Below the pieces are notes generated by a model. It worked only from the letters and a program-made list of their open reading frames with translations. It had not been told where the DNA came from and ran no database searches. Of a stretch of DNA of 64,000 nt, positions 1-64,000 are shown piece by piece. Position 1 is the stretch's first letter; each line of letters begins with the position of its first letter. The stretch is from the NCBI GenBank assembly GCA_017433415.1, contig JAFRHI010000016.1, forward strand, positions 2,684-66,683, in the 5' to 3' direction. This DNA is from Bacilli bacterium. Lineage in GTDB: Bacteria; Bacillota_I; Bacilli_A; RF39; UBA660. Both the position numbers and the translations under genes were made by a program.

Positions 1-488
1 TATGAATATATTATAACACTTCCGACAAATTTCATGCCTCTTTTTTGAAGATCTATTGATATTTTATCAGATAAAGTATTTTTATTTATTATTTCGCTGC
101 TTTTTCTATTTATTGTTTTATTCTTAGTAAATGACCATATATAATTATTAAAACTTCCAAATTCTTCTTGAATGTTTTTAAAGATTTTAGCATTGTTGAT
201 ACTTGCTATTATTTTTCTTTTATTACGAATAATTTTAGTGTTATTCATTAATTCTATTATTTTTTCTTCACCATAAGAAATAATTTTATTTAGATCAAAA
301 TTATCATAGGCAAGTCTAAAATCTTCTCTTTTATTTAATACACACTCCCAAGAAAGCCCAGCTTGAAATGATTCTAATATAAGCATTTCTAAAAGATAAT
401 TATCATCATGACTTGCTCTCCCCCATTCATAATCGTGGTATTTTATATATAAGGGATTATTTAAATTAACCCAAGAGCATCTATTCAC
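1..488 (-). CDS. tag: DNA-3-methyladenine glycosylase I (Tag), C-terminally truncated by the window edge
   Basis: Minus-strand translation [23 protein letters not shown]...QAGLSW...IIRNKRKI...KRGMKFVG aligns along its length with E. coli Tag (MERCGWVSQDPLYIAYHDNEWG...). The GTG start at 486-488 overlaps the stop of the upstream ABC gene. This ORF is absent from the supplied ORF track because it runs off the window. Confidence 0.75.
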   Translation of the reverse strand, partial: MNRCSWVNLNNPLYIKYHDYEWGRASHDDNYLLEMLILESFQAGLSWECVLNKREDFRLAYDNFDLNKIISYGEEKIIELMNNTKIIRNKRKIIASINNAKIFKNIQEEFGSFNNYIWSFTKNKTINRKSSEIINKNTLSDKISIDLQKRGMKFVGSVIIYS

Positions 489-3030
489 TTCTTAAGGCCT
501 CAACAGGATCTTTTTTACTTGCAATTTTGGCAGGAATAAATCCAGCAATTACGGTAAGGAAGACACTTATTATTATAAGTATTATTGCTCCATTTACAGG
601 TAGAACTGAAATATTACTAATATCAACTAGCTTTTTAATTATTATGTTTATTGGAATATTTAGTAATAGTGTTACTAATATGCCTAAAACTCCTGCAGCT
701 AATCCTTCAATTAATGTTTCAGCATTGAATACACGAGAGATGTCCTTTTTACTTGCGCCTATTGCTCTTAAAATACCTATTTCTTTTGTTCTTTCAATTA
801 CAGATATATAAGTTATTATTGCAATCATAATAGATGAAACAATTAAGCTTATGGCAACAAAAGCTATTAAAACACTGCTTATAACATTAACTATTGTTGA
901 AACAGAACTCATCATTATTCCAACAACATCAGTGTATTCAATTTTATCTGCTTCTTTTTTTCCTTCATTATAATTATCTATTATTTTTACTATTTCACTT
1001 TTAGAGTCAAAATCTTTTGGAAAAATGGAAATTGTGTCAGGATTGTCTAGGTCAGAAATTCCAAGTTTAGCCATATTTTCTTGATAAGATGAAGTCATAT
1101 TTTCACTATAGTTTTTCATGAAAGATGCTAATTCTTCTTGAGACATGTTTTGTAATGCCATCATTTGTTCAGGTGTTAAACTTTCAATATTAAATGTTGA
1201 GTCAGTTGAAAATTCTGCGCCGGTAAAGACATTAATATTTTCATTAGCCTTTTGTTCTTTAACAATTTCTTGGTTATTAATTTTTTCAATCAAATGCTTC
1301 ATTAGATCTTGTTGATAACCAACCAAACCATAGGTTCTTCCATTTCCAATGGCTTCAGGATTTGGTTTAATAATACCAACTATTTTTAATTCTTCAGAAT
1401 TGGATATTAATTCTTTCATGTATTCTTCATCATCTTTTTTATTAATCCAAATACCATTTTCTTTTTTATAATAATCAGTGTTTAAAACAAGTTTAAATGA
1501 TAAATTTAATAATTCTTCTGGTGTATATGAGTGTTTTTCAAATGTTACTTCATTACCAGAGGTCATATTATTAAATTGTTCTTTTAAATCATCTTGTGAA
1601 AGAATACCTAGACTATATAATGTATAATCACTTATTTCATTATTTTCACCAATAGTTAATACTAATTCATTATAGTTTTCTGGCCAATGTCCTGCGACTA
1701 ATTCATATTGCTTATGATTTAATTTATCATTATTAATCATTTCCATAAAAACATCATAGTTAGATAACATACCACTATAGATACTTGATATTCCACTAGT
1801 TCCCATACCAATTGTATCAAGTACGGTGGTTGGATTAACTTGGATAATTTTTTCAGGATCATTTTTATAAATATTAAGTGTAACATTATAGCCATATTCA
1901 ATGTCTGTGGTGTATTTTTTAATTTCTTTGTGATTATCTATGTATTTTTTAAAGTTTTTCATATCATTATGTTTTACTTCTTTTGACATTGATTCAAACA
2001 TATCACCCATTATGTTTACGGAATGGATGTTATTATCATTGTATTCTTCTGTTTCTTGATTTCCTGATAATGTTTGAAGCATGGTAGACATATCTACAGA
2101 ATCTTTTTGAATTTGTAATGGATAGGAACTTAGTGTTTCTTCTTCTGTTTTGTCAATAAATAGATTTATACCATGTGATAGTGATAATATCAAGGCAATA
2201 CCTATAATTCCAATTGATCCTGCAAAAGCTGTTAAAAGAGTACGGCCTTTTTTAGTCATTAGATTATTTAATGATAAAGATAATGCTGTTTTGTAACTCA
2301 TTGAAGTTTTTCGATTTTTACTTTTTTTCTTTTCATTTTCTGGTTTTTCTTCAGTATATGGATTGGTATCATCTATTATTTCACCATCACGTAGTTTTAT
2401 TACTCTTGTTGAATAATCTTTAGCTAAATCTGCGTTATGTGTAACCATAATTACCAATCTGTCTTTTGCTATTTCTTTTAATAAATCCATAACTTGAATT
2501 GATGTGGCAGAATCTAGGGCTCCTGTTGGTTCGTCAGCAAGTAAAATATCCGGATCATTTACTAAGGCTCTAGCAATCGCGACGCGTTGCATTTGTCCAC
2601 CAGAAAGTTGGGAAGGTCTTTTATGAATATGATCTTTCAACCCTACTTTATCTAATACTTTTTTAGCCCTTGAACGTCTTTCTTTTTTTGATACACCAGA
2701 TAGTGTTAAGGCAAGTTCGACATTTGCTAGAACTGTTTGATGTGTAATTAGATTATAATTTTGAAAAACAAAACCTACGCGATGATTACGATAAATATCC
2801 CAATCATGATCATTATATTTTTTAGTGCTTATCCCATTAATAATTAAGTCTCCTGAATCATAGTGATCTAATCCACCTATTATATTTAAAAGAGTGGTTT
2901 TTCCAGATCCACTAGGTCCTAAAATTGAAGCAAATTCATTTTCACGAAAGTTTATAGAAACTTTATTTAGGGCTTTTTGGGAAAATCCCTCTGTTTTATA
3001 ACTTTTAGTAATGTTTTTTATCTCTAACAT
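481..3030 (-). CDS. MacB-like ABC transporter with fused ATP-binding and FtsX-type permease domains
   Basis: N-terminus has Walker [10 protein letters not shown], the ABC signature [15 protein letters not shown] and Walker [10 protein letters not shown]-terminus has a long extracytoplasmic domain followed by a 4-TM FtsX-like region. Confidence 0.85.
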
Positions 3031-3075
3031 ATAATTTCTCCTGTCTATATTAAAACAACTGAAAAAGATTAAATC

Positions 3076-4047
3076 TTATTCATTTGTTTTTGTTTCTTGT
3101 TTTTCTTTTTTATTAAATTTTAAACCTTTTTCGGCAAGCTCATCAATAGTAAGTAATTTATTGTTCAAAACAGTATTAAGAGGTATTTTTTGTGCTTCTT
3201 TACCTCTTACTGCTGGGGTTACTAAGTAGATATAGTTTGCTTTTGGTTCAGAAAATTCATAAAGATAATGATCGTCTTCATAAAATACTTCAGGTTGATT
3301 AGTTTCTTCTGCTAGTAAATTGTGCTCTTCTTCTTCTATTTTTGATATAAATTTAAAATCATCATCTTTATATGTACAAAAGTCTGGCTGCTGAATTGTC
3401 TTTGTTGTACCAATATATATGTCATTAACGTTTATTCTATCACACTGATATAGTGTTATTCCATCAGCAGATACTTCTTTATTTTTTAGTTCATATGTAA
3501 TTATATCTCCTGGACTAAATTTTGATATTAGTAATCTATTTTTTAGTTCATTTACTGTCTTTGTTGAATCTTCATTTAATTTCTTTTTTAGCGTTTCTTC
3601 TTCATTAACACTACCTATTTCTATTTCATCTATGCAATATGTATAAACTTTTATGTTTTGATCGGCAAAGTATAACTTGGATTCATTTGCACAATTTTCT
3701 GTTTCAGTTATATTTATTTTTTTATCGAAATTACTTTCCAAGTATTTTTCTGGTACTTTTATGTTAATAATACCAAATAATTTATATTTTATATTTTTTG
3801 ATTTGTATAGTGGTTCAGTGTTGTCTTCTCTTACTTTTCTTTCGGCAGTATACAAAAGACTTGTAAAATTTTCTATTTTTGTTGTTTCATTATATTCTTT
3901 TAGACAAAACATAGGTGTTTCAGCATTACTGATACGTAAATAATCTAAAGTAGCACAAAAAGTACCTATGACTAGGCCAAATATTAATATTTCAATTATA
4001 CTCAATGCAAAATTATTTTTCATCTTATCCCTCTTTATTATACTCAT
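3076..4047 (-). CDS. membrane-anchored secreted protein of unknown function, encoded downstream of the ABC exporter
   Basis: Single N-terminal TM (FALSIIEILIFGLVIGTF) then a hydrophilic domain of about 290 aa with no motif I recognise. Confidence 0.45.
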   Translation of the reverse strand: MSIIKRDKMKNNFALSIIEILIFGLVIGTFCATLDYLRISNAETPMFCLKEYNETTKIENFTSLLYTAERKVREDNTEPLYKSKNIKYKLFGIINIKVPEKYLESNFDKKINITETENCANESKLYFADQNIKVYTYCIDEIEIGSVNEEETLKKKLNEDSTKTVNELKNRLLISKFSPGDIITYELKNKEVSADGITLYQCDRINVNDIYIGTTKTIQQPDFCTYKDDDFKFISKIEEEEHNLLAEETNQPEVFYEDDHYLYEFSEPKANYIYLVTPAVRGKEAQKIPLNTVLNNKLLTIDELAEKGLKFNKKEKQETKTNE

Positions 4048-4097
4048 TATAACAAAAATGCTGTAATTTTTGAAGCTAAAAAGTTAATTTATTTATT

Positions 4098-4790
4098 TTA
4101 GATAAAATATTTTATGATAACTAATACTAAAAGATGTACTGGATAGAAAATATAATAGAAATTTTTAATTTTAGGACCTTCCTTTTTATTATATTTTAGC
4201 AATATTGGAATTGCAAATAATGTTGATACATAATATGGAATGTAGTAGTTAACTAATCTTTCTGTTGTCCAATAATATGTTTTATGTTCTGGTATATGCA
4301 TCCAATAAAGATAAGCAAACAAAATTAAAAAAGATGATATTAAAAGAGCTTTTTTATCTCTAAAGATATAGAAACAAAAGATAAGAATGATTCCTATTTT
4401 CCCATAATCAAAATTGATAAATGAAGTCATAATTGTAGCAATTATTATATATAAGATTCCAATTGTTTTATTTTTATTATAGATTGTTAATCCTAGTAAA
4501 CCAAGAAATAATGTAAAAACAGTATTTAGATACAATTCATCTTTTTGAAAAGCTAGAGAGAATGGTATTTGGCTTATAATTGCTAAAAGTAATAGTCTTA
4601 AAAGATATTTTCTAACATCTTTAGTATGAATATATCCTTCTGTTATTTGAAAAGCAAAGATTGGGAAAGCTAGTCTACCAATATAGCCTAATATTTTTGT
4701 ATGAGGGAACAGTATATGCCCTGTATGATCAATTAACATGCTAATACAAGCTATTATTTTTAAAATAAAACTACTCATATACTTCACCAC
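4098..4790 (-). CDS. TraX family membrane protein
   Basis: N-terminal FILKIIACISMLIDHTGHILFP matches the characteristic TraX family start; the protein is polytopic. Confidence 0.6.
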   Translation of the reverse strand: MVKYMSSFILKIIACISMLIDHTGHILFPHTKILGYIGRLAFPIFAFQITEGYIHTKDVRKYLLRLLLLAIISQIPFSLAFQKDELYLNTVFTLFLGLLGLTIYNKNKTIGILYIIIATIMTSFINFDYGKIGIILIFCFYIFRDKKALLISSFLILFAYLYWMHIPEHKTYYWTTERLVNYYIPYYVSTLFAIPILLKYNKKEGPKIKNFYYIFYPVHLLVLVIIKYFI

Positions 4791-4822
4791 TTTTTTGTTT
4801 TTAAAAGAGGAATAATATTCCT

Positions 4823-5467
4823 CTATACTCTCTCATTTGTATACATATATAGTGCAATTAGAAAATTAGAAATTAAAATACCACCTATGATATCAGTAAA
4901 CCAGTGTACTCCAGATAGAAGACGACCTACAACGATTACTATCATAATAAGCCAGGTTATTATATTTACTAGCTTATTAATATTTTTATTGGCAAAATAG
5001 TACTTACTTATTAGTAATGATGATGCACAAATGGTAATTGCTAATACTGTATGGGAAGATGGATATGATGCTTCTAATACTCCTTCTAACATTATTGGGC
5101 GATAATTAATTATAACTTTTTCAAAAAAGATGTAGCAAAGTCCAATTAAAATATAAAAGCATCCTAGGATAATTAATCTTTTATCTACTTTTTTTAATGA
5201 TTTTGATTTTACTAATTGCATTAGTCCATTAATCCCATAATAGGCAACTAATAAGAATGGTAATAGCCCTAAATATTTTGTTATTTTATACCATATGTCA
5301 TTATATCCTATTAGGTTATGAAAATAGTTATTAATAGTACTAAATCCTACTTTTGACATCATAGGCCCGATAACATTAACATCTACTGTTTTTACTATGA
5401 CTGTATATAGCAATGCCAGTATAAATGTTATTATGACTAAAATTAATGATTTGTTTTTTCTTTTCAT
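4823..5467 (-). CDS. PAP2 family phosphatase (membrane)
   Basis: PAP2 motifs YPSSHT (PSGH-like) and SGVHWFTDIIGG (SRx5Hx3D-like) on a polytopic membrane protein. Confidence 0.6.
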   Translation of the reverse strand: MKRKNKSLILVIITFILALLYTVIVKTVDVNVIGPMMSKVGFSTINNYFHNLIGYNDIWYKITKYLGLLPFLLVAYYGINGLMQLVKSKSLKKVDKRLIILGCFYILIGLCYIFFEKVIINYRPIMLEGVLEASYPSSHTVLAITICASSLLISKYYFANKNINKLVNIITWLIMIVIVVGRLLSGVHWFTDIIGGILISNFLIALYMYTNERV

Positions 5468-5578
5468 ATAATTACCTCACATTCTAATTTAGATTATCAT
5501 ATATTTTATTTTTAAGCAATTAATAATCCTTTTAAATTTAATTTATTATTGATATAATATTATTAATTGGAGGTATTT

Positions 5579-7111
5579 ATGTTAAAAGATAATAAAGTTT
5601 TAATCGGAAAAAGTGATGATAAAGAATTAGCAATTTTGCTTGATAAAGCAAATAGACATGGATTAATTACTGGAGCTAGTGGTTCTGGTAAAACTATTAC
5701 ATTAAAGGTTATGGCTGAAAGTTTTTCTGATGCTGGTGTTCCAGTTTTTCTTGCTGATGTTAAAGGTGATATTGCTGGTACTGCTCTTGCTGGTGAGGCT
5801 AGTGAAAGTTTAGCAAAAAGGATTGATAAATTAAAAATAAAAGAATTTGAATATAAGAGTTTTCCAGTTTGTTTTTGGGATATTTTTGGAGAATATGGAC
5901 ATCCTATTAGAACTACTTTAGATTCTGTAGGACCTGAAATTCTTTCAATGATGTTAGGTCTTTCTGAGACGCAAGAAGGAGTTTTAGCTATTGTTTATAA
6001 AATTGCTCAGGATAATGATTGGAATTTGGATGATATTAAAGATTTACGTTTATTATTACAGTATGTTGGTGATAATAAAAATGATTTTATTACTAAATAT
6101 GGTAATATTACAGCTCAAAGTGTAGGTGTTATTCAAAGGTGTTTGTTAACTTTAGAAAATCAAGGTGCTGATAAGTTTTTTGGACAACCAGAATTAGATA
6201 TTAATGATTTTATTCGTACAGATAACCAAGGGAAAGGTATTATTAACATTTTACATGCTGTTGAATTGTTTCAAAGTCCTGACTTATATGCATCTTTCTT
6301 ATTATGGCTTTTAACTAACCTATTCAATCATCAACCAGAAGTTGGTGACTTGGATAAACCACGTATAGTTTTCTTCTTCGATGAAGCACATTTATTATTT
6401 AATGGTATGCCAAATTATCGTTTAAAGCAAATTACGCAAGTTGTAAAATTAATTAGATCTCGTGGAATTGGTTTGTATTTTATTTCTCAAAGTCCTTCTG
6501 ATATTCCAGATGAGGTGATTGCTCAATTAGGTAATCGTGTTCAACATACATTACGTGCTTATACTCCTAGTGAACAGAAAGTTGTAAAAGCAGCAGCTGA
6601 TGCCTTTAGAACAAATCCGAATTTTAATACTGCACAGGCAATTATGGAGTTAGGCACAGGAGAAGCATTAGTTTCTTTTCAAAATGAAAAAGGTGAACCA
6701 GAAATAGTCGAAAAAGCTATTATTTTACCACCTCAAAGCAAGATGGGAGTTATTGATGATATAAGCAGAAATAAAGTTATTAACTCCTCTACTCTAGTTG
6801 GAAAATATGATGAGATGGTTGAGCGAGATTCTGCATATGAAGAATTAGATAAAATGATTAAAGAAAAAATTAAAATGAAAGAAGCTGAAAGAAAACAAAA
6901 AGAAGAAGAAAAAGCTGCTTTAGCAAAAGAGAAAGAAGCTGCTAAGAAACAAAGAGAAGAAGAAAAAAAGAAACGTGAGGAAGAACGTGCTAAGAAGAAT
7001 GATCCAGTAGAAAAATTAAAGAAAAAAGCTACTAATAAAGTAGTAAATAAAGTATTGGATAAAGCTATTAATAAAGGATTAAATACTGTATTTAAAAATA
7101 TATTCAAATAA
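5579..7111 (+). CDS. DUF853 / HerA-like P-loop NTPase (YjgR-like) with a Lys/Glu-rich C-terminal tail
   Basis: Walker A GASGSGKTIT and Walker B-like IVFFFDEAH. The start was moved to MLKDNK, which follows GGAGG. The final ~90 aa are low-complexity KE-rich. Confidence 0.65.
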   Translation: MLKDNKVLIGKSDDKELAILLDKANRHGLITGASGSGKTITLKVMAESFSDAGVPVFLADVKGDIAGTALAGEASESLAKRIDKLKIKEFEYKSFPVCFWDIFGEYGHPIRTTLDSVGPEILSMMLGLSETQEGVLAIVYKIAQDNDWNLDDIKDLRLLLQYVGDNKNDFITKYGNITAQSVGVIQRCLLTLENQGADKFFGQPELDINDFIRTDNQGKGIINILHAVELFQSPDLYASFLLWLLTNLFNHQPEVGDLDKPRIVFFFDEAHLLFNGMPNYRLKQITQVVKLIRSRGIGLYFISQSPSDIPDEVIAQLGNRVQHTLRAYTPSEQKVVKAAADAFRTNPNFNTAQAIMELGTGEALVSFQNEKGEPEIVEKAIILPPQSKMGVIDDISRNKVINSSTLVGKYDEMVERDSAYEELDKMIKEKIKMKEAERKQKEEEKAALAKEKEAAKKQREEEKKKREEERAKKNDPVEKLKKKATNKVVNKVLDKAINKGLNTVFKNIFK

Positions 7112-7120
7112 AAATCAGGA

Positions 7121-7723
7121 TTATTTTCCTGATTTTTTCTTTTTTAATTCAAGTGGAATATCTTTTGAAAAATACCACATTAATATTGATCCTATAAAGT
7201 TACCAATTATACAAATAATAATTGATGAATGGAAAGTTCTTGCTACTCCCATGGTAACAATATTTGCAATACAGTGTTGAAAACCACAGAATATAAATAA
7301 GGGAATACCATATATTATACCTAAGGCTGTTCCTTTTTTATACATGAATACAGCAATATACATGATAATACCGCATAAAATTGATTTTATAAAGAAAGCT
7401 ATTGATATATCCCAAGTTGCTACTTTTGCTATGGCATTTTTGTATACTTCTACATCAGTTATTGAATATGCTAATCCCATTAAGTATCCAGCTAGTAAGT
7501 TTATTACTAGTATTATTAGTAATGTAGTCCATTTCATTTTATCAGCAAAGAAGAAACCACATTTACCAGTAAATAGATTTTGCCCCATATAGCAAACTCC
7601 TAATAATCCTAAAGCAAAGATTACTGGTCCTATGGGGTTACCTAATTTTAATAAAGCATAATTTCCTAATGATATTAAAATTGCTGCGCCAACACTTTTA
7701 TTAATTAATTCTTTTTTATTCAT
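7121..7723 (-). CDS. small polytopic membrane protein, possibly formate/nitrite transporter (FNT)-like
   Basis: GQNLFTG resembles FNT signature 1 (G-x-[DE]-L-[FI]-T-G) and HCIANIV loosely resembles FNT signature 2. At 200 aa it is shorter than canonical FNT proteins. Confidence 0.35.
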   Translation of the reverse strand: MNKKELINKSVGAAILISLGNYALLKLGNPIGPVIFALGLLGVCYMGQNLFTGKCGFFFADKMKWTTLLIILVINLLAGYLMGLAYSITDVEVYKNAIAKVATWDISIAFFIKSILCGIIMYIAVFMYKKGTALGIIYGIPLFIFCGFQHCIANIVTMGVARTFHSSIIICIIGNFIGSILMWYFSKDIPLELKKKKSGK

Positions 7724-7836
7724 ATTATACCTCCTACTACATTATACATTTTATTTTTTATTACGTAAACAACATAATTTTTGCAACAAGTATATTTACT
7801 TAATAATTATTTTAATTTATATTTATAATAGGTGGT

Positions 7837-8412
7837 TTGATGAACACTAAAGAATATTTTATATTTATAGTTTTATTTACAATTGTATATATAATTTTTT
7901 TTGTTATATATGATTATATTACTAAAAAAATGACTAAAGGCAAATTAAAAAAAGATTCTTTAGCACGAATAAATATTAATGATTATTATGTTTTTTCTGA
8001 TTTTTATAAAATAACAAAATCTGCTGTTACACTTGATACTATTAAAAGTATATATGATTATATTCTAATTAATGATCCTAAAAAAATTTCTGAAATTTCT
8101 AGTTCTTTTAATATTGATAATTATGAAACTTTAGTTATTTATCTTTATTTAGAATATATATCTTTACTTCAACGAAAAGCATTTGATATTACTAATGATT
8201 TGATAGTTTCACTTAATCGTAGTGAAGAAATGCTAGTTAATAAGTATTTATATTATTTTTGTTCAAAGAGTAGTTATCAAGATATTGTGAAGATGTTTGG
8301 AAATACAATAGCAGATGATTTAGAGTATTTAAATAGTAAGTATTTATTACCTGGTATTATATTTTCTAATTCAATGCTTTATTATGTAGGTGATTATAAT
8401 GAAGAAAGGTAG
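7837..8412 (+). CDS. hypothetical protein with N-terminal TM
   Basis: ORF with an N-terminal hydrophobic helix; no recognisable motif. Confidence 0.35.
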   Translation: MMNTKEYFIFIVLFTIVYIIFFVIYDYITKKMTKGKLKKDSLARININDYYVFSDFYKITKSAVTLDTIKSIYDYILINDPKKISEISSSFNIDNYETLVIYLYLEYISLLQRKAFDITNDLIVSLNRSEEMLVNKYLYYFCSKSSYQDIVKMFGNTIADDLEYLNSKYLLPGIIFSNSMLYYVGDYNEER

Positions 8413-9271
8413 AATATTTTTATATTTCTTTTTAGTATTAGTAATTACTCTATTTAATTTTTATTTTAGACCAGTTGAAAGTAATCCAAAATTAACTGAT
8501 GATTATCGAAATAGTAATTCATTTGTCAATAATTTATATGTTAGTGATGAGATATTTAAAAAAGCTTTATTAAAGACTGAAGACTATTATTTTTACGAGA
8601 GTGTTTTAAAAGGGATCAGTGAAGGTAAAGATTCAATTACAATTAAATGCGATGAAAGTGATAATTGCTCTAGCCTATTACAGCCTACTGTTGAAGCAAT
8701 TATGCTTGATCATCCTGAGCTTCTTAATTTTCAGGTTATGGCTACTGGAACACAAAAGGATGGTTATTTTATTTATAATAATATTAGTACTTTAGGACCT
8801 ATTCAGTATAAATTAGGTACATTAAGAATTGAAAGAATAATTAATAATATCAGAAAAGATACTAAAAATATGTCTGATCAAGAAAAAATTATTTATGTTT
8901 ATAATTATGTTGCTTCACATGATTATGATTATGCTTTTACTTTTACAGGTTCTAACCAATCAGCTTATAGTTTTTTTACTAAGAAAAGCTCAGTTTGTGC
9001 TGGTTTTGCGAAGAGTTCGCAGCTCATTTTCCAAAATATTGGTATTAGTTCTTATCTTGTTACTGGCTATGATCATATGTGGAATTATGTGGAATATGAA
9101 GGGAAATACTATGTGTTTGATGCTACTGTTGGTGCATCTCATTATGATAAATCAATATCTAGATATTATGATGGTCTTGGGGAAACAACTGTTGGAGAAA
9201 TAGTGGGAAATTATAGTGAGTTGTATCCTAAAATAGAAAAAGAAAAATTACGAGATATATTTGAATTGTGA
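8390..9271 (+). CDS. transglutaminase-like cysteine protease domain protein (secreted or membrane-anchored)
   Basis: N-terminal TM or signal sequence. C-terminal C...H...D triad context: SVCAGFAKSSQ...YDHMWNYVEY...YVFDATVG. Confidence 0.55.
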   Translation: MIIMKKGRIFLYFFLVLVITLFNFYFRPVESNPKLTDDYRNSNSFVNNLYVSDEIFKKALLKTEDYYFYESVLKGISEGKDSITIKCDESDNCSSLLQPTVEAIMLDHPELLNFQVMATGTQKDGYFIYNNISTLGPIQYKLGTLRIERIINNIRKDTKNMSDQEKIIYVYNYVASHDYDYAFTFTGSNQSAYSFFTKKSSVCAGFAKSSQLIFQNIGISSYLVTGYDHMWNYVEYEGKYYVFDATVGASHYDKSISRYYDGLGETTVGEIVGNYSELYPKIEKEKLRDIFEL

Positions 9272-9280
9272 GGGAATGAT

Positions 9281-10048
9281 ATGGAGCAAATTTCAAAGTT
9301 TTGGTGGATTAAACAATATATTGAAGAGAAAGGATATGATGTTGGACATTCTTTACTTTCTTTTGGTCATATTATGTGGTTAATATGTATTACATTAGGG
9401 ATAATTGTTTTTATTAAAAGTTATAATAAGGCTGATGATGATGAGAAAATTTTACTAAAAAAGTATTTAGCTATTATTATATTTATATTAGAATATGTTA
9501 AAATAATTATTGTTAGTTTTATATTTCCTAATTATGCTAAAATGTATGTTCCTTTGCACTTATGTAGTTTTGCAGGATTAGCTATTATCTTAGAAGCTGG
9601 TTTTGGAAGAAAAAAAATTATTGATCAAATGTGGCTATATGTTTTTTTACCAAGCGGTTTGATTGGCCTATTATCCCCTAGTATTTCTGTACCATTTAAT
9701 AATTTTTTTACACTTCATACTTATTTATTTCACGGAATACTTGTTTTATATGCTTTTATTAAAATTATACCTGAAAAAACCAAAGCTTCTTATAAAGGGT
9801 TGTTACAGTCTAGTTTTATACTTTTATGTCTTGGAATACCAATCTATTTTTTAAACAAATGGTTTGGTACTAATTATTTTATAATTTCAGAACCAAGTGA
9901 TTTTCCTATTGCGAGGGTTTTTTGGGATTTTTTAACTCCTAAATTTGGTGAATTAGGATATGCTATTGGAGTTTTCCTATTTGCATTTTTAATTTTTAAT
10001 ATAATATATTTTATTTTATTCTTAGTTCAAAGAATGAAAAAGAAGTAG
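9281..10048 (+). CDS. polytopic integral membrane protein (YwaF/TIGR02206-like?)
   Basis: Six to seven predicted TM helices; family assignment is uncertain. Confidence 0.4.
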   Translation: MEQISKFWWIKQYIEEKGYDVGHSLLSFGHIMWLICITLGIIVFIKSYNKADDDEKILLKKYLAIIIFILEYVKIIIVSFIFPNYAKMYVPLHLCSFAGLAIILEAGFGRKKIIDQMWLYVFLPSGLIGLLSPSISVPFNNFFTLHTYLFHGILVLYAFIKIIPEKTKASYKGLLQSSFILLCLGIPIYFLNKWFGTNYFIISEPSDFPIARVFWDFLTPKFGELGYAIGVFLFAFLIFNIIYFILFLVQRMKKK

Positions 10049-10084
10049 TTTTCTACTTCTTTTTTTATAGTTTTTAGAATAATA

Positions 10085-10822
10085 TTAATTTTTTAAATAA
10101 GTGTGTACCACTAGACGCTTATCATCTCCAGATGTACAAGTAGATAGTGTCAAAATTTTACTGTTTTCATTTAATCTACTTGGCAATTCAATAATACTTC
10201 TTTCTTTTATTGTTTTTAAAAATTCATTATAGTCATTATTTTGAAACTCAGTATTTATATAAAATCCTTCTGGTTCTGTTTCATATATTGAAAATATTTG
10301 ATAATTATATTCTTGTGAACCTATAAAGAATTTTATAATTAAATTATCCTTGTTTTTATACCAATTTTTTTCTTTGACTTTTTTTAATGTTCCAAACATT
10401 GAACCATTTAATCTATTGTGAGCATATAATATAATATTTTTATCTGTACCATCTAATTTGTTACGGTAATCAGCAAAGACCCAACCAGCTTTTGAGTACT
10501 CATCATATATATTATGTGTTAAATAATAGTCATTATCATCATATTGGACTACTGGATAATCAATATTTGTATTATTTATAATAATATAACCAAAAGCATT
10601 TTCACTGATTGTTTTTAATTTTTCTTCATCTACTATAATTTCATCTTTTTCTATTTTTATAACTTCATCTTTTATTTTTTCTGTTATAGTAGAATTGTTT
10701 TTGTTTTCTATATGCCACCTTACTATTTTAAAACTACTATATATAAATAAAGATATACAGATAATTAGTAATGGAATGGCAGCTTGTTTTTTCAACCGTA
10801 CTACTTTCTTTTTTCTTTTCAT
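10085..10822 (-). CDS. srtB: class B sortase
   Basis: N-terminal TM anchor, the LYAHNRLNGSMFG histidine region and the TLSTC catalytic-Cys motif. The length of about 245 aa is typical for SrtB. Confidence 0.8.
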   Translation of the reverse strand: MKRKKKVVRLKKQAAIPLLIICISLFIYSSFKIVRWHIENKNNSTITEKIKDEVIKIEKDEIIVDEEKLKTISENAFGYIIINNTNIDYPVVQYDDNDYYLTHNIYDEYSKAGWVFADYRNKLDGTDKNIILYAHNRLNGSMFGTLKKVKEKNWYKNKDNLIIKFFIGSQEYNYQIFSIYETEPEGFYINTEFQNNDYNEFLKTIKERSIIELPSRLNENSKILTLSTCTSGDDKRLVVHTYLKN

Positions 10823-10869
10823 ATTCTTGCTCCAATATTATATTACTCTATTTATAATATAACGCAAAA

Positions 10870-10912
10870 GTGGCATTTTTTCAATTGAAAAGAGAGAATT
10901 ACTTCTCTCTAA
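10870..10912 (-). terminator. hairpin plus U-tract (probable attenuating terminator) between the SrtB-substrate gene and srtB
   Basis: AGAGAGAATTACTTCTCTCT is a perfect 8-bp stem at 10891-10910, followed on the minus strand by UUUUCAAUUG. Confidence 0.45.
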
Positions 10913-12274
10913 TTATATTCTTTTTTTAGTTTTTTTGAAGACAAGATATCCAGTTGAAGCACTTAATACTGCTAGTAATACATATAGCATAATTTTATCT
11001 GCTGTTTTTGGGTTATTACTATTATTATCAGTTACTCTTTGACTTGGTGGGTTATTATATCCTACTACACCATATGCGCTTAAATGAGTTGTTTCAAAAA
11101 CTATTTTATTATCTTCGATAGTTGGATCAATTACTTCAACTATTTCACCATCTTCATTTATATAGATTACTTTGTAGGTATCAAACTTTTGTGTTTTATC
11201 GAATGGTAAAGTAATAGTAAATTTACCAGTTAATTCTACAATAGAATTTTCATTATACATTGTAAGATCATATAAGCTTAATATAGTAGCATCTTTTTCT
11301 TTATTGAATTTTTCTTCTAATTTTATAAGTTCAGCTATATTTGGAAGGTTATCTTTTTCTATTTCTGTTATTTCTAATTCATAATCATGATTTAAGGCTT
11401 CTTCACTTTCGAAATATACACCCATTTCTTCTTCAGCATACGTTTTGTTAGGTTGAATTACATATTTTCCATCATCTTCAACAGCTACTGATGTTTCAGG
11501 AAGTAGATTTACATCAACTGCTTCCGAATATGTACCACCTTTTATTTCTAGTTGTGAAGCTAATCTTTCATCGATATCGAATGTTCCCTCATGGTTCATA
11601 TTTAGAATTGTTAAAGTAGATTTTATTGGAGTAGTAAATTTACCCCAGACATCAAGTTGAATTACACCTTTTATTGTACCAGTAGTGTCGACAGTAATTT
11701 GTGTACCATTTGGATATCCCTTGTTTGGCGCCCAACACATATCAAATGCATACGCATTACTGTAGATGTTAGTATTTCCAATAATTTTTACTGTTCCGTT
11801 ATTATTCGATACTGAATATAATTCTTTATATGGAGCGTTTGTTGTATCAATTGTTACATCTTCTAGTGTCAAATCACAATAGTTTTGAATAAACATTCTA
11901 GCTGAAGGATCTGTTTTTAATGTTCCGTTTTTAAACGTTGCGGTATTACCTTTTTCAATGTGAATGTTTTGACTTTCTGTTCCAGTACTTCCAACTAAAG
12001 GTATTGAAAATTGTACTGTGTGATTGTTCAAATTTACGACAAAATTTTTATTTAAATTTTGTTTTACCATTATTCCAACTTCAGTATCAGAATCTCGTAA
12101 TACATCAATTACAACTTCTTGACCATCACCTGGTACAGCGTTAATGGCATCCATTATAGTTGAATATTTTGTATCACCTATTTTAGCAACACAGTTTTCT
12201 GTGCACTCTGCTGCATTTACATTAAGAAAAGATGCAAATATTAATGCAAAAACAGCAACCCAAATTTTTTTCAT
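10913..12274 (-). CDS. secreted surface protein with C-terminal SrtB-type sorting signal (NPKTA)
   Basis: Signal peptide MKKIWVAVFALIFASFLNVNA. C-terminus is NPKTA + ADKIMLYVLLAVLSASTGYLVF + KKTKKRI, i.e. motif, hydrophobic stretch and charged tail. It lies directly upstream of srtB. Confidence 0.7.
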   Translation of the reverse strand: MKKIWVAVFALIFASFLNVNAAECTENCVAKIGDTKYSTIMDAINAVPGDGQEVVIDVLRDSDTEVGIMVKQNLNKNFVVNLNNHTVQFSIPLVGSTGTESQNIHIEKGNTATFKNGTLKTDPSARMFIQNYCDLTLEDVTIDTTNAPYKELYSVSNNNGTVKIIGNTNIYSNAYAFDMCWAPNKGYPNGTQITVDTTGTIKGVIQLDVWGKFTTPIKSTLTILNMNHEGTFDIDERLASQLEIKGGTYSEAVDVNLLPETSVAVEDDGKYVIQPNKTYAEEEMGVYFESEEALNHDYELEITEIEKDNLPNIAELIKLEEKFNKEKDATILSLYDLTMYNENSIVELTGKFTITLPFDKTQKFDTYKVIYINEDGEIVEVIDPTIEDNKIVFETTHLSAYGVVGYNNPPSQRVTDNNSNNPKTADKIMLYVLLAVLSASTGYLVFKKTKKRI

Positions 12275-12390
12275 TTTTACTCTCCTTTCTTATCTTATGT
12301 ATAAAGCATAACATATCAATACAAAAAATGGAAGCATAAAATTATTTTGTATAAAAAATAATGGTAAATTGTTATAATATAAAAAATATT

Positions 12391-12879
12391 CTATCTTTTG
12401 AATAGAATATTTAATAGCTTTTTTAAATCAAATTTATGTTCTTTTAATTCTTTAATAGCTGGAGGTAATCCTTTTATTATTATAACCAATTCAAGAATGT
12501 TTCGAGTTATTTTTACTAGGTTATTTACTCTTTTAGTTGCTCTATCGAGGATGCTTGTATCACTTTTTAAAGTAATTATTTCTTGTTCTATTTTTCGAGC
12601 ATCAAGTGCGTTCAGACAACTAAATTCAATGTTTTCAGTTGTTGACTGTATCACTACTAGATTTTTACTGACTTTTATCATGACTTTATCTTTATAGGAT
12701 TTTATATTCTTTATTAGGATTTTTTTAAGTATTTTATAATGCTTTTTAAATAGTTTTAATTCTCTAGCTAAAATTATATTTTTATTAGTTATTGTTAATT
12801 TTATATTGTTTTTGTTTTTATATTTTACTCTAAATTCATGTAATATTATTTCATCGTTTTCTAGTTTATACTCTTTCAT
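12391..12879 (-). CDS. hypothetical cytoplasmic protein
   Basis: ORF only; lysine-rich; no motif recognised. Confidence 0.35.
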   Translation of the reverse strand: MKEYKLENDEIILHEFRVKYKNKNNIKLTITNKNIILARELKLFKKHYKILKKILIKNIKSYKDKVMIKVSKNLVVIQSTTENIEFSCLNALDARKIEQEIITLKSDTSILDRATKRVNNLVKITRNILELVIIIKGLPPAIKELKEHKFDLKKLLNILFKR

Positions 12880-12897
12880 AATATCTCCTTATCATTA

Positions 12898-14043
12898 CTA
12901 GGAAAATAGTGTTTCTTCTTTATTATATTGTTTTGATATGTATATTATTATTGCAACTATATAGATTATTGTTGTCACAACAACAGTTAAGAGTGATTTA
13001 TAATTTATATCATTGGCGACTATATCATTTAATAATGTTCCACAGTTTGCAATTGGTATTAAATTAACTATTTTAATATCTGTTTCCATTATTTTTATAA
13101 AGTATGGTATCATTGGCAGAAGTGAAATAAATTGTAATGCTGATTGAGCTTCTTTATATGTTTTGGCTTTTCCAGCTAAGGCCATACAAATTCCGGCAGC
13201 TAAGAACGCAGATAAAAGAATAACAAATATTACTAATAATATAACTATAATATCGGTATTAAAAACAATTTCTTCATATGATTTGAACAGTTCTTTACCA
13301 ATTATAAATGTAGGTATTGCTAAGAAATAAGCAATAAATCCGATTATAAATGCTAATATAGCTGTTGCTAGATATTTACCAAGTATTAATTCAGAACTTT
13401 TTATAGGAAATGTTAATATTGTTTCTAATGTTCCCCGTTCTTTTTCTCCTGAAGTAGCATCTGTTACTACAACCACACATACCATTACGACAATCATTAC
13501 TAAATATGTTATTACTAAACTAAAAACTAGGTTCGTCATAACATTTGATTCTTCTTTTTTTAGTGAATGAGTTTTGATAGTGATATTATTATATACCTTA
13601 TCAGGATTAATGCCATTTTCAAGGAGATATTTATTTCCTAAGACATCATTATACATTTCTAGATATGTACTAGTAACTGATAGAATTATTTCACCACTAT
13701 TTTGTGATTCATCAGCATATATTGTATAAATATCATTTTCTTTTACTAGATAAGCATCAATTTCATTATTATTATATGCTTTCTCGAGTTCATATTTATT
13801 ATTATAATTTTTTAATGTAACAGTATCTAGTTCTTCAATAATACTTATTTCTTCTTGCGTTGGTTCATAATTAGTTCCAACTTTATATTTTGTTTCATTT
13901 ACGGAGTCAAATAAGACACCAAATAATATAATTACAAATGGTATCATTAAAGGATATAGGATAAGCTTTTGGAGTGATTTTTTATCTCTAATAACACCTC
14001 GTAATTCTTTATGGATTGTTATTTTAATATTATTCCAATTCAT
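12898..14043 (-). CDS. ABC-2 type transporter permease
   Basis: N-terminal TM, a large extracytoplasmic loop and five C-terminal TMs. It overlaps the upstream ABC ATPase gene by 14 nt. Confidence 0.65.
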   Translation of the reverse strand: MNWNNIKITIHKELRGVIRDKKSLQKLILYPLMIPFVIILFGVLFDSVNETKYKVGTNYEPTQEEISIIEELDTVTLKNYNNKYELEKAYNNNEIDAYLVKENDIYTIYADESQNSGEIILSVTSTYLEMYNDVLGNKYLLENGINPDKVYNNITIKTHSLKKEESNVMTNLVFSLVITYLVMIVVMVCVVVVTDATSGEKERGTLETILTFPIKSSELILGKYLATAILAFIIGFIAYFLAIPTFIIGKELFKSYEEIVFNTDIIVILLVIFVILLSAFLAAGICMALAGKAKTYKEAQSALQFISLLPMIPYFIKIMETDIKIVNLIPIANCGTLLNDIVANDINYKSLLTVVVTTIIYIVAIIIYISKQYNKEETLFS

Positions 14044-14806
14044 TTTTAGATCCTCCTATTAATTTAAAGAATGCATCTCTTATATTAGTTGTCTTTGTCT
14101 CTTTTTCGATTTCTTTTGGAGTACCTGCCGCAATTATTTTTCCTTTATTTATTAAGATTACTTTGTCGCATATGTTTTCAGCTTCTTCCATATAATGAGT
14201 AGAATAAATGATACATTTACCATTGTTTCTCTCTTCTTTAATAAAGTCTAATATTACTTGGCTTGATATTATATCTAATCCAGAAGTTGCTTCATCTAAT
14301 ATGTAATTATGCGGGTTGTGTAATACGCATCTTGCTACCCCTACCCTTTGTACTTGGCCAGTAGATAAGTTTCCAATTCGTTGATGCTTAAACTGTTCCA
14401 TATCGAATCTTTTTATTACTTTTTTGATACGATCATTAACTATATTTTTATCTATATTATAATAATCTGCACACATTTTTAAAAGCTCTATACAGGAAAT
14501 GTCTTTGTATAGTTTTGTGTTTCCTGATAAAAAAGCAATACTTTTTTTGACTTCTATTTCATCTTTTTCATAGCTTTTATTGTCTATAAAAACTTCGCCA
14601 GATGTTGGTTTCATAATACCTGCTATTATTCTAAGAAGGGTTGTTTTTCCAGCACCATTAGGACCTAGTAATCCCAATATTTCACCGTCATTTATTTTAA
14701 ATGAAATATCTTTATCAGCATAAAATTTTGTAGTTTTACCAGTTCCATTATTTTTTTCAAATTCTTTCGATATATTCTTTACTTCTATCATATTTTCTCC
14801 TATCAT
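14030..14806 (-). CDS. ABC transporter ATP-binding protein
   Basis: Walker A GPNGAGKTT, signature LSTGQVQRVGVARCV and Walker B ILDEATSGLD. Confidence 0.85.
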   Translation of the reverse strand: MIGENMIEVKNISKEFEKNNGTGKTTKFYADKDISFKINDGEILGLLGPNGAGKTTLLRIIAGIMKPTSGEVFIDNKSYEKDEIEVKKSIAFLSGNTKLYKDISCIELLKMCADYYNIDKNIVNDRIKKVIKRFDMEQFKHQRIGNLSTGQVQRVGVARCVLHNPHNYILDEATSGLDIISSQVILDFIKEERNNGKCIIYSTHYMEEAENICDKVILINKGKIIAAGTPKEIEKETKTTNIRDAFFKLIGGSKNELE

Positions 14807-14824
14807 TTTATTTATTACTAGCTA

Positions 14825-15937
14825 TTAGTCACTAATATCTATGTCTAAGGTAATATTGATATTATAATCAGGGTATTTATTTTTTATTTCATCATATATA
14901 TTTCTATATATTTCTTCTCTATTTTTAACCTTGAAATCAATAATAATATCAAAACTAAGTAATTTATCATTCTCATCTACATAAAAACCATGCATTTGGA
15001 GAATACCTTTATGAGAAAAGACTATTTCTTGTATCTCTTTTTGAATATGCATTATATTTTTATCTTTTGTATTTACGGAATATACACCGATAGTATGTAA
15101 TAATACACCATATTTATTTTGTATTATCTTTGTTACTTTTCTTGATATCTTGTCAATCTCTGCTACGGTAAGTGTATCTGGTACTTCTATATGAACAGAT
15201 CCTAAATACTTATCAGGCCCATAATCATTTAAAACTAAATCATAAGCTCCTTGGATTTTTTCCTCTTTTACTATTTCTTTTTTGATTTTTCTAGCAAGAT
15301 CACTCTCTATTCTGACTCCTAATATATTATCTACTGATTCTTTTATTAATTCTAATCCAAATTTAATTATGAATATTGATAGTAATACTGCTACATATGC
15401 TTCTAAACTTATTTTAAATAGTATATAAATTATAGCTGATATTAAAACTGAAATAGAAAGAATACCATCATTAAATGCATCTGTACCACTTGCGATTAAT
15501 GAATCTGAATTTACTTCTCGCCCTTTTTTCTTAACATATATTCCTAATATGAATTTAACAATAATACCAGCAATTAAGATAATTATTGTAATTGAACTAT
15601 AATCAGCTGTTTCTGGATGAATTATTTTTTTTGTTGATTCAACTAATGTTGTAATACCGGCATATAAAACTATTGCGGAGACTATCATTGATGTCATGTA
15701 TTCAATTCTACCATAACCATATGGGTGTTTCTTGTCTGGAGCTTTTCCAGCTAGTTTTGTACCTACAATCGTTATGATACTTGAGAGAGCATCACTTAGA
15801 TTATTAATTGCATCAGAGATAATTGCAATAGAATTAGCTAGTAACCCTACTAAGGCTTTAAAACCAGCTAATATAATATTTGATATTATACTAACTATAC
15901 TTGTTTTTATAACGACTTTTTCTCTATTATTTCTCAT
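14825..15937 (-). CDS. cation diffusion facilitator (CDF) family metal efflux transporter
   Basis: Six TM helices with SDAINNLSD / HPYGYGRIE motifs, plus a C-terminal cytoplasmic domain. Confidence 0.8.
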   Translation of the reverse strand: MRNNREKVVIKTSIVSIISNIILAGFKALVGLLANSIAIISDAINNLSDALSSIITIVGTKLAGKAPDKKHPYGYGRIEYMTSMIVSAIVLYAGITTLVESTKKIIHPETADYSSITIIILIAGIIVKFILGIYVKKKGREVNSDSLIASGTDAFNDGILSISVLISAIIYILFKISLEAYVAVLLSIFIIKFGLELIKESVDNILGVRIESDLARKIKKEIVKEEKIQGAYDLVLNDYGPDKYLGSVHIEVPDTLTVAEIDKISRKVTKIIQNKYGVLLHTIGVYSVNTKDKNIMHIQKEIQEIVFSHKGILQMHGFYVDENDKLLSFDIIIDFKVKNREEIYRNIYDEIKNKYPDYNINITLDIDISD

Positions 15938-16033
15938 CCATTCATCTCCTATAATAAGTATAACATAGTTGCTTGTACTTTATATAATAAAAAATCTATT
16001 AAGTAATAGATTTTTTATTATTTCAATAAAGGT

Positions 16034-16240
16034 TTAATCATCTTCATCTTTCGAGTTTGAAAGAACAACACCTATACATACTCCTATACTTACACCAATC
16101 GACATCCATAGAGACATGTTGTTTGTAGCAGCACCAATTCCTGTTCCTATACTTATTCCTATGCACATTCCAATTGCTAACCAATAGCTTTTATCAGGTT
16201 TTTCTTTTTTAGTACTTGTTTTCTTTGTTTTCTTTTTCAT
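16034..16240 (-). CDS. small Gly-rich membrane protein (68 aa)
   Basis: K-rich N-terminus followed by GxxxG-rich hydrophobic segments. Confidence 0.3.
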   Translation of the reverse strand: MKKKTKKTSTKKEKPDKSYWLAIGMCIGISIGTGIGAATNNMSLWMSIGVSIGVCIGVVLSNSKDEDD

Positions 16241-16264
16241 TTATCTTAGCCTCCTATGATCTGA

Positions 16265-16972
16265 TTAACCTATTATTAAAAATCCACTTATGATTATTCC
16301 AATAACGCTTACTACTATTGAGATGATGTTTAAGGTCATTAAAGATTTATATTTTTCTTTTAAATTTTCTTTTTGTTTTTTTATAGATGACATACTTATT
16401 ACTGTATAACCAATTGATATTCCATATGTTATAGGTGAAACTACCATATTAATTGTAAATAATAATATAAATGTCAATGCTATACATGCACAACTAAATA
16501 TCAATGGTCCTTTTGCTGATTTAATTACTTTATCAATGTTTTCTGTATATACTTCGTTATTTTGAACACTTTGACCTGTATTGTCTCTTATATTTGTTAT
16601 TCCAAATTTATTGCCAGCAATTACAACAACATCAGCATATGTATCATTTGTTATATTTATATTTTGATTCATGGTCTTATTAAAAGATATTGTATGATTC
16701 CCAGAATTTACATTTAAAACAACAGTTTCATCGTTCTTGATAGTTCCTACTTCATTATTATCAATATATATTTTAAATTTGATTAATGAACCAACAAAAT
16801 TTTTGGGCCTAGTTAAAGTTAATTTATAAGTACTATTATTAATATTTTCTTGTGGTTGGACAAATTGATTCTGTTGTTGCGGTTGTTGAGCATTGTTTTC
16901 TAATATAGTACCGCACTTTATACAAAACTTATTACCTTCATTATTTTGAAAACCACATTTACTACAATACAT
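16265..16972 (-). CDS. zinc-ribbon domain membrane protein
   Basis: N-terminal CSKCG...CIKCG zinc ribbon, a Gln-rich linker, a beta-rich domain and two C-terminal TMs. Confidence 0.5.
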   Translation of the reverse strand: MYCSKCGFQNNEGNKFCIKCGTILENNAQQPQQQNQFVQPQENINNSTYKLTLTRPKNFVGSLIKFKIYIDNNEVGTIKNDETVVLNVNSGNHTISFNKTMNQNINITNDTYADVVVIAGNKFGITNIRDNTGQSVQNNEVYTENIDKVIKSAKGPLIFSCACIALTFILLFTINMVVSPITYGISIGYTVISMSSIKKQKENLKEKYKSLMTLNIISIVVSVIGIIISGFLIIG

Positions 16973-17210
16973 GTTACTACCTCCTATTATTAGAAGTGTA
17001 GCATATTTTATGAGTTTTTTAAACTGTTTTTAATATTTATTTCTTCTATTGTTGTTTTAAAATGAGAAAAATTAAGGATGCTATAATCGCTTATATTATC
17101 TCTTTTTTTGTGATAATAAAGAAGTAATCCAGCAAAAATACATAGTGTTGTGATAATTCCAACTGTTATTAAAAATTGGTTGTTTGCATATTAGGAACAA
17201 GTGCTATATA

Positions 17211-17882
17211 CTAATAATCTTCATAGTAATTCAGTATTTTTTCCATTGTTCCATCTTTTTTTGCTTTATCCCATTCTCCTTTATATATTTTTCTTGCATA
17301 ATCTTTATCTAAGTATTTTTTTTGAAATTCATCTCTTCTTTTGATTAAAGTTGGATTATTTGTCCAAAGATTAAAAACGCCAGATGCATTTATTCTCCCA
17401 CATATATATTCATAACATCTTTCAAAATGCGCATCAAAAGTTTTAATATTTGGATAACATTTCAATGTTGTATTTATTTGCCTTCTTGCTAAAATGGAAA
17501 TATCAAAATCTCTATCTGAGTCTGAGATGCATTCTCCATAAAAATTTCTTGGCCTTATTTTTCTAGAACCTCTATGATCTTCTATTGCCTCTTTCATAAT
17601 CTTTATTTCTTCGTTAGTAAAATACTTTTTTAATTCCATATCATTATATAATATCTTACCGGATTCTTTTTCGTGATTATCTCTATCTATACCTAATCCA
17701 GAATCATGATAACATGCAACAACATATGCCATATCTTTATTTAAATCGTAGTATTCAGCAAGCATCATCATATTTTCTATGACTGCATTTATGTGCATCA
17801 TTCCATGAGCATAGAACTTATCATATTTTGGGAATATGTTTTCCTCTATATGCTTCTTTAATTCTTGATTAATTCCTTTCAT
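17211..17882 (-). CDS. HD-domain phosphohydrolase (paralog 1)
   Basis: H...HD metal-binding motif (HGMMHIN ... CYHDSGL). It is about 75% identical to the ORF at 20914-21582. The start was trimmed to MKGINQ, which follows GAGAGGAGAT. Confidence 0.75.
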   Translation of the reverse strand: MKGINQELKKHIEENIFPKYDKFYAHGMMHINAVIENMMMLAEYYDLNKDMAYVVACYHDSGLGIDRDNHEKESGKILYNDMELKKYFTNEEIKIMKEAIEDHRGSRKIRPRNFYGECISDSDRDFDISILARRQINTTLKCYPNIKTFDAHFERCYEYICGRINASGVFNLWTNNPTLIKRRDEFQKKYLDKDYARKIYKGEWDKAKKDGTMEKILNYYEDY

Positions 17883-17999
17883 ATTTATCTCCTCTCTAAT
17901 ATACAGACATTCTCGCAATACCATGTCCTGGGGCGAAGAACATATGCTCTAGGGCTGTACTAGGTCAACAGAATATGTTTCCAGTACCATCTATCACAT
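17883..17999 (-). promoter_or_regulatory. conserved 5' leader/promoter module, copy A
   Basis: TTGACCTAG...ATATGTTCTTCGCCCCAGGACA..ATTGCGAGA.TGTCTGT.TATTAGAGAGGAGAT is shared almost verbatim with 18964-19090. Confidence 0.5.
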
Positions 18000-18473
18000 T
18001 TAAATGTATTTTTCCAATACATAAGCATATCCTTTATTTACTTTTCCGTCTTTAATTTTATTGATAATTTCTTCTTTTGAATACCAATTGATGTTTACCA
18101 CTTCATTAGTATCGTATTCTATACTATCTATATCTATTTCATCTTCTATTAAATAAATATTAAAGATGTAACTATTGTATGGATATATAATTGTATCTAT
18201 ATGTCTAATATTAACATTTTCTAAATTTAATTCTTCTTTTAATTCTCTTTTTAAACCAGTCAACCTATCTTCTCCAGCAAGTACATGTCCACCTGGAATA
18301 GCTAATGTATTATTACTACGTGCTGTTGCTTGCTCTAAAAGATATTTATCATTATTTTTAATTAAAACATAACTCATCATTACATAACAACCTTCCGGTA
18401 TTTCATCTACTATTCTTCTAATCGTTTTATCTAATCTATTAAAGTTACTGTCATATAAATCTTCTAATTCCAT
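18000..18473 (-). CDS. NUDIX hydrolase
   Basis: Nudix box GGHVLAGEDRLTGLKRELKEELNL. Confidence 0.75.
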   Translation of the reverse strand: MELEDLYDSNFNRLDKTIRRIVDEIPEGCYVMMSYVLIKNNDKYLLEQATARSNNTLAIPGGHVLAGEDRLTGLKRELKEELNLENVNIRHIDTIIYPYNSYIFNIYLIEDEIDIDSIEYDTNEVVNINWYSKEEIINKIKDGKVNKGYAYVLEKYI

Positions 18474-18540
18474 AATTACCTCCTTTCTAAAACTGCGATG
18501 GAGTCACAATGGGGTGTATCAGTGTCAGTGCTAAGTCATA

Positions 18541-18963
18541 TTATTTAATTAGTTCTAAATTACCATCAATAATAATTGGACTAAATCCTTCTATTTCATC
18601 ATATAACATACCATTAGGAATATCATTATATAAATATATTTTTTTACCTAATCTAAATGCATCATACATTTCCAAGAATGTAGCTCCTCCAATGTAGTTT
18701 TTTAATATTTTTCCTTCTTTTTCTTTATCTAGATTTAATACTAAAACTGCATCCATATTTGAAATTGTATCTTCACTTTGTTTGTACATTGCTGCTTTAA
18801 ATTTTTGATGTTCTTCTGCTCCTAAATCCCATGCTTTTTGTTCAGCAGTTGGATCATCATAACAATTTGGTAAGAATACTTCAATATTTTTCTTTTCCAA
18901 ATTCTTTTTAACTTCTTCTATTTTTGAATAAAACTTTTTACTACATATTATTAATATTTTCAT
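18541..18963 (-). CDS. nucleoside 2-deoxyribosyltransferase-like (PF05014-like) small Rossmann protein
   Basis: MKILIICSKKFY start and C-terminal GGATFLEMYDAFRLGKKIYL, which resembles the family's G..E.GYA..GK motif. This is a tentative assignment. Confidence 0.4.
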   Translation of the reverse strand: MKILIICSKKFYSKIEEVKKNLEKKNIEVFLPNCYDDPTAEQKAWDLGAEEHQKFKAAMYKQSEDTISNMDAVLVLNLDKEKEGKILKNYIGGATFLEMYDAFRLGKKIYLYNDIPNGMLYDEIEGFSPIIIDGNLELIK

Positions 18964-19090
18964 TTTTTATCTCCTCTCTAATAAACAGACACTCTCGCAA
19001 TATCCTGTCCTGGGGCGAAGAACATATTGTTGAACCTCATTCTAGGTCAATAGAACATGTTCTTAAACTCCTAGAACTAGGCATGTTCTA
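18964..19090 (-). promoter_or_regulatory. conserved 5' leader/promoter module, copy B (contains the AGAACATGTTCT palindrome)
   Basis: About 100 nt nearly identical to 17883-17999; includes a perfect 12-bp palindrome and a second CTAGAAC...GTTCTAG inverted repeat. Confidence 0.5.
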
Positions 19091-19237
19091 GGATAAAGAT
19101 AATGTCATAATTGTTGCTATTATTATATTTTCATTACTAAAATCTTTTACATATAAATATTATCATAAATATTATTAATTATCTATACTGCAATTTTTAA
19201 TGACATCATTTATTAATTTATCATTTTCAATTTTGTT

Positions 19238-20056
19238 TTATATTTCATTTATTGCAAAACACTTCTTTCCTAGATCTTTAAATGATGCTCCACAGTGAAA
19301 AACTCTTTCTCTATCTATAATTATAAATCTATCATGATAGGAATCATTATTTATAAACAATACATTATTATATTGTTTTAGATATTTATTCCTTAAATTA
19401 TCATTTATATTAGATGAAATAATTATTATATTTTTATCAATATTTCTGAGATCATCTAATAATACTTTACCTATGTAGTTATCTATAATTATTATTTCTT
19501 CTTTAGCTATGTCAAATATTTCTATTAGTACTGAGTATGCATCATATATATCATTCTGAAAAAATATAGAGTTTTTAGTGATTACTTTTGGATTGAATTT
19601 ATCAAATAATTCATCTATTCTTTTTGTATTTTCATCTACTTTGTCTTCTAAAAGCAAGTATTTGCGTGGTAGTAGTTGTTCGTTATATTTAATATAATGC
19701 CTCATTCTTACAAATGCTCTCATAATATCAATACTTACTTTAGCAGCTACATCCGTTCTTATTATAGTCGCAAGCATTGCTACTCCTTGTTCAGTAAAAA
19801 CATATGGTAAACTTCTAATTTTATTATTTTGAAGTTTCAAATTGAAACCGCAAATTTGATTATATTCTTCTTTGTTCAACTGAAAATAAAAATCACTTGG
19901 AAATCTATCTTTATTCCTTTTTACAGCTAGATTAATAGATTTAGTACCATTTGCACATTGGTATTGTTCTGCTAAATCTGAATCTAACATCACCTCTACT
20001 CCTCTAATATTATAAATTTTTCTTTCAATATATTTTATTTCTGCTATTTCATTCAT
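19238..20056 (-). CDS. ORF6N-domain protein (phage antirepressor-like N-terminal domain) with a C-terminal extension
   Basis: N-terminus IYNIRGVEVMLDSDLAEQYQ...AVKRNKDRFPSDFYFQLNKEE...LPYVFTEQGVAMLATIIRTDVAAKVSIDIMRAFVRMR is a textbook ORF6N (pfam10543) match. Confidence 0.75.
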   Translation of the reverse strand: MNEIAEIKYIERKIYNIRGVEVMLDSDLAEQYQCANGTKSINLAVKRNKDRFPSDFYFQLNKEEYNQICGFNLKLQNNKIRSLPYVFTEQGVAMLATIIRTDVAAKVSIDIMRAFVRMRHYIKYNEQLLPRKYLLLEDKVDENTKRIDELFDKFNPKVITKNSIFFQNDIYDAYSVLIEIFDIAKEEIIIIDNYIGKVLLDDLRNIDKNIIIISSNINDNLRNKYLKQYNNVLFINNDSYHDRFIIIDRERVFHCGASFKDLGKKCFAINEI

Positions 20057-20263
20057 AATTTAACCTCCTCCTTTAGAATAAAAAAAGGATATCCCCTTCA
20101 TCCTATTAAAAGGGATATCCCGCAGCATGCAATAATTCTTCCTTGCCTTAAAGAATTAGAACTTTAGCGTCCAAATTGTCATATTAACTCATGGCAAGAT
20201 AATTAATATATTTGAAATATATCATAATTATTTCTATAACTCAATCGAACAAAACTATCAACA

Positions 20264-20869
20264 TTATTTTAAATTCTGAACAAAAACCAAATCTTTTATA
20301 TTATGCTTTTCTAACAAGTTAAAACACTCACTCTTATAATCAATTGGAATTATTATTATATTACTTTTTGTTAAATTTTTTGGTAAAAAAGCAATACAGT
20401 ATTTTGTTATTAAAATTAATTTTAAATCTTCTAAATCTAGATCAAATGTTATTTTTCCTTTTTTGTTTATTAGAGAGATTTTTTTGGAATTCATTGATAG
20501 CACTGAATCTGATTCTTCTCTACACGCTTCTTTTATTATTTTCGATATTGTAATTATGTCTTTCAAATAAACAATAATTGCCATAATGGTAAATCCTATA
20601 ATAAAACAATTAAACCAAAGAGGATTTTTAAATATTATAAGCATTGTAATTACATAAACAATTATAGCAATAGTAATATATATTCGTTCTGTTGTGTATC
20701 CAATTATTTTCTTGTTAGGATTATTTAACAATTGATTATAGTGTTTTATTATGGCATAACATTCATTTGAATATTTTTTCTTATCTTTTATTTTTTTTAT
20801 TTGAATTTCCATATTAGTTACTACCTTTCTAAAACTATGTTTGATGTTTAAAAACATGGCCCTACACAT
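20264..20869 (-). CDS. hypothetical 2-TM membrane protein
   Basis: ORF with two hydrophobic helices; no motif recognised. Confidence 0.35.
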   Translation of the reverse strand: MCRAMFLNIKHSFRKVVTNMEIQIKKIKDKKKYSNECYAIIKHYNQLLNNPNKKIIGYTTERIYITIAIIVYVITMLIIFKNPLWFNCFIIGFTIMAIIVYLKDIITISKIIKEACREESDSVLSMNSKKISLINKKGKITFDLDLEDLKLILITKYCIAFLPKNLTKSNIIIIPIDYKSECFNLLEKHNIKDLVFVQNLK

Positions 20870-20913
20870 AAAACCACTTAGGATGTTTGATTATTAGGAA
20901 CAAGTGCTATATA

Positions 20914-21582
20914 CTAATAATCTTCATAGTAATTTATTATTTTTTCATATGTTCCATCTTTTTTTATCTTATCCCATTCTTTTTTGTATATAGATTTTGC
21001 ATATTCTTTATTTAAATATTCTTTTTGAAATCTATCTCTTCTTTCAACTAACATAGGATTATTAGTCCAAAGATTAAATTTACCATTATCATTCAATCTT
21101 TTACACATATAACTATAACAATTATCAAAATGCTCTTCGAAGTTATAATTAGGATAATGCTTTATTGAAGTTGATATTTGCCTTTTAACTAATAGTTTTA
21201 TATCAAAATCTCTATCAGAATCAGATACACACTCTCCATAAAAATTCCTTGGTCTTGTTTTTCTAGAGCCTCTATGATCTTCTATAGCTTCCTTCATTGT
21301 GATTAATTGTTCTTCACTAAAATGTTTTTTTAATTCCTGATCATTTATTAATATTTTACCTGATTCATATTCATGATTTTCGCGGTCTATACCTAAACCA
21401 GAATCATGATAGCTTGCTATTGTATATGCCATATTACAATCCAAATCATAATAATCTGCTAGCATTAACATATTTTCAATAACATTATTAATGTGTATCA
21501 TTCCATGAGAATAGAATCTATCGTATTTTGGGAAAATGTTTTCTTCTATATACTTCTTTAATTCTTGATTAATTCCTTTCAT
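20914..21582 (-). CDS. HD-domain phosphohydrolase (paralog 2)
   Basis: HGMIHIN ... SYHDSGL. It is a paralog of 17211-17882 with an identical 3' flank TAGTATATAGCACTTGTTCCTAAT. Confidence 0.75.
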   Translation of the reverse strand: MKGINQELKKYIEENIFPKYDRFYSHGMIHINNVIENMLMLADYYDLDCNMAYTIASYHDSGLGIDRENHEYESGKILINDQELKKHFSEEQLITMKEAIEDHRGSRKTRPRNFYGECVSDSDRDFDIKLLVKRQISTSIKHYPNYNFEEHFDNCYSYMCKRLNDNGKFNLWTNNPMLVERRDRFQKEYLNKEYAKSIYKKEWDKIKKDGTYEKIINYYEDY

Positions 21583-21755
21583 ATTTATCTCCTCTCTAAT
21601 ATACAGACACTCTCACAATGGGTGGTCACCTATTCAGGAATAGGTCATTCAACCATGTTTCATATTTAAAAATATGTTCCTATACACAAAACTACCAGGG
21701 TTGATTGCGCATTAGGAATAAATCGATTTATTATTTAATATATTTAAATATTATT

Positions 21756-22298
21756 CTATTCTTTTAACCATACTGCATAAGGTTCAACTAAATCTGCTAC
21801 AAGTACCTTTATTTCTTCATCATTACTATCTTCATTATATTTAGCAAAGCATTTGTTAACTTTAAATTTTAAATGTTCTCTTAATACTTTGCCATTATTT
21901 TTTCCACCTACTACCACAAAATCATTCAATTTGAAATTATCATATTCCCTTATATTTTTTGCAACAAATGAAAATTGAGCTCCTTGCAGTTGGACTGGAC
22001 TTTTAAACTTTTTATAATTAATATTATCATCCGAATATTCGTTTATGAATCCAATATTAGAATTATAAGAACTTTTAGTTTCTATCAAAACCAGTTTAGG
22101 AGAATTACCATTTAATATGGATTCTTTGCAAAAATTTTGTACCCGATTTGGTCTACAAAACACCCCTGAATAACCCCAATAATGAACCCCATTACCAATT
22201 TCCTCTTTATTTTTTGATTCTATAATTTTATCTAACGACATATCATTGTGTGGCCCAACTTTCATTACAATTATATCTTCAAGTTTTTCCAATATCAT
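21756..22298 (-). CDS. hypothetical protein
   Basis: ORF preceded by the GTTTTAGAAAGG-type leader; no motif recognised. Confidence 0.4.
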   Translation of the reverse strand: MILEKLEDIIVMKVGPHNDMSLDKIIESKNKEEIGNGVHYWGYSGVFCRPNRVQNFCKESILNGNSPKLVLIETKSSYNSNIGFINEYSDDNINYKKFKSPVQLQGAQFSFVAKNIREYDNFKLNDFVVVGGKNNGKVLREHLKFKVNKCFAKYNEDSNDEEIKVLVADLVEPYAVWLKE

Positions 22299-22454
22299 AA
22301 TTTAATTCCTTTCTAAAACACAAATAGACTCAACATGGCTAGACCGCGGGTTTTTGCTATGTCATTTTTACCATGATCATGGGTTTTTGCATGGATATTA
22401 CCAACGAACTTCCAACCTTGTATGTGGGTTATTTGCATAGTCATTGTATTTTTA

Positions 22455-22979
22455 TTAATTCATATAATCAAGAACTTTATTGCAATATTTTATAGCCTCT
22501 ACCATTTCTTTATTATTAAAAATTTCATTATATTTTTTCTTATCTACAAATATAACTTCTGATACTTCTGATTCTTGCATTTTTAATGTTTTTATATCAA
22601 TATCTTTTTGAACTAAAAATAGATATGTATAATGATTAATAAATGTATCTTTATCTAATTTCACTTTATTTAAATACGTATCAATTAACTTAAGTTCTTC
22701 TATTTCAACTTTGATTCCTGTTTCTTCAAATAGTTCTCTTACGGCTGCTTGTTCAGGAGTCTCATCAATATCTATATGACCAGCGCCAGATAAGTCCCAC
22801 TTATTTGGTTCATTTTTTTTATTTGCCGATCTTTTTTGAATCAATAATTTTCCATCTTTATCAATTAAAGCAATAGCACTTATTCCATGACATATACCTT
22901 CTTTATGAGCAATTGTCTTATTAATTCTTTTATATGTTTCTTTTCCATCTTCAGTTAATATTTCTACTATTTCATCCAT
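22455..22979 (-). CDS. NUDIX hydrolase (Idi/ADP-ribose pyrophosphatase-like)
   Basis: Nudix box SGAGHIDIDETPEQAAVRELFEETGI. Confidence 0.75.
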   Translation of the reverse strand: MDEIVEILTEDGKETYKRINKTIAHKEGICHGISAIALIDKDGKLLIQKRSANKKNEPNKWDLSGAGHIDIDETPEQAAVRELFEETGIKVEIEELKLIDTYLNKVKLDKDTFINHYTYLFLVQKDIDIKTLKMQESEVSEVIFVDKKKYNEIFNNKEMVEAIKYCNKVLDYMN

Positions 22980-23117
22980 AAACTTATCCTTCTATTTTCT
23001 TTCTAAAACTGTGATACTTTCGCAATGCCGTGTTCGTTAATTATAAATAGTTGCTTTTTATATGTTTGGGTATAACTGACTACTTCATAATAAACACTCT
23101 TGATAGTTGACTGCTTA

Positions 23118-24305
23118 TTATGTATAATTCTTATTTTTTAATTTTATAAGTAATCTTGAATATATTAGTATTACTATAGTCACTATGAGTAATAAAAATT
23201 TAAATATCATTATGTTATTAAATAGACTTATAATAAATAGTGCTGTATATCCAATAATTCTAGTAATATTTAAGACTACTTCGCATACAACTTGATGCTC
23301 CACTATATAATCTTTTTTTATCTTTTTATCTTCTTCTACTATTTCATATCTTTGTGTATCTCCAGTATTGCTTAATATTACCAAAAATAAAGCTGTACAT
23401 ACATTGTATACTACAATGGTTGGCTTACTAATATTTATAAATAATAACAATACACTTAGTATCATCATTATATTACATATCTTTAATATTAAACTACTAC
23501 TTTTCAATTTATATTGAAATATATATACTGATAAAATTGAACATATTGATGTAAAAGTGGTAATAACTCCTAAACTAATAGTCGTTTTAAATGTCATAAC
23601 TGTTACAATTACAATTAGTGTTTCTAATAAATAGTTAACTATTCCATCGCATATACATATTTTATATATTGTTTTAAATTTATCGTTACTTTTTACCAAA
23701 TTTACATATTCTTTTAAACTATATTGCTTATCATATGTTTTTGCTTTATCTTCAATAAATAACGAGAATATAAATTGAGTTATAGAAAGCAAAATTATTA
23801 TTTTTGCAACATATGAAAACGATGTTAATTCTATTGAAACACCAAATATAATTGGAAAAAATATTTTTAGTATTTTACTAATTATTGATTTAAATGAAAT
23901 AAATTTGTTTGTATTGTTTTTAGTATGTTCATTTACAAGAGGATGAGCGGCACTCCATATTAATCCTTGTACAATTCCATAAAAGAAACCTAGCGGTGCA
24001 AAATATATCACTATTTTTTCTTTTAATAGTGCTATCATTAATATATATAAACAATATGTAATTATTCCACTTCTAAATACCCACAATTGATTTTTATTTT
24101 TAATTATTTTCCCAAACACTAAAAATGTTAGCATTATTGCAATAAATGATAATGAATAATAAATTGATATTAATTTATAATCATAATTTGTAAGTGTAAT
24201 AAAATATGCAACCATAAAAGTATTTAAAAACATATATAAAATGTTATTTATTAATAATGTTCCCATTAATCCTATTGCACTTTTACTTAATTTTTCTTCC
24301 TTCAT
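23118..24305 (-). CDS. MFS-type transporter
   Basis: Twelve predicted TM helices in a 6+6 arrangement. Confidence 0.6.
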   Translation of the reverse strand: MKEEKLSKSAIGLMGTLLINNILYMFLNTFMVAYFITLTNYDYKLISIYYSLSFIAIMLTFLVFGKIIKNKNQLWVFRSGIITYCLYILMIALLKEKIVIYFAPLGFFYGIVQGLIWSAAHPLVNEHTKNNTNKFISFKSIISKILKIFFPIIFGVSIELTSFSYVAKIIILLSITQFIFSLFIEDKAKTYDKQYSLKEYVNLVKSNDKFKTIYKICICDGIVNYLLETLIVIVTVMTFKTTISLGVITTFTSICSILSVYIFQYKLKSSSLILKICNIMMILSVLLLFINISKPTIVVYNVCTALFLVILSNTGDTQRYEIVEEDKKIKKDYIVEHQVVCEVVLNITRIIGYTALFIISLFNNIMIFKFLLLIVTIVILIYSRLLIKLKNKNYT

Positions 24306-24499
24306 TTGTTTCTCCTTATCTTATTTATTAATTAAATATAATCCAATTATACACCTTATACCACCAATATGGTATGTGGAAACATATTATCCACAAACAA
24401 CCTTTTTATAATTTTAAACTAATCATTATAAATGTTTGCTATCTATATGATATTTTTAAACACCTACTGAACAGTTGATTTCCGTTGAAATATAAGGCT

Positions 24500-25684
24500 T
24501 TATTTAGAGTTTAGAACGCACACACATTCCACATGATATGTTCTAGGGAACATATTAAATGGTTTAATATAATTTATATTATAGGAAGTATTTAGATCTT
24601 TTAAATCACGCATTAAAGTCATTATATCACACGATACATAAATTATAGTCTTACTATCCAATTCTTTTAAAATCTCTCTTGTATGGGCATCTAAACCACT
24701 TCTAGGAGGGTCTACTACTATTAAATCTATATCTTTAAAAGCTTCTATTCTATTTTCTACTTTATCACAGATAAACTTTATATTATTACATTTATTTAAT
24801 TCTATATTTTTATTAGCGTCTTCTATATTTGATTTATTATAATCTATTCCTATTATTTCTTTACAGTAGTCAGATATATATATACCAATTGTTCCAGTTC
24901 CACAATATAAATCTAATACTCTATTGGGTTTTATTTTTTTTACAGTATTTCTTACTTCATCATATAATGAGCTTGTTAAGAATCTATTTACTTGGAAGAA
25001 TGATTTACTAGACACATAATACTTTTTATCATTAATAGGACTAATAATTGATTTATCATTACTTAATAATTTGTTGTTTACTATTAATACATTAGCTATA
25101 TTTAATAATTTATCATGATTAGTAATTTCTCCTTTTATATCTACTAAGATATTTGTTAAATCATTACTTGTTTTAATTGTTACTTCTTCAATATTATCTT
25201 CTTTTACTTGTTCTATTATTTCATTTATTTTATCGTTTACTAATAGACATTTATTAATAGGAATAATCTCATTAGAGTGTTTTTTATATTGACCTAATAC
25301 TTTGCTTTTACCATGAAGAACTATTTTATTACGATAGGTATTTTCTTTTGAAAAGGATATTTCTTTTATTTCTATATCTTCATTTAAATACTTTTTTACT
25401 AATTCTTTTACCTTAGTATATTTAAATTCATTTTCTTTTGAATAATCTAAGTGATTTAGATCACATCCACCACATTCATTTGAATAAGGGCAAAGGGGTT
25501 TAATTCGATCATTTGATTTTTTTATTATTTTTAATACTTGAGCTTCTTTGTATTTCTTTTTTTCATTTATTATTTCTATATCAACTATTTCTCCTGGTAG
25601 AGCATTTTCTACAAAGACAATTTTTTCATCTATATAGGTTATTCCTCGTCCAAAATTATCTAATTTTTCAATTGTTACTTCCAT
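24500..25684 (-). CDS. rlmD: 23S rRNA (uracil-C5)-methyltransferase, RumA/RlmD family
   Basis: N-terminal TRAM domain; Cys cluster CPYSNECGGCDLNHL plus a downstream Cys; SAM motif LDLYCGTGTIG; catalytic DPPRSG and a C-terminal Cys. Confidence 0.85.
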   Translation of the reverse strand: MEVTIEKLDNFGRGITYIDEKIVFVENALPGEIVDIEIINEKKKYKEAQVLKIIKKSNDRIKPLCPYSNECGGCDLNHLDYSKENEFKYTKVKELVKKYLNEDIEIKEISFSKENTYRNKIVLHGKSKVLGQYKKHSNEIIPINKCLLVNDKINEIIEQVKEDNIEEVTIKTSNDLTNILVDIKGEITNHDKLLNIANVLIVNNKLLSNDKSIISPINDKKYYVSSKSFFQVNRFLTSSLYDEVRNTVKKIKPNRVLDLYCGTGTIGIYISDYCKEIIGIDYNKSNIEDANKNIELNKCNNIKFICDKVENRIEAFKDIDLIVVDPPRSGLDAHTREILKELDSKTIIYVSCDIMTLMRDLKDLNTSYNINYIKPFNMFPRTYHVECVCVLNSK

Positions 25685-25744
25685 AATATTTACCTCTTAT
25701 TAATTATAACATACATATAAATTAATTATCAAAACATAATAATA

Positions 25745-27139
25745 ATGGTGATTTATGTGGTTAGTATGAGAATAAAAAAAGAACTTGAACCTTCTAATGA
25801 TTATATATTTGATAAAATTACTATTGATAATAAAAGAATTGAATTAATATATAATGAAGTTTTAGCAGATAGTAAAAGTATAAATGATTTTGTTTTATTG
25901 AGATTAATTAGGTTAGATAGAAAAAAACTTAATAATTTAGAAAATAATATTCCTAGTTGTAATATATTAATTATTAATGAAGAAGATATAATTGATTATT
26001 TGAATAATGGTTTTTTAATTATTATTTATAAAAAGATATATGCTTGTGAGTTAAAATCTAATCTAGATCGTGGTGTTAGTATTGTTCAAAGTGAATTGTC
26101 TTTAGGTGGGGCGAAGGATAGTTTTTCAGAAATTTATAATACTAATTTAGGACTTATTAGAAGACGAATTAAAAGTAAGTATTTAAAAGTATGTAATTTA
26201 GATATTGGTATATATACAAAGACAAAGATTGGTATTCTATATATTGATAATATTTGTAATAAAAAGCTAGTTAATTCTATTGAAAATAACTTAAACAGAA
26301 TTGATATTGATGGGATAATTGATTCTAGTTATTTGAAATATGCTTTGGAAGGAAAAAACAATTTTTTCCCAACGATTATTATGACAGAGAGACCTGATAA
26401 GTGTAGTATGGCATTACTTGAAGGAAAAGTTGTAGTTATTGTTGATAATAGTCCTTATGCTTTAATACTTCCTAGTTTTTTTATTGATTTTTTTCATACT
26501 CCTGATGACTATTATCAGAAGTCTTTTAATGCTACTTTTATTAGGATTATAAGATTAATAGCTTTTTTTATTGCTATATTTACTCCTGCGCTTTATATTT
26601 CAGTTACAACGAGAAATTATAACTTAGTTCCATTAAAACTACTTTTAATGTTAAAAGCAGGAAGAACATTTGTCCCCTTCCCTGCTTATATTGAAGCTTT
26701 ATTTATGATTGTTTGTTTTGAAATACTTAAAGAGTCTGATATTAGAATGTCTTCAACTAGTGGATCAGCTATTTCAATACTTGGTGGTTTAATATTAGGA
26801 GATGCAGCAGTGGCAGCTGGTATTGTTTCCCCGATTATGATAATAATTATTGCGATATCATCTATCGCAGGATTAATTTTTAATTCAATTGAACTTGTCA
26901 ATACATTAAGGATTTATAAGATTATTCTTTTAATTCTTGGAACAATACTAGGTATATATGGTGTTATTATTGGTACTATTATTCTTGTTTATAATATTTG
27001 TACTACTGAGATATTTGGTTATCACTATTTATTGTTTGATAAAAATGAACTTAAAGATTCATTTGTAAAAATAGATACTAATGTAAAATATAGAAATTCT
27101 AAATTAACTAAGAATGTTATTAGAGGTAGATATAAATGA
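25745..27139 (+). CDS. spore germination protein, GerA family A-subunit-like (GerAA/SpoVAF-like)
   Basis: RPDKCSMALLEGKVVVIVDNSPYALILP...FFHTPDDYY is typical of the GerAA/SpoVAF soluble domain, with five C-terminal TMs. Confidence 0.8.
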   Translation: MVIYVVSMRIKKELEPSNDYIFDKITIDNKRIELIYNEVLADSKSINDFVLLRLIRLDRKKLNNLENNIPSCNILIINEEDIIDYLNNGFLIIIYKKIYACELKSNLDRGVSIVQSELSLGGAKDSFSEIYNTNLGLIRRRIKSKYLKVCNLDIGIYTKTKIGILYIDNICNKKLVNSIENNLNRIDIDGIIDSSYLKYALEGKNNFFPTIIMTERPDKCSMALLEGKVVVIVDNSPYALILPSFFIDFFHTPDDYYQKSFNATFIRIIRLIAFFIAIFTPALYISVTTRNYNLVPLKLLLMLKAGRTFVPFPAYIEALFMIVCFEILKESDIRMSSTSGSAISILGGLILGDAAVAAGIVSPIMIIIIAISSIAGLIFNSIELVNTLRIYKIILLILGTILGIYGVIIGTIILVYNICTTEIFGYHYLLFDKNELKDSFVKIDTNVKYRNSKLTKNVIRGRYK

Positions 27140-27534
27140 AAAAGATATTTTTATTAATTTTAATATTTACTTTATTTTCTTTTATTATTAAAATACCAAA
27201 TTATATTGAATTAAATAACTTAGTTATTGTTGAAGGTATTGGTCTTGAGTGTAATAATGATAAATATACTTTATATTTAAAAGAAATTATTCCAATAAAA
27301 GGTGATAATGGCGTAACTTATAAATATAAATATTATGAAAATGAGGCTGAAAATATTGATGATGCAAATAAAAATATAATTAATGATTATTCTAATAAGA
27401 AATTCTTTTATGAAGATACTAAATATGTTATTACGAATTGTAAAACTAGTAATGAAATAACTGATTATTTTAGGATAAAACCTAAGTATATAAAACATGT
27501 AGATAATAATATACTAGTGGCTTTAAAAAAATAA
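27136..27534 (+). CDS. small secreted/lipoprotein-like protein co-transcribed with the GerA-family gene
   Basis: Signal or TM sequence MKKIFLLILIFTLFSFIIK. Start overlaps the upstream stop (ATGA). Too short for GerAC. Confidence 0.4.
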   Translation: MKKIFLLILIFTLFSFIIKIPNYIELNNLVIVEGIGLECNNDKYTLYLKEIIPIKGDNGVTYKYKYYENEAENIDDANKNIINDYSNKKFFYEDTKYVITNCKTSNEITDYFRIKPKYIKHVDNNILVALKK

Positions 27535-27560
27535 AAACTGCAAAAGTGCAGTTTTTTATT
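27530..27560. terminator. bidirectional rho-independent terminator
   Basis: AAAAACTGCAAAAGTGCAGTTTTTT is a 6-7 bp stem flanked by A and T tracts, sitting between the convergent + and - strand genes. Confidence 0.6.
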
Positions 27561-29289
27561 TTAATTTTAGACCAACATCATCAAGTTGCATTTGATCTAC
27601 TGTATTTGGACATTCGCTCATTAAGTCAGATGCTGAAGCTGTTTTAGGGAATGCTATTACATCTCTGATATTATCTGTTCCGGCTAATAGCATTGTTAAT
27701 CTATCTAAGCCAAGAGCAAATCCTCCATGTGGTGGGCATCCATACTTTAATGCTTCTACAAAGAAGCCAAATTTTGATTCAATTTTTTCTTCCGTAAGTT
27801 CTAAAGCCTTAAACATAGTTTCTTGAACTTTTTCATCATGAATACGTATTGAACCGCCTCCTGCTTCATAACCATTGATTACAATGTCATAAGCTTTTGA
27901 ATAGCAATTTGCTTTATCTGTTAATAATTTATCAACATCTTCATCTTTTGGCATTGTAAATGGGTGATGACACGCCATAAAACGATTTTCTTCTTCGCTC
28001 CATTCAAATGATGGAAAATCGGTTACCCATAGTAATTTATAATCATTTTTATCAATTAATTCTAATTCTTTAGCTAATTTGCATCTTAAAGCTCCTAATG
28101 ATGCTTTAACAATATTTCTTTTACCACTTACTATTAATACTAAATCTCTGGCTTCTATTTCTAATACTTTCTTTAATTCTTCTATTTCTGCTTCTTTCAT
28201 GGCTTTAAAAATTGAACCTGATATTTCATCTTGAAATTTTAAATATGCAAGACCTGTTGCTTTATATGTTTTTACGAATTCAGTTAATTTATCAAGGTCT
28301 TTTCTAGAATACTTATCAGCAGCATTTTTAACAACAATGGCATTAATAATTCCTTTTTCTTCATATACATTCTTAAAAACAGTAAAATCAGTTTCTTTAA
28401 AAACTTCTGTAATGTCTTTTATTTCCATTCCAAAACGTAAATCTGGTTTGTCAGAACCATATTTATCAATGGCTTCATCATATTTCATTCGCATTAATGG
28501 TAATTTAATATCTATTCCTTTTGTTTCTTTAAATATGCTTGCTACTAACTGTTCCCCTACTTCCATTACTCCTTCTTCATCTACAAATGACATTTCTACG
28601 TCAATTTGGGTAAATTCTGGTTGACGATCGGCTCTTAAATCTTCATCTCTGAAACATTTAGCAATTTGATAATATCTTTCTACACCTGAAACCATTAATA
28701 GTTGTTTGAAAATTTGAGGTGACTGTGGTAAGGCATAAAATTTTCCTTTATTAACACGGCTTGGTACTAAATAGTCTCTTGCTCCTTCTGGTGTGCTTTT
28801 ACATAATATTGGTGTTTCAACTTCTAAAAAATCTAGACTATTAAAAAACTTTCTAGCTGCAAAAGTAATATTATTACGTAAAACTAAAATGTTTTTTAAA
28901 TTATCTCTCCTTAAATCTAAATAGCGATATTTTAATCTTGTGTCTTCTAAGGCTGTAGTATCATCAGTAATTGTAAATGGTAAATCTTTTGATTTATTAA
29001 TTAATTCAAGGTTAGTTAAATCTATTTCTATTTCACCACTAGCTAAGTTTAAGTTTTTACTTTCTCTTTCTACAATTATACCTTGAACACGAATAACATA
29101 TTCACTTTTTAATTCACTAGCAAGATTGTAAAATTCGTTTTCTGGTCTAACAACCACTTGTACTATTCCAGATCTGTTTCTTAAATCAATGAAAATAAGG
29201 CCTCCAAGATTTCTAGCTCTAGCAACCCAACCATATAACTCTACTTTTTCACCTACATTTTTTAAATTATAATATTTGTATTTTTCCAT
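27556..29289 (-). CDS. aspS: aspartate--tRNA ligase
   Basis: Class II aaRS motifs (FRDEDLRADRQPEFTQID, GGGSIRIH, GLDRL) and an N-terminal anticodon-binding OB fold; 577 aa. Confidence 0.95.
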   Translation of the reverse strand: MEKYKYYNLKNVGEKVELYGWVARARNLGGLIFIDLRNRSGIVQVVVRPENEFYNLASELKSEYVIRVQGIIVERESKNLNLASGEIEIDLTNLELINKSKDLPFTITDDTTALEDTRLKYRYLDLRRDNLKNILVLRNNITFAARKFFNSLDFLEVETPILCKSTPEGARDYLVPSRVNKGKFYALPQSPQIFKQLLMVSGVERYYQIAKCFRDEDLRADRQPEFTQIDVEMSFVDEEGVMEVGEQLVASIFKETKGIDIKLPLMRMKYDEAIDKYGSDKPDLRFGMEIKDITEVFKETDFTVFKNVYEEKGIINAIVVKNAADKYSRKDLDKLTEFVKTYKATGLAYLKFQDEISGSIFKAMKEAEIEELKKVLEIEARDLVLIVSGKRNIVKASLGALRCKLAKELELIDKNDYKLLWVTDFPSFEWSEEENRFMACHHPFTMPKDEDVDKLLTDKANCYSKAYDIVINGYEAGGGSIRIHDEKVQETMFKALELTEEKIESKFGFFVEALKYGCPPHGGFALGLDRLTMLLAGTDNIRDVIAFPKTASASDLMSECPNTVDQMQLDDVGLKLK

Positions 29290-29292
29290 ACT

Positions 29293-29490
29293 TCACTCTC
29301 CTATAATATAAAAACAGTTATCATCCTCTAAGGGACGAATAACTGTTAGATCCGCGGTACCACCCAATTTACTATTAAATAGTCACTTTTATGATAACGG
29401 TATAAACCGGATTGATTACAATCAAACTCCTAAGTGTCTTCCTTTATTTATATTTGCTAATTTTCACCGACCATTAGCTCTCTAAAAAAT
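29293..29490 (-). promoter_or_regulatory. T-box riboswitch leader (Asp specifier GAC) with terminator/antiterminator
   Basis: The minus-strand RNA contains AGAGAG...GA stem I, GGAAGACACUUAGG with a GAC codon, the T-box sequence AAAUUGGGUGGUACCGCGG, and the terminator AACAGUUAUUCGUCCCUUAGAGGAUGAUAACUGUUUUUAU. Confidence 0.85.
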
Positions 29491-29566
29491 TAAATAAAGT
29501 ACTCCTCTTAATCAACGTTTCTAGCTATATTCTAAAACTATATTTTAAATTTGTCAAATTTTATGA

Positions 29567-30526
29567 TTAATCTCCTCCATTAGTATTTGTTTTAATTGTT
29601 TCAAAATATATATTATTACCATCTGAAGTAAGAAGTATTGTTCCTTCTAGATCTGTTCGATATACTTGTGTACCAATTCTAATTAATTTGTCTAATATCA
29701 CTTTATGAGGGTGATAATGTTCATTATCTTTACCAACAGAAATAATTGCATACTTTGGATGAACTGCTTTTAGAAATTGCGCACTTGTTGAATATCTAGA
29801 ACCATGATGTCCTATTTTTAATACGTCGCTTTTTAAATCTTTATTTAGTATTTCTTTTTCTATATCCGTAGGAGCATCACCTGTGAACAAATATGAAGTG
29901 TTCTTATAATTCAATTTTAAAACTATAGAGTCCATATTTAAGTCTTCTTTATCATTACCAATGTATAATATAACAAATTTAGATTCTGCCATAGTAAAAG
30001 TTGAATCAATGTTTGGTGTTTCAAAAGCAATATTTTTTGCATCTAGAGATATTAATATTTCTTCAAATGTCTTATTATTTACTATTACATTTGGCATGTA
30101 AAAGTGTTCAATACTAAAGTTTTCAATTATATCATCCATACCACCTATATGATCTTCATGGGCATGTGTACCAATAACATATTTAAATTTCTCAACTCCA
30201 AGTGATTTAAAAAATTCAACAAGATTTTTTCCGTCTTCATTATTTCCAGCATCAATTAACATATATTCACCATTGTTTTCAATTAAGATGCTATCAGCTT
30301 CGCCAACGTCTAAAAAATATATTTTTAAATTATCAGCACTATTTATTACTTCTTTTGTTTCTTCGATTTGTTTTAAATCAATATTATCGTTTTCTGTTAA
30401 ATATATTGATTCAAATTTGTTATTATAAAGCCATGTAACTAATAATATTAGTATTAATATAATAGCTTTTCTTAATAATATTTTTTGCTCTTGTCTCATA
30501 TTGTCTCCTTTTATTAAGAATAGCAC
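29567..30526 (-). CDS. membrane-anchored MBL-fold metallo-hydrolase (ComEC C-terminal-domain-like)
   Basis: N-terminal TM, then metallo-beta-lactamase motif HAHEDHIGG and downstream GHHGS. Confidence 0.65.
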   Translation of the reverse strand: MLFLIKGDNMRQEQKILLRKAIILILILLVTWLYNNKFESIYLTENDNIDLKQIEETKEVINSADNLKIYFLDVGEADSILIENNGEYMLIDAGNNEDGKNLVEFFKSLGVEKFKYVIGTHAHEDHIGGMDDIIENFSIEHFYMPNVIVNNKTFEEILISLDAKNIAFETPNIDSTFTMAESKFVILYIGNDKEDLNMDSIVLKLNYKNTSYLFTGDAPTDIEKEILNKDLKSDVLKIGHHGSRYSTSAQFLKAVHPKYAIISVGKDNEHYHPHKVILDKLIRIGTQVYRTDLEGTILLTSDGNNIYFETIKTNTNGGD

Positions 30527-30581
30527 ATATTTTTTTTAAAATAAAGACAACAAAAAAAGAATCCATTGGATTCTTTTTCAA

Positions 30582-33500
30582 TTAATTTGCAAATTTTTTG
30601 TATAACCCTAATGAGATTAGAGTAATAAGATTTATTAATAATGCTATTAAATTTTTACTATTTGAAACACTTGTATTTGGGATGGTTACTCTACTATATT
30701 TACTAGAATTTGAATTACTAGCATAATTATTGTAGTTATTATTTTCTGGTATATCGTAACCTGTTGTAGAACCAGTAGGAAGTTTTTCATAGATATAAGT
30801 TACATCAATCATTCCATCTTCAAATTGACCTGAACGTGCGCCAACAACTTGAGCCAATCTGTAACCTCTAAATGATCTTAATATTGTATTATATCTGTCA
30901 CCAACTTGTCCTTCGTAAGGCATATCTATACCAATCGTATTTCCATAAATATCTACATAATGAGCAACTACTTCACCTGTTTTAGGTGTGTCTGATGATT
31001 GATCTTCTGGATCTGTAGGTGGATTATCTCCACTACCTTGATTATTACCTTCTTGATCATTACAATCAGTACAAGAATTATTATTTTCATTGTTGTTTTC
31101 GTTGTTGTTTTCGTTGTTGTTATTGTTTGTATTATCTCCGCCTTCAACAGTATTATTGTTTGTATTTGTATTATCTCCAGTATCTACATTTACATCTCCT
31201 GTTTCAACAGTAGTATTATTAGTTCCTGGTGTTTCTCCTCCATTAGCTTCATTATTTAATGTATTATCTTTAATTTCAACAGTGTTATCATTTGTGTTAT
31301 TTCCACCTTCTGCAGTATTAGTGTTAGTAACATCTCCTGTTTCTACTGTTGTATTATTTTCTACATCGCCTGTTGTTGCTTCTGAAGAATTATCAACATC
31401 ACCAGTTTCTACGTTTGTATTGTTTTCAATGTTAGTATCACCAGTAGTAATAGTATTATCTCCTGTTTCTACTGTATTTACTGGATTATTTTCTACATTT
31501 GTATTATTTTCAACGTTTACATCATTGTTGTTTTCTGGATTATTTTCAATATTGATTGCAGGATTATTTTCAATATTTGTATCTCCAGACACAAGATTTG
31601 CGTTGTTTTCTACATTTGTATTATTATCGCCAGTTTCTACATTAACATTTGTATCACCGTTAGTAGCATTGCCACCTTCAGCATTATTTTCACTGTTATT
31701 ACTATTGTTGTTAACATTATCTCCTGTCTCAACATCTACATCAGTATTGTTAACTGGACTATTCTCATTATTTACATTGTTCTCATCTTGGTTATTATTT
31801 TCATTGTTTACTTCAGTACTATTATCATTATTAATAGTAATATCAATATTTATAATTGGTTGAGTAGGCTCTTGTTCTCCATTATCGCAACTATTATTGC
31901 AGGTATTGTTGCATGAAGAACAGCAGTTACAACCACAATTATTATTGCATGAACCAGAACCAGTATCATCAGATTTAACTTTTTCATACATATAAATTAC
32001 TGTTGTTTTTGGTTGATTGATAGTACCTTGTGTAGGTCCATATACTGCTACAAAATTATAGCCATCAAAACTTTTTTGTTCTGTAGTGTATTCGGTACCA
32101 TATTCACCAGATATAACTATATCTTCATCAATTAATTTTCTACCAGTATTTTCGATGTACTTAACTACAACTTCACCTGATAAAGTTTCTGGAATTTTTT
32201 CATATACATAAGTAACTGTTGTTGTTCCAGTACTATATGTACCTGAAATTTCTCCAATTACAAATTTTGGAGTATATCCTTCAAAACTTTTTTGTTCAGT
32301 TGTATACTCTGTTCCTACTTCTTGAGTATCAGTCCATGAATCTAATAGATTATTTTCTGTATCAATATATCTAACTTCTAGGTTTCCATATACAACTTCT
32401 GGGATTTTTTCATATACATAAGTAACTGTTGTTGTTCCAGTACTATATGTACCAGCTATTTCTCCGATTACAAATTTTGGAGTATATCCTTCAAAACTCT
32501 TTTGTTCAGTAGTATACTCTGTTCCTACTTCTTGAGTATCAGTCCATGAATCTAATAAGTTGTTATCAGTATCAATATAATTTACTACTAAATTACCTGT
32601 TACAATAACTTGATCTAATTCATAATAATAGATTACTTCTTGATCATCTGTTGTATAACGACCTCTTTCATTTCCTTCAGTTCTTAGCCAATGATAGTTA
32701 TTGATATTTTCCTTATAATAATCATATGTAGTATATTCAGATCCTACTGGATCAACTAATACTTGTTCTTCTAATAGTACATTGTTAGTACCTTCTTCTA
32801 AATATTTAACTATTACTTTTCCAACTTGTTCATAATAATAATATACTTTAATATCATCTTTTATATAACTACCTGTATCATTACCGATACGAGTTACAAA
32901 TCGATATCCTGGGATAGTTAACTCCTCTGTTTGATAAGGATCTCCTACATATCCAGGAGTAGTTCTTTCATCAATAATATTAAAGTTTTTATTATCAATA
33001 TAATATGCAGTCACTGTTCCACTATCTTTTTTATAGTAGTAGTAAACATGAATATCTTGATCTTGATATGTTCCTTCAATATTATTACTATTGCCTACAC
33101 ATGTGTAATTTTCTATGTTGTTTAGTTGAACAGTTGTATAATCTTGACCTACTTTTCCAGGTTTAACATCTTGGCTTGCTAATTCCTTTGTAGTATCATC
33201 AACATCAACATAATGAGTTATTACATTGGTAGTTGGTCTTGTGTAATAATATGTTATTACATAAGGTTCAATATATGTTCCTAGTTCATATAGTCCGTTG
33301 GCATTGCCAGAAATACTTTCTAATTCATAATTAGCGATTTCCTTGGCTTCTGTACTATATGGTTTTCCAACTATACCGCTATCTTCATATACTAGTGCTA
33401 ATTCATATCCTGTATCAACATCAACATATTTAGCTATTATCTTTCCTAATGGCATATATGTGTAGTATATTTCGATTGGATCTTTTGTAAATACTTTATC

Positions 33501-35081
33501 AGTGCTAAAATCATTTGAACTTTTAGATACATATTTGTATCCTGCAATTTCGATTGGTTGAATCTCATCCATATTTTCATATGAATCTCCAACTTTTCCA
33601 TAAACTGTTTTTTGTGAAGTAACAGCATTACCTTCTTGATCAAATTCAATATGGTTACCATCTTTATCAATATAATGAACATTTACAACGCTATTATATT
33701 CATAATAGTAATTAACCATACTATGTCCATATAGAGGGAAATATTCAAATGGAAATTGTCTAACTGTCCTTGGTGCTTCAGCATAATAGACTGTTTCAGG
33801 ATCAAAAGCTTGTGCATATTTTACTCCTGTATACTTAATGGCATTTCCAACTTCTTCTACTGTTTTTGGTGAAAGTGCTTGTCTTGTTCCTCCATCACCA
33901 TAGTAGATAGTTGGTTCTTCTAGTAGAGTTTCAGTATCACCATCAACAACTATATGTTTTACTTCAATCCATGGCTGTACTCCATAAAATATATGATATA
34001 TCAGATCTGTATGAACCATTTTAGAGTAAACCCATATTTTACCATCTGATTTATAGTAACTTGCATCAAAATCGCTAACTTGAAGTCTAACGTTATCATT
34101 ACTACTTAAATCGGCACCTATGGCTGCAGCTTCTCCCCAACGCATATCCCCTAGCTCTTGAACAACGTTATTGTAATTTGTTGGATATTTATGAATTTCA
34201 TCGATCATTTCTCCAGCTTTGGCATATATTTCTTGATAATCAAAATATTTTACACCTTTATCTGGATCATTTGTTTTATTTGTATCAATTAACTCTTGTG
34301 AATAATCATCTAGTATTTCCCATAATTCCAATGGAATTTCTAGATAATCTGATGAAAAATCGATAAAATCATTTTCTTCTTCTAAGAAGTAGTAATTTAT
34401 TAAAACTCTATAATCTACATCTTGATCTGTATAAACATAATAAAAATCAACTACAATATCATCATATTCAGCAACTAGTTGTGGGTTAAAATAAATGTAT
34501 GAATATGTATAATTATCATCTGGATTAGTATAGTAAAAGATTGGATTTTCAATAGTTCCATAATCAAGATTACTAGTAGAATTGTGTTCAACAGCTCTTG
34601 CTTCATGGCCTTGACCATCTAATGTAACAATTACTCGCTCATTAGTAACAATTCCTTCTCCTATTACAAAGTTACATAATGCTACATGATTTGCAGTTGC
34701 ATCTACATTATCATATTCATATGTTCTTAAAGGATTATTTTCATTGTCTTTAATGTGTGTATTTAATGTTACAAATAATGGACTAGTATTAGCAGCTTTT
34801 AACGTTGGTGCTCTAGCAGGTGCACTATCTAAAACATTATTAGCTTCGGCTGTTGATACTTCATTAGAATTTTGCTTTACTTCTAATGGTTCTTCTACTT
34901 CAATATTTGAATAATCGTAGGTAACAGCATTTGCATTATACTGCTCTGTAGCAAGTGGTGTTTCTACGATATTTGTATTATTGGTACTTTCTGTAGCATA
35001 AACATTTGGAGTTAAAGCTGGCGCAAAATTAGCTGCAAACAAAAATGCTAAGGCAGTACCTAATTTGAAATATTTTTTCAA
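30582..35081 (-). CDS. giant surface adhesin (1499 aa) with MucBP-like repeats and an Asn/Thr/Glu-rich low-complexity stalk
   Basis: Signal peptide MKKYFKLGTALAFLFAANFAPAL. At least seven repeats of 60-70 aa are MucBP-like (V.YYVD.D....L......G.VG..Y.......GY......G.Y.....V.Y.Y). There is a Cys cluster CNNNCGCNCCSSCNNTCNNSC and about 300 aa of ENN/VETGD repeats. The C-terminal hydrophobic anchor carries a KKFAN tail preceded by IPNTS. Confidence 0.75.
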   Translation of the reverse strand: MKKYFKLGTALAFLFAANFAPALTPNVYATESTNNTNIVETPLATEQYNANAVTYDYSNIEVEEPLEVKQNSNEVSTAEANNVLDSAPARAPTLKAANTSPLFVTLNTHIKDNENNPLRTYEYDNVDATANHVALCNFVIGEGIVTNERVIVTLDGQGHEARAVEHNSTSNLDYGTIENPIFYYTNPDDNYTYSYIYFNPQLVAEYDDIVVDFYYVYTDQDVDYRVLINYYFLEEENDFIDFSSDYLEIPLELWEILDDYSQELIDTNKTNDPDKGVKYFDYQEIYAKAGEMIDEIHKYPTNYNNVVQELGDMRWGEAAAIGADLSSNDNVRLQVSDFDASYYKSDGKIWVYSKMVHTDLIYHIFYGVQPWIEVKHIVVDGDTETLLEEPTIYYGDGGTRQALSPKTVEEVGNAIKYTGVKYAQAFDPETVYYAEAPRTVRQFPFEYFPLYGHSMVNYYYEYNSVVNVHYIDKDGNHIEFDQEGNAVTSQKTVYGKVGDSYENMDEIQPIEIAGYKYVSKSSNDFSTDKVFTKDPIEIYYTYMPLGKIIAKYVDVDTGYELALVYEDSGIVGKPYSTEAKEIANYELESISGNANGLYELGTYIEPYVITYYYTRPTTNVITHYVDVDDTTKELASQDVKPGKVGQDYTTVQLNNIENYTCVGNSNNIEGTYQDQDIHVYYYYKKDSGTVTAYYIDNKNFNIIDERTTPGYVGDPYQTEELTIPGYRFVTRIGNDTGSYIKDDIKVYYYYEQVGKVIVKYLEEGTNNVLLEEQVLVDPVGSEYTTYDYYKENINNYHWLRTEGNERGRYTTDDQEVIYYYELDQVIVTGNLVVNYIDTDNNLLDSWTDTQEVGTEYTTEQKSFEGYTPKFVIGEIAGTYSTGTTTVTYVYEKIPEVVYGNLEVRYIDTENNLLDSWTDTQEVGTEYTTEQKSFEGYTPKFVIGEISGTYSTGTTTVTYVYEKIPETLSGEVVVKYIENTGRKLIDEDIVISGEYGTEYTTEQKSFDGYNFVAVYGPTQGTINQPKTTVIYMYEKVKSDDTGSGSCNNNCGCNCCSSCNNTCNNSCDNGEQEPTQPIINIDITINNDNSTEVNNENNNQDENNVNNENSPVNNTDVDVETGDNVNNNSNNSENNAEGGNATNGDTNVNVETGDNNTNVENNANLVSGDTNIENNPAINIENNPENNNDVNVENNTNVENNPVNTVETGDNTITTGDTNIENNTNVETGDVDNSSEATTGDVENNTTVETGDVTNTNTAEGGNNTNDNTVEIKDNTLNNEANGGETPGTNNTTVETGDVNVDTGDNTNTNNNTVEGGDNTNNNNNENNNENNNENNNSCTDCNDQEGNNQGSGDNPPTDPEDQSSDTPKTGEVVAHYVDIYGNTIGIDMPYEGQVGDRYNTILRSFRGYRLAQVVGARSGQFEDGMIDVTYIYEKLPTGSTTGYDIPENNNYNNYASNSNSSKYSRVTIPNTSVSNSKNLIALLINLITLISLGLYKKFAN
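32196..32590. repeat. near-identical ~210-bp tandem direct repeat inside the adhesin gene (two MucBP-like modules)
   Basis: DNA at 32196-32403 and 32406-32590 is almost identical (TTTTCATATACATAAGTAACTGTTGTTGTTCCAGTACTATATGTACC...). The protein repeats YIDT(D/E)NNLLDSWTDTQEVGTEYTTEQKSFEGYTPKFVIGEI(A/S)GTYSTGTTTVTYVYEKIPE. Confidence 0.8.
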
Positions 35082-35554
35082 CCTATTTTTCCTCCTTGTA
35101 AAAGTATTATTCCCTTTTTACTCTTACATACAATAACCCCTTTTGATTGTGTTATTTAGGTTAATTAGGTTTATAACACTACAAACACTTAGGAAACTTG
35201 TTGGTGAATTTCCAAATTGTTTTTTTGTGTTATTTTATCCCAGTGTTAGTGTATTGATGATGTTGGCATAATCAATCAATACTTTTCACTGTTGCTATTT
35301 ATAATAATTCCAATGTTTTTTATTGTCAAACCTTTTTTTATTTTTTATAATTTTACATTTTTTTACTAGTAATTCTTATTTACGTAAACTACGTTTTGTT
35401 TACACTTTTTTCAAATGTTTTTTTAAGCTATTTCTATAATTTAGCTAATAATTTTACATTTTTTCAAAAGTTGTATTTACATTGTTTTTTGTAAATAGAT
35501 ATACTTTTTATTAGCTGTTTTTTGTAAATTTTTGTAAAAAAAATAATGAAAATT

Positions 35555-37186
35555 TTAGTTTTCATTATTTGTTTTTATTGTTTTTTTTAGAATATAGCCT
35601 TTAATTTTTAGATAATTTACTTCTTTAGTACTCTTTTTATAATTTATTTCTAATTCCTCTAACTCTAAATAATATTCATCATTTAGCTTAATTGGTGTTG
35701 TTTCTTCATTAATTTTCCCATTCTCAATTATATTATGAAGATATTTTTTTAAATCAGCTATAATTATTTCTCTTTCTTGTTCATTTTCTAATTCAAGATC
35801 TTCAAACATATAATTTTCAATCAATTTATTTCTTTCATAATTATACTCATAGTAATCTATTGGTATAACATAATCAAAATCTGAAACATTAATACTAGCT
35901 ATTTCTGCTTGATATGTAATTGTTTCATCTTTTTCATATTCATCTTGATTACTATATGAGTTGTAGTTTTCAACTTTGTTTTTTTCAATATAATCTGGAA
36001 GTTTTTCTTTCATGTTGAGATTATAGTCAATGTAATTATAGATGTTTTGGATTTCCTTTTTGTCTTGAGTTGTGAGATCATCAAAATTAACTGTTTTAGG
36101 ATATACTTTTTCTAATCTGTTTAATTGGCTTCTGAAGGAAACACTTTTCATATTTATAATTGGGACAGTAAATGTTATTAAAATTATTATGGCACTATAT
36201 AAAACTATTCTACTAGCTTCTTTCTTTTTTATTGAATAAATTACTGCTATTACTTCTAGAACTATTATAAATAAACCAAAATATCTTGTTTCGGTTATAC
36301 CTTTTTCAATTATTCTAATTAGTAGTGAATATGATTGAATAAATATTATTGGAATAAAAGCAACAGGTAATATTTTTGATGTTTTTTCCAGAAAAGTATC
36401 ATTCTTTTTAAAGTTTTCCATCAATAACCATGTTGGATATCCTATTATAAATAGCCCTGTAGCAATTCTGAATATTTCATTTGATGGGATATTCAAAGTT
36501 ACTAGTATCTTTAGAAAATAAAGATATATTATAGTATTAACAATTAATACTATTGGTAACATTATATATTTTGTTAAACCTTTCATAAATTTTTCTGGAA
36601 TTATAGTGTTTTTTGTTGTAATACATAGAATCTCAGCTGGAAATAGAAACAATCCTAAAAATAGTATTTCTATTCTTAAATATAGTTCATCTCCGCCAGA
36701 GAATAATAATTCTACAATGGCTATTATAATAAATATTAATCCTGTTTGGAGTAGTGATGATGCTATACTTAATATGATATTATTACCTAGTGTTTTGTTT
36801 AGGAATTTTGATAAACTTGTTTCTTTAGCTAGTTTATAAAGTGCTGAAATAAACAATGATAAATATATTCCTAATATTGGTATTATAATTTGTTTGGTAG
36901 ATTCTACTTTGCTAGTTATTATAATTGCTGAAAGCGTTGCTAAAACTACTGATAATATATATAAAGGGTTTTTATTCTTTTGCTCGGAAAACATTGTATC
37001 AACAATAAAAGTCAAAACACCTGTAAATATTAATGATAGATATAATTTTATATGTTTTTCTTCAAAACCGAGTATTGTAATAATTAATGTTGTGACAACA
37101 ATCATTATTAGTGTTGCTATATACTTATTAATAGTCTCTTTTTCTTTACCTACTCTTTTTTTAATCTTTGATAATAGTTTTTTCAT
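35555..37186 (-). CDS. polytopic membrane protein with a C-terminal soluble domain, unknown function
   Basis: About 10 TM helices followed by a ~200-aa acidic/Tyr-rich domain. Confidence 0.4.
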   Translation of the reverse strand: MKKLLSKIKKRVGKEKETINKYIATLIMIVVTTLIITILGFEEKHIKLYLSLIFTGVLTFIVDTMFSEQKNKNPLYILSVVLATLSAIIITSKVESTKQIIIPILGIYLSLFISALYKLAKETSLSKFLNKTLGNNIILSIASSLLQTGLIFIIIAIVELLFSGGDELYLRIEILFLGLFLFPAEILCITTKNTIIPEKFMKGLTKYIMLPIVLIVNTIIYLYFLKILVTLNIPSNEIFRIATGLFIIGYPTWLLMENFKKNDTFLEKTSKILPVAFIPIIFIQSYSLLIRIIEKGITETRYFGLFIIVLEVIAVIYSIKKKEASRIVLYSAIIILITFTVPIINMKSVSFRSQLNRLEKVYPKTVNFDDLTTQDKKEIQNIYNYIDYNLNMKEKLPDYIEKNKVENYNSYSNQDEYEKDETITYQAEIASINVSDFDYVIPIDYYEYNYERNKLIENYMFEDLELENEQEREIIIADLKKYLHNIIENGKINEETTPIKLNDEYYLELEELEINYKKSTKEVNYLKIKGYILKKTIKTNNEN

Positions 37187-37213
37187 AATAAATCCTCCTT
37201 ATTATATAATTTG

Positions 37214-38332
37214 TTAGGATGCACTTTTTATTGATTTTACTTTATCAACCTTTTCGCTTAAGAATCTTTGTATTTCTTCTTTTTTTACAGTACTGAAGCT
37301 TTTTACAAGCATTTTTATGCAATCTATTGTCAGATTTTTTGTAGTTTCATCAATATCTCTTGATTCATAAATTAATTTTATAATTTTCTTATAATCACTT
37401 TTTAAATCCAATATTGTTTTAACATTTGCTCTAGCAAACAAGAGATCAAGATTATTAATAAAATCTAGTCTTTCTTCGTCGCTATATTTTTCCAGTATAT
37501 CTTTAAAACCTTTTTCAATATCAAGTGATAATTTGCTTAATTCAGATGGAATAAAGTGATCTTTTTCTACTGGCCAATTAACTATATCATGGGCTAGAGG
37601 CCCTTTATTGTCTGATTTTACTATAATATCATTATCATGATTAAAGAATAATCCTACTATTGAATAATCAGATATAATATGAGTATATTTATTTCTTATG
37701 TCTTGATATTGCTTTGAATTAAATTCTGCATCTAAAACACCAGGACCATCAATATTATATATATGTTTTACTTTTCTTCGGATTAATCCATTACAATACA
37801 TTCCAGCTACTAAGGCAAAATTTCCTCCTTTTGAGTGTCCGCCTAAATATAATGTTTTATTACTAAATGTATATAAATCATTTACATATCTGATAGCTGC
37901 TTTGTGCGAAATAGTTGGAAATTGTAATGTTAGCATGAAATTTTCTTTCCAACCACTAAACATTTCATCTGTTCCCTCAAATGAAATAAAAACATGATTT
38001 TTCTTAAATTCAATTGCTATTACACCAAATTGAATATCATTATTTGCAATATACTTATAATTACTTAAAATGCAATTTTTGTAACGATTTGTATCTTTTA
38101 TATAACGTAACAATTTATTTGCTTCTCTTATAGCAATAATATTATTATCTTTTCCTTTAAATGAACTTAAATGTATTCGACCTGCTTCTTTAATTGTTAA
38201 GGGGCCATTTTCTAATATACCATCAAAATTAGCATATGATAAAAATGAAAACAGAACAGCATCAACTCTTTTCAATTCCATCTCTTCAAAAGTTTTCATA
38301 CCATAATTATCAATATAATTGTATATACTCAT
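37214..38332 (-). CDS. DUF2974 / Mbeg1-like alpha/beta-hydrolase (putative lipase)
   Basis: GGHSKGGNFA nucleophile elbow, characteristic of the Mbeg1-like family. Confidence 0.55.
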   Translation of the reverse strand: MSIYNYIDNYGMKTFEEMELKRVDAVLFSFLSYANFDGILENGPLTIKEAGRIHLSSFKGKDNNIIAIREANKLLRYIKDTNRYKNCILSNYKYIANNDIQFGVIAIEFKKNHVFISFEGTDEMFSGWKENFMLTLQFPTISHKAAIRYVNDLYTFSNKTLYLGGHSKGGNFALVAGMYCNGLIRRKVKHIYNIDGPGVLDAEFNSKQYQDIRNKYTHIISDYSIVGLFFNHDNDIIVKSDNKGPLAHDIVNWPVEKDHFIPSELSKLSLDIEKGFKDILEKYSDEERLDFINNLDLLFARANVKTILDLKSDYKKIIKLIYESRDIDETTKNLTIDCIKMLVKSFSTVKKEEIQRFLSEKVDKVKSIKSAS

Positions 38333-38401
38333 ATTATCACTCTCTAGTTAATTATATCATATTTTTTATAAAGTAAAACAAATTGCAATATATACAATTT
38401 G

Positions 38402-39319
38402 TTATTTACAGTTTGTATTTAAATATTTGATTGCTTCTGTTGCTGCGATTGCTCCATCACTTGTTGCTGTTACTAGTTGACGAAGATCTTTCTTTCTAAT
38501 ATCTCCAGCGGCAAAAACACCTGGAATGTTGGTATGACAGTTTTCATTACTTTCAATATATCCATATTCATCTGTTTCTATTAAGTCTTTTATATTTTCA
38601 GTTGCTGGTACTCTTCCTATTGCTATAAATATTGCTGATATTTCTAGTAAGATAGTATCTTCATTAGTTTTTACTTCTATTTTTTCTAGTTTTTCTTTTC
38701 CTATTAAATTGGATATAGATGCATTATAGATAAACTCTATATTTTTCTTTTTTTGCAGTTTGTCTACTTCTATTGAATCAGCTCTTAGCTTATCTTTTCT
38801 GCGAATTAGGTATACTTTATTGGCAATATTTGATAGATATAGAGCATCTTCAACAGCAGTATTACCGCCTCCTACAACAGCAACATCCATCCCGCGATAA
38901 AAATTACCATCGCAAGTAGCACAATATGAAACGCCTTTACCAACAAGTTCTACTTCATTTTTAATTCCTAATTTTCTGTTATCTGATCCTGTAGCAATAA
39001 TTACAGATTTTGCTTCATATTTATTTTCTGATGTGATTACCTCTTTAAGAGATTTTTTATCATTTATTTTTATAACTTTCTCAAATACAAATTCTGCTTC
39101 TAGTTCAACTGCTTGATTATATAGCTTTGTCGAAAAGTCAAATCCAGAAATATGGGGCGCTACTGGATAATTATCAATTTCTGGAGTGTTAATTATTTGT
39201 CCTCCATATGCTGTTGCTTCCAATACTAATACTTTTTTAAGAGCTCGTCTTGCGTATATAGCTGCCGTCATTCCAGCTGGACCAGCGCCAATTATGATAA
39301 TATCATACATGTTATTCAC
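38402..39319 (-). CDS. trxB: thioredoxin-disulfide reductase
   Basis: FAD motif IIIGAGPAGMTAAIYA, redox CATCDG and NADPH motif VVGGGNTA. Confidence 0.9.
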   Translation of the reverse strand: MNNMYDIIIIGAGPAGMTAAIYARRALKKVLVLEATAYGGQIINTPEIDNYPVAPHISGFDFSTKLYNQAVELEAEFVFEKVIKINDKKSLKEVITSENKYEAKSVIIATGSDNRKLGIKNEVELVGKGVSYCATCDGNFYRGMDVAVVGGGNTAVEDALYLSNIANKVYLIRRKDKLRADSIEVDKLQKKKNIEFIYNASISNLIGKEKLEKIEVKTNEDTILLEISAIFIAIGRVPATENIKDLIETDEYGYIESNENCHTNIPGVFAAGDIRKKDLRQLVTATSDGAIAATEAIKYLNTNCK

Positions 39320-39623
39320 CTATAAACTTTTCTAATTCTTTTTGGGATAATAGTCCAACGTGTCTTTTTTCTTCTTTTCCATCCTTAAACAATACTAAGC
39401 AGGGAATTGAAAAAACATTATATTCTCTTGCTAATTCTTCATTATTATCTACGTTCAAAGACATTACTTTTACTTGTTCATTTTCTTGAGCAATTTTTTC
39501 AATTATTGGCGCTAACATCTTACAAGGTCCACACCATTCAGCATTAAAATCTACTAATACTGTATTTTTTGAATTAAGTACTTCTTTTTCAAAAGTTTCA
39601 TTTGTACCAATAATTACTTTCAT
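39312..39623 (-). CDS. trxA: thioredoxin
   Basis: WCGPCK active site; 103 aa; overlaps trxB. Confidence 0.9.
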   Translation of the reverse strand: MKVIIGTNETFEKEVLNSKNTVLVDFNAEWCGPCKMLAPIIEKIAQENEQVKVMSLNVDNNEELAREYNVFSIPCLVLFKDGKEEKRHVGLLSQKELEKFIGE

Positions 39624-40105
39624 TGTTTATTATCCTCTTTCATATTTATAAGTAGTTTATAAGCTAGTTTTCTGAAATCTTCCTCATCTTTTTTTGTTAA
39701 TTTACAAAATTTTTCCATTTTCATTGGGGCAACACTTGCTTTTTGTTGAAGATCTAATCCTTCTTTAGTTAACTCAATTGATAAGTTTCTTTCATCCATT
39801 AATGACTTATTTCTTTTAATAAGACCTTTTTTCTCCAATTTTTTTAGGAGTGGTGTTAGTGTACTAGAATCTAGTAACATTGTTTCACTTATTTTTTTAA
39901 CGTTTGAAGTCCTTTTCTCCCATAAATACATCATAATTACAAATTGTGTATATGTTAAATCAAATTCCTCTAATACAGCATTATATCTTCTAATTACCTC
40001 TTTAGTACATAAATATAGTGGAAATACAAGTTGTTTATCTAATGGCATATATACAAAGTCTTTTTTCATTTTTACTCCTCCTATAATTATACTGAATTTT
40101 GACAA
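39620..40105 (-). CDS. MarR family transcriptional regulator
   Basis: Winged HTH (KISETMLLDSSTLTPLLKKLEKKGLIKR); overlaps trxA, consistent with operon arrangement. Confidence 0.7.
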   Translation of the reverse strand: MSKFSIIIGGVKMKKDFVYMPLDKQLVFPLYLCTKEVIRRYNAVLEEFDLTYTQFVIMMYLWEKRTSNVKKISETMLLDSSTLTPLLKKLEKKGLIKRNKSLMDERNLSIELTKEGLDLQQKASVAPMKMEKFCKLTKKDEEDFRKLAYKLLINMKEDNKQ

Positions 40106-40226
40106 ACAGTACTTATTGTAAACAATTAATACATCAAATTGTTTGTATACAATTTAAGCTTAACTCAAAACCAAAAAAAAAGCAATACTATATTTTGTAT
40201 TACTTTAGAATTTTATATAATGTTTA

Positions 40227-41042
40227 TTATATTTTCCACCAAATGTTTTTTTTTGCCGCTCTGATTAATTCAATTTCTTTTAGTTCTCGTAAAAGGGCAA
40301 GATCATCAAATACTTTTTTTGCTTCAGTTTCATTTTGCATTAAATCTACTATGTCATAATAATTGTATGATAAAGCTATATCTTTAAGCATATCTTTACT
40401 AATTCTTCTCTCTTTTGTACTTATTTTTTTAAGAATACTATCTTCTAATTGCTCTAAGTATTCTTGAAATTCTTTATCACTTTGCCAAAATTTGTCTGCT
40501 AAATCAATTTTATCCAAGTGTGTCCAATTAGGATTTGTTAATAGATAATATTTTATGTCATAAGGATCAGTACCATGTACTAAAGCTGTTTTAAATGGAT
40601 CAATATTTAATTCTTTAGATACTGGATCTTGTTGGATTTTTTGTTCTTGTATTCTTTTTAATGCCTCTGTTTCAGCAAAATCTTTTTGTTCTTTTGTTAA
40701 TTTTAAATCTTTGTTCCATAAAGCAAGTATTAGAAATGAAGCTGGATTTTTTTCTTTTCCAGCTACAAATGTCCTTGCTACTGATATGTTTGAAAAAATT
40801 AAATTAATTAATTTATTATAATATTTTTTATTAACATTATCATAATTAAGAAGCATAGCTTCTGCTATAATTGGATATTGTACTGTTTGGGTACCATCTT
40901 CTGCTCTTTTTAATTCAATTGCTTGATTTAAAATGTTTTCATCTTTTTTTATTTCCTTCCATAACTCAATATATTTATTCATGTCTTGATCAAAATATGT
41001 GCTTTTTAATAGATTAATACTAATTTTTTCTAAATTTTCCAT
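40227..41042 (-). CDS. hypothetical cytoplasmic protein
   Basis: ORF only. Confidence 0.35.
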   Translation of the reverse strand: MENLEKISINLLKSTYFDQDMNKYIELWKEIKKDENILNQAIELKRAEDGTQTVQYPIIAEAMLLNYDNVNKKYYNKLINLIFSNISVARTFVAGKEKNPASFLILALWNKDLKLTKEQKDFAETEALKRIQEQKIQQDPVSKELNIDPFKTALVHGTDPYDIKYYLLTNPNWTHLDKIDLADKFWQSDKEFQEYLEQLEDSILKKISTKERRISKDMLKDIALSYNYYDIVDLMQNETEAKKVFDDLALLRELKEIELIRAAKKNIWWKI

Positions 41043-41108
41043 GCTTTTTTTCCTTTCATCGGCAAGTTAATGCATATTATACCATATTTAATATTTAATT
41101 TCTATTTT

Positions 41109-41564
41109 TTATGGAGCTGGACATTTTGTTTTTTCTGGATAATTATAGCAACTTGTAAATCCATTACTTGAAACGTCAGTACCTTCTAGGTTTTTTTTAC
41201 AATTTACCATTACCTGAAAATGGGGGATTTCAATATTACCGCTTGGAGCTGGAGTTGCACTGTCGATTCTTACTACAGTTCCATCACATGTAGCACCTTT
41301 AATTACAGGATTAAGTGGAGTCTCATAGTATCCTCTCTCAACTAATAGTTTAAATGTTACGCTATTTTCGTATTTGTAATCCATAAAATATTCTTCTGCT
41401 GCTGTAGCGGCATTATCAGACATTATTTGGTAAGCTTGTCTATTTGCTTTTTCTCTATATCTTGAATATGCAGTCACCCCAACACCTGATAAGATTCCCA
41501 TAATTGTTATTACTGCTAATAATTCTACTAAACTAAAGCCTCTATTATTCATTTTCTTGTACAT
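41109..41564 (-). CDS. type IV pilin/pseudopilin-like protein (prepilin-type N-terminal cleavage/methylation domain)
   Basis: MYKKMNNRGFSLVELLAVITIMGILSGV is the class III signal with G-F-S-L-V-E and invariant Glu+5. The start was trimmed from the longer ORF call. Confidence 0.6.
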   Translation of the reverse strand: MYKKMNNRGFSLVELLAVITIMGILSGVGVTAYSRYREKANRQAYQIMSDNAATAAEEYFMDYKYENSVTFKLLVERGYYETPLNPVIKGATCDGTVVRIDSATPAPSGNIEIPHFQVMVNCKKNLEGTDVSSNGFTSCYNYPEKTKCPAP

Positions 41565-41631
41565 ACTATCACCTATAATAATTTTATCATAAAAACATTT
41601 AAAGTAAATAAAAGATTGACTATAAGTCAAT

Positions 41632-43242
41632 CTAATTGTATATTTTTGTAATATTTATAACATCACTTTCATTATTATATTCTATCTCAATAGTATCACC
41701 TGTTTTTATAAATGGTAGATTGTTTTTATCTACTTTAATTGATACTTTATAGCGAATATTTTCCTCATCAGTAAAATAATAATATGTATTACCATCTATT
41801 GCTGCTGTTGTAATTTCTGTTATTGTAATTGTTTTTATTATCTGGGTTTTTTCTTCATCGGCTAGATCTACTTCATTAAGATAGGCTTCAGCTGCTTTTT
41901 TAATACCTTTGGAACTATCTGTTACTGATACTTTTTGATAGTCAACAACATCAACAAAACCATACATCTTTACTAAACCAGCATTATCTTTTAATGATAC
42001 TAAGTATGTTGGGCGACTATTTAGATTGATTAATAATGGAAATGTAGATGTATAATTCATCTGTTGCACTTGTCCTTTTGCTGATTCCATTGCTGAAAAC
42101 TCTTCAGCACCGGCAACACTATAATATTTAGTTTCTTTAGTACGCATATTAGTCAAAATAAAGCCAATATTTGATTCATCACTTATTACTGAGGTGATTC
42201 CTGTATAAAGATAAATATCATCATCTTGAGCTAGATAGTTATATCCTTCTGTTGTTGCTACAACGCTTTTTTGACCGATAAATGAATTAAAAAATCCTTT
42301 TTTATATTTACCCCAATCAGCAACTTGTTCTAATATTAAGTCAGCTTCATAAACATGATCAACCCAATTTGGGACTGCATCAACATTATAGTATTTACTT
42401 TTACCATTTATTGGATTTAATATGACTACCCCTACTACATTTCGTCTTAAACCAACACCAACATATTTTACAACGCTTGCTATCCAATAAGGATTGCCTT
42501 CATTATCTATTTCAAAATTTACGCTATCAAAATTTTTAGTTGGGTATAATAATTGTAGTTTACGATATAAGTTTTCATTAAATAATCCTGACGGTGCATA
42601 TTTTAATCCATTTTTTAATTTAACTAATTTTGCTTCCCCAGTTGTAGAGTTAACAGTAATATATCCTTTGATTCCTGATTTGCGATTTGTTAACCATTTA
42701 ATTACTCCATTATATTCAAGCGGTGTAACTCGTATTATTTCATTATTATAATTTATTTGCGTATATTGATCTGACACATCAAACTGTGATACTAATTCAC
42801 TCATTTGACCCATAGTTCTATCGCCTATTTTTAATGAAGAATCGCGATCTAGTAAAGGCACCTTATTAAAATCAACTTCTTTAACATCTGTTGAAAAATC
42901 TCCTGTAGTATCAACTTTAATTCGATTATAATATTCTTTAGAATTAAAAAGTGGTGATAATATAATATTAATTATAATTATTAAGGCTAGAGTTAACGGA
43001 ATTATTGCTAATAGTTTATATTCCTTATAAGTTTTCTTTATTCTTCTTCGGTGTATTAAGTCACTGATTCCTATTTTTAATTCATACATAGTATAGATTG
43101 CTATAAAAACTATTGCTATTACCAATGCAAAAAACCAAAATGTAGGATTTGTAATATTTAATGGTGGATAAGTAATATAGTAGAAAATTCCACCAAATAG
43201 TAATGTTATAAGTATACTCTTAAATAGTTTATTATTTCTCAT
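41632..43242 (-). CDS. membrane-anchored protein (2 N-terminal TMs plus ~450-aa extracytoplasmic domain), unknown function
   Basis: ORF immediately upstream of the pilin-like gene and probably co-transcribed with it. Confidence 0.4.
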   Translation of the reverse strand: MRNNKLFKSILITLLFGGIFYYITYPPLNITNPTFWFFALVIAIVFIAIYTMYELKIGISDLIHRRRIKKTYKEYKLLAIIPLTLALIIIINIILSPLFNSKEYYNRIKVDTTGDFSTDVKEVDFNKVPLLDRDSSLKIGDRTMGQMSELVSQFDVSDQYTQINYNNEIIRVTPLEYNGVIKWLTNRKSGIKGYITVNSTTGEAKLVKLKNGLKYAPSGLFNENLYRKLQLLYPTKNFDSVNFEIDNEGNPYWIASVVKYVGVGLRRNVVGVVILNPINGKSKYYNVDAVPNWVDHVYEADLILEQVADWGKYKKGFFNSFIGQKSVVATTEGYNYLAQDDDIYLYTGITSVISDESNIGFILTNMRTKETKYYSVAGAEEFSAMESAKGQVQQMNYTSTFPLLINLNSRPTYLVSLKDNAGLVKMYGFVDVVDYQKVSVTDSSKGIKKAAEAYLNEVDLADEEKTQIIKTITITEITTAAIDGNTYYYFTDEENIRYKVSIKVDKNNLPFIKTGDTIEIEYNNESDVINITKIYN

Positions 43243-43322
43243 AAATGTTTCCTCCTATGTATATTATACCAGGTAAAATAAAAACTTGCATAGTGCAAGT
43301 TTTGTTTTATGTTCTATAAGAT

Positions 43323-43829
43323 TTATTTTGATTTATTAATAACATCTTTTTTTGATAGTTCTGATTTTAATTCGGTAATTCTTCTTCGCCATTTTGCTCT
43401 TTGTACTGCTAATTTTTCATCTTTATCATAAGAATTTCTTAATTGTGTCATTAATATTGAAATCATTGCTTCCTGGTATTTTGAATTACCAGAATTTGCT
43501 AATAGTTCTATTGCTTTATATCCCATACGAAAAAGAACGTTTTTAAAATCACTACTATTTAATATAAAACAATCTATATCACTATAACGATATTGTTGCT
43601 CTGAAATCCTTTTCTTTATGACTTCAGCTTCAGAAATTGTCATCTTTTTCTTAGAGAAATCTCTCAGTATTGGTTGAATCATTACATCATTATTTAAAAA
43701 TAAACTTCTTAGGGTTGGAAAGTCTATTTCACCATCTTTAAATTGATTAATTATTTGAGAAAACAGCAAAATTTCATTATCTGTTAATGCTTCATCGTAT
43801 TTTATATATCTTTCTTTCATTATTTTCAC
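43323..43829 (-). CDS. hypothetical protein
   Basis: ORF only. Confidence 0.35.
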   Translation of the reverse strand: MKIMKERYIKYDEALTDNEILLFSQIINQFKDGEIDFPTLRSLFLNNDVMIQPILRDFSKKKMTISEAEVIKKRISEQQYRYSDIDCFILNSSDFKNVLFRMGYKAIELLANSGNSKYQEAMISILMTQLRNSYDKDEKLAVQRAKWRRRITELKSELSKKDVINKSK

Positions 43830-43933
43830 ATCCTTATTAATATTGTAGCATAAAAATTAATATATAAAAAACAACTTCTTTTGAAGTTGATACTATATAT
43901 AAAAATCTAACAAAAGTTAGAATAAATTACTCA

Positions 43934-44017
43934 TGGTGCGAGTAACAGGAGTTGAACCTGCACGTCTAAGACACTAGATCCTAAGTCTAGCGCGTCTGCC
44001 AATTCCGCCATACTCGC
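43934..44017 (-). tRNA. tRNA-Leu (anticodon TAG)
   Basis: Reverse complement GCGAGTATGGCGGAATTGGCAGACGCGCTAGACTTAGGATCTAGTGTCTTAGACGTGCAGGTTCAACTCCTGTTACTCGCACCA. Anticodon stem CTAGA/TCTAG with loop CTTAGGA, a long variable arm and an encoded CCA. Confidence 0.85.
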
Positions 44018-44024
44018 AATGCAA

Positions 44025-44101
44025 TGGTGGACCCTACAGGACTCGAACCTGTGACCGCCCGGTTATGAGCCGGATGCTCTAACCAACTGAGCTAAGGGTC
44101 C
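44025..44101 (-). tRNA. tRNA with CAT anticodon (tRNA-Ile2 lysidine type by similarity to ileX, or Met)
   Basis: Reverse complement GGACCCTTAGCTCAGTTGGTTAGAGCATCCGGCTCATAACCGGGCGGTCACAGGTTCGAGTCCTGTAGGGTCCACCA. The acceptor and D-arm resemble E. coli ileX (GGCCCCTTAGCTCAGTGGTTAGAGCA...CTCATAA). Confidence 0.85.
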
Positions 44102-44169
44102 GTTGCTATTTAATAATAGCATAATATCGCTTTCTATGCAAGCAAATATTAAAAAAAAGTAGATATTTT

Positions 44170-44589
44170 CTACTTATCTAACATGTTTAATAAATTAATT
44201 TTAAACATATCTTTTTCTGGGTTAGATTTTGAAATCATTACCCCTTTGTACGTTGAAAGTTCAGCACGATGTCCTTCATCTAAAATACCTTCTGGTGTAA
44301 TATTAGTTAACAATATAATTTTTTTCTCGGTATAGACAGTATAATGTAATACAATTGGTCCATGAACTTTTTGGAATAGTTCTGCAGTTGGTAATTGTAA
44401 TTCATAACTAACTGTTTTATCACGTTCATTATCGTTTACTTTTTTACCTAAAAATTTACCTTTTCTTAGTTCTGGATAGTATGTAAATGTTAATTTTTTA
44501 TAAGCTAACATATTATACTTTCTTACTGATCTTTCTTTTTTTCTAAAGTCATTTTCATCTAAATATTCAAATATATAATTGTTTTCCAT
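44170..44589 (-). CDS. hypothetical protein
   Basis: ORF only. Confidence 0.35.
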   Translation of the reverse strand: MENNYIFEYLDENDFRKKERSVRKYNMLAYKKLTFTYYPELRKGKFLGKKVNDNERDKTVSYELQLPTAELFQKVHGPIVLHYTVYTEKKIILLTNITPEGILDEGHRAELSTYKGVMISKSNPEKDMFKINLLNMLDK

Positions 44590-44702
44590 ATATATTCAAC
44601 CCCCTGATACATCTAAATACCTATTGTACCTTCAATGTATGCATATTATACCACAGATGTTGTATTTTGTCAAATATTTATTATATAGAAAAGAAAAAGA
44701 GC

Positions 44703-46838
44703 TTATTTATGATATTCATAAGCTCCTTCAAATTCCTCTTCAGCTAAAGAGTTAATATATTCATCAACTAATTGTTCATAATTGTCTTGATTAGAATTCA
44801 TACTGAATGGTTTCCCTGCATCGAAGTTTGCTCCCATGGCATTTGGATCTGGTAATGGATCATTGGTTTTATCACCAGATGGATCTGTAGTAATATTTTG
44901 AACTGAATCACTTAAATTACCATTACTATCTTTATAATCATCATAGAATGTTACGTTTCCGTTAAAATCACTCTCATTAACTTTCTCATTATTATTTATT
45001 TTATTATTGGCATTATTAATCTGATCTTGTAGATTTGCATTGTCATTTTCTACTTCTTGAGCAATTCTTCTAGCGTTTTCATCTTCTTCAGCTTGACGTT
45101 GTTGCTGACGGTTTTGAGCATCTCTTTCACCTGTTCTTCTGGAATTAGCATTTTCTTGAGCTATTTCAGCATCAATTTTTGCTTTTTCATCGGCTGGTAT
45201 TGGTTTTGACATACTTTCTTCGACTGTTTCATATGTAGTAACAGTTCCATAACTAATACTTCCTGTAAATTCTCCTTCTACCATTTCAAAGTGCCAATTA
45301 ACAGCATTTTGGAAAGCTGATAATCTACTTAAATCACGTTTAGCATCACTTACTACATAATTATTTCTTTCTTTTAATTCTTTTATAATTGCTTCCCTAT
45401 ATTGTTCATATGTTGGATTGGTCATATCTTCTTTACCATCCATTGTTAACATTACAATTTTTTCAAATTTTTTAGTTGCATAATCACATAATCCTAAGTC
45501 ATTAAGAAAGTCAATTTCACTATTATCTAATGTTAAATCTGATTCTAAATTCTGAAACATCATTTCTGCTGCTGCAATCATAGGAGTTACTGACAATTTA
45601 TATGATTCAATTTCTTGATAAGCATCAGCATGAGAAATACCCTCTGTTCTAATTTCTTTTGTTATAGGAAAATCAGTTCTTACAACATTGAAGAAATCAT
45701 TTATTTTCATTAATTTATCTGTACCAGTTGCCTCTTTTGCGTCAAGAAACAAGTTGTGATATTTAAAATAGAAATCTCTTCCTTCTTTACTATCTATTAA
45801 CCATGACATATCAACAGGATTTTGTCTTGTTTCAATTACATGAGCTCCCATTAATTGCAAAGTAGCATTTTTATAATCTCTAGCCATTTTAGATGAGTCT
45901 ACTATTGTCCCATTAAAATAAGCTTTTATTTGTTCAGGTGTAAAATCACTATATGCTTGTTGTAGTGAAACAATTTCATCAAAAGATAATGCTGCTTTTA
46001 CATCTTTTCCTTCTTCTAGATAAGCATTTGCAAATTTTGCATTAAAATTAGTTAATGTTGCATCTAAAAAATTCATTGAATCTCTTTGATGTTCATTTGT
46101 AGTTACTTCAAGTAGTTCACTATATGAATAATTGCTATATTCAGCATTAGTAGTTCCTTTATTTCCTGAATTAGGTGTATTATTAGCAGCGGTCATTGTT
46201 ACTAAATTACTATTTAACATATTTCCTTCTTTTGATTTTCTAGAGGCACAAGAATATAATCCTGCTCCTATAGCTAATGCTAAAACGACGGCAGCTACTC
46301 TTTTTATTATTCCTTTTTTATTTTTAGTCTTTTTTTCTTTGTTTGATGTCTTATAATTTGCTCTTTCTCGTCTTTCTCTTTCATAGTCATAGCCAGTTTC
46401 TTCTCTAATCAGGCGAGAAACCTGTTCTTCTTCTAGTGGATCAATACATTCTTCATTTGTTCTATTACCAATATAGATTTCTTCTTCATCACGAAACATT
46501 GACTCTTCTGGAACATCTATTATTATTTCTTTGCGTCCAGCTTCGGCTTCAAATCTTTCAAGTTCGGAAATTGTTTCGGCTGGTTTAGAAACAAGACCAC
46601 AGTAGTAATTATAATTTCTTATATATTCTTCTTCTGTTACGACATGAATTATTTCTTGATTAATTAGTTCTTTTAAGGCCTTCTTTGATCTTATTCCTTT
46701 GATTCTGGCTAATATCCCTGCTATTTCTATCCCCTCAGCATATGGGACTGTTTTAGAACTGCCATCATGATAAAAAATAGTGGCAATTTTTTTATTGTTT
46801 TGTTTATAAAAAACTATGTTTTTAATATTTTCTATCAT
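44703..46838 (-). CDS. bitopic membrane protein: ~180-aa cytoplasmic N-domain, one TM, ~500-aa extracytoplasmic domain with a Q/E/N-rich coiled-coil tail
   Basis: TM IIKRVAAVVLALAIGAGLY and a C-terminal QNRQQQRQAEEDENARRIAQEVENDNANLQDQINNANNKINN segment. Confidence 0.45.
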   Translation of the reverse strand: MIENIKNIVFYKQNNKKIATIFYHDGSSKTVPYAEGIEIAGILARIKGIRSKKALKELINQEIIHVVTEEEYIRNYNYYCGLVSKPAETISELERFEAEAGRKEIIIDVPEESMFRDEEEIYIGNRTNEECIDPLEEEQVSRLIREETGYDYERERRERANYKTSNKEKKTKNKKGIIKRVAAVVLALAIGAGLYSCASRKSKEGNMLNSNLVTMTAANNTPNSGNKGTTNAEYSNYSYSELLEVTTNEHQRDSMNFLDATLTNFNAKFANAYLEEGKDVKAALSFDEIVSLQQAYSDFTPEQIKAYFNGTIVDSSKMARDYKNATLQLMGAHVIETRQNPVDMSWLIDSKEGRDFYFKYHNLFLDAKEATGTDKLMKINDFFNVVRTDFPITKEIRTEGISHADAYQEIESYKLSVTPMIAAAEMMFQNLESDLTLDNSEIDFLNDLGLCDYATKKFEKIVMLTMDGKEDMTNPTYEQYREAIIKELKERNNYVVSDAKRDLSRLSAFQNAVNWHFEMVEGEFTGSISYGTVTTYETVEESMSKPIPADEKAKIDAEIAQENANSRRTGERDAQNRQQQRQAEEDENARRIAQEVENDNANLQDQINNANNKINNNEKVNESDFNGNVTFYDDYKDSNGNLSDSVQNITTDPSGDKTNDPLPDPNAMGANFDAGKPFSMNSNQDNYEQLVDEYINSLAEEEFEGAYEYHK

Positions 46839-46848
46839 ATTTTACCTC

Positions 46849-48846
46849 CTATTTTTCTTTTTTGGCTCCAGTATACTCCCAACCATTGTCTAGCAATTCT
46901 CTATTGTTGTAATAACTCCATGTTGTCTTTGTTGTGCCTTCTTCAATAATACTTCTATTTTTTGTACTTTGATAACATACATCTCCATATAATGGTTCAT
47001 CACGTGTAGCTTTTTCAGTTACCGTAATTGTTCCATAAATTGGAATTGTTTTTATTGTATATTCACCACAACTTGCATATCCTGTACTTGATGAAGATGA
47101 AGGTATTGTTGTAGTTGAGGAAACAGTTGATAAACCGCCAACATATGTATATGAATCATAATAATAATTTGGTAATGTCTCACATGTCTCACTACAATAA
47201 CTATAATCTGCACCTACAAATTTATAGTGTGTAGTATTAGTATCTCGTGGTGGATTAGAATAGCTTGCTCTACCATTATATCGCCAATTTCCTGTTGTTG
47301 CTGCAGTTGATCCAGATATATCATTTATTTTTACATAACTTGATGTTGTAGCATAAATCTTTTTATTTATTTCAATATAGTTGTATTTTGAACAAGATTT
47401 TTGTTGATAGAATCCTGTTTGCTCTATAACTTCTCTTGTTCTTGTATATGTTTTCTTATGATCACCAATTTTTTCTTTACGTTTATATAATTGCAATTTT
47501 CTTAGACATGATGGATTTTCATCAGAACAGTTTATTTCTTTTGTAGAACAACTTGTTTTTGACCAATCACTCCAACTTGTCCAGTTTGAATATATACTGT
47601 CTGTTGTTTTCTTATATTCATAAACATATTCTACTTTAATGCACTCTTTTTTATATTCTGTCTCTGTTACTACAGAACCATCTTTACCATAATATTTACC
47701 ATTATATTTTTCACAATAGTGTTTTGATTCTGGTTTTGTACACTCTTTTTTATATTGTGTCTCTGATACTACTGAGCCATCTTTACCATAATATTTACCA
47801 TTGTATTTTTCACAATAGTGTTTTTCATCTATTGTAATACATTGTTTTTTATATTCTTTTAGAGTTACAATCTCACCATTTTTACCATAATAATTGCCAT
47901 TGTGTTTTTTACAATAATATTTTGATTCTTGTTTTATACATTGTCTTTTATATTCTGTCTTATCAACAACATTTCCATTTTTACCATAATATATACCACT
48001 CTTTACTCTACACTTTAATGTCTCAGTAGGTGTTGGTTTTGATGGTGTTGTTTTACTAGGTTTTTTTGATGGAACATATTCTCCATCATGGATTGATCCT
48101 TTTATTGGAACAGTTGATGTTACTTCATCACTTCGTGTTACTGTAGCAGCTTGTTCTTTTTGACATATATATGAATCACAATATGTATAACATCCTAAAT
48201 GTACAAGAATATAATCTTCTTTTTCACTATCTTTTATATTTACTTTTAAGATATATTCATCATCTACTTTAGTAATTTTTACATAGCTTTTCTCTACATC
48301 ACAAGCTTTATTATTTTTATCAATAAGTGGTACTATTATCTTTTTACCAATCATATCACTTAATGTCATTTTATCTGATTGTCCAACTTCTTGTGGTAAT
48401 CTTTCATCAGTGTAGTATGATATAGCTGCTTCCTTCATTTTATCGATATTATTAGAAAAAATTTGTGATGAAATTGCTTTTAAAGCATCTTCGTTTTCAG
48501 CAGATTCACTAGTTGTTTTAGTTGTTTCTTTCTTATTTTTCTTTTTTGATGTAGTTTTATTTTTCTTTGTTGTTTTATCTTTTGACTTTGATTTAATTAC
48601 TTTTTCATTCTTTTTCTCAGTTTTATTATTGTTTTTATCCGAACCTTTTGACTTTTGCTTGTTTATAACTAAACCATTACTTATCTTGTTACTATTTTTA
48701 TTTGTATTTCCTTTAAAGGCTGGAATTACAAATCTTGTCAATAACCAAAAAAGTAGCAACAAAAAAAGTATAGTTAGAATAAGCTTGATTAAAAATCTTC
48801 TGATTGGAAATCCACGTCGTTCATATTCTTCTGTATACATATTCAA
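46849..48846 (-). CDS. bitopic membrane protein with Lys-rich linker and four or five Cys-containing ~30-aa YYGK(D/N)G repeats
   Basis: Repeats of the form (H/Y)YC(E/K)K(Y/H)NG(K/N)YYGK(D/N)G(S/E)VV.E..YKK(E/Q)C.K. Sits 11 bp downstream of the previous gene. Confidence 0.45.
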   Translation of the reverse strand: MNMYTEEYERRGFPIRRFLIKLILTILFLLLLFWLLTRFVIPAFKGNTNKNSNKISNGLVINKQKSKGSDKNNNKTEKKNEKVIKSKSKDKTTKKNKTTSKKKNKKETTKTTSESAENEDALKAISSQIFSNNIDKMKEAAISYYTDERLPQEVGQSDKMTLSDMIGKKIIVPLIDKNNKACDVEKSYVKITKVDDEYILKVNIKDSEKEDYILVHLGCYTYCDSYICQKEQAATVTRSDEVTSTVPIKGSIHDGEYVPSKKPSKTTPSKPTPTETLKCRVKSGIYYGKNGNVVDKTEYKRQCIKQESKYYCKKHNGNYYGKNGEIVTLKEYKKQCITIDEKHYCEKYNGKYYGKDGSVVSETQYKKECTKPESKHYCEKYNGKYYGKDGSVVTETEYKKECIKVEYVYEYKKTTDSIYSNWTSWSDWSKTSCSTKEINCSDENPSCLRKLQLYKRKEKIGDHKKTYTRTREVIEQTGFYQQKSCSKYNYIEINKKIYATTSSYVKINDISGSTAATTGNWRYNGRASYSNPPRDTNTTHYKFVGADYSYCSETCETLPNYYYDSYTYVGGLSTVSSTTTIPSSSSSTGYASCGEYTIKTIPIYGTITVTEKATRDEPLYGDVCYQSTKNRSIIEEGTTKTTWSYYNNRELLDNGWEYTGAKKEK

Positions 48847-48888
48847 CTTCCTTCCTTGCGTTTGGTGTTTATACTATCATTGGGTTCC

Positions 48889-49161
48889 TTATTTGTCAAG
48901 GCTTTTGTGAAGTTCAACAATGGTCATTCCATTATTAAAATTATCGATTTTATAGCTTGAAACTAACTTACTTTTTTTTAGTGTTTCTTGAGTAGTTTTT
49001 CTTAGTATTCCACTACCTATTCCATGTATAATAATTACTTTTAAATTTTTCATTTTAGTATTGTCTTCCAAAAATTCATTTATTAATATTTTGGCATAAT
49101 CACTATCTATCCCGTGAAGATCTAATGTTGGTAAATTATTATATAACATCGTCATAATCAA
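48889..49161 (-). CDS. Smr-domain protein
   Basis: LDLHGIDSDYAKILI...KVIIIHGIGSGILRKTTQETLKK matches the Smr signature LDLHG...IHGKG.G.L. Confidence 0.6.
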   Translation of the reverse strand: MIMTMLYNNLPTLDLHGIDSDYAKILINEFLEDNTKMKNLKVIIIHGIGSGILRKTTQETLKKSKLVSSYKIDNFNNGMTIVELHKSLDK

Positions 49162-50035
49162 ATACTTCTCTTAACTCTGGTATAGAGTATCTTGAACCTA
49201 TTCTTGTAACTGATATAGCAGCGGTAACAGAGGAAAAATGAATTGCCTCTATTAAAGAATAACCATTACTTATGAAATATGTAAAAGCACCATGGAAAAT
49301 ATCACCAGCTCCTGTAGAATCAAGTGAGGTTACTTTTATACTTGGAATAATTTGTGGTTTTCCATCTATTTCTGTAAAACTACCTGCGGCTTCTAAAGTA
49401 ATTATGATATTCGTTTTATAATAATCTTTTAATTTTTCATAAGCAGTAATTAAAGTATCAATGTTATTAACATTTATTTCTGTTTCGGAAAATTTTTCAG
49501 CAAATTCTTTTGAGCATACTACATATTTTACTAATTTACCGATTACTAATCGATCTTCATCATATCTTCCAGCATCCAAGACGCTGATGGCATCAGGATT
49601 GTTTTTTAATACTTCAATAGCTGTTTCAGGATGTTCTCCATCTACCAAAATTACATCTGCTTTTATATTAACTGGTTTAGATAGTTTTCTGATTGGTGGT
49701 TTTTTTGAGGTTATTATTGTTCTTGAGCCATTGCTCATATTTGCAATAATATAACTACTAGAGGTCATATGATTTTCTTTCTTTTCTAAATATGTAATAT
49801 CAGCACCGATGTTTTTAAAATCTTCTATAACTTTATCACCATAGTAATCATCACCAACTATTGAAACAATAGTAGTATCCATTCCCCATTTAGCTAGTAA
49901 ATAAGCGCCGTTTGAGGCAGGCCCTCCACCACATTCAATATGTTTATTTATACGATATTTAGAATTTTCTGTTGGATACAGATCCATAGGTAGTGTTGTA
50001 TCATAAGTTGAATGTCCTACACAGACTACTTTCAT
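49139..50035 (-). CDS. PfkB-family carbohydrate/nucleoside kinase
   Basis: C-terminal DSTGAGDIFHGAF (PfkB signature 2) and N-terminal GG dipeptide. Confidence 0.75.
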   Translation of the reverse strand: MKVVCVGHSTYDTTLPMDLYPTENSKYRINKHIECGGGPASNGAYLLAKWGMDTTIVSIVGDDYYGDKVIEDFKNIGADITYLEKKENHMTSSSYIIANMSNGSRTIITSKKPPIRKLSKPVNIKADVILVDGEHPETAIEVLKNNPDAISVLDAGRYDEDRLVIGKLVKYVVCSKEFAEKFSETEINVNNIDTLITAYEKLKDYYKTNIIITLEAAGSFTEIDGKPQIIPSIKVTSLDSTGAGDIFHGAFTYFISNGYSLIEAIHFSSVTAAISVTRIGSRYSIPELREVFDYDDVI

Positions 50036-50121
50036 AGCTTCACCTTCTCATATAAATTATACCAAAAAAGACTACCATTATTATTGATAATCTTTTTGAT
50101 AATTGTAAATTTACAGGTATA

Positions 50122-50862
50122 TTAGTCAAATAAGTGATGTTGCATACCTTCAGGGTTATCTAAATACATTTTATATAATTTATATATTTCAGTGTCTTTA
50201 AAAGAAATTTCAGCAAATTCATTATTCAAATCTAATATTTGACCATTGCGATAGCTTATTAATATTGGCGAATGAGTAGCGATGATAAATTGACTACCAT
50301 TTTGGACTAATTCATCTATTAGGCAAAGTAATGATAATTGTCTTTGAGGTGATAAAGCAGCTTCTGGTTCATCTAAAATATATAGACCATGATCAGTAAA
50401 TTTATTTTGAACTAACTGGATAAATGACTCTCCGTGTGAACATTCATGTAAGTTTCCTCCATATACTTTATACAAGTTATGAAAATTATCTTCTTCGACT
50501 AGTCTTTGAACTTCAGAAGAGAAGTTGTAAAAACTCTCGGCTCTGAGAAAAAATTTTGTTTTAGCTTTATTATATGTATATATGTGAAGATAGTCTGACA
50601 AGTTTGATGTAGTATTTTTAGTTTGATATTGAAAATTTTGCGTACCACCTTCAGCAGGGAGCCCAAGAGCTACAGCGATGGCTTCAATAAATGTTGATTT
50701 GCCAACTCCATTTTCTCCAACAAAGAAAGTAACTGGAGCTTGAAAAGTTAATTCCTCAAAGTTTTTTACTAGTTCTATATTAAAGGGGTATTTATTATTG
50801 TCTTCTATTCTATCTTTATCAAGTGTAATTTTTTTGATGATTAAATCATTATTAATACTCAT
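50122..50862 (-). CDS. AAA_21/ABC-like standalone ATPase
   Basis: Walker A GENGVGKST and Walker B/D-loop LYILDEPEAALSP. Confidence 0.6.
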   Translation of the reverse strand: MSINNDLIIKKITLDKDRIEDNNKYPFNIELVKNFEELTFQAPVTFFVGENGVGKSTFIEAIAVALGLPAEGGTQNFQYQTKNTTSNLSDYLHIYTYNKAKTKFFLRAESFYNFSSEVQRLVEEDNFHNLYKVYGGNLHECSHGESFIQLVQNKFTDHGLYILDEPEAALSPQRQLSLLCLIDELVQNGSQFIIATHSPILISYRNGQILDLNNEFAEISFKDTEIYKLYKMYLDNPEGMQHHLFD

Positions 50863-50884
50863 ATATTATCACCTTAAACTTATA

Positions 50885-51541
50885 CTATTTTTTTAGTACA
50901 TAGACAAGCCATTTATTTTTTTCATCGCCACCTTCTTTATGAAAGTGTTCAATCTTGTATTTTGTATGACTGATTATTTCGTCTAATTCTTCTTTGGTAT
51001 AGTAATTGTAATAGCGATCTATTCCCATATGATACTCTCCTGGAAAATCGACCCATTCACTATCAACTGTGCGTGTTTCTCTATTTATTGCATTAAATAT
51101 TAATATACCATTATCTTCTAGGGCATCATAGATTTTTCCTAATACTTTAATAGCGTCTTCTCTTGTAAAATGAACAAATACTCGCCAGCATAATACCCCA
51201 AAATATTTCTTTTTAAATTCATCTTCTAAGACATTAAACTTTACAGGATTTAATCCTTGTTCTTTTAAGGCTTCAAGAAATGCTTCTGCAACATCACTTG
51301 CAGTAATGTTATAGCCTAGTTCTTTAAGATGTTTTGCATTTACTCCATCAGCTGAACCTATCTCAATAATATCTGATCCGACTGGTAAGTTTTTAAAACT
51401 TTCTTCAATGAATTGCCAAAGCTTTTCTTGTTTTTTTCTTGCTTTTTTCATGTCTAGTCTATCATGTTCAATAGAGTTAGCTAAATAAATATTAGCTGTT
51501 TTATCGTATGCTTCTAGTGTTTTTTTATTTTCTACACTCAT
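50885..51541 (-). CDS. class I SAM-dependent methyltransferase
   Basis: Motif I IIEIGSADGVNA. Confidence 0.65.
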   Translation of the reverse strand: MSVENKKTLEAYDKTANIYLANSIEHDRLDMKKARKKQEKLWQFIEESFKNLPVGSDIIEIGSADGVNAKHLKELGYNITASDVAEAFLEALKEQGLNPVKFNVLEDEFKKKYFGVLCWRVFVHFTREDAIKVLGKIYDALEDNGILIFNAINRETRTVDSEWVDFPGEYHMGIDRYYNYYTKEELDEIISHTKYKIEHFHKEGGDEKNKWLVYVLKK

Positions 51542-51557
51542 CTATTATCCTCTTTTC

Positions 51558-52379
51558 TTATTTATCATAATTTTTTAAAAAACTTTCATATTCGCCATTT
51601 CTTTTTGTTCCAACTACACAATTTAGGTTAACATTATCTAGAGCTTTATAAATATTATAATCAACATTTGGATTGCTCTTTTTAAGTTCTTTTATCAGAT
51701 TTTTTACTTCTTTTCTTTTGCTTGTTTCATCATCAAATTCAGTTTGTTCGGTAAAGCGACAAGCACAATTTAGAAATGTTAATTCATTTGTTTTCGCCCA
51801 GGATATTATAGCTTCTTCATTTACCAAATATAGAGGTCTTATCAATTCTAACCCTTCAAAGTTTTCACTATGAAGTTTAGGCATCATTGTTTTTATTTCA
51901 GCTCCATAAAACATTGAAAGAAGTGTTGTTTCAATAACATCATCAAAGTGATGTCCTAAAGCTATTTTATTACAACCTAATTCTTTTGCTTTATTGTATA
52001 GACATCCCCTACGCATTCTAGCGCATAAATAGCAGGGACTTTTATCAACATCTTTTACGATATCAAAGATATCACTTTCAAACATTTCTAAGTCTACATT
52101 AAGAAGTTTAGCATTACTAAGAATGAGCTCTTTATTTTTTTCATTATAACCAGGATTCATACAAACATAGAATACATCAAAATTAACTTTGCCATGTTTT
52201 TTTAACTCTTGCATGCATTTCGCAAGTAAAAATGAATCTTTTCCTCCACTAATACAAACCATAATCTTATCATTTTCTTGGACTAGTTCAAAGTCAATGA
52301 CAGCTTTAATAAATTTAGACCAGATATCTTTACGATATTTCTTTATAATGCTTCTTTCTATTTCTTGATATTTTTCCAT
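51558..52379 (-). CDS. ttcA: PP-loop ATPase, tRNA 2-thiocytidine synthase TtcA family
   Basis: PP-loop CISGGKDS, CYLCARMRRGC and CACRF Cys motifs. Confidence 0.7.
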   Translation of the reverse strand: MEKYQEIERSIIKKYRKDIWSKFIKAVIDFELVQENDKIMVCISGGKDSFLLAKCMQELKKHGKVNFDVFYVCMNPGYNEKNKELILSNAKLLNVDLEMFESDIFDIVKDVDKSPCYLCARMRRGCLYNKAKELGCNKIALGHHFDDVIETTLLSMFYGAEIKTMMPKLHSENFEGLELIRPLYLVNEEAIISWAKTNELTFLNCACRFTEQTEFDDETSKRKEVKNLIKELKKSNPNVDYNIYKALDNVNLNCVVGTKRNGEYESFLKNYDK

Positions 52380-52452
52380 AGTTATTCCCCTTTGTCGTAA
52401 TAAATATACTTAAATTAAATTATTTTGTCAAATAAAAAAGCGATTAACGCCT

Positions 52453-52644
52453 TTACATTGTTTTTCCTATCAAAGTTATATATACGCATCCGCCTTTATT
52501 AGTATGACAATTCTCAGCTAGCGTACCTTCTACTGTTAATGTTGATGTATATCCAGCGTAAGCTATACTTAATCCTACTACTGATAATAGTAAAGCAACA
52601 ATTGCTATTATTTTAAATCCTCTATCTTTATTATTTTTTTCCAT
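52453..52644 (-). CDS. 63-aa truncated paralog of the TasA/camelysin-like protein at 56852-57460 (SipW-type signal peptide plus a 27-aa tail with two Cys)
   Basis: The first ~36 aa and underlying DNA are near-identical to 57370-57460. The tail is TLAENCHTNKGGCVYITLIGKTM. Confidence 0.4.
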   Translation of the reverse strand: MEKNNKDRGFKIIAIVALLLSVVGLSIAYAGYTSTLTVEGTLAENCHTNKGGCVYITLIGKTM

Positions 52645-52845
52645 AAATTTTCCGCCTATTATTTTTATTTATACATTATTTATTACTTTTGAAAATATAT
52701 ACTCTTAATCACTCTCCTAAATAGTTTTGTAGATATCTTCACCCTAAAATACAATTATATTACAACCGCGTTTTCTTGTAAATAAGTTATTTTGTATTTA
52801 TAAATATTTTACAAAAAAATAAAAGGTACTTGACGTACCTTAATT

Positions 52846-54525
52846 TTAACTTAACACATACCAGTAATTTCCTGATTCTCCGTTACTAGGATATTGTGAT
52901 GAATTAGTACTATATAAATTACCATAACTAGTATCACCTTTAGCATATCTGATATTTGATACTTTATAAATATCACAAGTAATGTAAGCTACAAGAGTTA
53001 CTCTACTTCCTGTTATGACACAATAATATTGTGTAGATGTTGTAGGGCTTCCTGAAGTAGTCCAAGATCCTGTTTTTATTGAATTACTATTAGATGCAAA
53101 GACATAAACATCATGGTCAGGTAATGTATTACTGATACTAGATTTCATTCCTTGAGTAAAAATTAGTTCTTGACTTGTTATATCTGCTATTTCATTTAAT
53201 TTGGCTCTTTCGTGATACCAGAAATATGAATTAGCAACAATTCCACCACTTGTAGCATTAGTTGCAGTTAATGTTTCATCGAAAACAATTTTCTTGTTAA
53301 ATTTACCCCAGGTATAGACCCAACCAGCATAAAGAGTAATATTGTCATTAAATGTTACAATATCAGTTGCTAGATACTGAGATATTCTTCTACCCTCACC
53401 ATAACCATTATTTAGATAGTGAGAATACAATCCATTATCATCATATCCAAAAGCGTTATATAAGTCACTATAAGTATCAGCATAATAATATAACGGATCT
53501 GTTTTATAACTAACGGAACTATTATATGTTGATGGATTGTCAGCAAACCAACCAATAAATGTAGCATTGGCTTTGGTTGGAGTTGGTAATTCTCCCATTG
53601 CTTGTCCGTTTCTAACCATTTTACTAGCTGGATTAACCGTTCCACCATTAGCATTAAAGTTTACTATTAATATTTTATCAAGAGTTACATTAATTGTATG
53701 ATTCTGAGATGGCATTGTAAGACTTCCTGTCTCTTGATAATAATTGTTTTTTGTAACGGAATAGGTTACAGAATCAGTCTCCATGACACTAACTGTTAAA
53801 GTACCAGTTCCTGAGTAATTACCTTCGCTTGTGTGAATAGAGATACTTGCGTCATTTGGAGTAGCATTAATCGTTAAATCATAATAATGCAGTAATGAGT
53901 ATTGAAAATCGGCTTTTATTCTTGTCGAATCATCGGAACCATTACAGTTGTTTTTCACTCGTACATGAACTGTTTTGGTAGAATGTGGTGCAATAGATGT
54001 TTGATTTGGTACAACATCAATAAATTCAACATCTACTTTATTACTCGTATTACCAGATCCATCTAGTATTGAGACAACACTAGTATTCGTAATATAAGCT
54101 CTATGAGGCGTTGTGTTTACAATATCAAGTTCATATGTTACATAACCATTACATGTTTGGGCTATAACTGTAGCGTTTAACTCATGATCCATAAATGCAT
54201 AATTAACATTTGAGGCACTACTAGAACCACTAATTCTCGCACTAGTTATATAAACATAATCAAATATATGCGATTGATAGGTTGCAATTCCTTGGGTGCT
54301 CAGAGATGATGTTAAAGCTGAAAATGCTAAACCTGTAAAGATAAATAATAATAACCAAAAAGCAACGACCATCTTTGGTAAATTATTTGGTGCTTTATTT
54401 TTACTATGTAACTTGTCTTGTATAACATTATCAAAATATATATTATTATCACTACTTATCTTAGGTTTTTTCTTTGTGACTTTTTTTGTACTTGTTTTTT
54501 TCTTCTTAGTTTTACCCTTTTCCAT
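52846..54525 (-). CDS. large secreted protein with SipW-cognate-like signal peptide and a Listeria/Bacteroides (Flg_new) repeat
   Basis: K-rich N-terminus, TM, then GLAFSALTSSLSTQG similar to the SIAYAGFTSTLTVEG of the neighbours. The Flg_new-like segment is VNFNANGGTVNP...GELPTPTKANATFIGWF. Confidence 0.5.
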   Translation of the reverse strand: MEKGKTKKKKTSTKKVTKKKPKISSDNNIYFDNVIQDKLHSKNKAPNNLPKMVVAFWLLLFIFTGLAFSALTSSLSTQGIATYQSHIFDYVYITSARISGSSSASNVNYAFMDHELNATVIAQTCNGYVTYELDIVNTTPHRAYITNTSVVSILDGSGNTSNKVDVEFIDVVPNQTSIAPHSTKTVHVRVKNNCNGSDDSTRIKADFQYSLLHYYDLTINATPNDASISIHTSEGNYSGTGTLTVSVMETDSVTYSVTKNNYYQETGSLTMPSQNHTINVTLDKILIVNFNANGGTVNPASKMVRNGQAMGELPTPTKANATFIGWFADNPSTYNSSVSYKTDPLYYYADTYSDLYNAFGYDDNGLYSHYLNNGYGEGRRISQYLATDIVTFNDNITLYAGWVYTWGKFNKKIVFDETLTATNATSGGIVANSYFWYHERAKLNEIADITSQELIFTQGMKSSISNTLPDHDVYVFASNSNSIKTGSWTTSGSPTTSTQYYCVITGSRVTLVAYITCDIYKVSNIRYAKGDTSYGNLYSTNSSQYPSNGESGNYWYVLS

Positions 54526-54590
54526 CTCTAATCACCTTCTCTCTTTTACAATTTTCTTACTAAAAAACCATTATGGAATATCCATAATGT

Positions 54591-55658
54591 TTATTTAGTC
54601 TTTTTATTATCATTTGAATTTACCGATAATATATATTTATATATAAAATTATCTTTTATAATAATAAATTCACTTTTATTGTTTTTCCGTATCTCTTTAA
54701 AGAGAATTGGATTTCCAATATTATCATGAATATCTTTTAATTCATTAAATGATTCAACATCAACAATTTCATATTCTTTTTCATCGATATGATGATTAAC
54801 ATTCGCAATTATCAAATCATACTCTCTTAAAATCTTTTTTAGTTTTTTCTTATATTCACCAACTTTACTATAATCATTAAGACCTAGTGTTTTTACTGCT
54901 TTGAGCATGGCGAATACTGTTACCAACATTGAAAAAAACGCAATTATAAAGTATTTAATGTTTCGTAAGAATAGATTCTTGTTTTCTTTTAAAATGTTAT
55001 ATGAACTTGCTGGTGTATCAGTAATTTGAACATCTATTGTTTGTTCTGTAAGAGGAATTACTAGTTCTGGAGCATCAGCTATATTTATCTCTTTATCTCC
55101 ATCTTTTGCTTTAGCATTTACATGCAAAACAATAGATACATCACTTACAGAATTTAAATCAAATGATGTTTTAAACTCTGCTATCAATGAGTTGTAATCA
55201 TTATAGTCAACTTTTAAATTTTCATTAATTAAAATATTATTTTTATTTTTTTCTTCTACTTTCTTTTCTTCTACTAAAACTTCGTTTTTCTGATATAATA
55301 CTGAAGTTTTAGTTACATCCCCATACACCTTAGTAGTTGCATCTATATAGTATGTATAATCATAATCCAAGGATTTTGAGGCTTCTATTTTATAATTGAT
55401 ATCTGTATCTATATAATCAATTAAAGAGGCAATATACTTCATATTCTTATCTAATACATTATTTTCATAATATGAATTTTCTTTTAGATGAACTTTATAA
55501 TCAATATTTGAAGATGAATTAACACTTACACCAGTTTCATCATTTAAAATACCCATAACGAGAAATTTAATAGACAAAAACAAACCTAAAACAAGTATTA
55601 GGAGCCAAATAATTATTTTTTTTGGTCTTATAACTTTTTTTGTTTTATCGTCTGTCAC
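54591..55658 (-). CDS. 2-TM membrane protein of unknown function in the SipW locus
   Basis: ORF with an N-terminal TM and a second TM near residue 270. Confidence 0.4.
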   Translation of the reverse strand: MTDDKTKKVIRPKKIIIWLLILVLGLFLSIKFLVMGILNDETGVSVNSSSNIDYKVHLKENSYYENNVLDKNMKYIASLIDYIDTDINYKIEASKSLDYDYTYYIDATTKVYGDVTKTSVLYQKNEVLVEEKKVEEKNKNNILINENLKVDYNDYNSLIAEFKTSFDLNSVSDVSIVLHVNAKAKDGDKEINIADAPELVIPLTEQTIDVQITDTPASSYNILKENKNLFLRNIKYFIIAFFSMLVTVFAMLKAVKTLGLNDYSKVGEYKKKLKKILREYDLIIANVNHHIDEKEYEIVDVESFNELKDIHDNIGNPILFKEIRKNNKSEFIIIKDNFIYKYILSVNSNDNKKTK

Positions 55659-55673
55659 ATTGTCACCTCATTT

Positions 55674-56816
55674 CTATCTATAGTTATTTAATAATACGGT
55701 AGGATATCCAATATATTTAATCTTATATTTTACTATACCAACCACTTGATCAGATAATACTAATAATTGATCTGAACTATCGTTGTTATCACCTTTAGTC
55801 TCATATAAAGTAGTTTTACCAGAATTGATTACTTTTATGATTCTATGGCATACAACTATATTTTCTTTTTTATATGCAATAACGTCTCCTTCATTAAAAT
55901 GTAAAAAATCACGTTCTGCTGTCTTATCAACAATTACGATATCACCAATATTAATATTTGGCTGCATTGATCCTGTCGCAATAACAAAAACCTGATACCG
56001 GAACAAACCGCTGACAAAGTAAATCATTATTAAACAAAATAAAATAATATTAATTCTAAAGAGATTTAATAGTTTTTTCTTTTCAATAATTACTATTTTT
56101 TTAGGATTTATTTTATCTATCTTGTGATATAACCACAAGAAAACAAGTATTGGTATTGTAATCCTTAGTACGGAATCTATATAATTACCAAACTTGGGAA
56201 AGATTGGTAAAATATATAATGGTAATTCCATAAAGAAACGGAATATAATGCTTGATTTATATCCTGCTTTAATTGATAAATAAGTTACTAATATATTTGT
56301 TGCCACTAAAGGCAATATAAATAAACCTAGTTGTTCTATTAAGTTCATTGCTTCATACGCAGATGATGAAACAATTCCACTAATAATGATTGTATTATTT
56401 ATAAGGGTAAATGCAATAAACGATAACACTATTAGTGTTTTATAGTTCTTCGCTCTTGTATTTATTACATATCTTAAAACCTCACACGCTATAATATTTA
56501 TTATAACTGGAAAGGTATTTAGAAATATTGTTTTTATTTCTGTATTGTAGATATTTTTTGTAAAACCAATGAAATATCCTATAATATAGATTACTAAGTA
56601 ATAAAATATTAAATAGGCCGTGATCGAAAGGACAACGTCCTTTTCGATCAGGCTTTTATTCTTTTCATATCCTAATTGCCATATTGCTATTCCTAATAAT
56701 AGTATGGTTACAAGGAATAAAGTATATCCATTTAATATTTTAAAAAAGATATTTACTATTGATAATATTATAATTAAACTTAATATTCCTATTACAAGAA
56801 AATCATTCTTTTTCAT
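55674..56816 (-). CDS. sipW: SipW-type (ER/archaeal-type) signal peptidase I fused in frame to an N-terminal polytopic membrane domain of ~250 aa
   Basis: C-terminal 120 aa ATGSMQPNINIGDIVIV...GDVIAY...VCHRII...TKGDNNDSSD aligns with B. subtilis SipW (SGSMEP...GDVITF...VTHRIV...TKGDNN). No stop codon separates it from the upstream 7-8 TM region. Confidence 0.65.
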   Translation of the reverse strand: MKKNDFLVIGILSLIIILSIVNIFFKILNGYTLFLVTILLLGIAIWQLGYEKNKSLIEKDVVLSITAYLIFYYLVIYIIGYFIGFTKNIYNTEIKTIFLNTFPVIINIIACEVLRYVINTRAKNYKTLIVLSFIAFTLINNTIIISGIVSSSAYEAMNLIEQLGLFILPLVATNILVTYLSIKAGYKSSIIFRFFMELPLYILPIFPKFGNYIDSVLRITIPILVFLWLYHKIDKINPKKIVIIEKKKLLNLFRINIILFCLIMIYFVSGLFRYQVFVIATGSMQPNINIGDIVIVDKTAERDFLHFNEGDVIAYKKENIVVCHRIIKVINSGKTTLYETKGDNNDSSDQLLVLSDQVVGIVKYKIKYIGYPTVLLNNYR

Positions 56817-56851
56817 TGTAATTTATCCTTTTTTATTTCTATTTTTTATTC

Positions 56852-57460
56852 TTAAGAAGCTGCTGCTTGATCATATGTAAATGAAGTTGTACTTAATGTG
56901 ATAGCAACATCACCACTGATTTCTGCAGCATCACCAGCAGCATATGTTAATACCATTGTAACAGCCTTTTCTCCACTAGCATTTAGTGGTAAAGTTAGAC
57001 CTGTTGTACCAGATGTAACAGCAGTTCCGCCATAAGTAAATGCTACAGATAATTTTTGACATAACGCAGTTGCTTCTGCTTGAGTAGCAGCACTTCCTGT
57101 TGCAGGTGCACAAGAAAGGCTTCCTAATGTAACGCCTGACAATGTAGCGTTGATGTCTCCATCATTTTTAACTTTCCAAGTATAAGTAATTGTATCTCCA
57201 GGAGCTTTTACAGTTCCCATAAATCCTGAGATTGATTGATCTCCTGTTTGAATTGCAAGTGTCTTTCCTGTAACATTTGCATATCCTGTTGGAGTACCTC
57301 CATCTAAGTCAATCCATTTAATTTTCCATGCTGATGCAGCTGTAGCTGTACCTTCTACTGTTAATGTAGAAGTAAATCCAGCGTAGGCAATACTTAAACC
57401 TACTACTGAGAATAACAATGCAGCGATTGCTATTATTTTAAATCCTCTATCTTTTTCCAT
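56852..57460 (-). CDS. TasA/camelysin-like secreted protein with SipW-cognate class signal peptide
   Basis: RGFKIIAIAALLFSVVGLSIAYAGFTSTLTVEG (cf. TasA/CalY LIGGGTFAYFND), then a Gly/Thr/Ala-rich beta-type domain. Confidence 0.55.
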   Translation of the reverse strand: MEKDRGFKIIAIAALLFSVVGLSIAYAGFTSTLTVEGTATAASAWKIKWIDLDGGTPTGYANVTGKTLAIQTGDQSISGFMGTVKAPGDTITYTWKVKNDGDINATLSGVTLGSLSCAPATGSAATQAEATALCQKLSVAFTYGGTAVTSGTTGLTLPLNASGEKAVTMVLTYAAGDAAEISGDVAITLSTTSFTYDQAAAS

Positions 57461-57620
57461 ATTTTTTCCTCCTATTTTCTATAAAAATTTGTTTGTAGTT
57501 GTACTCTACATTTACCCTACATTACAATTATATATTATGTATATATCCATTTCAACTACATTTTTCTATGTTGTCAATTACTTTACACTGAAAATTAAAA
57601 AGATTAATTTCTTAATCTTT

Positions 57621-58289
57621 TTAGTTAACTGAACTATAAGCTATTGTAATATCTCCAAACTCAACATCAAACGGACCATCGGCTGTATCGCCACCAGCTA
57701 AATATTCAATTGTTACTATTATCTCTTCTGAAGATCCCACGGCTACTGAATGTCCAGTTATTGCTGCAACTGATTGTGTATATAAAGTTCCGCTTAATGA
57801 TACTGTAACGCGAATATCGTCACAAGCAGCTTGGACTAGTGTGTTGTTTGCAGCATTAGGTCCAGTTGTCTCTTTTGGCGTACATACACGCGGTTCATTT
57901 TTACCTGATACATTGGCATAAGCAATAGATTTTAAATATGCTGTATATTGTCCGGTGTTTTTAGTATAAAAAGTGTACTGTGCTTTTTGATTTGGTTCAG
58001 TAAATACAGCATGTAAATCTTTTATTATTAAACTATTACTATTTGTGTCAATTGTTGCATTTGTAGCAGTTGCTCCAGTACCAGTTACTGTAGGATTTAC
58101 TGGATCTGTTGATACAACATCATCTCTTGTAGAAAAAATAACATTAAAATCTGTTCCAGCCGGATTTACTTCAGCACTTGATTTAATGGTTAGGGTTTGT
58201 TCAAAAGCAGCAAAGCCAATAGATAATCCTAATACTGCTACAAAAAGTGCAACTATACTTAGTGTTTTTACTTGTTTTTCCTTATTCAT
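57621..58289 (-). CDS. second TasA/camelysin-like secreted protein with SipW-cognate signal peptide
   Basis: MNKEKQVKTLSIVALFVAVLGLSIGFAAFEQTLTIK. The start was trimmed to the Met that follows GGAG. Confidence 0.5.
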   Translation of the reverse strand: MNKEKQVKTLSIVALFVAVLGLSIGFAAFEQTLTIKSSAEVNPAGTDFNVIFSTRDDVVSTDPVNPTVTGTGATATNATIDTNSNSLIIKDLHAVFTEPNQKAQYTFYTKNTGQYTAYLKSIAYANVSGKNEPRVCTPKETTGPNAANNTLVQAACDDIRVTVSLSGTLYTQSVAAITGHSVAVGSSEEIIVTIEYLAGGDTADGPFDVEFGDITIAYSSVN

Positions 58290-58361
58290 TATTCCACTCC
58301 ATTCTCTATCAATATAAGTATAACATACTATCAAAATTTTTAGTAATTTATTTTTTTGACT

Positions 58362-58396
58362 TTACACATAAAAAAGCTAAGTATTACTTAGCTTTT
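58362..58396. terminator. rho-independent terminator (palindrome flanked by A/T tracts)
   Basis: AAAAAAGCTAAGTATTACTTAGCTTTTTT lies immediately 3' of the Ham1 gene on the minus strand. Confidence 0.6.
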
Positions 58397-58941
58397 TTAT
58401 TTAAATATTCAATTAATTGTTTATATCCTGTATCATTCCACATTTTAAGTCGAACATCATCTTTAAATGATCCTAGGGTTTTAGTTTGACCTTTGGGAAT
58501 AAAAATAAAGTCCCAACTCCAACCATATTTTCCTTGAACTTTTCGAGAAATAGTTCCTTCTGTGATTGATTTAAATACAACTGGTTCTTTACCATATTCA
58601 CAATATGCTAATACTTGAACAAATTTGGCTTTTCTGTTTTCTTCACCCCTCAGTAATTTTAATATTCCTTTCTCTCCTATTGTATCACTAACATAATGCG
58701 TATAGGCAGCTGGAAAACCATTTAGGGCATCTATCATAATACCAGTATCATTTTTAACGACATTACATTTTAATTTATCTGATGCATATTTAGCAGAATA
58801 TGCTGCTACTTCTTCGATTGTATTGGCTTGAATTTCTATTGTGTCCATTTTGACATTATCGACTTCATAACCAAAAGGTTCTAAGAATTCTTTGGCTTGA
58901 ACAATTTTTGCCCAATTTCCTGTTACTAAAGTTATTTTCAT
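58384..58941 (-). CDS. rdgB: non-canonical purine NTP pyrophosphatase (RdgB/Ham1 family)
   Basis: MKITLVTGNWAKIVQAKEFL (cf. IVLATGNPGKVRE) and C-terminal WSWDFIFIP (cf. FGYDPIF). Confidence 0.75.
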   Translation of the reverse strand: MKITLVTGNWAKIVQAKEFLEPFGYEVDNVKMDTIEIQANTIEEVAAYSAKYASDKLKCNVVKNDTGIMIDALNGFPAAYTHYVSDTIGEKGILKLLRGEENRKAKFVQVLAYCEYGKEPVVFKSITEGTISRKVQGKYGWSWDFIFIPKGQTKTLGSFKDDVRLKMWNDTGYKQLIEYLNKKAK

Positions 58942-59618
58942 TTTTTATTCCTTCTTTCATTTTTATTTATTTCTTTTTCAATTATTTTTATTATTTCATT
59001 ATAGGCATTTTCATTTTCTATATTAATTTTTTCTATTCTGTTTTTATAATCTTTGACGTATTCCCGATATAACTTGGCACAATCATATAATATTTTCTTT
59101 TCTGAAGCGGTATATTTAGGATAATTTAATTTTAAGTCTCTTTTTTCAGCTCTTTTGATAGAGTTTTCAATATTTCCATCAAGAAAAATTGTTTTTTGAG
59201 GGAGGATATTAAAATTTTGGAGGAACTTATAAATCATCTTAGAGTATTCCTTAGCGGAGCCAGCATACTTTTTGGCTAGCATTATACCCTCTACTATGCA
59301 GATAGTATCATATCCCCTATCACTAATTACAATTTTCCCACTATTTATTGCTGGTACAATTATGTTTTCTTCATCAAATGATTGTTTTGCGGCTATTAAA
59401 AGTGTTTCAGCTTTCGGATTACCTAGATCAAAAAATCTGCTATTAGTTGAAGAAAGAACATTATATAACGTTTCTGTATAACCTTTATAATTACCATCTG
59501 TTATTTCACCATTAAAAATAATATTTTTGTTATCTTTATACTGTTCTTTTAATTTATTAAAAAAATATGTTTTCCCTATACCGCTTATTCCTTCAATAGT
59601 TATTAAACAACCTTTCAT
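58938..59618 (-). CDS. deoxynucleoside/NMP kinase-like P-loop kinase (dNK/Tmk fold)
   Basis: ITIEGISGIGKTYF P-loop with the IEG..G.GK arrangement typical of dNK/Tmk. Overlaps rdgB by 4 nt. Confidence 0.55.
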   Translation of the reverse strand: MKGCLITIEGISGIGKTYFFNKLKEQYKDNKNIIFNGEITDGNYKGYTETLYNVLSSTNSRFFDLGNPKAETLLIAAKQSFDEENIIVPAINSGKIVISDRGYDTICIVEGIMLAKKYAGSAKEYSKMIYKFLQNFNILPQKTIFLDGNIENSIKRAEKRDLKLNYPKYTASEKKILYDCAKLYREYVKDYKNRIEKINIENENAYNEIIKIIEKEINKNERRNKK

Positions 59619-59619
59619 A

Positions 59620-60156
59620 TTATTCTAAATAACCTCTTTCCCAGAAAAAATTGACCCATTGTCGTTGTGTAATTTTATTTACAAAAATAATATCCATGTT
59701 TTCATTATCTAGAGTTAATTTTTCCATATCTTCATTTAGAATCAAAGAATATATAGCTAGTACTTTTTTATTCTTTTTTAATAATTCATTTACTAATATA
59801 TTAACACTTCGACCATGACTTACTATATCTTCAAATATTATATATTTATCTACTGAATCATCTACTGTCGAACTAATTATTTCGGCTGTTCCATAATCCC
59901 ATTTTTCATTTGAATTAGTCATTTTAATCTGAACAGTATCAACTCTTCTTATTCCTATTCGATGTGATATTGCTATGGCTAATGGTAAACCACCTCTGGC
60001 CACTCCTATTATTCCAAATTTTTCATTATTAAAATTTTTTTCTATATCTTTGCTTATCAAAGCAACTGCTTCAAGAAAATCTTTTTCATTAAATTTTATT
60101 TTAATTTTAGGATTTCCATCATTTAATAACTTATTTTCTTTTAGACAACGTTTCAT
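59620..60156 (-). CDS. xanthine-guanine phosphoribosyltransferase (Gpt)-like PRTase with divergent PRPP motif
   Basis: GIIGVARGGLPLAIAISHRIGIRRVDTVQIK aligns with E. coli Gpt [31 protein letters not shown]. The PRPP loop is YIIFEDIVSHGRS in place of FIVIDDLVDTGGT. Confidence 0.6.
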   Translation of the reverse strand: MKRCLKENKLLNDGNPKIKIKFNEKDFLEAVALISKDIEKNFNNEKFGIIGVARGGLPLAIAISHRIGIRRVDTVQIKMTNSNEKWDYGTAEIISSTVDDSVDKYIIFEDIVSHGRSVNILVNELLKKNKKVLAIYSLILNEDMEKLTLDNENMDIIFVNKITQRQWVNFFWERGYLE

Positions 60157-60165
60157 TTTATTCTC

Positions 60166-60843
60166 CTATTTTAATAAAGGATCAATTAAATTATTTTTTT
60201 TAAATCCTTCTATTCTATCTCTACAAGCTGTACATCTTTGACATGGCTTTTTCTTGTTTTCATAACATGTCCAGGTTTTTTCAAAAGGTACATCTAGTTC
60301 TATTCTAAGTTTTATTACTTCAGCTTTTAGCATATTAACTAGTGGAGCTTCTACTTTTACTTTGTTTCCGCTACCAATATAAATAGCTAAATTCATGGCC
60401 AGATTAAAGTTTTCACAACAATCTGGGTATAGTGTTGTTGCTATTCCCTCATTATGAATCCCATAATATATTTTATCTATTTTCTTACTTATAGCGATAC
60501 TTGTTGCGATAGATAATAATATGCCATTTCTGAAGGCAATATTTGTAGAGACTTCTTTTATATTATTTTTCAGTTGTTCTTGATAGCTTATTTTAGGCAG
60601 TTCAACATTTGATGATTTTAACATGGATGATGACGAGTACTTGAATAATTCTTTTATGTTCATACAGATTTGTTCTACATTATAATACTTACATAGTTCT
60701 TTAGCTTTTAGTAATTCTTTACTATTTTTTTGACCATAGTCGAAGCTTAAGGCTATAACGTTCTTTTTCCCATATTCCTTGATTGCTTTGGCTAAACAGA
60801 CACTACTATCAAGGCCACCGCTAAATATTACTAATACTTTCAA
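60166..60843 (-). CDS. queC: 7-cyano-7-deazaguanine (preQ0) synthase
   Basis: PP-loop VIFSGGLDSSVCL, FDYGQKN, LYPDCCENF and C-terminal Zn site CYENKKKPCQRCTACRDR. These align throughout with B. subtilis QueC. Confidence 0.85.
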   Translation of the reverse strand: MKVLVIFSGGLDSSVCLAKAIKEYGKKNVIALSFDYGQKNSKELLKAKELCKYYNVEQICMNIKELFKYSSSSMLKSSNVELPKISYQEQLKNNIKEVSTNIAFRNGILLSIATSIAISKKIDKIYYGIHNEGIATTLYPDCCENFNLAMNLAIYIGSGNKVKVEAPLVNMLKAEVIKLRIELDVPFEKTWTCYENKKKPCQRCTACRDRIEGFKKNNLIDPLLK

Positions 60844-62273
60844 TTTTTCTCCTCCAATACTCTAGCCATTAATACTCCTGATGCAGAAGCCATCATAAGT
60901 CCAATAGTTAATCCTCCACCTGTACCAATTGAATAGAGATTTTTTAGTGATGTTTCAAAATTTTTATTTATTATCAGTTCATTCCCATAGAACTTTATTT
61001 CTGGTCCATACATTAGATTATCATTATTGGCAAATCCAGGAATTATTTTATCTACTCTTTGAATAAATTCAATCAAATTATTTATTGTCCGATAATCAAG
61101 GATATAACTTAGATCATATGGATATGCTGACTCCATTGTTGGTTTTATTGAATTTTTTTTCATTTTTTGAGAAGTTGTTTTTTCTTTGTTCAATAAATCT
61201 CCAAATCTTTGAACTATTACAGTGCCACCACTTATTAAATTGGCTTTTTGGGCTATATTAAATCCATACTCAATCGGTTGATGAAAGGGAGAAGAAAATT
61301 TATATGATACTAATATTGCAAGGTTAGTATTATTACTTTTTTTATCTTTATAGGCATGTCCGTTTACTAGAGTATAACCATTATCATATGTCTCTGGTGT
61401 AACAAAACCACTTGGGTTTTGACAATATGTTCTTATTTTGTCGTTGTAACATTTTGAATGAGCTATTATTTTACTCTCATATAACAAATCATTTACATAT
61501 TGCATTGTACTGTTTGCCAATTCATAACGAATTCCTATATCCATATAGCCATTTCTCTTTTTTATTTTATATTTTAAACACAGTTGTTCTAACCAACTTG
61601 AACCATCTACTCCAACAGCAAGAATAACTTTATCAGCGTATATTTTTTTGTTTTTACTAATAATACCAATAACTTTTTTGTCTTCTACTATTAAATCAAT
61701 TATTTCTTCTTCAAAGAGCATATCAACTTTTTTTTCTAAATATTTTTCTAATTTATAAAATAATTCATGGGATTTTTCGGTACCTAAATGTCTAATTGGA
61801 ACATCTATTAATGATAATTTTTCTTTTTTGGCCTTTTCTTGTAAATCATGTATTTCTGTTATTCTTTCCATTCCTTTTAAAGAACTTGCTTCTCCAAATT
61901 CTAAGTAGATGTTATCAACATATTTCATTACCGCTTTTATTTTAGAATTTGGATAATATTTTTTTATATAACTATCATCTTTACCACCAATATATAAATC
62001 TTTTGCAGATTTATTATATGATGATAAATGATATGATAATAATTTACCATCAGAGAATGCTCCAGCTCCAGAAAAGCCTCCTATTATATTGCATATAGGT
62101 TTACATTTTAAACATTTTCCTGTATCTTTTATGGGACAAATCCTCTTCTCTACTCTTTTACCTTTATCAATTAAAAGGATTTTCTTTTTTGATTTTATTT
62201 TTGTTAATTCATAGGCACAAAATATTGAACTAGGACCCATACCAACTATTATTACATCATATTTGTCTTGCAT
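60840..62273 (-). CDS. FAD-dependent oxidoreductase (COG2509-like)
   Basis: N-terminal YDVIIVGMGPSSIFCA dinucleotide-binding fold, internal Cys pair CLKCKPIC and C-terminal GGGLTIG. Overlaps queC by 4 nt. Confidence 0.55.
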   Translation of the reverse strand: MQDKYDVIIVGMGPSSIFCAYELTKIKSKKKILLIDKGKRVEKRICPIKDTGKCLKCKPICNIIGGFSGAGAFSDGKLLSYHLSSYNKSAKDLYIGGKDDSYIKKYYPNSKIKAVMKYVDNIYLEFGEASSLKGMERITEIHDLQEKAKKEKLSLIDVPIRHLGTEKSHELFYKLEKYLEKKVDMLFEEEIIDLIVEDKKVIGIISKNKKIYADKVILAVGVDGSSWLEQLCLKYKIKKRNGYMDIGIRYELANSTMQYVNDLLYESKIIAHSKCYNDKIRTYCQNPSGFVTPETYDNGYTLVNGHAYKDKKSNNTNLAILVSYKFSSPFHQPIEYGFNIAQKANLISGGTVIVQRFGDLLNKEKTTSQKMKKNSIKPTMESAYPYDLSYILDYRTINNLIEFIQRVDKIIPGFANNDNLMYGPEIKFYGNELIINKNFETSLKNLYSIGTGGGLTIGLMMASASGVLMARVLEEKN

Positions 62274-62923
62274 AATTTTTTATTTCTTCCTTTTTCATTT
62301 CTTTCAAAACCATATATATCATTTAATTGTTCTAATAGTTTTTTTCTTTCTTCTTCTTTTGTTTTTAAATAAGCACATGTAATTACATGACATGTTTTTA
62401 CTACATCCTCTAATGATAATTCTGTTGTATCTATTCCTACATAAGGAATATTATAACTATGGAGAAATTCTAACATTGTAGCATACCCATCAGCTAGAGC
62501 CTCTGGATTATCTAGATCTTCATCATAAGGATTTCTTTTTCTAATTCTTTTGATTCTTTCTTCTGTTGGTGCATATAACAAGAATGTTAAATCTGGTATT
62601 ACTCCTAGTGATAAAATTGTTTCTAGCATTTTCTTATTAATATTATCTTTTTCATAGTACGCTAAGGAAGTTATACTTCTTTCGACTATAGAATCAAAAC
62701 TATCTGAGTTATCAATCATACATCTTAATGTAAAGAATAAAGCTGACATTTTTTTGTTATTACTATTTCTAACATAATTTACAAATTCTTTATAAAATTC
62801 TTTATCCATTCCTAATTTATCGATTAATTTTTGTTCAAAATGTTCATATCCTAAACTTTTTGCTAGTAATTTCGCAACTGAACTTTTTCCTACTCCATCC
62901 ATTCCTTCAATAGCAATATTCAT
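62252..62923 (-). CDS. thymidylate-kinase-like P-loop NMP kinase
   Basis: IAIEGMDGVGKSS (cf. Tmk I.FEG.DGAGK.T). Overlaps the oxidoreductase gene by 22 nt. Confidence 0.55.
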   Translation of the reverse strand: MNIAIEGMDGVGKSSVAKLLAKSLGYEHFEQKLIDKLGMDKEFYKEFVNYVRNSNNKKMSALFFTLRCMIDNSDSFDSIVERSITSLAYYEKDNINKKMLETILSLGVIPDLTFLLYAPTEERIKRIRKRNPYDEDLDNPEALADGYATMLEFLHSYNIPYVGIDTTELSLEDVVKTCHVITCAYLKTKEEERKKLLEQLNDIYGFERNEKGRNKKLCKTNMM

Positions 62924-62931
62924 AAATCCTC

Positions 62932-63591
62932 CTAATTATTTTCTAATTTTTTATACGCATTAATTATTTTATATGTTAGTGGTGTTGCAATGGCTTCATA
63001 TGTTACTTTCCAGGTATATTGGCTAACAATCATTGTAAGTACTACTGATGTTGGAACTGTTCCTATGAATGCTATTGTTGCAAATAGTAAAGTATCTAGT
63101 AATTCACCTACTATTGTGGAACCAATTGTTCTCATCCATAAATGTTTTCCTTTAGTTAATTTCTTTATCAAGTCTAGTGTAAAGGCATTAGATAGGCTAC
63201 CTATTAACATTGCTGATAGAGATGCAATAAACATTCTAGGTGTTGTTCCAAGTATACTTGCATATTCATTTTGTAAATTCCAGGTGGCGGCTGCTGGTAA
63301 CTTTATTGTTAGTACGTAGAACAATGCCATAAATGCATTACAACTGAATCCTAATAGAATAACAAATCTGGCTTTTTTATATCCATATACTTCAGCTATA
63401 ATATCACCAATAATATATGTAATTGGAAATAACAGAGCTGATGTAGGTAGTACAATCTTTCCAATACTAAATAACTTAATAGATGTTGTATTAGATATTA
63501 GTAATAATACTGTAGACATTACTGTTATTAAGACAAAGTATAGTGAATATTTTTCCTTTCTTATATTTTCTTTCTTTTCGTTTCTTTTCAT
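62932..63591 (-). CDS. yhhQ: queuosine-precursor (preQ0/preQ1) transporter, YhhQ/DUF165 family
   Basis: FPITYIIGDIIAEVYGYKKARFVILLGF aligns with E. coli YhhQ FPLTYITGDIVAEVYGFRAARRVIWTGL; six TMs. Confidence 0.8.
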   Translation of the reverse strand: MKRNEKKENIRKEKYSLYFVLITVMSTVLLLISNTTSIKLFSIGKIVLPTSALLFPITYIIGDIIAEVYGYKKARFVILLGFSCNAFMALFYVLTIKLPAAATWNLQNEYASILGTTPRMFIASLSAMLIGSLSNAFTLDLIKKLTKGKHLWMRTIGSTIVGELLDTLLFATIAFIGTVPTSVVLTMIVSQYTWKVTYEAIATPLTYKIINAYKKLENN

Positions 63592-63745
63592 TGCATATTC
63601 CTCCTTAATTGCATTATAATTCGATATTTAAAAAAAGAATAATGCTTATTTTTTTGGATACTTATTAGTTTTTTTTATTAAAAATTTAAGTTATTATGAC
63701 ACTAAAAAAAGTTATACTAAATAACTTTTATATTTAATATAACTT

Positions 63746-64000
63746 TTATTTATAATTACCATTATTTAATACTTTTCTTAAAACTTTATTAGCACTTTCT
63801 TCTTCTATAACTCTTGGATCATGATATTTTATTTCAGTATAGTTATCTACTTTTATTGTTGGAATATTGGCCCTTAAGGCAGCATCTATTCCTCTTTTTG
63901 AATCTTCTATTGCCAAGGAATCTTCAGGTTTTATTCCTACTATTTCTAAAGCTTGGAGATATGCTTCCTCATCGGGTTTTAATTTTTTTACATCTTCTCT
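63746..64000 (-). CDS. HAD-IA family phosphatase (C-terminal part; N-terminus lies beyond the window end)
   Basis: Minus-strand translation ...DVKKLKPDEEAYLQALEIVGIKPEDSLAIEDSKRGIDAALRANIPTI... is the HAD motif III region (K-x-KP ... EDS..G..AA). This ORF is absent from the supplied ORF track because it runs off the window. Confidence 0.55.
   Translation of the reverse strand, partial: REDVKKLKPDEEAYLQALEIVGIKPEDSLAIEDSKRGIDAALRANIPTIKVDNYTEIKYHDPRVIEEESANKVLRKVLNNGNYK

Follow-up and report, generated by a model that had tools for sequence, protein, structure and literature searches.

Extent and composition of the gene cluster

How did a run of small genes, several of them for nucleotide-directed hydrolases, come to lie side by side on one strand in a genome of the RF39 lineage of the Bacilli? 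The window, meaning the whole 64,000-nucleotide stretch analysed, had been described in an earlier note as holding an island at 17170-23040, read as either a prophage or ICE remnant with nucleotide-pool cargo or a co-regulated regulon. All eight of the ORFs then listed are present on the minus strand. The reading we consider best, with a probability of roughly 0.78, is serial insertion: small cassettes, most with one gene and most without a promoter, are stacked in tandem on the minus strand from 24535 to ~17178, having entered the final ~36 nt of a RumA/RlmCD-type methyltransferase gene one after another. The array reaches past the earlier island, up to an MFS gene and the methyltransferase 3′ end. 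Its features are given below in array order; relics are displaced copies of the methyltransferase end and arms are non-coding segments.

24500..25684, minus strand: anchor gene, TRAM and tRNA/rRNA (uracil-5) methyltransferase of RumA/RlmCD type, 394 aa (Pfam tRNA_U5-meth_tr 1.7e-24, TRAM 2.7e-11)
24500..24535, minus strand: functional 3′ end of the methyltransferase gene, 11 codons and stop (HVECVCVLNSK*), the array's current attachment point
23118..24305, minus strand: MFS transporter, first cassette, 395 aa (Pfam MFS_1)
22992..23027, minus strand: relic R1 (HCESITVLERK*), before NUDIX2; upstream arm ~23028-23117
22455..22979, minus strand: NUDIX2, 174 aa (Pfam NUDIX 7.2e-20)
22302..22337, minus strand: relic R2 (HVESICVLERN*), before the 180-aa gene; class-5 arm ~22338-22440
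21756..22298, minus strand: cassette gene of unknown function, 180 aa
21585..21620, minus strand: relic R3 (HCESVCILERR*), before HD2; class-3 arm ~21621-21720
20914..21582, minus strand: HD2, HD-domain phosphohydrolase (YedJ-like), 222 aa
20818..20916, minus strand: truncated class-3 arm fused to a relic tail (degenerate R4, ...TTTTAGAAAGGTAGTAA), before the membrane gene
20264..20812, minus strand: small membrane protein, 182 aa from the likely ATG
20086..20121, minus strand: intrinsic terminator, 15-bp stem then T-run
19238..20056, minus strand: ORF6N-domain protein, 272 aa, PADLOC PDC-S05 candidate family (Pfam ORF6N 8e-28)
18967..19110, minus strand: class-2 arm (~19003-19110) and relic R5 (19002-18967, YCESVCLLERR*), before the NDT-like gene
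18541..18963, minus strand: NDT-like gene, 140 aa (AF2 model and Foldseek)
18476..18511, minus strand: relic R6 (HCDSIAVLERR*), before NUDIX1; short class-4 arm 18512-18540
18000..18473, minus strand: NUDIX1, 157 aa (Pfam NUDIX 1.9e-11)
17885..17999, minus strand: class-2 arm and relic R7 (17920-17885, YCENVCILERR*), before HD1
17211..17882, minus strand: HD1, 223 aa (Pfam HD 1e-05, passing the cutoff)
17178..17213, minus strand: distal end of the array, a class-3/4 arm stub (TAGTATATAGCACTTGTTCCTAATATGCAAACAACC) where likeness to other arms ends

Pfam backs the naming of both NUDIX genes and the ORF6N gene, and two hydrophobic segments are apparent in the small membrane protein. The start of HD1 was set at the ATG common to HD2, as a longer 237-aa ORF from 17924 crosses the upstream repeat in another frame. 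Searches of Pfam, NCBIfam, PADLOC, PHROGs and PDB returned no match for the 180-aa protein. The label NDT-like stands at the level of fold only: a Pfam search of the 140-aa protein gave no match, and its AlphaFold model (pLDDT 86) has nucleoside 2'-deoxyribosyltransferase, DNPH1 and BcmB as top Foldseek matches (E ~1e-4, TM ~0.5), which suggests such a fold. Two homologs are named 'nucleoside 2-deoxyribosyltransferase' by JGI.

A methyltransferase end precedes the cassette genes

One 36-nt element stands before six of the eight genes, namely both HD genes, both NUDIX genes, the NDT-like gene and the 180-aa gene, and the membrane gene has a degenerate copy in front of it; beyond the HD pair, its presence had been missed earlier. 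Translated in frame, the element gives H-C-E-S-[IV]-x-[VI]-L-E-R-[RK]-stop, which is the C-terminal sequence of the TRAM/U5 (RumA-type) methyltransferase whose gene lies immediately upstream. The five occurrences of the pattern ATTGYGA-N10-15-TTAGARAG in the 64 kb all lie in the cluster, and shuffles gave none. The methyltransferase gene adjoins GerA divergently, as it does in L006, L010, L015, L172 and L174 (L numbers denote loci of relatives). At L006, L009, L010 and L015 the motif is the true end of the methyltransferase ORF (FNMFPRTYHCESITVLERR*), and the ATG of an HD gene lies 2-4 nt past its stop. At L001 the peptide of the window's functional end, HVECVCVLNSK*, is encoded with synonymous differences by a displaced relic that lies after an arm and upstream of the MFS gene.

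A set of 26 displaced copies was collected by nucleotide profile, which is not codon-aware, and 22 of them retain the 11 codons and stop. Read in the methyltransferase frame, 42% of the pairwise codon differences among the displaced copies are synonymous; the two remaining frames give 19% and 8%, and column shuffles a mean of 17% (sd 5%), with none of 300 reaching the observed value. Serine in the relics alternates between AGT and TCN codons. The synonymous excess shows that the relics descend from the methyltransferase 3′ end and were formerly working ends of that gene. The relic frame is closed by stop codons just before the His codon, and the three bases 5′ of that codon fit the real-gene consensus in 5-8% of relics vs 66-92% of real genes.

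The same element might be a cis-regulatory RNA, namely a riboswitch or translational-repressor hairpin (ATTGYGA-N5-TCRCRGT) through which a nucleotide-related ligand would control each of the hydrolase genes. Its fixed distance from a ribosome-binding site and ATG, the capacity of ~70% of copies to form a 6-7-bp hairpin (G-U pairs included) and the nucleotide-related genes behind it are consistent with this. Such control is nonetheless highly improbable. Rfam gave no match to the leader, even at E ≤ 10; the stem fails (4/7 pairs) in ~30% of copies, those with Cys at residue 6; and the sole variable pair lacks covariation, the G partner being C in 26% and T in 30%, with C.A the commonest combination. 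The leader also stands before transporters, GNATs and many other unrelated genes, and the same sequence closes the coding region of a protein gene and varies in a codon-phased way.

At least five classes of arm can be distinguished, which share no common fold, and no attC-like structure was found. The class-2 arm at ~19003-19110 contains a 9-bp inverted repeat (CCTAGAAC.../...GTTCTAGG), and the ORF6N-arm-relic arrangement is repeated at L001, L066, L078, L106, L172 and L174.

The HD pair

The two HD genes had been taken for a segmental duplication, at about 75% amino acid identity, that carried its flanks. Their likeness is much as described: identity is 73% in protein and 77% in DNA (HD2 scores 17.7 bits against Pfam HD, under the 22-bit cutoff), the stop codon and the next 22 bases (25 nt, TAGTATATAGCACTTGTTCCTAATA) match exactly, and near-identity extends from ~38 nt before the ATG through the initial ~70 nt of the coding sequence. 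The duplication itself does not hold: HD1 shares 94-97% DNA identity with copies at L015, L025 and L001, and HD2 96% with the L009 gene directly 3′ of that genome's methyltransferase. Judged by these identities, HD1 and HD2 are separate acquisitions, and their identical flanks are generic cassette boundaries, common to unrelated genes.

These comparisons bear on the view that a local HD duplication took place within a co-regulated, vertically inherited nucleotide-sanitation regulon whose shared leaders are regulatory or translation signals. Consistent with it are the co-oriented genes with one common leader and ribosome-binding site, the single internal terminator, the thematically coherent cargo (HD, NUDIX, NDT-like) and a strongly conserved HD family found in 43 species-level genomes. 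It is already largely refuted, and we hold it very unlikely: each HD gene is nearer to other genomes' genes than to its partner, near-identical strains differ in gene content, more than 65 unrelated families (among the matches listed) stand behind the same leader, and in-place duplication followed by drift cannot yield the codon-phased leader differences. What survives of co-regulation is a ribosome-binding leader common to the cassettes, which are apparently built for read-through; the leader would be shared because of the insertion mechanism rather than as a regulatory RNA.

Variation among strains and relatives

Between the window and L001, whose MFS and 180-aa genes are 99% and whose membrane gene is 97% identical to the window's, a NUDIX134 cassette is found only in L001 and the HD1 cassette occupies different array positions. 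Breakpoints fall at the relic start and ~30 nt past the stop. Cassettes are thus present or absent, and reshuffled, between close strains. Arms are reshuffled in ways not fully predicted by a simple attP x attB scheme; the relic before NUDIX2, for example, is a third allele rather than a recombinant between the two copies in L001. Gene order is not conserved as core genome, since content varies even among strains whose shared genes are 95-99% identical. The earlier note is borne out in seeing horizontally acquired, variable DNA, but not in the local HD duplication, the prophage or ICE origin, or the ORF6N gene as a hallmark.

The HD genes at L009 and L015 share 94-96% DNA identity with those of the window (85-91% at synonymous third positions), and the adjoining methyltransferase and GerA genes share 39-59% protein identity (49-61% at third positions). 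These figures show recent cassette transfer between distantly related genomes.

The same layout recurs across many uncultured gut and rumen Firmicutes. All comparisons draw on MAGs or metagenome assemblies built from short reads, in which repeats may be misjoined, and counts, which combine the metagenome scan matches listed with loci fetched earlier, are lower bounds. Among the matches listed there are at least 187 element copies, at least 60 real ends and at least 123 relics, in arrays of up to seven copies. Polarity is uniform: in 17 of 17 of the listed contigs with both kinds, the real end comes first and relics follow on the same strand. Contigs retrieved by way of the ORF6N protein and without use of the pattern likewise carry up to seven relics. 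A downstream start codon lies 2-3 nt past the stop at 112 of 142 junctions, and median lengths are 790 nt for the unit and 182 aa for the ORF, again among the matches listed. This metagenome set was chosen by a codon-aware pattern and its relic intactness is therefore biased; the unbiased set is the 26 copies above.

Proposed insertion mechanism

Each cassette would carry a substitute for the last 11 methyltransferase codons and stop immediately before its gene, and an arm of ~30-130 nt downstream of that gene. Since the newcomer brings a replacement 3′ end, insertion would leave the methyltransferase intact; it would push the previous 3′ end and older cassettes downstream and leave one relic before every gene. 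The terminal Glu-Arg-Arg/Lys codons (GAGAGGAGA) double as a Shine-Dalgarno sequence, with the cassette ATG 2-3 nt past the relic stop, and the newcomer would thus be translated from read-through transcripts of the methyltransferase promoter, the mode of expression that we infer. The terminator 3′ of the membrane gene, the only strong one in the array, closes the first transcription unit.

Recombination, we infer, would occur inside the conserved CATTGYGA core or at its 5′ edge, via circular or flanked intermediates. As the driver we prefer a trans-acting site-specific recombinase, at about even odds, and regard RecA-type recombination between repeated spacers as a tentative, less probable candidate. 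The layout resembles that of an integron, but the 20 larger ORFs of the window that were scanned, the arrays examined by inspection and the listed 25 commonest cargo families yielded no integrase or other recombinase. A search for circular contigs found none.

A decayed classical integrative element, either a prophage or a rumA-targeting ICE/IME with a serine integrase, could have reached this state by losing its integrase and transfer genes. Mobile elements commonly carry ORF6N, Bro-N and KilA-N proteins. Furthermore, serine-integrase ICEs and IMEs have been shown to target rumA in streptococci and C. difficile (PMC4701971, PMC5704250), and accretion of decayed att-flanked elements (CIMEs) is documented. 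The described rumA insertions, however, are gene-internal, with 2-21-bp repeats, and alter the RumA C-terminus and frame, whereas here the last 11 codons are faithfully replaced. The units are also only ~0.8 kb, hold a single gene and recur up to seven times without integrase, relaxase or phage fragments. There are no PHROGs phage structural genes and no phage, plasmid or viral-contig matches, and no tRNA lies near the array (the closest at 43934-44101). The ORF6N protein is a weak hallmark of mobility, being a full-length PADLOC PDC-S05 match (6.6e-85) and a recurrent resident of these arrays. We consider such a remnant unlikely.

Cargo of the cassettes

The window's cargo (two HD, two NUDIX, NDT-like, MFS, membrane, unknown and ORF6N/PDC-S05 proteins) represents part of a pool that comprises more than 65 families (among the matches listed) and is dominated by small nucleotide-directed hydrolases and small-molecule-modifying enzymes. 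Defence genes often sit in variable hotspots, and the cassettes could form an anti-phage islet manipulating nucleotide pools, which would be compatible with serial insertion. Besides the PDC-S05 match of the ORF6N protein, the NUDIX proteins match PDC-S07 weakly, and the predicted NDT-like fold resembles SLOG and TIR domains as well. A different, RhuM-type member of PDC-S05 protected E. coli ~1000-fold from T7 and T5 (bioRxiv 10.1101/2024.09.26.614923). Against this, the PDC-S07 matches are generic domain matches, PADLOC returned none for the HD, NDT-like, 180-aa and membrane proteins, and much of the pool (transporters, GNATs, HAD, Ham1, His-phosphatase, S51 peptidase) is more like metabolic or detoxification accessories. 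A dedicated defence islet is therefore doubtful. The cargo most plausibly represents exchangeable nucleotide-pool hygiene, detoxification or defence functions. NUDIX2 has sub-threshold similarity to IPP-isomerase-type Nudix proteins, and the ORF6N protein stops 21 codons short relative to its 287-296-aa homologs.

Gene content of the cluster

The eight ORFs described in the earlier note are all present and all on the minus strand, within an array of cassettes that lies behind an intact methyltransferase gene.

24500-25684, minus strand: functional TRAM/U5 (RumA-type) methyltransferase gene (Pfam), ending HVECVCVLNSK-stop
24535 down to about 17178, minus strand: cassette array, with an MFS gene as first cassette
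20121-20086, minus strand: the one strong terminator in the array, after the membrane gene
17883-17924, minus strand: upstream extension of the longest HD1 ORF, which reads through relic R7
16034-16240, minus strand: gene for a 68-aa Gly/Ile-rich membrane peptide, beyond the distal end of the array

Pfam confirmed the domains proposed for both NUDIX proteins and for the ORF6N protein (PF10543, 8e-28, residues 13-98). The HD assignment stood for HD1, which scores 26.2 bits against a cutoff of 22 bits; HD2 falls below it at 17.7 bits but closely resembles HD1. The two HD genes, estimated previously at about 75% amino acid identity, measure 73% in protein and 77% in DNA. Residues H26/H30, H59-D60, H103, and D123, the H...HD...D metal-binding motif, are invariant in our alignment of HD proteins (A2), and the profile matches YedJ (3gw7; E = 0.0085). 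With the Pfam HD assignment and this metal-binding motif, HD1 and HD2 have the features of HD-domain phosphohydrolases. The label NDT-like for the 140-aa protein holds for its fold (AlphaFold/Foldseek) and not for its sequence profile, as no Pfam or NCBIfam family scored above threshold (PF05014 and PF15891 were sought) and no PDB sequence matched. The best Foldseek matches of its AF2 model (pLDDT 86) are NDT, DNPH1, and the CMP N-glycosidase BcmB (E 9e-5 to 1e-3, TM ~0.5), with SLOG and TIR domains also among the matches, and the protein is predicted to have an NDT-type flavodoxin-like fold. The 180-aa protein had no match in Pfam, NCBIfam, PADLOC, PHROGs, or PDB sequences.

A defence role had also been suggested. 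In PADLOC, whose PDC families are candidate systems, the ORF6N protein has a full-length match to PDC-S05 (6.6e-85), NUDIX1 and NUDIX2 match PDC-S07 at the domain level only (1e-10 to 3e-12), and the five other cluster proteins have no match. A different, RhuM-type member of PDC-S05 protected E. coli ~1000-fold against T7 and T5 in a preprint (bioRxiv 10.1101/2024.09.26.614923). Together with the ORF6N match this makes a defence islet a possible description of part of the cargo, though not of the architecture, and it sits against the lack of any defence-model match in the other proteins beyond generic NUDIX. The AF2 model of the ORF6N protein (pLDDT 44) was unusable, and its C-terminal half received no assignment. 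Its gene stops at a TAA (19238-19243, minus strand) where L001, the array of a close relative, reads GAA. A further 21 in-frame codons (NKIENDKLINDVIKNCSIDN-stop-stop) persist past this stop, to 19175, and database homologs are 287-296 aa long; either a nonsense mutation arose here recently or the early stop is an error of sequencing.

Origin of the repeated element

The HD genes share their flanks as reported, with the stop codon and next 22 bases identical (25 nt in all) and the 5' ends near-identical over a stretch that begins ~38 nt before the ATG and runs ~70 nt into the coding sequence. These flanks had been taken as the mark of a segmental duplication, but they are not peculiar to HD genes: a repeat search found the upstream element also before the NUDIX1, NUDIX2, NDT-like, and 180-aa genes, and a degenerate copy precedes the membrane gene. 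The pattern ATTGYGA-N10-15-TTAGARAG has five occurrences in the 64-kb window, all of them in the cluster, and none in shuffled sequence. Genomic contexts of HD homologs identify the element, since at four loci (L006, L009, L010, and L015) the motif forms part of the tail of an adjacent TRAM/U5 methyltransferase ORF. That ORF ends ...FNMFPRTYHCESITVLERR-stop, with the HD start codon 2-4 nt past the stop. The window holds seven displaced copies of this 36-nt tail, hereafter relics R1-R7, behind the intact methyltransferase; R4 is the degenerate copy before the membrane gene.

Table. Relics translated in the methyltransferase frame.
Relic; translation; position
R1; HCESITVLERK-stop; before NUDIX2
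R2; HVESICVLERN-stop; before the 180-aa gene
R3; HCESVCILERR-stop; before HD2
R5; YCESVCLLERR-stop; before the NDT-like gene
R6; HCDSIAVLERR-stop; before NUDIX1
R7; YCENVCILERR-stop; before HD1

Unbiased statistics rest on 26 displaced copies collected with a nucleotide profile blind to codons, the large metagenome set having been picked with a codon-aware pattern. Eleven open codons and a stop at codon 12 are kept in 22 of the 26. Read in the methyltransferase frame, 42% of pairwise codon differences among them are synonymous; the other two frames give 19% and 8%, and column-shuffled controls have a mean of 17% (sd 5%), with 0 of 300 reaching 42%. Relics spell serine as AGT, AGC, TCA, TCC, or TCT and leucine as TTA, CTT, CTA, or CTC. 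Because synonymous-biased divergence arises only during translation, the relics were once translated. Stops close the methyltransferase frame directly 5' of the relic His codon, and the three bases before that codon fit the real-gene consensus in 5-8% of relics versus 66-92% of functional genes. Each relic is therefore a former functional tail, sharply joined to an arm, the non-coding spacer DNA (~30-130 nt, at least five classes) between one cassette gene and the next relic. These comparisons demonstrate that relics are former methyltransferase ends displaced serially, and the relics preserve the history of insertion in each genome. The Glu-Arg-Arg codons (GAGAGGAGA) would form the Shine-Dalgarno sequence of the following gene.

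A riboswitch or leader RNA was considered and dropped after the Rfam search of the leaders returned no match even at E <= 10, the motif proved to be a coding 3' end, and the covariation test failed. The putative 7-bp leader hairpin is absent in ~30% of copies, those with Cys at residue 6, and its single variable pair showed no covariation. Sigma-70, LexA (Cheo), CRP-like, CIRCE, and sigma-54 readings were rejected because the spacings, judged by eye, misfit the consensus sequences. For annotation, the conserved "leaders" here should not be called riboswitches, and gene callers may over-extend cassette genes into relics. The longest HD1 ORF (237 aa) is an example, its ATG lying inside R7, which is then read out of frame (MVLRECLYIREEIN...); the start common to HD2 and all homologs is at 17882.

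Array polarity and extent

A metagenome scan with a degenerate relic pattern returned at least 120 contigs from rumen and gut, communities in which the arrangement is therefore abundant. Combined with earlier loci, the scan yields at least 187 motif copies, at least 60 of them functional ends and at least 123 displaced relics, all from MAG or metagenome (short-read) assemblies, where repeats can misjoin. Arrays are polar: among the matches listed, 17 of 17 contigs holding both kinds of copy have the functional end at the head, with the relics behind it on the same strand. The same listed matches give arrays of up to 7 copies in 7 kb, a start codon 2-3 nt past the stop at 112 of 142 junctions, a median repeat spacing of 790 nt, and a median ORF of 182 aa. 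Contigs fetched independently via the ORF6N protein have the same layout, with up to 7 relics. Contigs with a low-GC Firmicute-type HD gene (L009-L051) are labelled Bacillales, Erysipelotrichaceae, Clostridia, Mollicutes, Saccharibacteria, Nanosyncoccus, and Muribaculaceae; either the taxonomic labels of the MAGs cannot be relied on or some of the bins carry contamination.

Cassette exchange between genomes

Comparison with L001 bore out the suggestion that the island is variable, as gene content and cassette order both differ. The MFS and 180-aa proteins are 99% identical between the two loci, yet a NUDIX-type cassette of L001 (NUDIX134) is absent from the window, and the HD1-type cassette, distal in the window, lies in L001 between the 180-aa gene and HD2. 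L001 also has a third HD gene and at least one further cassette upstream of its MFS gene. That MFS gene is preceded by an arm and a relic encoding HVECVCVLNSK-stop, which is the window's functional tail with synonymous differences. Breakpoints between the two loci fall at the relic start and ~30 nt past the cassette stop codon. A simple recombination between the two L001 relics on either side of NUDIX134 does not account for R1, which is a third allele.

Between the window's HD genes and those of L009 and L015, DNA identity is 94-96% (85-91% at synonymous third positions), against 77% between HD1 and HD2. In the same two loci the adjacent methyltransferase and GerA genes show 39-59% protein identity and 49-61% at third positions, approximately saturation. 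Near-identity of HD genes across genomes whose neighbouring genes are saturated shows that HD1 and HD2 are two independently acquired alleles rather than a local duplication. A local duplication or core regulon is contradicted by these independent alleles, by the variable gene content, and by the codon-phased divergence of the relics. Gain, loss, reshuffling, and transfer of single cassettes are demonstrated by these alignments of assembled loci, and cassettes move even between genomes in which substitutions in core genes have reached saturation.

The L001 array contains a 71-aa gene whose product is 67% identical to the 68-aa membrane peptide, and metagenomes place members of this family right behind real or relic methyltransferase ends. 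The variable zone may extend beyond HD1 given this array-type peptide, though no relic accompanies it in the window. The two loci differ beyond the array as well: window 12880-17177 (a zinc-ribbon/DUF2846 protein, the 68-aa peptide, a cation-efflux-like ORF identified by sequence only, and apparent ABC transporter genes) is replaced at L001 9370-10550 by a glycosyltransferase, and similarity resumes at window 12879. At L132 6920-7270, and also in L057, a 116-aa ORF joins a TM1586 nitroreductase-like N-terminus (MDKELYEMIFKRKSFHLFRNIG...) to the C-terminal ~50 residues of an ORF6N protein (...NNNSYHDRF...); judging from these two parts, it is the scar of a recombination that joined two cassettes.

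Cargo

The genes that lie behind functional or relic tails encode more than 65 protein families. Many are small nucleotide-directed hydrolases, acetyltransferases, kinase-like proteins, and transporters, and the 36-nt relic is thus a simple sequence handle for mining accessory genes of uncultured Bacilli.

Table. Cargo clusters by Pfam annotation of 52 representatives.
Family; clusters
NUDIX; 5
GNAT; 4
HD; 4-5
HAD; 3
Ham1; 2
Peptidase_S51; 2
His-phosphatase, NDT-like, HIT, TM1586 nitroreductase-like, methyltransferase, EamA and LysE transporters, and others; single clusters

ORF6N/Bro-N/KilA-N proteins occur in 20 of 133 motif-bearing loci listed, always co-oriented with the array, and a class-2 arm with its relic typically lies ~170-240 nt downstream of the gene. 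One locus (L004, 8450-9301 and 16009-16860) carries two 283-aa Bro-N paralogs, 74% identical and 7.5 kb apart on the same strand, one of them directly after the methyltransferase; the pair brackets NUDIX, HD, GNAT, and purine-biosynthesis genes. In the independent long contigs L172 (~9127-9756) and L174 (~6996-7625), the first gene after the methyltransferase encodes a 209-aa HTH_XRE-family protein, a possible array-associated regulator, and an XRE-like 297-aa protein is also among the cassette cargo.

Prophage or ICE remnant

The ORF6N gene and the hydrolase cargo had been read as a possible prophage or ICE remnant. The window cluster lacks phage core genes (PHROGs), with no structural, replication, or lysis genes, and its PHROGs matches are limited to generic NUDIX/HD proteins and the N-terminal domain of anti-repressor families. 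The HD1 cassette had no match in phage and plasmid collections, nor had the relic pattern in viral contigs, and the nearest tRNAs are 20 kb away. Pfam on 20 larger window ORFs, the ORFs listed for the longest arrays, and the 25 commonest of 68 matched cargo families revealed no integrase, and the same ORFs, arrays, and families contained no relaxase or conjugation remnants. Known ICEs and IMEs in rumA (Streptococcus, C. difficile CTn5; PMC4701971) share with the arrays their target family, the 23S rRNA uracil-5 methyltransferases, and their Firmicute hosts. Those elements, however, are large, encode serine integrases, insert internally with 2-21-bp repeats, and alter the RumA C-terminus and reading frame (PMC4701971), whereas here the last 11 codons are restored and no large serine recombinase gene was found.

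A proposed capture mechanism

We propose that cassettes insert through recombination inside the CATTGYGA core or at its edge. Each newcomer would supply a new gene tail, and the old tail would be displaced downstream. Cassettes are probably expressed by read-through, which their orientation, their size, the short stop-to-ATG spacing, and the single strong terminator fit; the ORF6N gene begins a second unit beyond that terminator. A promoter scan of the array did no better than shuffles.

Which recombinase acts on CATTGYGA is a concrete search problem. We give about even odds to a site-specific recombinase acting in trans. The boundary is uniformly sharp across at least five arm classes, the core is dyad-symmetric in most alleles, and the last 36 nt are near-identical in methyltransferases otherwise only ~40% identical, a pattern that cassette traffic would explain. 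Against it, the ORFs, arrays, and cargo families searched for integrases contained no such enzyme, the arms are heterogeneous and unstructured, and no contig among the fetched loci had the terminal overlaps expected of an excised circle, for which short-read assemblies are a poor test. Mosaic relic alleles suggest instead ordinary homologous exchange between the 36-150-nt repeats, and such RecA-type exchange is a possible account that we hold at somewhat less than even odds.

The core of many real ends (e.g., L006 9963-9981) is the imperfect palindrome ATTGTGA-N5-TCACAGT, and at least six of its seven pairs form in 38 of 47 unique functional ends among the matches listed. This dyad could be a putative recombinase binding site. 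More speculatively, the array-resident ORF6N protein is a candidate recombinase; a conserved C-terminal H-x-R...D...G-A-S segment resembles, by eye only, a degenerate PLD/HKD motif.

A further-reaching reading, tentative and with a probability of roughly 0.3, is that a dedicated gene-capture platform, not described before, generates the arrays in uncultured Firmicutes of gut and rumen. It would be functionally analogous to the integron but of different construction, and served by a trans recombinase. Its attachment site would be the last 11 codons of a RumA-type methyltransferase gene. Each cassette would consist of a replacement tail doubling as ribosome-binding site, one ORF, and a recognition arm.

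Comparison with known systems

Integrons are the textbook bacterial route for stockpiling and expressing promoterless gene cassettes, and this locus reaches an integron-like outcome by another route, with ordered, co-oriented, exchangeable single-gene cassettes that would be expressed from one entry point. Like integrons, the arrays consist of co-oriented small (~0.5-1 kb) single-gene cassettes, probably for the most part promoterless, with a recombination-site-like element repeated between every gene pair and newcomers apparently entering at the promoter-proximal end. The cargo is likewise rich in GNATs, NUDIX, and small unknown proteins, and its content varies between strains. Unlike integrons, the arrays have no intI beside them, their neighbours being methyltransferase, GerA, or PriA genes. 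Nor are the spacers attC-like imperfect hairpins; a search for attC-like folding found no common structure, with DNA-fold z-scores of -3.4 to +1.3 across at least five arm classes. Cassettes insert where the coding sequence of a housekeeping gene ends, and each would repair that gene with replacement codons that serve as the ribosome-binding site of its own ORF. The hosts also differ, being Firmicutes here, from which integrons are to our knowledge essentially absent.

In rhs/cdiA polymorphic toxin loci, repeated rounds of recombination at a conserved segment close to the gene 3' end displace earlier 3' ends downstream, each with its attached gene. The arrays resemble such orphan cassettes in that displaced 3'-end fragments are arrayed downstream. 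There, however, the displaced piece is a variable toxin tip with its immunity gene, whereas here it is a constant tail with unrelated cargo.

The closest parallels in accretion are with CIMEs (ICESt1/ICESt3; PMC5704250), in which tandem accretion leaves the target gene intact and pushes older units distally. CIME units lack their own integrase and are flanked by direct repeats of the target 3' end (PMC5704250); such repeats and an intact target gene are both present here. Units in the arrays differ in being 10-50x smaller, single genes, and fused precisely to a relic for translation. Up to 7 stand in series, in a design conserved across many genomes, and the arrays examined have no resident or decayed integrase or transfer genes. 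Tycheposons of Prochlorococcus (bioRxiv 10.1101/2020.12.28.424599) target tRNA genes and carry tyrosine recombinases, replication modules, and multi-kb cargo. In their islands, as here, repeated integration at a single site pushes older elements inward and leaves scattered partial target copies, and niche-adaptive "plug-in" functions make up the cargo; the target here is instead protein-coding, no hallmark genes were found, and each unit holds one gene. The array therefore fits no named family, its accretion logic being that of CIMEs and tycheposons and its cassette logic that of integrons. Searches of the accessible literature turned up no earlier account of such a methyltransferase-anchored array, which is not proof of absence.

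Other features of the window

Outside the array, we recorded an ordinary T-box arrangement and a helicase gene unrelated to the array.

29328-29524, minus strand: T-box leader (134.6 bits)
27556-29289: class II aspartyl-type tRNA synthetase gene, downstream of the T-box leader
5567-7111, plus strand: HerA-like helicase gene (PF05872, 1.4e-192)

Follow-up and report, generated by a model that had tools for sequence, protein, structure and literature searches.

A conserved seven-gene operon of gut and rumen Bacilli that may convert imported 7-deazaguanine bases into free nucleotides

In the toyocamycin/sangivamycin (toy) and tubercidin (tub) clusters of Streptomyces, a QueC-family enzyme is paired with a purine-type phosphoribosyltransferase (PRTase) that joins a 7-deazaguanine base to PRPP, and one of these PRTases, TubE, is a proven CDG:PRPP transferase (PMC6112128). 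A YhhQ transporter together with QueC, in the absence of QueD and QueE, is a genomic signature read as CDG or preQ0 salvage (PMC5372724; PMC6593275), and a QueC-only 'CDG salvage' genotype has been inferred for 62 of 2,228 gut genomes (PMC6593275). QueC-family chemistry and preQ0-type bases are also used outside tRNA, by the dpd system, Cap9 and QatC (PMC13329287).

The locus described here lies in a window of 64,000 nucleotides, by which we mean the whole stretch of DNA that was analysed. Its core is an operon of seven genes on the minus strand (58384-63591), encoding in order YhhQ, a dNK/Tmk-like kinase (kinA), a COG2509 flavoprotein, QueC, a Gpt-like PRTase, a Tmk-like kinase (kinB) and Ham1; adjacent genes overlap by up to 22 nt or are separated by up to 9 nt. 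The seven-gene order is kept in about 30 contigs of uncultured gut and rumen Bacilli, with 40-90% protein identity, and this recurrence in independent contigs places the association to which the earlier note had drawn attention far beyond chance. QueC is absent from four loci (L004, L039, L041 and L054), and kinB from L036 and from L006/L007/L045. The literature searched contained no prior description of this gene cluster or route, in line with the earlier note, which did not recognise the architecture as a described system in Firmicutes.

Like the toy and tub clusters, the operon combines a QueC-family enzyme with a purine-type PRTase that might join a 7-deazaguanine base to PRPP. Unlike in those clusters, the base would be imported by YhhQ rather than made, as QueD, QueE and FolE are absent, and the product would stay guanine-type since genes resembling those for GMP reductase, PurA or PurB are lacking. 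The operon also has two kinases, Ham1 and a Cys4 flavoprotein but no phosphatase, and its hosts are low-GC gut Bacilli instead of Streptomyces. We consider it probable, if by no means certain, that the operon is fed by salvage and makes free nucleotides from imported 7-deazaguanine bases, whether in place of supplying tRNA or in addition to it.

The earlier note had placed eight genes on a single transcript, with a HAD gene in first position. All eight minus-strand open reading frames are present where it located them, and profile searches agree with its domain calls (PF01725, PF02223, PF00156, TIGR00364, PF21688, TIGR00697, PF13419); the unit, however, comprises seven genes. The largest gap, between HAD and yhhQ, measures 154 nt and not 165 bp. 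Within it, RNA folding shows an AT-rich hairpin of 17 bp with seven T residues behind it (63703-63747, minus strand), which lies directly 3' of the HAD stop codon and forms the terminator of the upstream module; a conserved promoter-like element comes next, and for these reasons HAD is most likely a separate transcript. Equivalent hairpins occupy the same place in L003, L004, L005, L040, L041, L044 and L054. The HAD-IA hydrolase (63746-64000, minus strand; PF13419, TIGR01509) enters the window with the C-terminal 84 of its 222 residues, and the full gene and its surroundings, visible in L001, identify it as the last member of a LysR/methyltransferase-like/CYTH/HAD module that is separate from the operon. 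The module occurs without the seven-gene core in L023-L026, and HAD is missing from L003, L004, L005, L036, L040 and L044 and absent from most related loci. The comparison of this protein with ToyI is therefore not supported.

The alignment of 12 loci upstream of yhhQ defines a promoter-like region and short leader (63592-63660, minus strand), with a conserved A-rich/TATTTTTC-like element, a -10 TATAAT at 63613-63618 and the ribosome-binding site AAGGAGG at about 63601-63607. The promoter-like element lies about 20-25 nt before this site and is kept across loci. No Rfam family matched the leader, and the sole PreQ1 match scored 11.9 bits against a gathering score of 39 (E = 5.3). The far end of the operon is marked, as had been proposed, by a hairpin and T-run resembling an intrinsic terminator (58370-58398, minus strand), which overlaps the Ham1 stop codon and was read from the sequence, with arms AAAAAAGCTAAG / TAATA / CTTAGCTTTTTT; a consensus terminator scan, which needs at least three G-C pairs, misses it.

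YhhQ, the first gene (62932-63591, minus strand; 219 aa), belongs to the YhhQ/QPTR family (COG1738) and is predicted to be a queuosine-precursor transporter, with matches to PF02592 (4e-50) and TIGR00697 (114.8 bits, cut-off 50.95). QueC (60166-60843, minus strand; 225 aa; TIGR00364, 165.8 bits, cut-off 150.3) represents a variant subtype of the 7-cyano-7-deazaguanine synthase family. By the motif definitions of PMC13329287, it keeps SGGxDS, Tyr36, Arg105-Asn106, YPDC and the Cys-Tyr zinc motif; in all cluster orthologues and in the related locus L051, the His of YxQxHxxE is replaced by Asn and the spacing is C(x)7C instead of C(x)8C. Unlike Cap9 and QatC, it retains the canonical catalytic residues and canonical length, and the DpdA/TGT-like gene, CD-NTase, QatA, QatB and QatD of the dpd, Cap9 and QatC systems are not found here. 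As the earlier note had stated for the window, no motif or homologue of QueD, QueE, FolE, QueF or Tgt was found there, nor within 10 kb past its end.

YhhQ and QueC without QueD/E resemble queuosine-precursor salvage (PMC5372724; PMC6593275), and the operon could be a set of ordinary salvage genes on a shared transcript. In that case tRNA queuosine would be the destination of the CDG or preQ0 that YhhQ and QueC recover, and tgt and queF would lie at other sites in the genome; purine and deoxynucleoside salvage and pool sanitation in a reduced-genome lineage would fall to the PRTase, both kinases and Ham1, and the flavoprotein would be an unrelated housekeeping gene. This explanation, which we regard as unlikely, draws on the CDG-salvage genotype already recognised in gut genomes (PMC6593275), which also means that QueC without QueD/E is less exotic than the earlier note had supposed. 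It would also account for the loss of QueC from loci that keep the rest of the operon. Against the pathway that we favour, QueC is dispensable in those four loci, and its combination with YhhQ in the absence of QueD/E reads as ordinary CDG salvage (PMC6593275). In contrast to known queuosine-precursor salvage, however, yhhQ and queC share a transcript here not with queF, tgt or queA but with genes for a PRTase, a pair of kinases, Ham1 and a flavoprotein; a preQ1 riboswitch is lacking, and QueC carries the His to Asn variant.

The PRTase (59620-60156, minus strand; 178 aa) is a type I enzyme that matches PF00156 (3e-10) and falls below every NCBIfam equivalog cut-off, its 39 bits being far short of the 138-bit equivalog cut-off for Gpt-type enzymes. 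A structure model (pLDDT 90.6) finds its best fold matches among 6-oxopurine PRTases, a point in favour of the proposed pathway as well as of ordinary purine salvage, with Foldseek TM-scores of about 0.6-0.8 against Gpt and archaeal HGXPRTs. At about 20% identity to these enzymes, it has in common with them the fold, the SRGG loop, an acidic pair in the PRPP loop and, at the C-terminus, the base-stacking motif W-[IV]-x3-W-[DE]; in an hhalign comparison with E. coli Gpt (XGPRT; 92% probability), the SRGG loops align, and so do W167-V...W172-E173 and W134-I...W139-D140. It differs from them in an N-terminus about 30 residues longer and in the PRPP loop, described as remodelled in the earlier note, where Ser113 takes the place of Asp92 of Gpt. 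This Asp is lost in the whole close clade, where Ser, Ala or Tyr replaces it, and is present in more distant relatives. The loop Asp of 6-oxopurine PRTases contacts the purine N7, and adenine PRTase has Ala at this position; as PRTases for other bases also lack the Asp, its loss is no proof of a 7-deaza substrate.

The family is rare, with 89 matches in 5.8e9 proteins and, in a search of 1.84e9, 137, 36 and 4 representatives at E <= 1e-3, 1e-10 and 1e-30, respectively, and it hardly occurs outside such clusters. This rarity is not that of a housekeeping Hpt or Gpt and, together with the missing loop Asp, the PRTase scores far below every Hpt/Gpt cut-off and the kinase scores below those for dTMP and CMP kinases speaks against ordinary salvage. 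The same can be said of the neighbourhoods of the close relatives. Locus L051 has the order CYTH, radical SAM (rSAM), PRTase (56% identical), Tmk-like kinase, QueC, QueD, QueE, which L069 repeats as far as QueC, where its contig ends; the two PRTases are 56-60% identical to ours and adjoin the same QueC subtype, and the QueD, QueE and tailoring rSAM of L051 are not a housekeeping context. In all, the clade is linked to QueC in three architectures, one of which reaches QueD and QueE on a single contig, L051, whose QueC, QueD and QueE beside a PRTase recall toy and tub. By analogy with ToyH and TubE, the adjoining QueC subtype in L051 and L069 supports a 7-deazaguanine substrate, and we propose that the enzyme is a preQ0 or CDG PRTase. 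Distant relatives in L011, L027 and L028 adjoin a Tmk/dNK-like kinase, Ham1 or NUDIX and a MoaA/viperin-like rSAM, a composition typical of modules for making non-canonical nucleotides; in L031, an AAA_18 P-loop protein and glycosyltransferases stand in their place. The toyocamycin-type logic of the earlier note, in which a Gpt-like PRTase coupled to QueC and YhhQ would make 7-deazapurine nucleotides rather than serve plain tRNA queuosine synthesis, gains indirect support from several sides, namely the conserved operon, the tiny family, the retained Gpt base-stacking motif with the lost Asp and the QueC-linked relatives, and loses its HAD component.

For the salvage-fed pathway, we infer every substrate and the order of the steps. 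YhhQ would import a queuosine-precursor base, CDG and/or preQ0, and the variant QueC would amidate or dehydrate the 7-carboxyl group to give ADG or preQ0, acting either on the free base or on the nucleotide after the PRTase step. The PRTase would convert base and PRPP to the 5'-mononucleotide, as TubE does with CDG. KinB could then phosphorylate the mononucleotide, while the VakA-like kinA would contribute further phosphorylation or nucleoside rescue; Ham1 may return triphosphate to monophosphate and so limit the pool, and the flavoprotein might perform a redox tailoring step. Lacking a phosphatase, an exporter and a polymerase, the operon names no end point. The nucleotide most likely becomes a nucleotide- or nucleoside-type metabolite; incorporation into nucleic acid is less likely.

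Such incorporation is the essence of another explanation, in which the operon supplies 7-deaza-(d)GTP that polymerases place directly in DNA or RNA; no transglycosylase would be needed, and the 7-deazaguanine-modified nucleic acid would tell self from non-self or be shielded from restriction. In phage T4, modified dNTP pools are made by an NTP pyrophosphatase together with an NMP kinase of its own, and the operon seems to resemble the T4 dCTPase/dNMP kinase pair, and viperin with its kinases, in setting NMP kinases and an NTP pyrophosphatase beside a base- or nucleotide-modifying enzyme. The two kinases would carry the nucleotide past the monophosphate, Ham1 could tune the triphosphate pool, and the window and flanks contain no TGT/DpdA-like gene. 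Unlike in the T4 and viperin systems, however, entry would be through a PRTase acting on an imported base, and the context is neither phage nor defence: no phage contig carrying the PRTase was found, and none of the loci links the operon to a polymerase, ribonucleotide reductase, nuclease or restriction partner. The glycosyltransferases, aminotransferases and FemAB of the sister clusters, moreover, point to the tailoring of small molecules. We therefore judge direct incorporation improbable.

The kinases bear on a further proposal. KinB (58938-59618, minus strand; 226 aa) begins 1 nt downstream of the PRTase stop codon and shares its last 4 nt with Ham1. It matches the Tmk family (PF02223, 1e-14) and no dNK profile, and a Tmk-type DR[Y/G] motif is visible by eye; since its TIGR00041 score of 60.2 bits is below the cut-off of 83.25, it is not, by this sequence measure, a dTMP kinase equivalog. 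KinA (62252-62923, minus strand; 223 aa), which overlaps the flavoprotein gene by 22 nt, matches PF02223 (7e-13), PF13189 (9e-8) and PF01712 (4.5e-7) and has a dNK-type ERS motif, also seen by eye, so that the labels given earlier to the two kinases have to be exchanged. Its orthologues are 41-62% identical in all loci that include this position. Both proteins score below dTMP and CMP kinase cut-offs and are weakly similar to PRTase-linked kinases elsewhere, a Tmk/dNK-like kinase (PF02223/PF01712) following the PRTase in sister clusters; for kinB, the similarity to those of L028 and L027 is weak (about 28% identity, E 1e-7 to 1e-5). KinA also matches the PADLOC models VakA (2.6e-16) and PDC-M51B, the sister-cluster rSAM proteins are weakly similar to viperin and MoaA, and 7-deazapurine nucleosides such as toyocamycin and tubercidin are known toxins, which together could suggest that the operon acts against phages or microbes by producing a toxic analogue of a nucleotide, in a viperin-like scheme with kinases feeding a modifying enzyme; the VakA match also counts in favour of the salvage-fed pathway. 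A defensive or antimicrobial role we hold to be highly improbable, as PADLOC matched no defence system beyond these kinA models, there is no defence island or sensor or effector gene in the operon, searches for a phage or defence link found none, and an imported precursor would be an odd design for immunity. The neighbours of the operon in the window are TasA/SipW-type and metabolic genes.

Ham1, an RdgB-type pyrophosphatase of non-canonical purine NTPs (58384-58941, minus strand; 185 aa; PF01725, 1e-32), is of the archaeal type, with Mj0226 and PH1917 as its best PDB relatives, and scores 172.8 bits with NF011396, below the cut-off of 203. Its orthologues are 72-91% identical in all complete loci, and a 55%-identical Ham1 occurs in the sister cluster L028. 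The FAD-dependent oxidoreductase (60840-62273, minus strand; 477 aa; COG2509/PF21688) has an invariant Cys4 motif (C46, C54, C57, C61). Close homologues of both stand alone elsewhere, Ham1 without the cluster in L009 and L010 (75-89% identity) and the flavoprotein in Clostridia (57-59% identity), as ordinary salvage would have it, and the two proteins may therefore have general roles and simply share the transcript.

All eight minus-strand open reading frames described between positions 58384 and 64000 in the earlier note are present, and HMM searches confirmed their domain assignments. Behind the last 84 codons of a HAD-IA hydrolase gene (63746-64000) lie YhhQ (62932-63591; TIGR00697, 114.8 bits against a cut-off of 50.95; PF02592, 4e-50), the P-loop kinase kinA (62252-62923; Tmk, Cmk and dNK matches), a flavoprotein of the PF21688 family that had been assigned to COG2509 (60840-62273), QueC (60166-60843; TIGR00364, 165.8 bits against a cut-off of 150.3; PF06508, 4e-55), a type I phosphoribosyltransferase (PRTase; 59620-60156; PF00156, 3e-10), the Tmk-like kinase kinB (58938-59618; PF02223, 1e-14) and Ham1 (58384-58941; PF01725, 1e-32, 114 bits). 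The junctions from YhhQ to Ham1 range from a 22-nt overlap to a 9-nt gap, and a hairpin with a T-run overlaps the Ham1 stop codon.

The eight genes had been taken for one transcript, with the HAD protein as a counterpart of the toyocamycin phosphatase ToyI, and on these two points the earlier interpretation, largely right in spirit, does not hold. In the 154-nt gap between HAD and YhhQ there is an AT-rich hairpin of 17 bp with seven T residues behind it; 3′ of these comes a promoter-like element whose TATAAT box precedes the ribosome-binding site by about 20-25 nt. This order of terminator, promoter-like element and ribosome-binding site upstream of yhhQ is kept in a dozen related loci. On the contig that extends the window past position 64000 (L001), the full HAD gene is followed by genes for a CYTH protein (339 aa, the domain at its N-terminus), a 341-aa protein weakly similar to class I methyltransferases, and a LysR regulator. 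HAD is absent from most loci that carry the core genes, and the LysR/methyltransferase-like/CYTH/HAD module, or a CYTH-HAD fusion, is seen without any core gene nearby in four other contigs (L023-L026). On these grounds (the terminator hairpin, the many core loci without HAD, and the module seen by itself) HAD is assigned to a neighbouring unit, and the predicted transcription unit is one of seven genes, not eight, with boundaries expected at about 63610 and 58370.

The module itself spans L001 2819-6411, corresponding to about 63746-67338 in window coordinates, with a methyltransferase-like protein of ~350 aa and a CYTH protein of ~340 aa, and also occurs in L023-L026 and in a further contig, L034. 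Its CYTH protein, with the CYTH domain at the N-terminus and a C-terminal half that has no assignment, belongs to a narrow family of 246 matches, all of Bacilli type. Since unrelated short CYTH proteins also stand at the head of two PRTase clusters described below (L051, L069), a functional tie of the module to the nucleotide pathway is possible. The one lineage that has no LysR module is represented by the related contig L013. There, the yhhQ leader (6340-6500) is ~130 nt long from a TTGACA/TATAGT promoter, may enclose a 27-codon open reading frame, and ends in a strong G+C-containing terminator hairpin directly before the ribosome-binding site, which gives it the look of an attenuator; in Rfam searches this leader matched no family and yielded terminator hairpins only.

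Riboswitch control of the operon was rejected. An Rfam search over 56000-64000 and over the leader alone returned no match at E <= 1 over 8 kb, the sole PreQ1 match being an A-rich chance match of 11.9 bits against a gathering score of 39, and the yhhQ leader, at ~20-25 nt, is too short for a riboswitch. In this the operon differs from queuosine operons controlled by a preQ1 riboswitch.

Species-representative genomes and metagenomes were scanned with an alignment of the PRTase and then by tblastn with all cluster proteins. The order YhhQ, kinA, flavoprotein, QueC, PRTase, kinB, Ham1 was found in about 30 contigs, with protein identities of 40-90%. The contigs come from metagenome-assembled genomes that bear the labels Erysipelotrichaceae, Clostridium sp. 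CAG:1000, Bacilli and Clostridia, and from samples of gut and rumen; MGYG-HGUT-04102, RUG10929 and GCA_964311975.1 are among the carriers. Among these YhhQ-type loci, every one has the flavoprotein, QueC is missing in four (L004, L039, L041, L054), and kinB is missing in L036 and in L006/L007/L045. The latter three also have Ham1 placed between the flavoprotein and QueC and a YhhQ of a different subtype (29% identity), while L040 carries an additional radical SAM gene after Ham1. One contig, L049, seems to have no upstream genes, but its PRTase is fused in frame to a membrane protein, and we put this down to a deletion or to an artefact of assembly. The gene association is clearly beyond chance.

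The PRTase is the gene special to the cluster, unlike the flavoprotein, which belongs to a family with thousands of members. For the PRTase, a word-indexed search across 5.8 billion proteins returned 89 matches, nearly all above 54% identity, and an exhaustive phmmer search of 1.84 billion representatives gave 137, 36 and 4 matches at E <= 1e-3, 1e-10 and 1e-30, respectively. Profile comparison related it to E. coli Gpt with a probability of 92%. When aligned to Gpt, it shows the ARGG/SRGG loop, the E109-D110 pair, a PRPP loop reading EDIVSHGRS against DDLVDTGGT, and a C-terminal base-binding motif W167-V...W172-E173 against W134-I...W139-D140. The reference sequences used for E. coli Gpt and for B. 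subtilis QueC served for motif positions only; these positions are also supported by the PDB matches, which are consistent with the Gpt alignment, and by published motif definitions. The AlphaFold model (pLDDT 90.6) has a type I PRTase fold with PRPP and PPi loops, and its top structural matches are 6-oxopurine PRTases: Sulfolobus HGXPRT, the purine PRTase of P. horikoshii, and the XGPRTs of E. coli, Yersinia and H. pylori. The protein scores below the equivalog cut-offs for xanthine PRTase (NF006613, 39 bits against 138) and for TIGR01203 (35 against 150).

The position of Gpt Asp92 is occupied by Ser113 in the window PRTase and by Ser, Ala or Tyr across the close clade; the canonical D-[ST]-G motif is found in most of the relatives further away. 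We take Asp92 to be the equivalent of Asp137 of human HGPRT, which contacts the purine N7. Loss of this residue is the pattern that would be expected of a PRTase acting on a guanine isostere that has no N7. It is not proof of a 7-deaza substrate, because PRTases for other bases likewise do without this loop Asp. The combination of a Gpt-like W-x4-W-E motif with a replaced loop Asp provides a sequence signature for a candidate 7-deazaguanine PRTase family.

The window QueC scores above the curated equivalog cut-off for canonical (cluster 1) QueC. The QueC proteins of the cluster form a recognizable subtype. In six cluster orthologues, SGGLDS, Y36, R105, Y139 (within YPDC) and Y194 (within C-Y) are invariant, and the cluster proteins as well as QueC of the related contig L051 keep the equivalents of all four residues (Y35, R99, Y131, Y189) shown to be essential by mutagenesis (PMC13329287). 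Two motifs are not kept in full in any cluster QueC or in that of L051: YGQKNxxE stands in place of YxQxHxxE, an Asn taking the position of the His, and the zinc motif is spaced C(x)7CxxCxxC instead of C(x)8CxxCxxC. The window protein also has IAFRN where VPxRN is expected. The finding also supplies a QueC subtype with a His to Asn change in its motif.

The same subtype occurs in a second gene arrangement. L051 (8394-13028) encodes a CYTH protein (221 aa), a radical SAM protein (277 aa), a PRTase 56% identical to that of the window, a Tmk/dNK-like kinase, QueC, QueD (89 bits on TIGR03367) and QueE (138 bits on TIGR03963, over the full model length). L069 (8463-11356), an NCBI contig from a metagenome-assembled genome, has CYTH, radical SAM, PRTase and kinase genes, and then the N-terminus of a QueC of the same subtype at the contig end. 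These two loci from uncultured Firmicutes look like a compact, putative de novo 7-deazapurine nucleotide cluster; their radical SAM protein is MoaA/viperin-like, and their short CYTH proteins, which head the clusters, are unrelated to that of the LysR module. Because L051 QueC carries the His to Asn change and the C(x)7C spacing of the cluster proteins, the PRTase clade travels with a dedicated QueC subtype, in a putative de novo version with QueD and QueE and a putative salvage version with YhhQ; the link to QueD and QueE comes from one contig (L051) and the QueC-subtype link from two contigs beyond the YhhQ-type loci. Altogether, a PRTase of the class that PRPP-dependent attachment of a 7-deazaguanine base would need is linked to QueC in three architectures.

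Crude motif regexes, together with tblastn using L051 QueD and QueE, found no tgt, queA, queF, queD, queE or folE in the window or, apart from queD and queE in L051, in the fetched loci, and no queD, queE, folE, queF or tgt lies within 10 kb past the window end; both the absence of these genes from the window and their absence upstream agree with the earlier reading. YhhQ and QueC might serve ordinary queuosine salvage, with the other genes performing general nucleotide salvage on a shared transcript, and QueC without QueD or QueE has already been read as salvage of 7-carboxy-7-deazaguanine (CDG) in 62 of 2,228 gut genomes (PMC6593275). We regard such an arrangement as unlikely, given that the PRTase is rare and sub-threshold on all housekeeping models, and that L051 has it in one cluster with QueC, QueD and QueE. 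It is probable, in our view, that the operon makes 7-deazaguanine nucleotides from a salvaged base; the reading that fits best is a variant of PRPP-dependent 7-deazapurine nucleotide assembly that is fed by salvage.

In such a pathway, YhhQ would import CDG and/or preQ0; members of the YhhQ/QPTR family are heterogeneous in specificity (PMC5372724), and preQ0, preQ1, queuine and CDG are the candidate substrates. QueC would then convert the 7-carboxyl group to an amide or nitrile, and the PRTase would form the 5′-mononucleotide. Further phosphorylation would fall to kinB and probably also to kinA, which might alternatively rescue nucleosides. On the dTMP kinase model TIGR00041, kinB reaches 60.2 bits and kinA 34.9 against a cut-off of 83.25, and only the broad PF02223 domain model was passed. 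Ham1 could return the triphosphate to the monophosphate, and the flavoprotein could carry out a redox step.

Ham1 has the PDB relatives Mj0226 (1e-32) and PH1917 (1e-28) and scores below the equivalog cut-offs (NF011396, 172.8 bits against 203; TIGR00042, 137.5 against 145.35). Its last ~24 residues align neither to the PDB homologues nor to PF01725 or TIGR00042, and the canonical C-terminal segment is absent. Orthologues of 75-89% identity stand alone in the related contigs L009 and L010, where a 21-35 codon remnant of the PRTase C-terminus lies just upstream (L009 10001-10105; L010 5038-5100); this PRTase 3′-end remnant suggests that the cluster was lost there and Ham1 retained. A Ham1 of 55% identity recurs in a different PRTase cluster. 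In genomes of Clostridia, flavoprotein homologues of 57-59% identity occur by themselves, no other gene of the cluster being close by. Because such homologues stand alone elsewhere, Ham1 and the flavoprotein may have general roles.

Both the family HMM and the fold place the flavoprotein in COG2509/PF21688, and its one structural relative of note, 3NLC, is itself uncharacterised. Four cysteines (C46, C54, C57, C61) are invariant and could form an Fe-S or zinc site; AlphaFold confidence is very low over this part of the protein (residues 47-86). The surrounding pattern at residues 44-61, R-x-C-P-x6-C-x2-C-K-P-x-C, is also kept in the stand-alone Clostridia homologues. The operon would provide a first functional context for the uncharacterised COG2509 flavoproteins.

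More distant relatives of the PRTase (35-45% identity) occupy other small clusters, termed sister clusters here. One type (L011, L027, L057, L060) combines NUDIX, radical SAM, PRTase, a Tmk-like kinase and a DegT aminotransferase; a second (L028-L030, L058) has FemAB, a 214-aa protein, radical SAM, PRTase, Ham1 and a kinase. The 214-aa protein looks NDK-like by eye at its N-terminus, and family searches gave no match. In both types a Tmk/dNK-like kinase follows the PRTase, and the cluster also includes an NTP pyrophosphatase (Ham1 or NUDIX); the L028 and L027 kinases show a weak resemblance to kinB (~28% identity). Glycosyltransferases accompany the PRTase in L031, and L055 has YhhQ, radical SAM, a GT1 glycosyltransferase, a PIG-L deacetylase, a reverse-transcriptase-like open reading frame and the PRTase. 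The radical SAM protein of the sister clusters was rejected as a hidden QueE, as it scores 27-30 bits on QueE models and L051 has a separate, full-length QueE. Tailoring enzymes vary between the cluster types, and such modularity is closer to what is seen in small-molecule (nucleoside or nucleotide) biosynthesis than to nucleic-acid modification. The sister clusters themselves look like uncharacterised nucleoside-type biosynthetic clusters.

A supply of 7-deaza-(d)NTPs for polymerases would also draw on the kinases, but we found no link to a polymerase or nuclease and consider this quite improbable. A defence or poison role, for which neither a sensor nor a phage link was found, appears very improbable indeed. 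PADLOC, run on the operon and its flanks, returned only kinA (VakA, 2.6e-16, and PDC-M51B) and a generic QueC match. The known anti-phage systems that use QueC-like proteins (type IV CBASS, Qat, Dpd) were dismissed as their partner genes are absent: PADLOC and Pfam found no CD-NTase with a TGT-like gene, no QatA, QatB or QatD, and no DpdA or DpdB in the operon or flanks. A phage origin of the operon was likewise rejected, no viral contig encoding the PRTase.

With the tubercidin and toyocamycin clusters of Streptomyces, in which TubE joins CDG to PRPP (PMC6112128), the operon and L051 appear to share a PRPP-dependent assembly logic. The operon differs from them in having neither the de novo CDG genes FolE, QueD and QueE, which are absent from the window, the 10 kb beyond it and the other YhhQ-type loci (QueD and QueE occur only in L051), nor Pfam families for a GMP-reductase, PurA or PurB-like conversion to an adenine-type base or for a cluster phosphatase (HAD or Nudix). 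Full-text literature searches found no description of this cluster, in line with the earlier remark that the architecture was not recognised as a described system in Firmicutes. Neighbours of PRTase, kinase or Ham1 type are mentioned neither in the 2026 QueC-family survey nor in two papers on the YhhQ/QPTR family. A preprint of 2026 that mined genomes for 7-deazapurine clusters used QueE as its anchor and so could not have found this one. The operon is real, conserved and apparently undescribed.

Queuosine precursors are micronutrients shared in gut communities, and to our knowledge all current models route salvaged CDG, preQ0 and preQ1 to tRNA via TGT. If a conserved operon ties their import to a PRTase and kinases of its own, a free pool of 7-deazaguanine nucleotides would become a second sink, which would bear on competition for these vitamers and on possible new nucleoside antimetabolites or signals from uncultured Bacilli. 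Also at stake is the annotation of genes now named hypoxanthine-guanine PRTase, thymidylate kinase and XTP/dITP diphosphatase. A bolder version, which we think doubtful, would have gut and rumen Bacilli turn scavenged queuosine precursors into a free 7-deazaguanosine di- or triphosphate pool, not into tRNA. This pool would then be changed by the Cys4 flavoprotein (in the sister clusters, by a MoaA-like radical SAM protein and a CYTH triphosphate-tunnel enzyme) into a new nucleotide-derived metabolite, a signal or an antimetabolite, or else be polymerised into nucleic acid without a transglycosylase. If either were true, 7-deazaguanines would have a fate in the microbiome that was not known before, and actinomycete antibiotic clusters would no longer be the only home of a PRPP-dependent 7-deazapurine pathway.

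Elsewhere in the window, a long run of minus-strand open reading frames of up to 711 aa without a Pfam match (37214-48846) adjoins genes for a protein with a type IV pilin N-methylation motif, a MarR/SarA-type regulator, and thioredoxin-reductase-like and Mbeg1-like proteins; Pfam annotation of 37-49 kb gave mostly unknown proteins and was not informative for the context of the operon. The minus-strand locus at 49139-52379 encodes a PP-loop ATPase (PF01171, 273 aa), a SAM methyltransferase, an AAA/ABC-type ATPase and a PfkB-family kinase; in the QueC-family survey, one QueC-like cluster almost always adjoins a PfkB-domain protein. Directly downstream of the operon, minus-strand genes at 54591-58334 encode two secreted TasA/camelysin-like proteins that carry SipW-type signal peptides, a membrane protein of 380 aa whose C-terminal domain is a signal peptidase (S26), and a DUF5305 protein; this is a biofilm-matrix-type locus that is unrelated to the operon.
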